From positions 344,162,001-344,226,000 of the forward strand of contig OZ024743.1 of the NCBI GenBank assembly GCA_964016885.1: a DNA stretch of 64,000 nucleotides, written 5' to 3'. Below the pieces are notes generated by a model. It made no database searches. It had not been told where the DNA came from and was given only the letters and a program-made list of their open reading frames with translations. This document shows positions 1 to 64,000 of the stretch, in pieces. Numbering within the stretch: position 1 is the stretch's first letter; the number at the start of each line of letters is the position of its first letter. Made by a program: the position numbers and the translations under genes. The DNA comes from Eledone cirrhosa. Taxonomy: Eukaryota.

Positions 1-29
1 CGACTACTACCACCACAACAAGCAACGTT

Positions 30-62
<33 letters not shown>

Positions 63-67
63 CAATC

Positions 68-205
68 ATGGCAAATCGTGTATGGGACCTGAAGGATAAA
101 ATGATTCCATATACGATTAAAAAGGACATGGACAAATCACACCTTTATAGGAAAGGAACACGGAGGTTTTCACTTTGCACAAGTGAAAAATTTAGAACAT
201 TGTAG
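68..205 (+). pseudogene. Penelope-like element GIY-YIG endonuclease C-terminal remnant
   Basis: Translates MANRVWDLKDKMIPYTIKKDMDKSHLYRKGTRRFSLCTSEKFRTL*, resembling the PLE C-terminal pattern (IW.LKD...Y.I.W.I....PY..G...C.LC..EK); degenerate. Confidence 0.6.
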
Positions 206-1051
206 GGTCTGAAATCCTCTGATAAATATCTAAATGCTAAAATGAGTTTTCCAGAGCATAACCCTATATTAGATTGCAACTCCTCTCACCGTGGAAGAAC
301 ACAGGCCCGGACACACAAAATACCACCATCCTAGAACAGCTTTAATCCACAAACCTGTCTTAGGTATATAAATACATCACACTACGTCCAAATACAATAA
401 GCACAATAAGCTACATAAATGAATAATACATACGCCAATAACAAAACACATACTACACTCGATCTCGATATAGATTAAATACAAATCGGATCTATATGCA
501 CACACACACACTTTCCACTAGAAACAGTTAATTAGCAATTATATACACAAGACATATAACAGCTGCATTTCTTCAGGAAATATAAGAAAGAATAAAGTTT
601 ACCAAATTCAGATAAGAATAGACACAATATCAGATATTGAGCGTAAAGCAAGCATGTAAGAAAGACTGTACATGGAATGGTTGTTACAGCGTAACTCAGG
701 CAATTATTTAACAGGCTACTTTAAAAAGAAAAACACCGTCAAATTCGACAACACCGCTTTACAATTTTCGAGTTTGCCGCGTGAAATCAAATCTTCGAAG
801 TTTTGAATTTTCGAATGCTTATTACTAACAACATAATATGAGGTCAACCAATTCGACTCTCTACGCGTATTGGAACTTCGAACCTGGTTAATATTAATGA
901 TAATTTATGTATGCTTCTTATATCTTTTTACGCGAAATTCTTATCGCTGCCTGTTAATTTCGTTTCGCTCCTCCACTTTTCTCATTCCTACCTATCTATT
1001 TTATCTAATCAACAACAACTATTCTTCTAACTACATATGGAAAACATAATA

Positions 1052-1240
1052 ATAATTGTTTCTACTTTTGGCACAAGGCCAGCAATTATCCCAGTGTATT
1101 ACTGGTACTTTATTTTATCGACCCCGTAACGATGAAAGGCAAAGTTTACCCTATGCGCGATTTGAACTCAGACCATAAAGGGCCGTAACTCTAAGCTGCA
1201 AGGCATGGTGTCTGACCCTTTATCGATACCGTCAATCCAA
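1052..1240 (-). mobile_element. tRNA-headed SINE, family A
   Basis: Reverse-complement copy of the family consensus seen many times here: TGGCAGTATCGG A-box-like, GAGTTCAAATC B-box, TTTGCCTTTCATC..GGGGTCGATAAAATAAAGTACCAGT core, GGCCTTGTGCCAAAAGTAGAAAC(AAT/ATT) tail. Confidence 0.85.
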
Positions 1241-1679
1241 ACATAATAATAATAATATTATGAATAACAATTAAGTAATGCTTTTTACTTCACCCTATAA
1301 TCCCAACTTTGAACATTACTGAGAAAAAAGAGTACTTAATATCGAAGTAGAGTTTTAGTAATCTAAAGGCCGAGTCTGAAGGATTATATCTACCAGTCAA
1401 GTAGCCCCCGTGAGATTTAAAAACTCGGATCACAAAGAATTAGAACTCATAGGGCAAGGCATCTCGCTCGACAACTCCGTAAATCAGTCGACCTGGATTA
1501 ACTATTTAACTTATCGGGACAGAACGAATGAAAAATAAAGTTGACCTTGGTAGGATTTAAACTCAGAGTTTAGAGAACCGGAACAAATACAGCTAGTAAT
1601 TTTGATCTACGCTCTTTGCAAATCATCCAATTCGACGCGTAATGTTGTTACTGATGTAATTTAGCTTCCGGACAGCCTT

Positions 1680-2760
1680 GATGGTAGTGGCGGTGTTGGT
1701 AGCCGATATCTGATAGTAATGGTCATTGAATGGTAGTTGGTGTGTGATGATAGCAGGTTAGTGATGGTAGTTGGTATGTGATGGTACTTAATGTGACAGT
1801 AGCGGCGGTATGATAATAGTAGTGGTAATGGAAGCAAATAATGTGAGAGGGTTACTGTGGGAGGATAGTGGTAATGTGATGGTGGTGGGGGATGGTGTGG
1901 TAGCGGTGGTGTGATGGTGTTGTTGGTGGTGGTGTGATGGTAGTGGTAGTGAGATTGTGGTGGTAGTGGGATGGTACTGTGATGGTAGTGTTAGTTTGAT
2001 GGCAATGGTGATGTTATGTTAGTGGGGGTGTGAATGAAAGTAGAGGTGGTGTGATGGTAGTGGTGATGTGATGGTAGTGATGGTAGTGATGGTAGTATTG
2101 GTGGTGTAAAGGTATAAGTGGTGTGATTGTTGTGGTGGTGTGATAGTAGTAGAAGTGTAATAGTAGTAGAAATACTGTGATAGCAGTGGTGGTGCGATGA
2201 TAGTACTAGTGTGATAGTACTGGTGCGATGGTAGTGGAGGTGGTGATGGTATTGGTGGGGGTTTGACAGTATCTGGCAGTGTGATGGTAATGGTGATGAC
2301 AGCTTATAGTGATAATAGTGATAGGGTGAGGTTAGTGAAGGTGATGGTAGCTGGAATGTGATAATAAATGGTGGCTGTGATGGTAATAGTGGTTTTGCTG
2401 ATAATTGTGGTAATGGTAGCAGGTGACTGTTTGGTAGTGGTAGTGTAATGGTAGTAGGTGATATCATAGTAGTAGTGTTGGTGTGATTGTAGTAAGAATT
2501 ATGATGGTAGTGATAGTGATAATGGTAATTTTGGTGATGGTAGAGGTGATGATGGTAGCCATATGTAATGGTAGCCATATGTAATGGTAGTAATGGTTTA
2601 ATGGTAGCCATATGTAATGGTAGCCATATGTAATGGTAGCCATATGTAATGGTAGTAATGGTGTAATGGTAGTAATGGTGTAATGGTAATGATATGTGAC
2701 GGTAGTGATGGTGCAGTGGTAGTGATGGTAGTGATGGTAGGAGGTTGTTTGATCATATGC
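1680..2760. repeat. Degenerate (GGT/GAT/AGT) low-complexity tract including a 16-bp ATATGTAATGGTAGCC minisatellite (~2560-2650)
   Basis: Directly visible repeat units. Confidence 0.85.
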
Positions 2761-2996
2761 ATGGTGTTGTATGATGATAGTGCGTAATAATATTGTTAGT
2801 AGTGGCAGGGGTTGTTGTGTTGGTGGGGTAGTAGTTAGGGGGTGTGGTGCCAGAAGTTCTAGTGTCTATTTATTGCAATTGTTGCCAGGAATCAACAGAA
2901 AACATCACTGCAGAACAACGTTGCACATTTCACTGTTACTTATGTGTGCAATTAACTCTGCAATAATGATGTAGCAATTTTTAATTTCCTGCTATT

Positions 2997-3006
2997 TCTC
3001 TCTCTC

Positions 3007-3062
<56 letters not shown>

Positions 3063-3084
3063 CTCACACCCACCATTTTCCTGC

Positions 3085-3166
<82 letters not shown>

Positions 3167-3232
3167 TTATTGTATGTAAACTTCCCCCTTTGTATTTGTC
3201 TTCTTCTTTTGTGCCCCTCTGGCTAATAAAGA

Positions 3233-3317
<85 letters not shown>

Positions 3318-3318
3318 C
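2997..3318. repeat. (TC)n followed by (ATCT)n microsatellites
   Basis: Directly visible; the ATCT array is interrupted at ~3166-3232. Confidence 0.95.
3166..3232 (+). mobile_element. Extremely 5'-truncated 3' tail of the (ATCT)n-associated Tx1 family
   Basis: TTTATTGTATGTAAACTTCCCCCTTTGTATTTG...GTGCCCCTCTGGCTAATAAAGA matches the 3' ends at 13101-13170 and ~11700-11760; flanked on both sides by (ATCT)n. Confidence 0.85.
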
Positions 3319-4006
3319 TATATATATGTCTCTGTGGTGCAGTGTGTGTGTATGCTAATGTAATGCGACGGTGTTGTCTGGCGATGTGTGCGCTTATTTG
3401 TGATGCATTGTGTGTGATTGTGTGTTTGTATATATATATGTATGTATGTTGTAAATGGTATGTGATGCGAGTGTGTATGTGTGTGTGCGTGTGTGTATAT
3501 ATACCTGTGTGTATATATATATGTGTTCTGTGTGTGTGTGTGTGTGCGTGTGCGTGTGTGTGTGCGTCTGTGTATGTGCAAGTGATGCTATCTGTGTGTG
3601 TCGATATATGTGTTGCATTGTTACTACGTGTATGTGTATGTACCTTTCTGTGCTTGCTGTACTATATGTGTACGTTTAATCTATTGAACCATTGCTTGCG
3701 CGTTCGTATATGTGTATATCTGTCTATTGTGCTGCTATGCCTGTGTGATGCTGTCGGTATGGTGTTGTGTATTATGTGTTGCTCTATTTAGTTATGTGTA
3801 GGTATGTACTATATGTTGTTGCATATATAATCTGCTATGAATGTATCTCATTTTGTCTATATATCAGCGTAACACTCTGTTTGTGTATGTGTGTGTATAC
3901 GTGTGTATACGTGTGTGTGTGCGTGTGAGTGTGTATGTATTCTTTCTTACGCTTTCTTCATCAACTTCATCTATACTTATTTGATTCTTTTGAGTATATA
4001 TATTGA

Positions 4007-4198
<192 letters not shown>

Positions 4199-4999
4199 TA
4201 TATTAATTACACACGCATACACGAACACACACATATATGTATGCATACATACATGTATGTATGCATTGATGTATGTATGTATGTATGTATGTATGTATGT
4301 ATGTATGTATGTATGTATGTATACATATATATGCTTATATATGTGTTTATAAATACTTTATAAATACACACATACACATATATAGATATATACATATATA
4401 CATATAAACATATATACATATATATAATTGAAATTTTCCGTTGTATCTTATTTGCAGTATTTTGGAGATAATAAGGGGGTATAATTGACATCATGGCATT
4501 ATTACCTCCCCTTTCTGTCACCCCTACCTCTTGTATCTTCTTCCGTTCTGCTTCTTCTCCCCTTCCTCTTCCTACCCCTTTCTTTCTTCTTGATTTTGTG
4601 GATGTTGTTGATGTCATTGCAATCAGTAGACAATAGACTAAATAATCTTATTGATGATAAGACTATCGGCACCACTACTACTACTACTGCTATTATCACC
4701 ACTACCACTGTCACTCACACCCCCACTACCTTTACTAGCACCACCTACGCCACCACTACTATAATCAGCATAATCCCCACCATGCCACCTTCACCATTAA
4801 CCATACACTAACACTATCATCACCATCACCACCATCACCACCACCACTATATCACAGTCATTATCCTCACCACCACCAACCCCTGTGAATACCAACACTA
4901 CCACAACTCCCTATCACTATCATTCCCTCTACTCCCTGTCATAATTTTATTCTTCCGCAACAGTACCAACAACACCAACAACATCAACAACACCCCTAT

Positions 5000-5180
5000 C
5001 ACCATCACACCCCTGTCACCATCACACCCCTGTCACCATCACACCCCTGTCACCATCACACCCCTGTCAGTCACACCCCTGTCACCATCACACCTCTGTC
5101 ACCATCACACCCCTATCACCATCACACCCCTATCACCATCACACCCCTGTCACCATCACACCCCTGTCACCATCACACCC
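5000..5180. repeat. 17-bp minisatellite CACCATCACACCCCTGT
   Basis: About ten tandem units visible. Confidence 0.9.
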
Positions 5181-5848
5181 ACTAGCAGAAAATTAGCAGA
5201 AATTGCAACCAAATCTCTTTCTTAGAAATGAACACATTGGATAACGTAGTTCTGTGGTGCCTCAACAAAGAAAATGATGGGATGGTCACAGCTGGAATGT
5301 CTTCGATATTTCCTGACCTTGGTCTAAACAACATCAGCAACCACCAACCATCCTCACCTCACGACCACGATCACCAAGATAACCACCACCACCACCACCA
5401 ATACCACCACCAGCACCACCAGCACCACCAGCACCAGCACCACCACCACCACTACTACCACCACCACCACCACCACCAATTCGAGTTCAAGATTTTGTAA
5501 ATCTTGATACATATTTTGATAACGATCCCAAAGACTGTAATACTCTGTCATCGATCCTGGTTTCTGTTCAAAGTCGGAAAATGTAATGCAGTACGCATTA
5601 TCTAATTTTTAGTTGAGATGCGAACATTTCCAGATTTGACTCATAGCTTTCGATTAGAATACTAGTTATTAAAACTGACTTGGCCCTTGTAATTGTAACC
5701 TCAAATCATTTATATAGCAAGTGATAACCACAAAGATTGCCGAATTAATAACCATTTTTGGCCTTTGAATTCTGTAATTGGAATGTCTTTAACACACATG
5801 AACAATGTCATTTCATAACTCAGCTCTTACAAATGTTTGAACATAGTT

Positions 5849-5945
<97 letters not shown>

Positions 5946-6327
5946 AAAATCTAGCTGTCGTCTGTTCTACAGTGTGGATGTCATTCACTTCGCACAGAAG
6001 TTTTGTTCAAATTTATTGAGGAAATTTTGTGAGTTCAAACTTAATTTTGATACAATTGTGTAGCTTGACCCTTCGTCTGAACTGTCAGGCGGTGGGTCAG
6101 CTCATCTTTACCCCTCCTAGAGGTGAAAAACCTGTTTTAAAAAATTTTGTGTAAAAAATTTCAATCGTCTAACAGAAATGTTAAACGCAGCGAACGAAAA
6201 TAGTGGTGGGGGGACAGCGGTAAGAGTTGTAAGCTCGCACGCTTTAGTCCCCCTTCCTTCCCAACTAACGTCATAGAGAAGGCAGGAAAAATTAAAATAA
6301 AAACAGACGAATCTGCGGAGAAAAAAA

Positions 6328-8076
6328 ATGACGAAAACACAAATCTGGACATGGATTCCAACAACGAAAAAAAAAAAATTTGAAAAATTGCATGACAATA
6401 CTAATAACACAAACAAAGACACAACAAACACAAAAATAACATTTGAAAATAACACCATATCAGAAAGCAAAGCAGACGACAAGATTTCATTTGCACAGAA
6501 AACAAAGAAATCTTTGACTTATATAGCGGAAAACATTTCAGATGTGGCACGAAGGATCACGGACGCCAAACAATACATAAGTGAAGGAGAGAATGGTATT
6601 TTATCGGTAAATATGCCTCAAGAATTCACCAAAGACACTGAAAGCCGAACGGTCAAGTTTCGGACCATCAACAACAGTACAAAAAAACCTGAACAGCCTT
6701 CCCAAGCAGATATCAAAACAGTACTCACAGAAGTACTTAATGAAACCACTTTCATAAGAAAAGACAGACTGTATGGAAGCCTAGCAATTATCATGAAGAA
6801 CGAATCGGCGGCAAAAAAATGTGCTTTGTCACCGATTCGTTCGAAAAATTTCACCTTTTATCCATCTTATATGGGGAAAAGAACTCAACGCATATGGCTG
6901 GATGCAATGATGCCAGATGTGGACTACTGCTGGCTCATAGCTGGCTTCATCGATCCAGCGAATGACAACGTGATTTCCATTGGGAAAACCACAGGCAATG
7001 CGTTCAGTGGAACAGGTATAGAGCTGGTAGTGCAAATGAAGCCTGAACGCATCGCCCAAATACCCGACAGAATCCTATTAGAGGACCACGGGTATATAAA
7101 CATTAGCGTGGAGGGGAGAAGGCCGTCCTGCCATATCTGTGCAGGCAGAGGGCACCTGAAGGCCGCTTGTCCCCAACTCAACAAAAAGAAAACCCTGCTA
7201 CCAACACCAGCTCCACCACCACCACCACAACAGATAAACAAACAACAAAACTCAGTCCCACCCAACCCGTCCCTCAGTAAAACCACAACACCACCACAAC
7301 ACAAACAGTCACAACACATTACCCCAAAACAAAATACAGGCCCACCCAACCTCTCACTCAATAAAACAACACAACCACCGCAGACACAACACACAACACA
7401 GTCTAACATAGTGACATCCATCTCCCCCACAAAGAAAACCAACACGGAAACATTACCAGCAAACATACCTCTTCCCTCCAACACTGAAGATAACCCAACG
7501 AATTCGGAGGAAGAAACGGAGTCCTTCAGACAGATTAAAAGGAAAAAAAGAAAACATGTGCAAAACACACAAGGCCAAACAACCCCCACCCAAATCTCAA
7601 CACAATCCAACAAAACAGAAAACACCCCTCCAGCAACAAACAAAACCAAACCTGCCCCTCCCCTCTTCGAAACACTCACACCATCCGAAAAAAAGACATT
7701 ACACTATACTTACATCAACAGAAACAATAATAAATTAAATGAACTCATATACAATAATCCTTCGGTACAAACCGAAGGTGTAAACTTTGTTTCGTCAGAA
7801 AACTACCCACATTTAAAACTAATAAAGATCCCAATGAACCTCTACCAAAAACTAAAAAAGGATTTTAAGGAGGACGTAGGACCACCCTCTGTCAAACCCA
7901 TAAACCGCGTCCTACTAAAAAGCTTTCCCCCTCCCCTTCCCCTCCCCAACACAACTCCAAACACCCCAACCCCACCACACACTGACGACCCCACACCACC
8001 ACAAGACACCCCTTCACCCAACACCCCCGACCCCATGGAAGTCGTGCAACCCGAACCCCGGGAAGTGGAAAGGTAG
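6328..8076 (+). CDS. Tx1-A ORF1 nucleic-acid-binding protein (582 aa)
   Basis: CCHC knuckle CHICAGRGHLKAAC, Pro/Thr-rich linker, basic KRKKRK patch; ends 33 nt before ORF2. Confidence 0.88.
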   Translation: MTKTQIWTWIPTTKKKKFEKLHDNTNNTNKDTTNTKITFENNTISESKADDKISFAQKTKKSLTYIAENISDVARRITDAKQYISEGENGILSVNMPQEFTKDTESRTVKFRTINNSTKKPEQPSQADIKTVLTEVLNETTFIRKDRLYGSLAIIMKNESAAKKCALSPIRSKNFTFYPSYMGKRTQRIWLDAMMPDVDYCWLIAGFIDPANDNVISIGKTTGNAFSGTGIELVVQMKPERIAQIPDRILLEDHGYINISVEGRRPSCHICAGRGHLKAACPQLNKKKTLLPTPAPPPPPQQINKQQNSVPPNPSLSKTTTPPQHKQSQHITPKQNTGPPNLSLNKTTQPPQTQHTTQSNIVTSISPTKKTNTETLPANIPLPSNTEDNPTNSEEETESFRQIKRKKRKHVQNTQGQTTPTQISTQSNKTENTPPATNKTKPAPPLFETLTPSEKKTLHYTYINRNNNKLNELIYNNPSVQTEGVNFVSSENYPHLKLIKIPMNLYQKLKKDFKEDVGPPSVKPINRVLLKSFPPPLPLPNTTPNTPTPPHTDDPTPPQDTPSPNTPDPMEVVQPEPREVER

Positions 8077-8109
8077 GTCTCTACACTCTCCTTTGGCTCT
8101 GCCGCCCAC

Positions 8110-11100
8110 ATGGATGTGTTAAGAGTAGGATGTTTGAATGCACGTGGCCTGGGCTCAACTTGGAAGCAAGCAAAGCTTCTAAATGACCTCAGGTCATGTA
8201 GTATAAACGTAATGGTTATCTGTGAGACTCGAATCAGCGTCGTGCGGCAGCTGGCCCCCACCTTCGATGACTTTGAGGTGCATGCATCTCTCTGTCAAGC
8301 TGGAGGTGGGGGTGGCGTTGTCGTACTGCTGCAAAAACACTTGGGTCTTGCCGTACAGGTTGTGCACTCGGACCCGGAGGGTCGTTTGTTGGTGCTAGAC
8401 GTTGGCAGTAGTGAAAGTGCGGCCTTGAGACTGGTCGCCGTCTACTCCCCTTTCGGAGCTGAACGGCCCGACTTCTTCCAGCGTTTGGAGACTTTTCTGG
8501 GAACGTCGCGTTCCCTACTTCTAGCGGGGGATTGGAATGACATCCTAGATGCACGTTGGGACTATGCAGGAGCATGTCCTAATAGAGGGGGGTGTAACAG
8601 CCTCAAGGGGTTACTCGACCGTTTTAACTTGGTCGATAGATATCGACTAGATTTTCCAACTGTGCCTACCTGGACTTGGAGAAACCACAGTGGTCAATCT
8701 AGATCGTACTTAGATAGATTCTTAGTTAGAAGTAAGGATAGGGACATATTAAGCTGTCCAGAAATGCGCACGGTTGGCTACACGGATCACAAATTAGTGA
8801 CCTGCGTGGTCAATCTCGAGAAAACACATAGACAGGGTCCCGGTTACTGGAAACTTAATTTGTCTTTACCGGCAAAAGAGACTTACAGAAACCGGATTAG
8901 CAGATTAGTTAAGGAGAGGTTGACGGGTGCAATCGTCAACAACCGATGGTGGGCATCTCTCAAAAGAGAGATTAGAACAGAATCAATAAGTTATAGCAAG
9001 ATGTTAGCTGCCGATAGGAATAGAAACGAGAAAGAATTAACAGATAAATTAGAAGAGGCAATCAAGAGCGAAGATGTGGCCAGAGTGCTGGCATCGAGGA
9101 CGGCCTTGAACCAGTTTTTCGATGCAAAGCACGAAGGCTGCGTCATTCGAAGTAAAATACGTGCTCTAGGTAATGAGGGGGCCAAAGCCGTTGGATGGGC
9201 CCGCGTGACAGAAGCTAAGAGTGGAAATCGATCCACCATCCGGTCGTTGCAAGACGAAGATGGACGGGTGATCCGGGAGTCTAAGCAGATGTGCGAGGCC
9301 TTTCAAAGGCACTTTGCCCGATTGTTCGGGGGAGGGGAGGGTCCGGGCGGGGGCGTGGATTTCGGTACATACCTCGACGGCCTGCCGCGTCTCTCGAGTG
9401 AAGAGGCAGAGTCCTGCGAGGGACCAATCTCGGCTGATGAGATCGGAGATGCGCTGAGCCAATGCAGCAGACGCAAATCTCCAGGTCTCGATGGTATACC
9501 TTACAAACTTTATTTAGCAATGCCGGTCTTCTTCTCCGAACTCCTCGAAGCGGTCTACTGCAATTGGCAGCAGAACGGGAGAATTCCTTGTTCTGTAGCC
9601 AAGGGCGTAGTCACGCTGGTGAGGAAGGACAAGAACAAGGGGGATAGTATAAATCATTTTCGGCCCATAACCCTGCTAAACACAGAGTTAAAGATTTTGG
9701 CCAAGGTGTTAGCAAAGAGGTTGGCGCTTGTCGTGGGTGGCCTGGTGGGAGATGCGCAGACATGTGCTATCCCATCCAGGTCCATTCACGATAACCTCCA
9801 CCTCATGCGATACATCATAGAGAGGGTTGGCAACAAACCCGGCTTCGGTGGGGCCCTGATCAACTTGGATCAGTCTAAGGCCTTCGATAGGGTCGACCAT
9901 GGTTACCTGGATGCGGTGCTAGCGGCGGCTGGGTTCGTTCCTGTTTTCAGAGGCTGGATAACTGCCTTACATAGCAACCACATCTGTTCTAGGATCAAGG
10001 TGAACGGCTACCTTTCGAAGCCGTTCGAAATCACACGATCCATTCGACAGGGGTGCCCTCTCTCCTCCCTTCTGTACGTATTGACTCTCGAGCCTTTACT
10101 GAGGAAGTTGGAGTTGTTGCAGGGTATCCCCCTGGAACCAGGATTGAGCAAAGCGGTGTCGGCCTACGCCGATGACGTAACAGTAATGGTATCGACCGAC
10201 TCGGAGATCGAGGCGATCGGTACCTTACTGGAGGAGTACGAAAGGTTGTCAGGAGCGAAACTGAACCGGGAAAAATCCATCGGGCTGCAACTCGGAACGT
10301 GGAGAGGCAGACCGATGCCTCCTGACGGTGTCGTCGGACACTGGACGGAGGGCCCGGTAAAGTTGCTTGGGGTCTGGTTTGGACCGGACCTCCAGGTGGA
10401 AAAGAACTGGAACGAGGTTACGAACAAGGTGTTTGCACTAACCCAGAAATGGGCCAAGTGTAAGCTGTCCCTAAAAGGCCGGGCGGAGGTGGCGAACATT
10501 TACATAGCGTCCGTCACTTACTACCGCCTGACTGTCGTGCCTTGCCCTAAGGAAACACTCACCACCATGGAACGCATGCTCTTCCAATTTCTTTGGAAGA
10601 AGCGCCCTCCTATGGTGAGAAGATCCATCTGCTGCCAACAACCTTCGAAAGGAGGGCTGGGGATGCCGTGGTTGATGATGCGTAGGCACGCATTAAGGCT
10701 ACGGCACCTACAGGTATTCCTCACTGGTCAACCGGTGTGGGCTCCGTTCGTGAAACGAGCCTTTCCGAGACTCGTCTCGCTCACCGAGCTACAGTCCTGG
10801 GTCAAGCAAAGATCCGGAAAACTGGGAGACTGGCACACTGAGTGTGCTCAGGCACTCAGGGCTCTCTGGCAAGCGGGCCGGGCCATCGGTGGAGAATCCA
10901 CCTCATCATTCTATAGAGGGCTGGTGGCTAGCAGGGGCGATGACACCCTTGGAGAGTCGCTGGACATGGAAGAAGACGAACTGGCCAGCCTGTTCGGTAG
11001 GACTTTCGGCCCAGGACCAATGGACAACTTCCAGAAGTCACTGGCCTGGCAGTGCTACCGGGGGGCTCTACCCGTTCGAGAGAGGCTCTACAGACACGGG

Positions 11101-11547
11101 CGCCCTGGCAGGGATCCCTCAAAAAAGATTTGCCCTAGATGCGTGCGTCACGAAGAAACCGTTGCGCACGCATTGGTGCAATGTCCGGGCGTGGCTGATC
11201 TGTGGGGCTACGCCGAACGACTGCTGTCGCGGGTGGCGCCGATTAAATTGACCGCCGAGTCCGTGATGACAATCAAACCGCCTCCCCTCTTCACAAAGGA
11301 AGCAAAGGCGGTTTTTCTGTGCGTAATAGCCATGTTGAAAGAGGTTGTTTGGTGGACACGATTGAAAGGTCTGAGGTCAGGCAACTTCCTCTCTGGCCAT
11401 AGTCTGGTCTACTTCTTCCGATATCACTTCGGAAGAAGGATAAGAATGGAGAGAGAGGTGCTTGGCCACAGGCAGTTTTATGAAAGGTGGGTGATAGTGG
11501 CGAGAATGGCTCGTGTAAATGGGCCTTCTCTGTATACCATCCTGTAG
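8110..11547 (+). CDS. Tx1-A ORF2: APE endonuclease + reverse transcriptase + C-terminal zinc-binding domain (1145 aa, uninterrupted)
   Basis: APE motifs LNARGL, ETR, VYSP, GDWN, YLDR, TDH, GPGYWKLN; RT motifs SPGLDG, FRPITLLN, KAFDRV, RQGCPLS, YADD, KLLGV; CPRC..ETVAHALVQC. Confidence 0.96.
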   Translation: MDVLRVGCLNARGLGSTWKQAKLLNDLRSCSINVMVICETRISVVRQLAPTFDDFEVHASLCQAGGGGGVVVLLQKHLGLAVQVVHSDPEGRLLVLDVGSSESAALRLVAVYSPFGAERPDFFQRLETFLGTSRSLLLAGDWNDILDARWDYAGACPNRGGCNSLKGLLDRFNLVDRYRLDFPTVPTWTWRNHSGQSRSYLDRFLVRSKDRDILSCPEMRTVGYTDHKLVTCVVNLEKTHRQGPGYWKLNLSLPAKETYRNRISRLVKERLTGAIVNNRWWASLKREIRTESISYSKMLAADRNRNEKELTDKLEEAIKSEDVARVLASRTALNQFFDAKHEGCVIRSKIRALGNEGAKAVGWARVTEAKSGNRSTIRSLQDEDGRVIRESKQMCEAFQRHFARLFGGGEGPGGGVDFGTYLDGLPRLSSEEAESCEGPISADEIGDALSQCSRRKSPGLDGIPYKLYLAMPVFFSELLEAVYCNWQQNGRIPCSVAKGVVTLVRKDKNKGDSINHFRPITLLNTELKILAKVLAKRLALVVGGLVGDAQTCAIPSRSIHDNLHLMRYIIERVGNKPGFGGALINLDQSKAFDRVDHGYLDAVLAAAGFVPVFRGWITALHSNHICSRIKVNGYLSKPFEITRSIRQGCPLSSLLYVLTLEPLLRKLELLQGIPLEPGLSKAVSAYADDVTVMVSTDSEIEAIGTLLEEYERLSGAKLNREKSIGLQLGTWRGRPMPPDGVVGHWTEGPVKLLGVWFGPDLQVEKNWNEVTNKVFALTQKWAKCKLSLKGRAEVANIYIASVTYYRLTVVPCPKETLTTMERMLFQFLWKKRPPMVRRSICCQQPSKGGLGMPWLMMRRHALRLRHLQVFLTGQPVWAPFVKRAFPRLVSLTELQSWVKQRSGKLGDWHTECAQALRALWQAGRAIGGESTSSFYRGLVASRGDDTLGESLDMEEDELASLFGRTFGPGPMDNFQKSLAWQCYRGALPVRERLYRHGRPGRDPSKKICPRCVRHEETVAHALVQCPGVADLWGYAERLLSRVAPIKLTAESVMTIKPPPLFTKEAKAVFLCVIAMLKEVVWWTRLKGLRSGNFLSGHSLVYFFRYHFGRRIRMEREVLGHRQFYERWVIVARMARVNGPSLYTIL

Positions 11548-11761
11548 GTAAAGAAGTAAAGGAGAGGGGAGCACCTTCTCCGTGTGCTCCCCGGGCAAAG
11601 GATTGCACACTTTTTCGGGGGTGTGTGCAACCCCCATCACGTCCCCTCCCTTTTGAGGTTATTTTCGATTGTTTTCATGTTACACCCTTTTTACTCGATT
11701 ATATGTAAACTCCCCCTTTGTATTTGTCCCTTCTTTTTATGCCTTTATGGTAAATAAAAAA

Positions 11762-11798
<37 letters not shown>

Positions 11799-11801
11799 AA
11801 G

Positions 11802-13170
11802 GACTGGAACGAGGTGACGACCAAGGTGTTTGCGCTCACACAGAAGTGGGCCGAGTGCAAATTATCCTTGAAAGGTCGAGCGGAGGTGGCGAACCCTTTT
11901 ATAGCGTCCGTCATCTACTACCGCTTGACCGTCGTGCCTTGTCCAGTCAAAACGCTCGCCAAAATGGAGCGCGCGCTCTTCCAATTCCTTTGGAAGAGGC
12001 GGGCTCCTTTGGTGAGAAGATCCATCTGCTGCCAACACCCTTCCAACGGAGGGCTGGGGATGCCGTGGCTGACGATGCGCAAACACGCGCTCAGGCTGCG
12101 GCATCTCTACGTATTCCTCACCGGACAACCGGTTCGTGAGGCGAGCATTGCCACGACTCGTCTCGCTGACCGAGCTGCAGTCCTGGGTCAAGCAACGACC
12201 GAGGAAAATGGGCGACTGGCACATCTAATGTGCTCAGGCGCTCACAGCCCTCTGGCAGGCGGACCCGGCGATCAGTGGAGACTCCACTTCGTCATTCTAT
12301 AGAGGGTTGATCCGCAGCAAGTGCGACGACGCTCTCGGAGAAACTCTAGGCGTAGAGGAAGATGAACTGCCCAGTCTGTTCGGTAGGACCTTCCGCCCGG
12401 GACCGATGGACAACTTCCAAACGTCCCTGGCCTGCAGTGCTACCGAGGAGCTCTACCAGTTCGAGACAAGCTCTACAAACATGGACACCCGGACAGGGAC
12501 CCTTCGAAAAAGATCTGTCCAAGATGCGTGCGAGACGAAGAAACCGTCGCACACGCATTCATACACTGCCCGGGCGTTACCGACTTGTGGGGCTATGTAG
12601 AACGACTATTGTCGCGGGTGGGACCAATCCAGTTGACCACCGAGTCCATTGTCATAATCAAACCGCCGCCCTCCTTCAAAAACGAAGGAGAGCCGGTTTT
12701 CCTTTGTGTGATAGCTATGGCGAAAGAAGTTGGATGGTGGACGAGGTTAAAAGGGCTGAGATCAGACACCTTTCTCTCCGGCCAACAACTGATACTTTTT
12801 TTTCAAATACCACTTTGGAAGAAGAATCAGGATGGAGAGAGATGTGCTGTACCCCAGCAAGTTTTATGAAAGGTGGGTGAAAGTGGCGAGAATGGCCCGA
12901 GTGAATGGGCCTTCTCTCTATATTAGCCTGTAGGTTGAGGAAAAAAAGGAAGAGAGGAAAGGGGTACAAACTCTTCGTACTCCTGGAGATGAGGGTTGCA
13001 CATTTTTTCGGGGGTATGTGTTACCCATATGAAATGTCTCCCCCTATTGGGGAAAATCGATTAATTTTTAAATTACAATTGTGATAGCATTTTACACGTT
13101 TTTATTGTATGTAAACTTCCGCCTTTGTATTTTTCCCCTTCTTTTGTGCCCCTGTGGCTAATAAAGAAAC
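11802..13170 (+). mobile_element. 5'-truncated, frameshifted second Tx1-A-type copy with 20-bp target-site duplication
   Basis: ORF pieces 11814-12302, 12307-12600 and 12528-12869 match the ORF2 C-terminus; ATCTATCTATCTATCTTAAG occurs at both 11782-11801 and 13171-13190. Confidence 0.92.
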
Positions 13171-13512
13171 ATCTATCTATCTATCTTAAGATGCCATATT
13201 GTATTCATGTAATTATATTCAGGTAATTTTTATATCCCTTGCTTAGAGATGTTATGTGTACGTGTATTTATTCAAAACATTTCCTTCTTGTCAACAAGCA
13301 AGTAATCACGAGAACAATCTATTATTTTCCAACGTAATTTTATGTGATTATAAAAATTAAGGGCTTGGACCATACAAATACAACACTTTCCTATGGACTT
13401 GCAACAAGGAGACAATGTAATACACTGCGCTACATTCCACAAAACAAAATACATAGAAAGGAAAATATAAATAGACAATGCATCCATGTTTTATACAATT
13501 CCCCACAACAAT

Positions 13513-13852
13513 GGTAAAGATCCCTTCGGTCATGAATGATTGTGGAATGCACACCTAGAAAACTCTCCTCCAAGGCGCAAGTCCGGGTAAGGTTGTTTGA
13601 GGAAGACCAGCAGTCACCCATGCATACCAGCCTCCCCTCTCCATGCCACCGATGTTGTCCAGGGAAAGGCAATGGCCGATACATCTTGGCCCCAGTGACG
13701 TTGCAACTCATTTCTACAGCTGAGTAAACTGGAGAAGCGTGAAATAAAGTGTCATGCTGAAGGACACAACACATCACCCGGTTCGGAATTCGAACTCCCA
13801 ACCTCACGTTTGCAAGCCCAAATGCTCTAACCATTAAGCCACAGGCCTTCAC
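13513..13852 (-). mobile_element. tRNA-headed SINE, family B
   Basis: Minus strand starts GTGAAGGCCTGTGGCTTAATGGTTAG..GGGAGTTCGAATTCC (A/B boxes); homologous copy at ~54195-54520. Confidence 0.8.
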
Positions 13853-14004
13853 AATAATAGACGATTAATTATGGAAGCCTTATTAATAACACAACACAAT
13901 ACTAAAACAAATACAGACTACTTACATATAATATATAGAAAAATAAACGATCGAAGTTTGGCAGTAAAGTCTAAACAAGTCACATTTGCCTATGATAGGA
14001 TACG

Positions 14005-14290
14005 TAGACGCAGCATGTCCGGATGGTTAAGAAAATAGAATCAGAAGGTTTACAATCAGAAGGTTTCGGGTTCGATCGTATTGCGTGACATCTTGGGCAA
14101 ATGTCATTTACCATAGACTCTGGTTCATCCATGCGTTGTGAGTGAAACTGTGTAGGGGAAGCTTTTTGGAAGCTCGCTGGTCTTGTCAAATACTGCATTA
14201 CATTAAGCCATGGTGGGAATTGCATTACGAGTATACACGTTACTTTCAAACAACTGGGGCAATCATCGTCAAAACCGACGGACGTCCATT
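14005..14290 (+). mobile_element. Degenerate tRNA-headed SINE (another family)
   Basis: GGATGGTTAAG..GGGTTCGATC B-box followed by CTTGGGCAAATGTC, a CORE-like segment. Confidence 0.55.
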
Positions 14291-14336
14291 CCATTCTACA
14301 TAATTCGCACACACACATACGCGCATAGATACACAG

Positions 14337-14401
<65 letters not shown>

Positions 14402-14430
14402 CCTTATATATATATATATTTATATATATA

Positions 14431-15022
14431 CTAGCTAAAGTACCCGTCCTTTGGACGGTTCAAGGAGCTTTCGATGTAGCTCATTAAACTAAACAAAGTA
14501 AATTTGAATACATAGAAGAAAAACGTACTTTATGTAAACATGAAAACCCTAGGCACTATTCCAGCGAAATAATTAATTTGTGAGCTCCGTGTCATCCGTT
14601 ATACCATATAACAACAGAAATCCAGTCTAGGTATACATTTTTTTTACAACAGTAAAACCCTTTGTTTCAAGTACAAAGAGTAAAGTAAAATCCGAATGAG
14701 CCGCATTGTAATAATCAAAATCCCAAAACAAAATTTTTGACAACACCAAAAATGAGTTCCTATTGTATTGACGAAAGATAACTCTTGTCTTACCTAATCA
14801 CGAAAATAGACACAAATAACCGAAACATTTTTAATGTGTCCAAAGGCCCCAATATCGTTTTTTGAAAGCCTTTGTAGATCATGTACAGGTTTTGTGCAAG
14901 GAGAAGCTCTGAAAAAAATTTGAAAGAAATCGCATGAATGGTTTAGAATATATGAGCCCCCATTAAAAATTGTCCACACACACACACACACACATAGAAA
15001 GCTTCAGCATTATATATATACA
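14431..15022 (-). mobile_element. Non-autonomous Helitron-like element
   Basis: Minus strand ends with hairpin CCGTCC-AAA-GGACGG then CTAG; 5' end TGTATATATATAATGC (TC start apparently mutated); internal (CA)n near the 5' end. Confidence 0.65.
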
Positions 15023-15087
15023 GTTATATATATATACCATATAATTTTACCCTTGTGAGATATATTAAAAAAGAACCTTACTTTCGA

Positions 15088-16986
<1,899 letters not shown>

Positions 16987-17484
16987 GGGTGACTTTGGAC
17001 ATCCTGCAGGACTAAAAACAAAACCTGTCAAAGGGCCATGGAGCTCTTGAGCGTCAATGGCCATCCAAAATCACCGGGAGAGATGACCCCTTAGCCTTTG
17101 TCAAGGCAGAATTCTAGGAGAAGGAAAACTCTGATATAACACCTGCAACCCTGATGGTATCCAATGATGTTGACTTGTTCTTCTTTTTGGTAAATATCAT
17201 CTTGGTTAAGAGAGTGGGACTGGCTTTGTGCAGTGCCTTTGCTCACTATAAAAGCCTCACGGCACAGGCATTGCTTTATATCTGGAGATCTCTCTGCACT
17301 TGTCATCACATGGTACCATGGGCCCTGCACTATGTGTCAATAATGGTCACAAGTGTAGTCTTTGTACCAGAGTTTTCAAGTCGCTGGCTGGACTAGAAAG
17401 TCACATTCGTTCAGCGCATCGGTAGGGGTTCTCCTACATGGATATAAAGTAGTGGCCGTACTCGAAAACGAGTTGGCAGCCACC
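16987..17484 (+). mobile_element. ~500-bp non-coding insertion in (TATG)n, possibly an RTE-derived non-autonomous element
   Basis: (TATG)n on both sides; contains CTTAGCCTTTGTCAAGGCAG..TCTAGGAGAAGGAAAACTCTGA, which resembles a motif I recall from RTE-clade 5'UTRs. Confidence 0.45.
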
Positions 17485-17503
17485 ATGTATGTATGTATGT
17501 ATG

Positions 17504-17552
<49 letters not shown>

Positions 17553-17657
17553 CTCATCACAAAGACCCACTGACATATTTCCCACATATATATAATACAG
17601 AGAGAAGCAGAATGAGAGCGGGAGAGACAGAGAGATGTAAACCCTATTAAAAAAATG

Positions 17658-17830
17658 TTGGCAGTATCGGTAGAGGGTCGGACATGCTTTCCAGCATAGT
17701 TACGTCCCTTTACGTTCTGAGTTCAAATCCCGCCGAGGTTTACTTTGCCTTTCATCCTTACGGGGTCGATAAAATAAAGTACCAGTAATGTACTGGGTAA
17801 TTGCTGGCCTTGTGCCTAAAATAGAAACAA
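17658..17830 (+). mobile_element. SINE family A
   Basis: TTGGCAGTATCGGTAGAG..GAGTTCAAATCCCGCCGAGG..GTCGATAAAATAAAGTACCAG..AGAAACAATTATT. Confidence 0.88.
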
Positions 17831-18013
17831 TTATTATATATATATGCATTTATGTATTTATATCAAACTATACGGATCACTCACACATACACGCATATGT
17901 ATATTTACATAAAAAGTTTTTTTTATAAACGTAAATGTATGACTATGTATGTTGTATATATAAAACATGCCTGTATATAGGTATACGTATTGATATATAT
18001 GTATGTATATAAG

Positions 18014-18054
<41 letters not shown>

Positions 18055-18926
18055 ATGTGTTGTATGTATTTACATACACACACGTATATATATGTATATA
18101 TGTATATATCTGTGTACGTATGTGTGTGTGTGTGTATGTGTCTGTAAAAGAGAAAGTGAGAGAGTTAATGTATCCGAGATAAAACTCTCTCTCTCTCTGT
18201 CTCTCTCTCTCTCTCTCTATCTCTCGCTTTCTCTCTCACACACACATATACACACACACGCACACAAATACGTATATATATACGACATAATACGCATAAA
18301 TATAAACATAAACAATAAGAAACACACATATATTCGCACATATACATACACATATACAGCAGCTCTTCCGCCCTTTACAAATATTCACACTCCCACGCTA
18401 TACGAAATCTTCACCATACATACACAAACATGCATACATACACGCATTCAAACCCGCCACCACATCTCGCACCTTTTCAAATCTACATCTAGTTTAATTA
18501 GTAACAAAACTCGAACTCATGTGAGCCATTTATTATTTCTTGGAACAATTTATCATTAATTTATTTATTATTTTATTGAATTTTGTTAGATTTAAGTCGC
18601 TACTCCAAAATTTTATATTATTTCAATTTGACGAAATTTAGTTATTGACAATTTCGGGAATGTTTGATTTAAAGTAAATAAGAATTTCTCTACTCAAATG
18701 CTTACATTTTCACTTATGAATATTTGCTGCAGTGTATTTAATGAACTTTATTTTATTTTTATATAGAAATAAGTAAACAGTTAAATAGATAGATATGTGA
18801 ATAAATAGATAGATATAGATATAGATAGATAGATAAATTGATAAGTAAATAAATAGATATATAAATACAGATGTATATATAAAGAGAGGAATACAAGAAT
18901 GAGGGATTGAGAGATAGTTACATGCA

Positions 18927-18983
<57 letters not shown>

Positions 18984-19076
18984 GTATATACATATGTATG
19001 TGCGTATATATATATGTATGTATACATATATTTATATATATATGTATATATATATATTTTATATATATATATATAA

Positions 19077-19161
<85 letters not shown>

Positions 19162-19539
19162 ATATATATATATGTGTATATATATATATGTGTATATATA
19201 TATATATATGAAGAGAGCTAGATAAATGAATAAACTTATAAATAGATAAATAAATAAATATATATATAATTTTCCCTTTTCTTGACAATAATTATTCTTT
19301 GTTTACATTTTGTTTGAAGATTTAATGATTTTCATTTTGTATTAATTTTATTTCATGTTCTGAAACAAAATATTACAAAGTGCTAATATTCTACAACGTA
19401 AAACCCATTTTCAAATTTCTTCTTAGCATTCTAACGTTATTACATTTCTGGGGTTGCTTTTATTTGTTTTACATTTATATATCATTATATTATTTTTCAA
19501 TTTGTTACATTTTAGTTGAAGCTATCTTATTGTGGCCAG

Positions 19540-19930
19540 GTCGTTGGATTAGCAATATCATTATATCATCGAACAGAATGCTCTGGAGTGTTTATTCAGG
19601 CTCTATGCGTTTGAATTGAAATTACGCCTTTCATCATTCTAGGGTCGATAAAATAAAGTATCAGTCAAGTACCTGGATTGATTTAATAGACTTCCTCATT
19701 CCTCTAAAATTGGTGACTCTGTGTTTAAATTAACGACTGTTGTTGTTGACAGGTTTTGGTTGTATGTTGGTATTGTAGGCGGTGGAGTTGCAGTGTTGTT
19801 AAGCCGTTGGACAAAATGCTTTGTGATATTTGTTACGGCTAGCTAAGCTCAAATTAAGCATAGTTCAACCCTGTCTTTCATCCTTTCGGAGTCGATAAAT
19901 AGAGATCAGTTCAAGACTGGGATCGATTCT
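19540..19930 (+). mobile_element. Two degenerate SINE family A-type copies
   Basis: GCCTTTCATCATTCTAGGGTCGATAAAATAAAG and TCTTTCATCCTTTCGGAGTCGATAAAT cores. Confidence 0.6.
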
Positions 19931-20336
19931 TCTCTCTTTTACCTGTTTCAGCCATCCGGCTGAGGCCATGCTGGGGCACCGCCCTCTCTCTCACTTTCTT
20001 TCTTTCTTTCTCAACCCCTCTCTCTGTTTGTGGCCAAATCTGGAGAGGAGCAGGCGCTGCCAGGTTTAAAATACCTGAGACGCCGTTCTTATGACTTCGT
20101 TATGAGTTATGGAATTAGTGGCCAGATGTTATTCTATGGATAAAGTAGTTGTCGTAATATTGGTGATTAACTTCTAATACTATCACGGTCAACATTGCCT
20201 TTCTTCCTTTTGGGGTCAATGAAATAAAACACCAGTACAAGGCGGTCAATGGATGAAATTGTTAAAACGTTGAACCTTGTGGTATATCTAAGTTCAAATC
20301 CCACTTTAGCTTACAACAATGCCCCTTCAAATAAAT

Positions 20337-20990
20337 AATGGTTTCTGATTTAAGCACAAGGCCAGCAATTACCCAGTGCATTACTGGTACTTTATTTTAT
20401 CGACCCCGTAAGGATGAAAGGCAAAGTCAACCTCGGCGGGATTTGAACTCAGATCGTAAAGGGACGTAACTATGCTGGAAAGCATGGCGTCCGACCCTCT
20501 ACTGATACTGCCAATCCACCCCCTCCAAATAAATAATGGTTTCTGATTTAAGCACAAGGCCAACATTTTTACGGGAGGGAAAAGTCGATTAAATCGACCC
20601 CAGTGCGTTATTGGTGCTTTATTTTATCGACCCGGTAAGGATGAAAGGCAAAGCTAACTTTGGTGGGATTTGAATTCAGAACGTAAAGGGCCATAACTCT
20701 ACGCCACAAAGGATATTTTCCAACTCCTAACCGATACTGATAATCCACTGCTCTTCCACTTCAAATAAATAATGATTTCTACTATAGACACAAGGACAGC
20801 AATTTAGGGGGAGGGGAAAGTCGATTAAATCGACTTCCAGTAAATTACTGGTGCTTTATTTTATCGACCCCGTAAAGATGAAAGGCAAAGCTAACCTCCG
20901 TGGGATTTGAACTCGGAATGTAAAGGGCCGTAACTCTATAGCATAAAACATATTTTCCGACGCCTAACCGATACTGCCAATCCATTGCTT
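20337..20990 (-). mobile_element. Tandem array of three SINE family A copies
   Basis: Three head-to-tail copies, each with the TTTTATCGACCC..GATGAAAGGCAAAG core and AATAATG tail on the + strand. Confidence 0.88.
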
Positions 20991-22231
20991 TTCCCCTTTA
21001 AATAAATAATGAAAATCATCTATATATTAAGGAGTTAACTATTCTAAATAAAACGAAGAAAGAATCAAGACAAGATACTGTTGGTCTTGATTCAGTCCAG
21101 CAGACGTAAGACAGACTGATGGCCTCCCAGCTGAGACGACCTCGTATGTTTGTATATCTAGAAATACATTGTTCTATCTGCTCTTTTTAAAACGGTACGA
21201 TCTGATTCGAGGAAAACGTTTTGCCATTTCTAGGAAGTCCAGTAGCTACGAGACAAGTTATGAAAAAGGATGTTGTGAATTAGTTATGAGAAGAAAAGTA
21301 AAATAATTGGTAATCCAGGAAATGGCAAAGTGGACAGGACCTAGGCATAATTTTATTGTTCTTGCGATTTATAGCGATTATTTGGTTGTTAATTTCTCAA
21401 ATACAATAAACAAAGGGATGCAAATATTCCATGGTTGTGGTGGACAAAATATAGAAAGTGTTAAATTGAAGAGTGGAGACGGAAATGCACAGAAAAAGCC
21501 AGCCACCCGACGAGGCTCGTTCTTACAGATGACCATCTCATTACTATCGAGCTCATTAGGAATTATATCCAAATTAAATAAGAATTTTCTCCACACAAAT
21601 CCCATTCTACAGTTGAAACTATAAGCTAGAAATAAAAGAAGGAAAATAAAAGCGAATGGATTCTCCGTCAGTTTCGACAATATGTATTCCAATTGTTCAG
21701 TTAAATGAACTACCTACACGTTTTATTAGCGTGTAACTGGATGAATGTTCTACAGGCACGTGGACTTTTAACTTAATACTCGGGTCTCAGAATTGGCGTG
21801 ACACAATATGAAACAAAGCTATTTGAATTACAGTACAGCCAACTGGCTTCCAAAGAGTTTCCGAGGCTATGGTAAACCAATTTTTATGTGACACAGTAGA
21901 ATCGAAGCAACTGGGCTACATGACTGCGAGGTAACATAAATTACAGTTTATTCTTGTCTCATACTGAGTGAGCAGACGCCACCGAAAATGGATAAAAATC
22001 CCGAAACCTTATCGCCTGGCGTCCTCACACAGCTACTGAGATAGCTATGACACGATGACAGCTTAGAACACACGTAGCAAGTCTTTCATCCTTATGGGGA
22101 CGATAAAATAAAGTACCAGTAATGCACTGGGATGATTGTTGGCCTTATGCCAAAAATAGAAACAATTATATATAAACATGTCGTTTATGCTTTCATACAT
22201 CTCCATATATATATATATATATATGCAAATG

Positions 22232-22265
<34 letters not shown>

Positions 22266-22343
22266 CACCCCACTCTCCAGAGCGTGAAATTAATAAACAT
22301 TCGTTGTACTGCCTCTCTGTTTTGTTCCTGTTCAAATTTTTCC

Positions 22344-22391
<48 letters not shown>

Positions 22392-22888
22392 AATATATGC
22401 AAATAACATTTCCAGACGATGTCTACTATTTGGTATATGCGTATGAGCATCTCTAGCAAATGATCATCACGCAAGATGTTATCTACATAGACAATAGTCT
22501 ATTTCATGCCACTACTGTTTTGAGTGGGTCTCACAAATGATAGAGATTAGGAAATCTTGAAACAACGTTGCATGACATTCTCGAAATGTACTGGCACCTT
22601 TGTAATTTATCCACAGAAGAAAATAGAAAAAAATAAATTTATTATGAACCAGGATGTTGTGAATTAGTTCTGAGAAGGAAAGCCAAATAATTATCTTCGG
22701 CAGTGCGGCTACTCATATGTTTTTTCTATACAAACGTATTACATGTGTTCATGTTTTCATATACAACTCTATTAAGCTTGCACGCTGTCTTAGTGCTACC
22801 GCCAATTAAAAAAATATATTTATGCATGTATGTATATATATAATATATATATGTATATATATATATATGTATATATATATTATATATA

Positions 22889-22955
22889 TTTATTAAAATA
22901 ACAGATTAAAGTTTAAGCAAAGAATCACTGCTTTCTCCCTTAACGGGGTTTTCAA
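22889..22955 (-). mobile_element. Fragment of a (TA)n-associated short repeat family (also 33024-33068, 33091-33310, 38690-38852)
   Basis: TTTATTAAAATAACAGATTAAAGTTTAAGCAAAGAATC.CTGCTTTC.CCCTTAACGGG recurs at these sites. Confidence 0.75.
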
Positions 22956-22958
22956 ATA

Positions 22959-23425
22959 CGGCGAATCCCTAATTAACTTTTTCAAGTTTCACTTGAAGAG
23001 GAAAATCAGGGTGGAGAGGCAAGTGCTGCCTTCTAGCAAGTTTGTTGAAAGGTGGATGAATGTAGCGAGAATGGTCCGAGTGAACGGGGCCGCTCTGAAT
23101 ATATGTCTGTAGTTTGAGAGATGGAAAAATTGAGAGAGGGCGCTTGCCCTGGTGGTCAGGGTGGCCGTGGTCTTTTGTGTGGTTTTCGCCACGAGTAACC
23201 CTCGGAGGTTTCCCCCCTATTGGAGAATTTTTCATTGTTTCAATTTTCATTTTTATTGTTTATATATATATATGTTTCTATGTCTTTTTTTTCTTTTCTT
23301 ATATAAATAATAAAAATCTTTACACGCACAAAACCCACATCGTACTGCCCTGTACCATCCTGTACCGTCCTGTGCCGTCTGTAATGTTTTTCTTGATGTC
23401 AGCCCTTGTGGCCAATAAAGAAATC
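22959..23425 (+). mobile_element. 3' fragment of an (ATT)n-associated Tx1 family (Tx1-B type)
   Basis: Encodes ..LINFFKFHLKRKIRVERQVL..RMVRVNG as in the Tx1-B C-terminus; ends GCCCTTGTGGCCAATAAAGAAATC followed by (ATT)n. Confidence 0.88.
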
Positions 23426-23453
23426 ATTATTATATATTATTATTATTATTATT

Positions 23454-24861
23454 GTTCTTTGAATCTCAGTCATTGATGTTATTTAACTGGAAAGTTTGTT
23501 GAAATGAATATCAAGCCACTACCTGCAGCCTCAGATATTCAGGACGTATCGGAGGGTTCTTGCTGTTCCCAGCAAGCATGCCTTTTGAAGTGTTCCAAAA
23601 AGCGATGCGGGACCAATTTTCTTTAACCATCCCTGGAAACTCTTTGAGAGAGTACCTAGTGCGCCTATGACAATTGGGACCACTTTGACTTCATGGCAGT
23701 TCCAAATCCTTTTTACCTCCCACTTTAAGTCCTGGTATCGGTTAATTTTCTCCCTCTCCTTCTCTTCCACTCTCGTGTCGAATGGGCAGGCTACATCCAC
23801 AATCAGGCACGATCTTTTTTCCTTGTTCAAAACCACCAGGTCAGGCCTATTGTGTTCCAGTTTCTTGTCCGTCTGTATCCTAAAATCCCACAGCACCTTC
23901 ACCTGATCGTTTTCTATCACCGACTCTGGTTTATGCTCATACCACTTCTCAGAACGTAGTAAATTATTTACTTTGCATAGGTGCCAGTGGATCATGCCTC
24001 CACATGACATCATGTCTCCAGCCTTTATAGTGAGTCTGGGCTAGGTGTTTACACTCGGATACAATGTAAGCCACAGTCTCCTCTCTCCACAGATCCTACA
24101 CAGTGGGATAGCCTCCCCCTTGGAAATATGGTGTTTCAGCCACTTCGAGGGCCTGCTCTTGCGCAGCCATTAGCATTCCTTCTGTACCCTTTTTAAGGCC
24201 TCCTCTTTTCAACCAGTTCCATGTCTGTGGATCTCTAAATTCAGTTTTCTCAAAGAAGGTACTATGAAGGGATTTTTCATGAAGGTTGCTCTTTCTCCTT
24301 GTTATTTCCTCCTTGGACATCGCCTAGTTTATTGTCCTCTCCTTCAGTACAATTTTGAGCATCGGCTCCCTACTATCAGTCACGTATTTGTGTAGGTTGT
24401 TTTTCTCCATCTGAACACAGTCCTCTATGCTGATAAGACCTCTTCCACCTTCAGATCTCCTTAAGTAGAGTCTATCGACATCACTCCTCTTGTGGAACAT
24501 GTTGTAGATAGTCAATAGCTTCCTAGTCTTCCTATCCATTTCTTTTTGTTCAGCAACATTCCATCTCAGAATTCCCGCACTGTACCTAATAATAGACACA
24601 GCTCGGGAATTTACTGCACTTATGGCATTCCTACTGTTCAGATGTGATTTTAATACGCTCCTTACTCCCCGAATGTATTCAGATCTTATCAATTCCTTCA
24701 TTTTTTTTGTTCTTGATGTCATCAGCTTCCAGAACATCTAAATATTTGTATCCTTCTTCAGTGTCAATTTCCTTTATCATCTCACCTGCTGGTACCTGGA
24801 TTCCGTTGCTTCTGCTCAATTTACCTCTCTTCATCACAAGGACTCCACACTTACTAATACC
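23454..24861 (-). mobile_element. 5'-truncated R4/Dong-like RLE non-LTR retrotransposon, copy 1 (frameshifted)
   Basis: ORF pieces 24679-24897, 24324-24737 and 23531-24013 with YKYL, GGRGL, AAQEQAL, HNRPDLVV, IVDVACPFD, PIVIGALG, LQKACLLGT; (AAT)n on both sides. Confidence 0.9.
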
Positions 24862-24877
24862 TATTATTATTATTATT

Positions 24878-24969
24878 GTTCTTTGAGTCTCAGTCATTGA
24901 TATTGGTTAACTGGAAAGTCTGTTGAAATGAATATCACGCCACTACCTGCAGCCTCAGATATTCAGGAC
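24878..24969 (-). mobile_element. R4/Dong-like copy 2, ~90-bp 3' end only
   Basis: Matches the 3' ends of copies 1 and 3; flanked by (TAT)n. Confidence 0.85.
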
Positions 24970-24993
24970 TTATATTATTATTATTATTATTAT

Positions 24994-25093
24994 AACCGAG
25001 GTTAACTTTGCCTTTCATCCTTACGGGGTCGATAAAATAGAGTACCAGTAATACACTGGGATAATTGCTGGCCATGTGCCAAATGTAGAAACA
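24994..25093 (+). mobile_element. 5'-truncated SINE family A within (ATT)n
   Basis: CCGAGGTTAACTTTGCCTTTCATCC..AGAAACAATTATT. Confidence 0.85.
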
Positions 25094-25115
25094 ATTATTA
25101 TTATTATTATTATTA

Positions 25116-27103
25116 TTTTTCTTTGAGTCTCAGTCATTGATGTTATTTAACTGGAAAGTTTGTTGAAATGAATATCAAGCCACTACCTGCAGCCTCAGAT
25201 ATTCAGGCGTATCGGAGGGTTCTTGCTGTTGCCAGCAAGCATGCCTTTTGAAGCGTTCCAAAAAGCGTGGCGGGGCCAATTTTCTTTAACCATCCCTGGA
25301 AACTCTTTGAGATAGTACCTAGTGCGCCTATGACAATCGGGACCACTTTGACTTCATGGCAGTTCCAAATCCTTTTTACCTCCCACTTTAAGTCCTGGTA
25401 TCGGTTAATTTTCTCCCTCTCCTTCTCTTGCACTCTCGTGTCGAATGGGCAGGCCACATCCACAATCAAGTACGATCTTTTTTCCTTGTCTAAAACCACC
25501 AGGTCAGGTCTATTGTGTTCCAGTTTCTTGTCCGTCTGTATCCTAAAATCCCACAGCACCTTCACCTGATCGTTTTCTATCACCGCCTCTGGCTTATGCT
25601 CATACCACTTCTCAGAATGTGGTAAATTGTATACTTTGCATAGGTGCCAGTGGATCACCCTGCCCATCACATCATGTCTCCAGCCCTTATAGTGAGTCTG
25701 GGCTAGGTGTTTACACTCGGATACATTGTGAGCCACAGTCTCCTCTCTCTCACCACAGATCCTGCACAGTGGGATAGCCTCCTCCTTGTAAATATGGTGT
25801 TTCAACCACTACGTTTTGAGGGCCTGCTCTTGCGCAACCATTAACATTCCTTCTGTAGCCTTTTTAAGGTCTCCTCTTTTCAACCAGTTCCATGTCTTTG
25901 GATATCTGAATTCAGTTTTCTCAAAGAAGGTACTATGAAGGGATTTTTCATGAAGGCTGCTCTTTCTCCTTGTTGTTATTTCCTCCTTGGACATTCCCTG
26001 GTCTATTGTCCTCTCCTTCAGTACAATTTTGAGCATTGGCTCCTTACTATCGGTCACGTATTTGTGTAGGTTGTTTTTCTCCATCTGAACACAGTCCTCT
26101 ATGCTGATAAGACCTCTTCCACCTTCAGATCTCCTTAAGTAGAGTCTATCGACATCACTCCTCTTGTGGAACATGTTGTAGCTAGTCAATAGCTTCCTAG
26201 TCTTCCTATCCATTTCTTTTTGTTCAGCAACATTCCATCTCAGAATTCCCGCACTGTACCTAATAATAGACACAGCTCGGGAATTTACTGCACTTATGGC
26301 ATTCCTACTGTTCAGATGTGACTTTAATACGCTCCTTATTCTCCGAATGTATTCAGATCTTATCAATTCCTTCATTTTTTGTTCTTGATGTCATCAGCCT
26401 CCAGAACACCTAAATATTTGTATCCTTCTTCAGTGTCAATTTCCTTTATCATCTCACCTGTTGGTACATGGATTCCGTTGCTTCTGCTCAATTTACCTCT
26501 CTTCATCACAAGGACTCCACACTTACTAATACCAAATTGCATACACATATCATTGCTGAAAATACTGACAGTGTCAACAAGCCCATCCAACTCCCTCTCA
26601 CTCTTCCCGAAGAGCTTAAGATCGTCCATGAAGAGGAGGTGATTGATGGTAAGCTCTCCCTTTCCCAACTTGTATCTTGCTCTCACTTTTCGCAGTATAA
26701 TGGTCAGGGGCATCAGGGCAAGGACAAACAACAGAGGGGACATACTATCTCCCTGGAAGAAACCTCTCTTGATCTTTACGCCTCCCAAGGATTCTCCAGC
26801 TGATGTTAACTCTGTTTTCCAGGACTTCATACTTTTGCCCAACAACTGTCTGATGTTATCTGCCACCTTGAAGATCTCTAGGCTTTTGGTGATCCAAGAA
26901 TGAGGCACCATGTAAAATGCCTTTTTGTAGTCTATCCATCCCATGGCAAGACCAGTGTGACTCCTCTTGCAATTCCTCATTACCATCTTATCAATAAGTA
27001 ACTGGTCCTTTGTACCACGGGACTTCTTTCGGCATCCTTTTTGTTCGTCCGGTAACAAGTTATTTGTGTGGAGGTGATGGTAGATTTCCTCAGACATAAT
27101 GCA
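25116..27103 (-). mobile_element. R4/Dong-like RLE non-LTR retrotransposon, copy 3 (5'-truncated, one frameshift and one stop)
   Basis: RT ([32 protein letters not shown]) at 26372-27097; 25809-26375; zinc knuckle CRIC..ETVAH...C, RHD and PD-(D/E)xK-type nuclease at 25203-25805. Confidence 0.93.
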
Positions 27104-27104
27104 A

Positions 27105-27150
<46 letters not shown>

Positions 27151-27366
27151 GGCGACCTACGTAGTAAATCGTATCATCGTGAGATCCGCAAAGGTTTGTT
27201 ATTTTCAGTTGTTTAAAATTGCCATTTATGGAACATTTTTATTGTTAACTGTATATAAGTTTACAAACATTGATTTCTGAAAAGGACACTCAAAAATATT
27301 GGGGCCTTGAGCCCAAAATTTAAACTTTTTATAATTATCAAACAAAACAAACTTCTTTGAAAAATC

Positions 27367-29276
27367 ATGGACGGCTCAGAGTCACTCCTTCCTCACACAC
27401 TAACACCTCACACCGACACCACCATTGTAAATATTACTACGTTTGCCAACACTAAAAATATAAGCAGTAGCAATATTTTAAATTTGTCTCAGCCAGACAT
27501 TCATTTCCCGCCATTACCAATGACTGCAGGTGTTAAAGCCCCCCCCCCCACCACCACCACAACGACAATAGAAACAAAAGAAAAAAATAAATTAACTTGT
27601 GATATCGAAATGAATTTAACCAAAATGAACTCTTCCACACCGAACACCACTGACGCCACCACCACCACAACTGAAACTAAAATAAACAATAACGAAAATA
27701 ACGATAAGAACAACAGCAACAATGAAATTAAGAAAACTACCCTGAGTTTTGCCAGAGTAGCAAAAACGTGCGAAGCGATCCAGGTAACTCAGGAGGAATT
27801 AGATGAAGCCAAAAGAATGGTAAAGAAAGATGGGTACAGGGTCAGCCTCACCCCACCACCTAATAAAATAGAGCATCGTCGCCTATGCACCGTGTCTTAT
27901 CGGACAATTAACATAAAATCGCGCCGGGCATCCAAGTCCCAAATCCAAAAAGCTTTGGGACATGTGTGGGCAAAAAAAACACACATCAGACGTGGGCAGA
28001 AATATGGAACTGTGGACGTGTTCTTTGAAACACCACAGGAGGCCAGAGAACACTCCATGGCCCCATTAAGAAGTGACGACTTCACACTCGTCCCAAGCTA
28101 TTGTGGCCAGAGACTTGTGAAGATCAGGGTGACCCACGTTCCACCAGCCATCGAAATTCCCTGGCTAATGGCTGCCGTCCTCGCCGGCATCGAGGCCAAC
28201 ACCAAGATAATCGAAATAGCGAAAGAAAAGCAGGAGAACTGGTCCGGATCTGGGATCGAGCTCCTGATCCAAGCGGACCATAAAAGCATTGAGGAGATCC
28301 CAGAGGTAATAGACCTCACTGAAGGCAGACACCGCACCGTAATCGTCGAGGGCAGAAGGCCTAGGTGTGTCGTTTGTGGTGAAGGAACCCACCTAAGGGC
28401 TTTCTGCCCTCAGGCTAAAAGGTTGAGGCCACCTCTCTTACCCACCCCAGTGACTCAACCATCAACACCACCAGCAGCAGAAATGGCAGCAACAACTGTA
28501 GCAGCAACAACAGAAGCAACTGTAACAGCAACAACCCCAGCAACAGTAGCAAAACCAACACCCACACCACCCAACGCGCCAGAACTGGCACCAGCGCCTA
28601 CACCATCCACCACGCCACAACCAAAACCAACGCCTGCGGAGGATTTTCCACTCCCCGGCTTATCGCAACTGGAGACAGATTGTGACGACGTGGAGTGGGA
28701 AACGGTATCAGGAAAAAAGAAAAAAAGAAACCAAAAAAGAAAAATTCTCTTCTTTCCCCCTCCAAAAACAAAATACAGAGGGAAACAAATAAATTATCAA
28801 ACAAAAAAGTTAGGACAGATATGCCTCCATCCACACAAGCATCACCAACCCCATCATCACAAACACCAACACCATCACCATCATTAACCCCAACACCACC
28901 ATCACCAACACCACAAAAGTCACCAAAAAGCGAAACAGAAACAAAACAAAACAAAACGCAAACAAAACAAAACAACCAAAACGATACACACTACACAGCA
29001 TTAAATTTGAACAACAACCAATTATTACACTACATGCAACACAACACCAGCATCACAGAAAAAGACTATACAACAACACAAAAGTTCACACCACCTCCAC
29101 ACATACAAATCACTCGCATCACACAGAAAACGTACACGACACTAAAACAAAAATTCCCCAAAGACATCGGAGACTTCCGACAAACACTCTCCAGGAGGAT
29201 TTATAAGGACATCCTTCCGGAGGAGGCCACAAGCAGTGAAAAGGATGGAAAACCATCCTTCCTCTACGAGAAGTAA
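27367..29276 (+). pseudogene. Tx1-B ORF1, frameshifted near 28740
   Basis: CCHC knuckle VEGRRPRCVVCGEGTHLRAFC; continuation 28695-29276 resembles the Tx1-A ORF1 C-terminus (HYT.LN.NNN.L..., LKQKF.KD.G). Confidence 0.85.
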
Positions 29277-29315
29277 GGTAAGTGGTCTTTCCCATCTTTT
29301 CCACTCCATTTCAAC

Positions 29316-32300
29316 ATGACCTCACTCAGAATAGGCAGCATAAATGCGCGTGGCTTGAGGTCGTCACGGAAGCAGGGCCACCTGCTCAACGACCTCAGGT
29401 CACTAAACATAGATGTAGTGGCCATCAGCGAGACCAGAATCTCCGAAGCACGGGCCCTCGCACCGATCTTCGGCGGCTATGATGTGTACGCATCTCCCAG
29501 CCGTCCGGGTTCGGGGGGAGGAGTTGTTGTGCTTTTTCGGAGAGGTTTGGATCTCCCCATACGGGCCATCTTCCTGGACCCAGAAGGTAAGTTGGTGGTG
29601 CTAGATGTGACCAGCGGAGACGGGCAAGCTTTCAGGCTAGTGGCCGTCTATGCCCCGACAGGAGCAGGGCGGCCTGATTTCTTCCGGCGTCTGGAGACCT
29701 TTCTTGGAACGTCCCGCTCTTTAGCGTTAGTGGGCGACTGGAACGGGATCTTAGATGCACGCTGGGACTGTGTGGGATCAGCGGATAGGGGAGGAGGGCG
29801 CAAGAGCCTCACCAACCTGCTCAGGCGTTTTGAACTATCTGACAGGTACCGATTGGATTTCCCGAATGTGCCAATGTGGACTTGGACAAATCGCATAGGG
29901 TCATCCAGATCATATCTAGATAGAGTATTTTGTAGGGAAATAGATAGGTCTAGCATAGGCTGTCCACAATTCAAGATAGTCAGCTACACGGACCACAAAT
30001 TCGTGATCTGTGTGCTTGACTTAGATAGGCTTCATAGACGAGGACCCGGCTACTGGAAGCTAAACGCGTCCTTACCAGCGCGCAAGGCCTACAGAGACCG
30101 GATTAGCGAACTAGTTAAGCGGGCGTTGACGGGGGCCATCGTCAAAAACAAGTAGTGGTTTGCTCTGAAAAGAGCAATTAGAATAGAGTCCATTAGGTTT
30201 AGTAAGGCTTTAGCAATAGAGAAAAATAGAGCAGAAGGAGAATTAGTTAGAAAATTAGACGAGGCGCTTAGCAAAGGCATCGCGCCCGACGTACTTGCGA
30301 CGAAGTTGGCCCTTGACCAATTCTTCAATGCAAAGCACGAAGGCTGCGTTGTCAGAGCTAGGGTGCGGGCTCTCAGACACGAGGGGACGAAAGCCGTTCA
30401 ATGGGCCCGAGTGGCGGAGGCGCGTCGTGGCAACAAAGCCACGATGCGGTCTTTGGTGGACCACGACGGGCGCATGCTACTCGATCCCAGGAAAATGTGT
30501 GAAGCTTTTCTGCGACACTTCGCACAGCTGTTCGGGGGCAGCGGCGGGCCGGTTCGAGGGATGGACTTTAGTGTCTACCTCGACGGACTGCCGCGGCTCT
30601 CGGCCACTGAAGCGGAGTGTTGCGAAAACCCGATAACAGCCGCTGAAGTACGGGAGGCAATGACTGGCTGCACAAGGGGTAAATCGCCTGGTTTGGATGA
30701 TCTGCCCTATGAACTTTACTTACAGATACCAGACTTGTTCGGAGGCCTCTTGGCGGACGTCTACTGCAACAGAACGGGAGAATTCCCAGCTCTGTGAGCC
30801 GAGGAGCTGTGGTGCTGCTGAGAAAGGATCCGAACAAGTGGGATAACATAGATAATTTCAGGCCCATAACTCTGCTAAACACAGAGCTCAAGATTTTGGC
30901 CAAGGTGCTACCAAAGAGGTTGGCGGTTGTCGTTGGTGGTCTGGTGGGAGAGGCTCAGACGTGCGCCATTCCCAACAGATCCATCCACGACAACCTCCAC
31001 CTCATGCGATACATCGTAGAGAGGGTAGCTAGGGAACCTGGCACGGGTGGGTCCTTGATCAATTTAGATCAGTCGAAAGCTTTCGATAGGGTCGACCATC
31101 GTTACCTAGCGGCAGTCTTGAGGGCGGCTGGCTTTGGGCCCATCTTCAGAGGCTGGATCGCTGCCATGCACATCAACATCTGCTCTGTGGTGAGAGTGAA
31201 CGGTCACCTTTCGGAACCGTTCAACATCATGCGCTCGGTCCGCCAAGGATGTCTCCTCTCGTCCCTCTTGTACGTATTGACTCTCAAGCCATTACTGCAC
31301 AAACTGGAGACGTTGAGGGGGCTCCCGCGCGAACTAGGATGCGGAATATCCGTGTCAGCATATGCGGACGATGTCACCGTAGTGGTGTCAAACGCCAAAC
31401 ACATCGAGGCAATCGGCACTACACCAAGAGAATACGAAGCGGTGACAGGAGCAATGATCAACCAGGAAAAGTCAGTGGGCCTGCAGCTCGGCACCTGGAG
31501 AGGCAGATCCATGCCGTCCAACAGCGTCGTCGGGCGCTGGACGGACGGACCAGTTAAATTGCTCGGGGTCTGGTTCGGTCCGGATCTCCAGACGGACAAA
31601 AACTGGGACGAGGTGACGAGAAGGGTGGCTTCTCTCACCCAGAAATGGGCCGAGAGGAAGCTATCCCTGAAAGGTCGACCGGAGGTGGCTAACGCGTATA
31701 TCGCGTCCGTCATCTACTACCGCCTGACCGTCGTACCTTGTCCTAAGCCCCGCCTGACTGCGCTGGGGCGTTTGCTCTTCCGCTTTTTGTGGAAGGGACG
31801 CGCTCCGATGGTCAGGCGGTCCATCTACTGTCAACACCCGCTACGTGGAGGGCTGGGAATGCCGTGGCTGATGATGCGCAGACACGCGCTCAGGCTACGA
31901 CATCTCCACCTCTTCCTCGACGGTGATCAGGTGTGGTCTCCGTTTGTTAGACGCGTCTTTCCCCAGCTCGTCTCCTTGACGGAGCTGCAGTCCTGGGTCA
32001 AGCGAAGACCGAGGGGGAGCGCTTGGAGACTGGAATGTCTTCAGGCGCTCATAGCCCTCGACCAATCGGGCAATGTGATCGGTGGAAACTCTACCTTGGC
32101 GTTCTATAGAGGATTAGTGGAGGGGAGGAGCGACGACGTACTTGGGGAAACTCTAGGCGTCGACGAAAATCAACTAGCCAATCTCTTCGGAAGAACTTTC
32201 GGGCCGGGACCTATGGACAACTTCCAGAAATCCCTGGCCTGGCAGTGCTACCGAGGAGCTTTTCCAGTTCGGGATAAACTCTACAGGCATGGAGGTGCCG

Positions 32301-32745
32301 TCTGGCGGGCATGTCCGATATGCGCGCAGGGCGACGAAACCATCCTGCACGCACTCGTCCAGTGTCCGAGCATTGCTGACTTGTGGGTTTATGTCGAACA
32401 CCTGCTGTCGCGTGTGGGACGGATCCAGCTATCAGCTGAGTCCATCGTGAGGATTACCCCGCCCTCTTCCTTTAGCAGGCAGTTTTTATCTGTCTGGAAG
32501 GGCAGGCAGTTTTTATCTGTCTGGTGGCCATGGCGAAAGAGATAGTATGGTGGACACGTTTGAAAGGGCTGAAGACGAGCACTTACCTCTTCGGTGATGC
32601 CCTGATTAACTTTTTCAAATTTCATTTGAAAAGGAAAATCAGGGTAGAAAGGGAAGTGCTCTCTTCCCAGCATTTTGTTGAAAGATTGGTGAGAGAAGCA
32701 AGAATGGCCCGAGTGAATGGGCCTACTCTGAGCATATATCTGTAA
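29316..32745 (+). pseudogene. Tx1-B ORF2 (APE-RT-Zn), disrupted
   Basis: INARGL, GDWN, TDH, YADD, CPIC..H...C; premature TAG at 30153-30155, small deletion frameshift near 30769, short internal duplication near 32477-32525. Confidence 0.92.
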
Positions 32746-33090
32746 ATTAAAGGTGGAAAACTGGGAGAGGGCACTTGCCTTGGTGGTCAGGGTCACTGTG
32801 GCCTTTTACTGGGCTTTCTCCACAAATGTCCCTCCGAAGTCTCCCCCCTATTGGGGAATTTTTCATTGTTATTTTTTTGTTACCTACTCTGTTTTTGTTT
32901 TTTACACACAGAAATGCCCATTTGTACCGTACTGTATTGTCCTGCACTATCCTTAATGTCTACTTTATGTAAACCCTTGTGGTTAATAAAGAAATCATTA
33001 TTATTATTATTATTATTATATTATAAGAACAGTTAAAGTTTAAGCAAAGAATCGCTGCTTTCACCCTTATATATATATATATATATATAT

Positions 33091-33415
<325 letters not shown>

Positions 33416-33428
33416 CAAAAGTAGAACT

Positions 33429-33464
<36 letters not shown>

Positions 33465-33470
33465 AAGAAC

Positions 33471-33757
33471 CATATATTCAGAGAAGACAGTATATTGTAT
33501 ATATATACTAAATACATATTAGAGTGAAGAACATGTACTCAAGATTGAATCAATAGTGACACTATGGCGCCATTTCGTTAACTGTAAACTGTGATTTAAA
33601 ATCAGAAAACTTGTCAGAAAACTTGTCAGGGGTATAGTCTTTAGCATTCTAATGGAAAAATAGAGGGTCATTTTTTATTTCATCTTCAGTACATGTTCTT
33701 CTCTGTAATGTGTATTTTGTATATGCACAATATACTGTGTCTTCTCTAGATATATGT
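33471..33757. repeat. Degenerate inverted repeat (~75-bp arms) between microsatellites
   Basis: GAGAAGACAGTATATTG..GAAGAACATGTACT versus AGTACATGTTCTTC..CAATATACTGTGTCTTCTC. Confidence 0.65.
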
Positions 33758-33890
33758 CCCCCCCTCCCCACTCTCTCTCTCTATATATATATACATATAT
33801 ATATCTTCTGCTTTAGGTTACTCTGGATGATATATATTGAGGTAATTTATTGAGAACCACATAATCCTAACATGTTCAATATGTTACATT

Positions 33891-34394
<504 letters not shown>

Positions 34395-34755
34395 ATGTAT
34401 ACAGTCATGTAAACATGCCAAATATACGTATTTCCCTGTAAATAATAAAAGAAAACAACATTTTTAAAAGGTTCTCAACCTTAGTCTGGTTTTCATCAGA
34501 ATGCATGTATATCATCTAAACCACCACAAATGTAATTTAAAGCTTATATAAGCCACCACACATAGTAGTATTCTGAAATGGACGTACTAATATGCATATT
34601 ATTAGCGTTCATGTAGGTAGTAATTCAAGATACATATTATATTGTTATATATCTAAGCAGCCGAAGCATATGATAAATTCATATCTTTATATAAATTTAT
34701 ACCTTTTTAGTATATTGACATATAAGCATGCCAAATATACCATTATCCAGTAAAT

Positions 34756-35083
34756 CAGAGTTTCTGAAAGGTGGGTGCTACCGACTAACCCCCCCCCCCC
34801 CCCGGAGGGCGTTGACAGGTCCAGGGGTCCTAAGGAGGCGGTGGGGATAAAGATGATATAATAGTATATTAAATATCAAATTTACATATTATATATAAAT
34901 ATAGTAAAATAAAAAATATATAATATTTATTTATACATAGTATGTATTGTATTATTTATTATACATTATTTACAATTTGCGTGTAGGCAGGTCTCTCTGG
35001 AAATAGAGCTGGGGGCGATGAGGGTTTTACGTGGCCATAATGGGGGTGGGGTGGTGGTGGTCCCAAAAGTTTGAGAACCTCTG
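34756..35083. mobile_element. hAT (Charlie-like) MITE
   Basis: TIRs CAGAGTTTCTGAAA / TTTGAGAACCTCTG; degenerate 8-bp TSD CAGTAAAT / CTGTAATT. Confidence 0.7.
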
Positions 35084-35463
35084 CTGTAATTGAAAAAAAA
35101 ATGACAAAAACCTTTAACCGGGTTCCAATCCTTGGTGTGCTTTCATAAGAAAGCATATGCATCATCTAAACGATCACAAAGTAACACATATTCGAAGGGC
35201 TTATACACCCTAGTATTTACAAGTATAATTTACATGAAGCGTAGTGAGATATATAATAAGTAATAAGATGTTCGGAAAGCCGGTACAATACAGATAGAAA
35301 TATAAAAGTCTTGTTTTTCTACATTCATTTGAAAATATCATGAAGAAATATATTGGGCAAAAAACACTATTTTGCTTTGTTTTGTCCTCTTTTTATTTAT
35401 ATATTGTACCGGCTTTCTGAACACCTTCTTTATTGCATACATACACACATACACACGCACACA

Positions 35464-35559
<96 letters not shown>

Positions 35560-35687
35560 AATGCGCCGAAACATCTGAGACCCCAGCAGACAACTGATGA
35601 GGGGATCTTTCTATCTCTATGTTTGTGTTTCCTTTACTTTTCTAAACACTCATTATTAGTATCCACACAGCACCTTGTCCCTTTTAA

Positions 35688-35724
<37 letters not shown>

Positions 35725-35907
35725 ATACTTGGGGAGGGTCATATTGTTATAATATCGTCAGAAATAATAACAGAACACACTCACTGTTTGGTTTGGGTTG
35801 ATTTTTGCTTCTGTATCTTTTATATCGCCATAGTTAATTTATTTGGCAATCAATGTTTATCATTGATTGACCAATGGTTAAAAATACAGATATAAATATA
35901 TATATAG

Positions 35908-35955
35908 TCTATCAAAGTTCTTTCGTCACACATCTGCAACATCATCAGTAGTACT
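35908..35955 (-). ncRNA. Hammerhead-like motif with weak stem I
   Basis: Minus: CTGATGA-t-gttgca-gatg-tgtgac-GAAA-gaactt; related truncated copy near 37990-38015 has stem II gtcaca/tgtgac. Confidence 0.45.
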
Positions 35956-36149
35956 ATTATGTTTTCTCCCATTGTATTGTAAAGTTTACGCCATTTTTAT
36001 TTGATTAATTAATTTATTTATTCTTGTCTCTGAGCATGCGTGTGTGTTTAATGTTTGGTGTGTGTATTTGTGTTCGAGTGTATGTATTTTTGTTTTCGTT
36101 ATATATCTATATTGATCTACATCAAATAAGGCTCAGAATTGACTATAGA

Positions 36150-36683
<534 letters not shown>

Positions 36684-36788
36684 ATATATCTCTATATATA
36701 TCTCTATATATATTAGGATTGGTGGTCTGAAATAGCGATCGATTCATGAATGTATGTATAGTATATTTGGCAATATACTATACATACA

Positions 36789-36832
<44 letters not shown>

Positions 36833-36833
<1 letters not shown>

Positions 36834-37763
36834 TAGCAGTAAATCCCGGCGTTGCTCGGGGTCGCTCAGTAGCTGTGTTAAAGTTACAATGTTAAGTTTC
36901 TTTCTTGGCTTAAAAACTGTAGTGTCTACTGTGCAGACTTGCATGTGGTGTTTTTGATTAATATTCCCTCAACCAACAATATACCTTATGAAGTTAAGAA
37001 AACATAACGATAACCCGAATGTTATAACAAAAGAGGATGCTGGGGATAGAAACTGCACTGGTTATTTATTAACAAAGATCGAAAATGTAAACACTGCAAC
37101 GCAGAGAAAAACATTAGCGTAACCAAATTATCAGTTATGTCTGTCTGCACGCCTATATCACCTCTCTGCACGACTGTCTGTCTGCACGCCTATATCACCT
37201 CTCTGCACGACTGTCTGTCTGCACGCCTATATCACCTCTCTGCACGACTGTCTGTCTGCACGCCTATATCACCTCTCTGCACGACTGTCTGTCTGCACGC
37301 CTAACGAAATTTACAGATACATATATTTTATATAAACTTATATAATTTTTGCTTTTTTTTACGAAATATTTGCTTGTTTTAAGTAGTTTTTAAATAGACT
37401 TGTTTTCAAGTAAAAATATTGTTTTAAAAGGCTTGTTTTACGTAGTCTTTAAATCGTGTATTGTGTTAATGTCATTTTAAACGCTGAGAAAGCCAGCGTA
37501 ATTTTTTTAATTTTTGCACGCAGACGCTCAATGTAAACAGAACAAAGGGAAATAACTGATCACTTACGCTCAAAAATCGATACATTATATTCGATTTCGT
37601 CACATAGGGTGGGTCAATTTGAAATATTTTTTTTTCCGATGTCTTCGCTAGGGCTCAATGTACAAGTATAGCAATTTCGGTGCAATTCCGTGAGAGATTC
37701 TAAGAGGAGATGTGTGCCAAAAATCGATAGACAGACAGACAACCACAGTTTTATATATATAGA
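36833..37763 (-). mobile_element. Non-autonomous Helitron
   Basis: Minus strand starts TCTATATATATAAAAC with (CTGT)n and ends CCCGAGCAACGCCGGG hairpin + CTAG; inserted in (TA)n. Confidence 0.85.
37138..37302. repeat. 37-bp tandem repeat (~4.4 copies) inside the Helitron
   Basis: Unit CTGTCTGCACGCCTATATCACCTCTCTGCACGACTGT. Confidence 0.92.
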
Positions 37764-38049
37764 TATATATATATATATTTCGTTTCTGAATTTGTTTAGC
37801 AAGATTCTTTATCTGGAATCGTGTGTTGAAACCGATATTGTTATACTTTGGGAGGGTCATGTTGCCAATAAGAAACACACGCACCAGTAGCTTTCACTTC
37901 AATTTATTATAATAAATTAATAAATTTAGGAATTTATAAATTTCTGGTTGGTTGGTTGGTTCCACAACCAGATGGTTGTTTATATATTGTCAAAGTTCTT
38001 TCGTCACACATTCTGTGACCTCTTATATAATATATATATATATATATAT

Positions 38050-38444
38050 AATATGAAAAACGAAGAATCAGTGACGCATCGAAACGCAATTTATTAACGT
38101 ATCACAATTGTTTCTCCGGCGAGCAGCTCGAGGTGCGATCTATTTGTGGATCGAACCTGACTCTGGATTCGCAAGTTCCCCAGATACGTCTAGTGACTTC
38201 GAAGCAAACTCTCTGTCCGATGTCAATAGACGTATCTGAGAAACTTGCGAATCCAGAGTCAGGTTCGATCCACAAATAGATCGCACCTCGAGCTGCTCGA
38301 CAGAGAAACAATTGTAATACGTTAATAAATTGCGTTCCGATTCATCAGTGTTTCTTCGTTTATTATATTACTATACTCTGCTCCGAAGGAGCATAGAGCG
38401 CTCAACTGGCCTACCGCCTATGGACGCATCCAAGCAACCTTACT

Positions 38445-38447
<3 letters not shown>
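38050..38447 (+). mobile_element. Short Penelope-like element with ~150-bp inverted arms, each containing a hammerhead fold
   Basis: Arms ~38050-38202 and ~38217-38368; tail ATACTCTG..GAGCGCTC; (TA)n on both sides. Confidence 0.75.
38230..38322 (+). ncRNA. Type I hammerhead fold (core mutated to CTGAGAA)
   Basis: acgtat-CTGAGAA-a..a-GAAA-caatt-GTA-atacgt; 6-bp stem I, palindromic ACAATTGT stem III; mirror copy 38097-38189 (-) has CTGGGGA, so the consensus is CTGAGGA. Confidence 0.72.
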
Positions 38448-38495
<48 letters not shown>

Positions 38496-38581
38496 TTTAT
38501 CCCGGGTTCAATCGGGGGTAACCACAGTAAGTAAGGTACTCAATACATAGCAGAGTATAAATATTTAATATAGAAATGGCT

Positions 38582-38852
<271 letters not shown>

Positions 38853-38999
38853 TATATATATATATATATATCTTTTGATTTTAATTTATTAATTCTTCAT
38901 TGAGCTTAAAAGTGAACAGTTGCAACATATATATATCCTTAATTTAATTTAATTTTATGTATATGATAACCTTTATATATATATATATATATATGCATT

Positions 39000-39086
39000 T
39001 GTCGTGGAACGAACTCTATACCGAACTCGTCCTTTGGACTGAGTGCTTTACCAACCTTAGATATAACCTCCCGGCTTTTTACTCCT
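39000..39086 (+). mobile_element. Isolated 3' tail related to the 55528-56078 element
   Basis: AACTCGTCCTTTGGACTGAGTGCTTTACC..GATATAACCTCC resembles the reverse complement of 55545-55592; flanked by (TA)n. Confidence 0.65.
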
Positions 39087-40309
39087 ATATATATGTGTGT
39101 TTTTGTGTGTGTTTGTGTGTGTGCGCGCGTCTGTGTGTGTGTATGTGTGTGTGTATATATGTGTGTGTGCGTGTGTGTCAGCGTGGAAGCGCATAGCTTT
39201 GAGGCCATGGTGTTGGTCTCACGATTAGACATACGTATGTGTGTAAATGTTCTTCTCAAGATTAGTGCTAGGCTATGTATGTATGTATGTATGCATATAT
39301 GTATGTATTTGTGCCTGTGTATGTAAATATATATGTATGTATGTAAGTATGTATGCATGTATGTATTTGTATATGTGTATGTATTTACGTATGCACGTAT
39401 ATATGCGTGTATGTGTGTGTGTGCGTATGTATGTATGTATGTGTGTATGTATGTATGTATGTATGTATGTATGTATGTATGTGTGTGTATGTATGTATGT
39501 ATGTATGTATGTATGTATGTATGTATGTATGTATATATGTATGTATGTATGTATGTAGGTATGTGTGTATGTGTGTGTATGTATGTATGTATGTATGTAT
39601 GTATGTATGTATGTATGTATGTATGTATGTATGCATGTATGTGCGTATGTATGTATGCATGTATGTATGCATGTATGTGCGTATGTATGTATGCATGTAT
39701 GTATGTATATGTATTTGTGTATGTATATATATATATATACATGTATGTGTTCAGTAATTTCCTTAAAACCAAAACATATTAGTTTCAAATGTTTTGAATG
39801 AATTCTAATGGCTAATGCTACAATCAATATGTCTTTTATTTGTCTCCTTTTATATTCCCTCCATTTTTGTTTTAAAAACCTCTATCGACACGACCATTAC
39901 ATCTATTATTATTAATGCTACTATTAGTAGTATTATTTCATTATTATCATTATTGGCAATATTCTTCATGCTATTATTTTTAGTACTATTATTCAATTTG
40001 GTACTATTGCGATTATTGTTATTATTGTTATTATTATTGTTATTGTCGTCGACGCTATTGGTTTTATTTTTATTGTTTTAGTACTTGTTATCATTTTCGT
40101 TTAATTTTCCTTTCGCATTCGATTTTTCATTTTGTTTTTGGTTTCTGATTTTTCTATACAAAACAAGAATTTCTAATTTCTAATTTTTCTTGATATACTT
40201 TTTTCAACATTTTTATTTATCATTTTTACATTTTATTTATTTAATTTTAACATCACTGATTAAACGAATCAATGACTTATTCTTATTGAAACCAGACGGG
40301 TTTGCCGTT

Positions 40310-40425
40310 GCCACCAATCAAAGAGTAGCTTTTATAGAAAAATGGCGGTGGCCGCGCCGGCTGTGACAGCAGCAGCGTCGTTTGTAGCAATAATGGTGAT
40401 AATCGTTAGACTTTTCGGTTAGAAA
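40310..40425 (+). promoter_or_regulatory. Candidate host regulatory or 5' element (CCAAT, TATA-like, YY1-like AAAATGGCGG, GC-rich patch)
   Basis: CCAATCA at 40314-40320 and AAAATGGCGG at 40339-40348 in non-repetitive sequence; motifs only. Confidence 0.3.
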
Positions 40426-40742
40426 ACTTTTAAAAGGTTCTGTTATGCTCTAATCAAGTTATCTCATTGAAATATCCGTATCTTTCTCTTCTCTTTCTTC
40501 TCATTTAAAAGATAAATTTGTTTTCCTTTTGCATGTTTAGAAAACGCCTAATGAAATTTTCTGCAAGCTAGTGGATCACTTCGATTTGTTTTAGACCAGA
40601 TTCATTACGTAAACTAACTGCTTAGCAATTAAAAGAGAGAAACAGACACACAATACATACATACATATATACACACACATGCATGCATACATATATAAAT
40701 ACATACGTACATATGAATGTATGCATATACACTCACGCACAC

Positions 40743-40783
<41 letters not shown>

Positions 40784-40801
40784 TTATATATATGCACACA
40801 A

Positions 40802-40886
<85 letters not shown>

Positions 40887-41466
40887 GAAAAAAGTACAGA
40901 CAACTATTCTCACAATTTCACACAGATGCATGTGTGGAGAGATAGAAATAAACAAATTCATGAGAACATAAAATAAAAGAAAAAAGCTTTAAGGCCCATT
41001 TTCAATGGCCGTTCGTTTATTGAAGAGTATAGAAAGCCGCTGATAAAACAATCAGAACTTTTCTTTCAGCTATTGTACTGACTGTATTCTTGTGAGATCG
41101 AAATTTCACTTATTAGCTGAGTGTATCAATAATTACGTTTTTTGTTAATTTTGTAAATTCCTATTATTCCCTTCTATCTTTTCCTTCCTCCTCGCTATTT
41201 AATTTAATAATCCGTGAGTTTAGTTTTAACACCTAAAGCTAGAAATTGGTAAACTTGTCTTTTTAGGTACAAAATGTCGTGTGATAATTATTCTTTCTTG
41301 TGTTCGTTTTCTTTAGTTATTTTTGTTCGGTTTTTGTTCTACAAACTGTTTTCAATTTCAATTTGCACTCTACTTATATATGTTTAAACTACTCTGTAGA
41401 TCGTCATCCCCACCATCACCACTACCACCACCGCCGCCGCCACCACCATTACCCCCCCCCACCACG

Positions 41467-41527
<61 letters not shown>

Positions 41528-41813
41528 CAACAACAATAATTATTATTATTATTATTTCTGCGGTAGTTTCGTGTGAGTCTCTACTATATCACCTGGTTCA
41601 CCTCCATGTTCCTGAGGTGTGTGCAGCATTCTGCGTTCTTATTATTGTGGGATTGGGTGGGGTAGTAAAGTCTCCTTCTAATAGTGTACTGCATTAACTT
41701 GTTAAAAAAATAGCTCTTGTTTTGTTACGGAGTTTAGTTGTTTCTTTACTTTAGCCTGTTGTGTCCTGTTGTGCATGATATGTGTACTGTGAGTTGTGTT
41801 ATTTTATTGGATA

Positions 41814-64000: not shown

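Follow-up and report, generated by a model that had tools for sequence, protein, structure and literature searches.

Dong elements of the R4 clade (Bombyx Dong, DongAg and snail DongBg) are TAA-specific (PMC3812793, PMC3774820), and Octopus vulgaris has abundant Dong-R4 families (PMC13282606). The Bombyx Dong carries an HDV-like ribozyme at its 5' end (PMC3774820). Among the APE-RT-zf LINEs, Kibi inserts into (TC)n, Koshi into (TTC)n and crocodilian Tx1 families into (TTCC)n/(TTTC)n, and the crocodilian SINEU is tied to Tx1-Mar by a shared target (PMC4494074). Keno (Tx1, APE) and Utopia (RLE) occupy the same U2 snRNA site (PMC4640811). TRAS1 and SART1 sit in (TTAGG)n, where the EN is the main target determinant (PMC7265360). 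Precedents exist for each ingredient of the arrangement reported here (Keno/Utopia, TRAS/SART, Dong, Kibi/Koshi). In the open-access literature we did not find APE and RLE LINEs that occupy the same dispersed microsatellite with opposite polarity on such a scale, (ATT)n or (TATC)n as a Tx1 target, or a Tx1-type partner for an octopod SINE.

The window (the whole 64,000-nucleotide stretch of Eledone cirrhosa contig OZ024743.1 that was analysed) holds six retroelements at 22959-32996, linked by five (ATT)n runs and with (ATT)n at the right end too (Table 1). Alignment recovered all six in the order and orientation that an earlier note had read from the letters, and all five internal junctions were (ATT)n as it had claimed. 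The left boundary of the cluster is non-ATT and adjoins a MITE-like half-element. The leftmost fragment, which the note had called Tx1-B, is a Tx1-type 3' fragment on the plus strand as described, but its subfamily is Tx1C: it shares 79% identity with Tx1-B, 88% with the Tx1C reference and as much as 94% with further Tx1C copies. The rightmost element was rightly called full-length Tx1-B but is not intact: its ORF2 holds an in-frame stop at 30153-30155 and changes frame near 30713-30797.

The three local Dong pieces were ~94% identical to each other, and their median identity to copies elsewhere was 94-96%. Since the two values are the same, the pieces are separate insertions, and a local tandem duplication was ruled out. 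All six elements showed a median identity of 92-96% to other copies, and neither divergence nor run interruptions order the insertions; where 'AT' seems to break the run, at junctions 3 and 5, the register of the junction is the probable cause. The locus is a typical example of a genome-wide habit. We consider it probable that the cluster grew by serial, independent insertions of a guild present across the genome, whose members occupy ATT repeats in fixed opposite orientations. These orientations likely reflect priming of reverse transcription on the AAT strand by the Tx1-type APE LINEs and by the SINE that they likely carry, and on the ATT strand by the Dong-type RLE LINEs.

Table 1. Features of the (ATT)n cluster and of the (TATC)n-set control, in window positions.
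Feature	Position	Strand	Basis or remark
Tx1-A, sister LINE, (TATC)n-set control	5946..11764	+	69% to Tx1-B; open 1,156-aa ORF2
Related fragment after Tx1-A, in same (TATC)n repeat	11798-13171		
Half of palindromic MITE-like element	22871..22953	none	self-BLAST to 33077-33225 and 38673-38756
Tx1-type LINE 3' fragment, sister subfamily Tx1C	22959..23425	+	sequence identity to Tx1C copies
Predicted 3' hairpin of Tx1C fragment	23401-23413	+	
Junction 1, (ATT)n interrupted once	23426..23453		tail-to-tail Tx1C/Dong1
5'-truncated Dong1 (RLE LINE, Dong-type)	23454..24861	-	3507-4921 of 4.9-kb natural copy
Junction 2, (ATT)5	24862..24877		
Dong1 3' stub, 95 bp	24878..24972	-	
Junction 3, (ATT)6-7	24973..24995		
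5'-truncated SINE	24996..25093	+	87-182 of 184-nt copy
Predicted SINE 3' hairpin	25069-25081	+	in register with Tx1-type LINE hairpin
Junction 4, (ATT)8	25094..25117		
Second 5'-truncated Dong1, RT to RLE motifs, stops present	25118..27104	-	Pfam RVT_1 E=7.7e-19 and translation
Junction 5, (ATT)15	27105..27150		Dong1 5' boundary faces Tx1-B head
Tx1-B, full-length 5,846 bp, Tx1-type APE LINE	27151..32996	+	Pfam domains, alignment
Predicted 3' hairpin of Tx1-B	32972-32984	+	
Terminal (ATT)n run, then MITE-like sequence	32997..33024		

Dong-type elements have a single ORF with an RT followed by a CCHC finger and a PD-(D/E)xK restriction-like endonuclease, without APE. The second truncated Dong1 copy retains motifs of an RT, a thumb, a CCHC finger, an RHD and a PD..D restriction-like endonuclease. 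There are two families, Dong1 of 4.9 kb and Dong2 of at least 4.2 kb; a Dong2 query against solved structures matched R2 proteins only, and no named Dong or R4 was among the 120 matches listed for the Dong-type RT. Both families resemble Dong in this layout, in having TAA/AAT repeats, read on the strand of the element, at either end and in a molluscan host. Unlike in the Dong reports, the two families here share their repeat with APE elements, and an Rfam search of Dong 5' ends (L177 and L155) gave no ribozyme family at E<=1.

ORF1 of Tx1-B runs from about 27361, has a CCHC knuckle (C-x2-C-x4-H-x4-C) within 27361-28884 and is likely frameshifted. ORF2 (29277-32545) matched Pfam Exo_endo_phos, an N-terminal APE, RVT_1 and a C-terminal zf-RVT, and the nearest solved structures for Tx1-type ORF2 were L1 EN and ORF2p. 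These LINEs have a target-sequence preference, which is common in the Tx1 clade; no match named Tx1 was found among the 120 listed for a Tx1-A query, nor in the atlas that was searched. The names Dong/R4 and Tx1 are both provisional, given by architecture rather than by a tree holding named references, and Tx1 is the label used by the earlier note. Like Kibi, Koshi and the crocodilian Tx1 families, Tx1-type LINEs here have two ORFs and the APE-RT-zf order, insert into microsatellites and stack head to tail; they differ from those families in target ((ATT)n, with (TATC)n in a sister branch), in their invertebrate host and in their ~10,000 tails.

The earlier note had held that orientation is fixed per family, and this was confirmed elsewhere in the genome. 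Genome-wide pattern counts gave 2,387 Tx1-B heads preceded by (ATT)3 and 0 preceded by TAATAA. Among those listed, 100/100 Tx1-B heads (of 1,768) read ATTATT, (ATT)3 stood at 85/100 Tx1-B-type tails (of 10,263) and AAT at 0/100, and about 75/100 Dong1 heads (of 1,465, counted by eye) were preceded by AAT repeats, the sole ATT-looking Dong1 head (L245) being the end of an AAT run. For copies with both ends inside a locus, the 5' boundaries read AAT in 37/47 and ATT in 0/47 cases for Dong1, AAT in 8/10 and ATT in 0/10 for Dong2, and ATT in 15/19 and AAT in 1/19 for Tx1-B. Tail-to-tail Tx1-B/Dong junctions on opposite strands numbered 382 among the 10,263 Tx1-B-type tails, against ~0.7 expected by chance (rough arithmetic from 4 Dong1 3' ends in 800 kb), and two genome-wide patterns for same-strand junctions returned 0 and 0. 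All 27 anchored Dong/Tx1 neighbour pairs lay on opposite strands, and 42/42 element/ATT junctions in 800 kb of systematic background had the expected polarity.

ATT marks the junctions of the SINE and of three or more Tx1-type subfamilies, AAT those of the two Dong-type families. Reverse polarity was seen in 7/378 junction assignments: two came from one ATT run inside Dong1, one was an inverted Dong piece, one a weak low-complexity match, two were SINEs, and one was a different Tx1-type family at window position 45703, followed by AAT. The 5' flanks of Tx1C (0/8 ATT) are uninformative, five being the internal gap of the reference copy and one the MITE junction of the window.

It follows from TPRT that the two groups prime on opposite strands, and the opposite nicks proposed by the earlier note are likewise deduced from TPRT. 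The data fix the priming strand; its choice may lie with the endonuclease or with pairing between RNA and primer. Keno and Utopia likewise show APE and RLE lineages converging in parallel on one target; however, their identical 3' flanks imply the same orientation and their target is a low-copy gene, whereas here polarity is opposite, the repeat target is duplicated by insertions and a single genome has both clades together at hundreds of junctions. TRAS1 and SART1 also represent a pair of LINE families that share a tandem repeat and face opposite ways, and their EN recognise about 10-12 bp, but both EN are of APE type and both elements are telomere-confined; here one partner is RLE and the sites are dispersed.

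In the mechanism that we favour, the APE domain would cut at 5'-ATAAT^R-3' on the AAT strand, which (ATT)n offers once in every 3 nt, and the RLE would nick the ATT strand, probably aided by pairing with the AAY tail encoded by Dong. Each insertion would split one run into two and slippage would lengthen the runs, so that sites would multiply where insertions already exist. Full-length Tx1-B heads share a fixed ATT|GG register, which may reflect an RNA start in upstream ATT repeats, with the second strand joined by homology.

SINE insertions duplicated 9-20 nt of target beginning at Y|ATTAT(T/A). Target-site duplications were found in 44/110 SINEs, with a pyrimidine at -1 in 41/44; in the other 66/110, pure ATT set aside, no exact duplication reached 9 nt. 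Four Tx1-B copies showed the same kind of duplication (L002, L007, L252 and L254), and one nucleotide within Tx1-B was hit by at least five SINE insertions with differing 5' junctions. The ATT-strand machinery reads this 6-7-nt motif rather than the microsatellite as such: three or more ATT units come directly after just 4/59 background SINEs. With this qualification, the note's proposal that two endonuclease classes use the same microsatellite is supported. SINEs with target-site duplications also sit in Tx1 and SINE 3' junctions (L006, L026, L109, L113 and L219), and such junction re-use bears out, to this extent, the idea that an insertion regenerates target for others.

Site and strand might instead be set at priming, with both endonucleases cutting loosely at A/T-rich DNA and a repeat copy at the RNA 3' end (AUU in Tx1 and the SINE, AAU in Dong) pairing only with the complementary nicked strand. 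We regard this as unlikely, although it is the most serious of the alternatives. One Dong1 subfamily has an encoded AAY tail in several copies (L246, L247, L248 and L250), the single register of Tx1-B heads suggests RNA-borne repeats, L014 (3' ATTATT without a counterpart on the 5' side), L109 and L113 may show added ATT, and RNA-target annealing raises accuracy in SART1 and R1 (PMC7265360). However, in most resolved cases the 3' copy begins at the first base past the element and keeps deviations of the target (ACTAT, AATAT, ATTGTT, ATTACT) without slipped extra units. The 3' copy tracks the target even off ATT, so no ATT tail was copied from RNA, and the -1 pyrimidine lies outside any pairable tail. 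Uncopied RNA-primer pairing would yield the same duplications, which counts against a choice made by the endonuclease.

The duplications, showing that the motif predates insertion, also bear on a view without active targeting, in which the repeats are element tails grown after insertion and the clusters a passive build-up in neutral repeat-rich regions. Non-LTR elements generate microsatellites (PMC3812793), and ATT runs were present in only 24/80 background stretches. Yet strand-specific repeats occur at 5' boundaries, truncated copies included, same-strand junctions were absent from both patterns and a sister family occupies a different repeat. Passive accumulation is already largely refuted and we give it very little credence.

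A shared target explains the pile-ups, since co-occurrence at 3' ends was no more frequent than ATT runs would give by themselves (3/29 vs 7/43, p=0.73; 9/39 vs 10/43, p=1.0). Clustering no greater than repeat density was formally one of the outcomes by which the earlier note was to be refuted, yet it is what a shared target predicts. Dong lay beside Tx1-B in 18/68 cases and beside Tx1-A in 0/29 (p=0.001); the same control at 3' ends alone was not significant (3/29 vs 0/29, p=0.24). At Tx1-B 5' ends Dong was found in 15/39 cases vs 6/43 in the background (p=0.02), an excess that may be regional and would then suit passive build-up. The 5' value also exceeded that at 3' ends (3/29, p=0.012) and a length-weighted background (p=0.012), but the sampling of the two sets differed (full-length heads vs all tails) and the background had just 6 runs with Dong on the left, of which a single stretch supplied 3. 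An interaction of the clades beyond their shared target, for example head-to-head Dong/Tx1-B pairs favoured or retained through promoter or chromatin context, could produce such a 5' excess; with no excess at 3' ends, we hold it to be highly improbable.

The SINE, with ~80 3' ends per 800 kb of background, has words that, judged by eye, resemble A and B boxes and may be tRNA-type; an Rfam search of it gave no match. It matches the Tx1-type LINEs in target motif, polarity and duplication pattern, though its tie to long repeats is looser than that of Tx1-B. Over its last 25 nt only, the SINE was identical to the Tx1-B, C, A and D ends at 14-16/25 positions and to Dong ends at 8/25 and 5/25, and it was equally close to TATC-targeting Tx1-A and to Tx1-B (14/25 each). 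A 3' hairpin common to the SINE and the Tx1-type LINEs had 91% of cells paired, 3/4 pairs compensatory and 0/500 shuffles as good, in an alignment of 11 rows picked by the analyst that omitted Tx1H, which has a spacer longer by 1 nt. The stem is only 4 bp, and single-sequence folds were mostly non-significant (5/6 with z above -1.1), with one SINE folded otherwise. Judged from this covarying hairpin, the Tx1-type LINEs are the likely carrier of the SINE, which would use their proteins through it. SINEU and Tx1-Mar are similarly linked through a shared target; the hairpin is an added link here, and the SINE differs also in its putative tRNA-type boxes and its abundance.

Of the 43 background ATT runs, 30 touch one of these elements. 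We offer tentatively, at slightly less than an even chance, the wider reading that an octopod Tx1-type radiation adapted its endonuclease to various short repeats (ATT, TATC and others), and that the ATT branch drives one of the most abundant SINEs via the covarying hairpin and, with two opposite-strand Dong-type RLE families, forms a self-seeding guild that makes and maintains most (ATT)n of the genome. The guild is relevant to how octopod genomes come to have ATT microsatellites and hotspots of repeats, and to the use of ATT microsatellites as markers. An EN tree (18 EN copies and one frameshifted Tx1H) was too poorly resolved to show target following EN. The sister LINEs Tx1-A and Tx1-B, 69% identical and with different targets (TATC and ATT), are a natural pair for testing whether endonuclease or RNA picks the site. 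One of the two is young, with 99% identity between copies and an open ORF2, and their EN hairpin loops differ, reading RNHSGQS in Tx1-A and TNRIGSS in Tx1-B.

Six retroelement copies were found by self-BLAST and repeat inspection at 22959-33024, with (ATT)n runs between them, which confirmed the layout of opposite-facing elements in ATT runs described in the earlier note. The three minus-strand pieces were 3' parts of a single RLE LINE family, Dong1, with RT, CCHC and PD..D motifs and a natural full-length copy of 4.9 kb. The leftmost fragment belonged to a sister subfamily (Tx1C) of the full-length APE LINE, Tx1-B. In Tx1-B, ORF1 contained a CCHC knuckle, a single stop and a single frame change disrupted ORF2, and L1 EN was the nearest solved structure to the EN. 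The Tx1 and Dong labels are provisional assignments from architecture and behaviour, named references being absent among the matches retrieved. The best named protein match of Tx1-A, a sister family, was from Argonauta hians (67%), which makes an octopod host likely. L1-Tx1 and Dong-R4 are among the recently active families of Octopus vulgaris according to PMC13282606, whose main text contains neither 'target' nor 'nested'. The left edge of the cluster was non-ATT and adjoined half a MITE-like palindrome; this palindromic family gave 47 matches in 800 kb.

Coordinates of features in the window and of the Dong2 family at other loci
Feature	Position	Strand or polarity	Remarks
Tx1-B	27151-32996	+	APE domain, RT, zf-RVT
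MITE-like palindromic family pieces	22871-22953, 33077-33225, 38673-38871		flank both sides of cluster
Further palindromes	36150-36683, 38045-38375, 55594-56078, 61776-63175
Tx1-A and related fragment, stack	5850-13186		in (TATC)n; ORF2 open, 1,156 aa
Tx1D, another Tx1-type family	44332-45714		AAT after 3' end, then opposite-strand SINE
Dong2 (second RLE family)	L188:2471-6801; L155	AAT polarity as Dong1	5' end similar to that of Dong1

The fixed orientation claimed for each family also held outside the window, in genome-wide patterns, at 5' boundaries and in background stretches. All 39 other full-length Tx1-B heads examined, from the 40 best matches, came after ATT repeats. Exact pattern searches of the whole genome returned 2,387 cases of (ATT)3 followed by the Tx1-B head and 0 of TAATAA followed by the head, and ATTATT preceded the head in 100 of the 100 listed. 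Tx1-B-type tails, a set that contains a few sister-subfamily tails, numbered 10,263, with (ATT)3 in 85 and AAT in 0 of the 100 listed. Dong1 heads numbered 1,465, and at least 2 AAT units preceded about 75 of the 100 listed (counted by eye); many of the remainder were GAA-like, and the sole ATT-looking case was the terminus of an AAT run. Tail-to-tail junctions of Tx1-B and Dong1 occurred 382 times in the whole genome, and the two same-strand patterns 0 and 0 times.

The 5' boundaries were the most informative, because 3' repeats could be tails. In sets that include window copies and some deletion boundaries, AAT was found at 37/47 Dong1 and 8/10 Dong2 boundaries (ATT at 0/47 and 0/10), ATT at 15/19 Tx1-B boundaries (AAT at 1/19), and TATC at 6/11 Tx1-A boundaries (ATT at 0/11). 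Across 259 distinct ATT runs in all extracted DNA, polarity was as expected at 371 of 378 assigned junctions and reversed at 7; in 80 systematic 10-kb background stretches it was as expected at 42/42 junctions, including 16/16 5' junctions. Some Dong1 copies, at locus L198 and among the listed heads, had (AAG)n rather than (AAT)n at their flanks, and Dong1 specificity may therefore be relaxed.

Insertion was characterized in 110 SINEs whose 3' end was intact, counting exact, non-pure-ATT duplications from the first base after the SINE. Duplications of 9-20 nt were present in 44, at the site Y|ATTAT(T/A), with a pyrimidine at -1 in 41 of the 44, then A (44), T (42), T (43), A (44) and T (39). 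Where SINE targets deviated, both copies carried the same deviation, as was also seen for Tx1-B at L007, L252 and L254; the 3' repeat is therefore part of the target rather than a copied tail. At least 3 ATT units followed only 4/59 background SINEs compared with 85/100 listed Tx1-B tails, which makes the SINE the less strict of the two. Clean duplications marked SINEs inserted directly in Tx1 and SINE 3' junctions, which demonstrates junction re-use; Dong at Tx1 junctions was seen as adjacency. For Dong, unique duplications were seldom resolvable, and one subfamily terminated in an encoded AAY-type tail. One nucleotide inside Tx1-B was a hotspot, entered by at least five SINEs, in different Tx1-B copies and with differing 5' junctions (window about 29000, Tx1-B position 1850; L197, L207, L208 and L210; 4/20 long Tx1-B loci).

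The interpretation that APE and RLE elements nick opposite strands of a shared repeat was supported, subject to three qualifications: nicking is deduced, a short motif serves as the target, and sharing that target accounts for the clustering. For the SINE and the Tx1-type LINEs, we infer that the first nick falls on the AAT strand, at 5'-ATAAT^R-3'. Under TPRT, as established, the APE and RLE classes would prime on opposite strands, the strand being set by the nucleases or by RNA-primer pairing. Both act in SART1, according to the available part of PMC7265360, which also describes TRAS1 and SART1 entering telomeric repeats in opposite directions.

In an ungapped comparison, the terminal 25 nt of the SINE agreed with the ends of Tx1C and Tx1D at 16 positions, with those of Tx1-B and Tx1-A at 14, and with the Dong ends at 8 and 5, which points to a Tx1-type LINE as its likely partner; the background frequency of at least 16 matches was 1.7e-4. 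The part common to the SINE and Tx1-type ends was a hairpin located 12 nt before the end, its stem being 4 bp and its loop 5 nt long. In an alignment of 11 hand-chosen rows, from which Tx1H (a related Tx1-type subfamily) was excluded, 91% of stem cells were paired and 3/4 pairs had changed on both sides, with covariation exceeding 500/500 shuffles and every slid control. The hairpin folding energies by themselves were weak.

Clustering of ATT-run flanks showed that the ATT guild extends beyond the elements of the window: it recovered three Tx1-type tails (B, C and H), three heads, the SINE and a second RLE family, Dong2. The Dong2 ORF was 1,038 aa, with R2 proteins as the closest solved structures, and a conserved 5' RNA structure in Dong1 and Dong2 is possible. 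One of the three heads was attached to a Tx1-B-like ORF2 but a different ORF1. Elements whose 5' UTR and ORF1 differed from those of Tx1-B retained the ATT target at L128, L173 (head h3) and L204 (head h4). The ORF2 of these alternative-head elements was Tx1-B-like (96-97%), h4 being represented by its head alone; the 5' module is therefore not the target determinant. Tx1D may have a third target. ATATA-like DNA follows ends related to Tx1D at L107 and L126.

Convergence of the families far exceeded genome-wide chance, but at 3' ends there was no excess over the ATT-run base rate. The 382 Tx1-B/Dong1 junctions compared with ~0.7 expected by rough arithmetic, and Tx1 faced 9/39 Dong tails against 0.0009 expected; the 9/39 did not exceed 10/43 background ATT runs, and neither did Dong after Tx1-B tails (3/29) exceed 7/43. 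The guild itself largely goes along with the density of ATT runs, because 30/43 background runs touched one guild element and 12/43 touched two. Dong at Tx1-B 5' ends (15/39) showed a modest excess over a small background (p = 0.02 and 0.012). Mixed arrays were common elsewhere (e.g., L155, L196, L200 and L256), so the window locus is typical. Dense groups of Tx1-B tails on genome contig G000:C1 (7 in ~92 kb at about 37.10-37.20 Mb; 4 in ~21 kb at about 11.27-11.30 Mb) suggest arrays much longer than that of the window. In background stretches L091-L170, (ATC/GAT)5+ runs numbered 50 and (ATT/AAT)5+ runs 33.

In the available portions of published accounts, Dong targets TAA, in snail as well, Kibi TC and Koshi TTC (PMC3812793); self-cleavage at the 5' junction is described for Bombyx Dong (PMC3774820); TTCC/TTTC is the target of crocodilian Tx1 families, with SINEU linked to Tx1-Mar through its target (PMC4494074); and the U2 site was reached in parallel by Keno (APE) and Utopia (RLE) (PMC4640811). 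The portions available of PMC4758252, PMC4824008, PMC3747384, PMC9115989, PMC8967140 and PMC1950540 made no mention of an ATT target or SINE partner, and an ATT-targeting Tx1 was not found in a literature search, mostly of listings, outside Kojima and Fujiwara 2004 and Repbase.

Tx1-A was located in (TATC)n, where it stacks with its own kind. Its neighbours were TATC-type in 6/29 cases and Dong in 0/29, and (ATCT)2 or longer followed 22/29 of its 3' ends. Tx1-A copies were 99% alike and their duplications began at TATCT.
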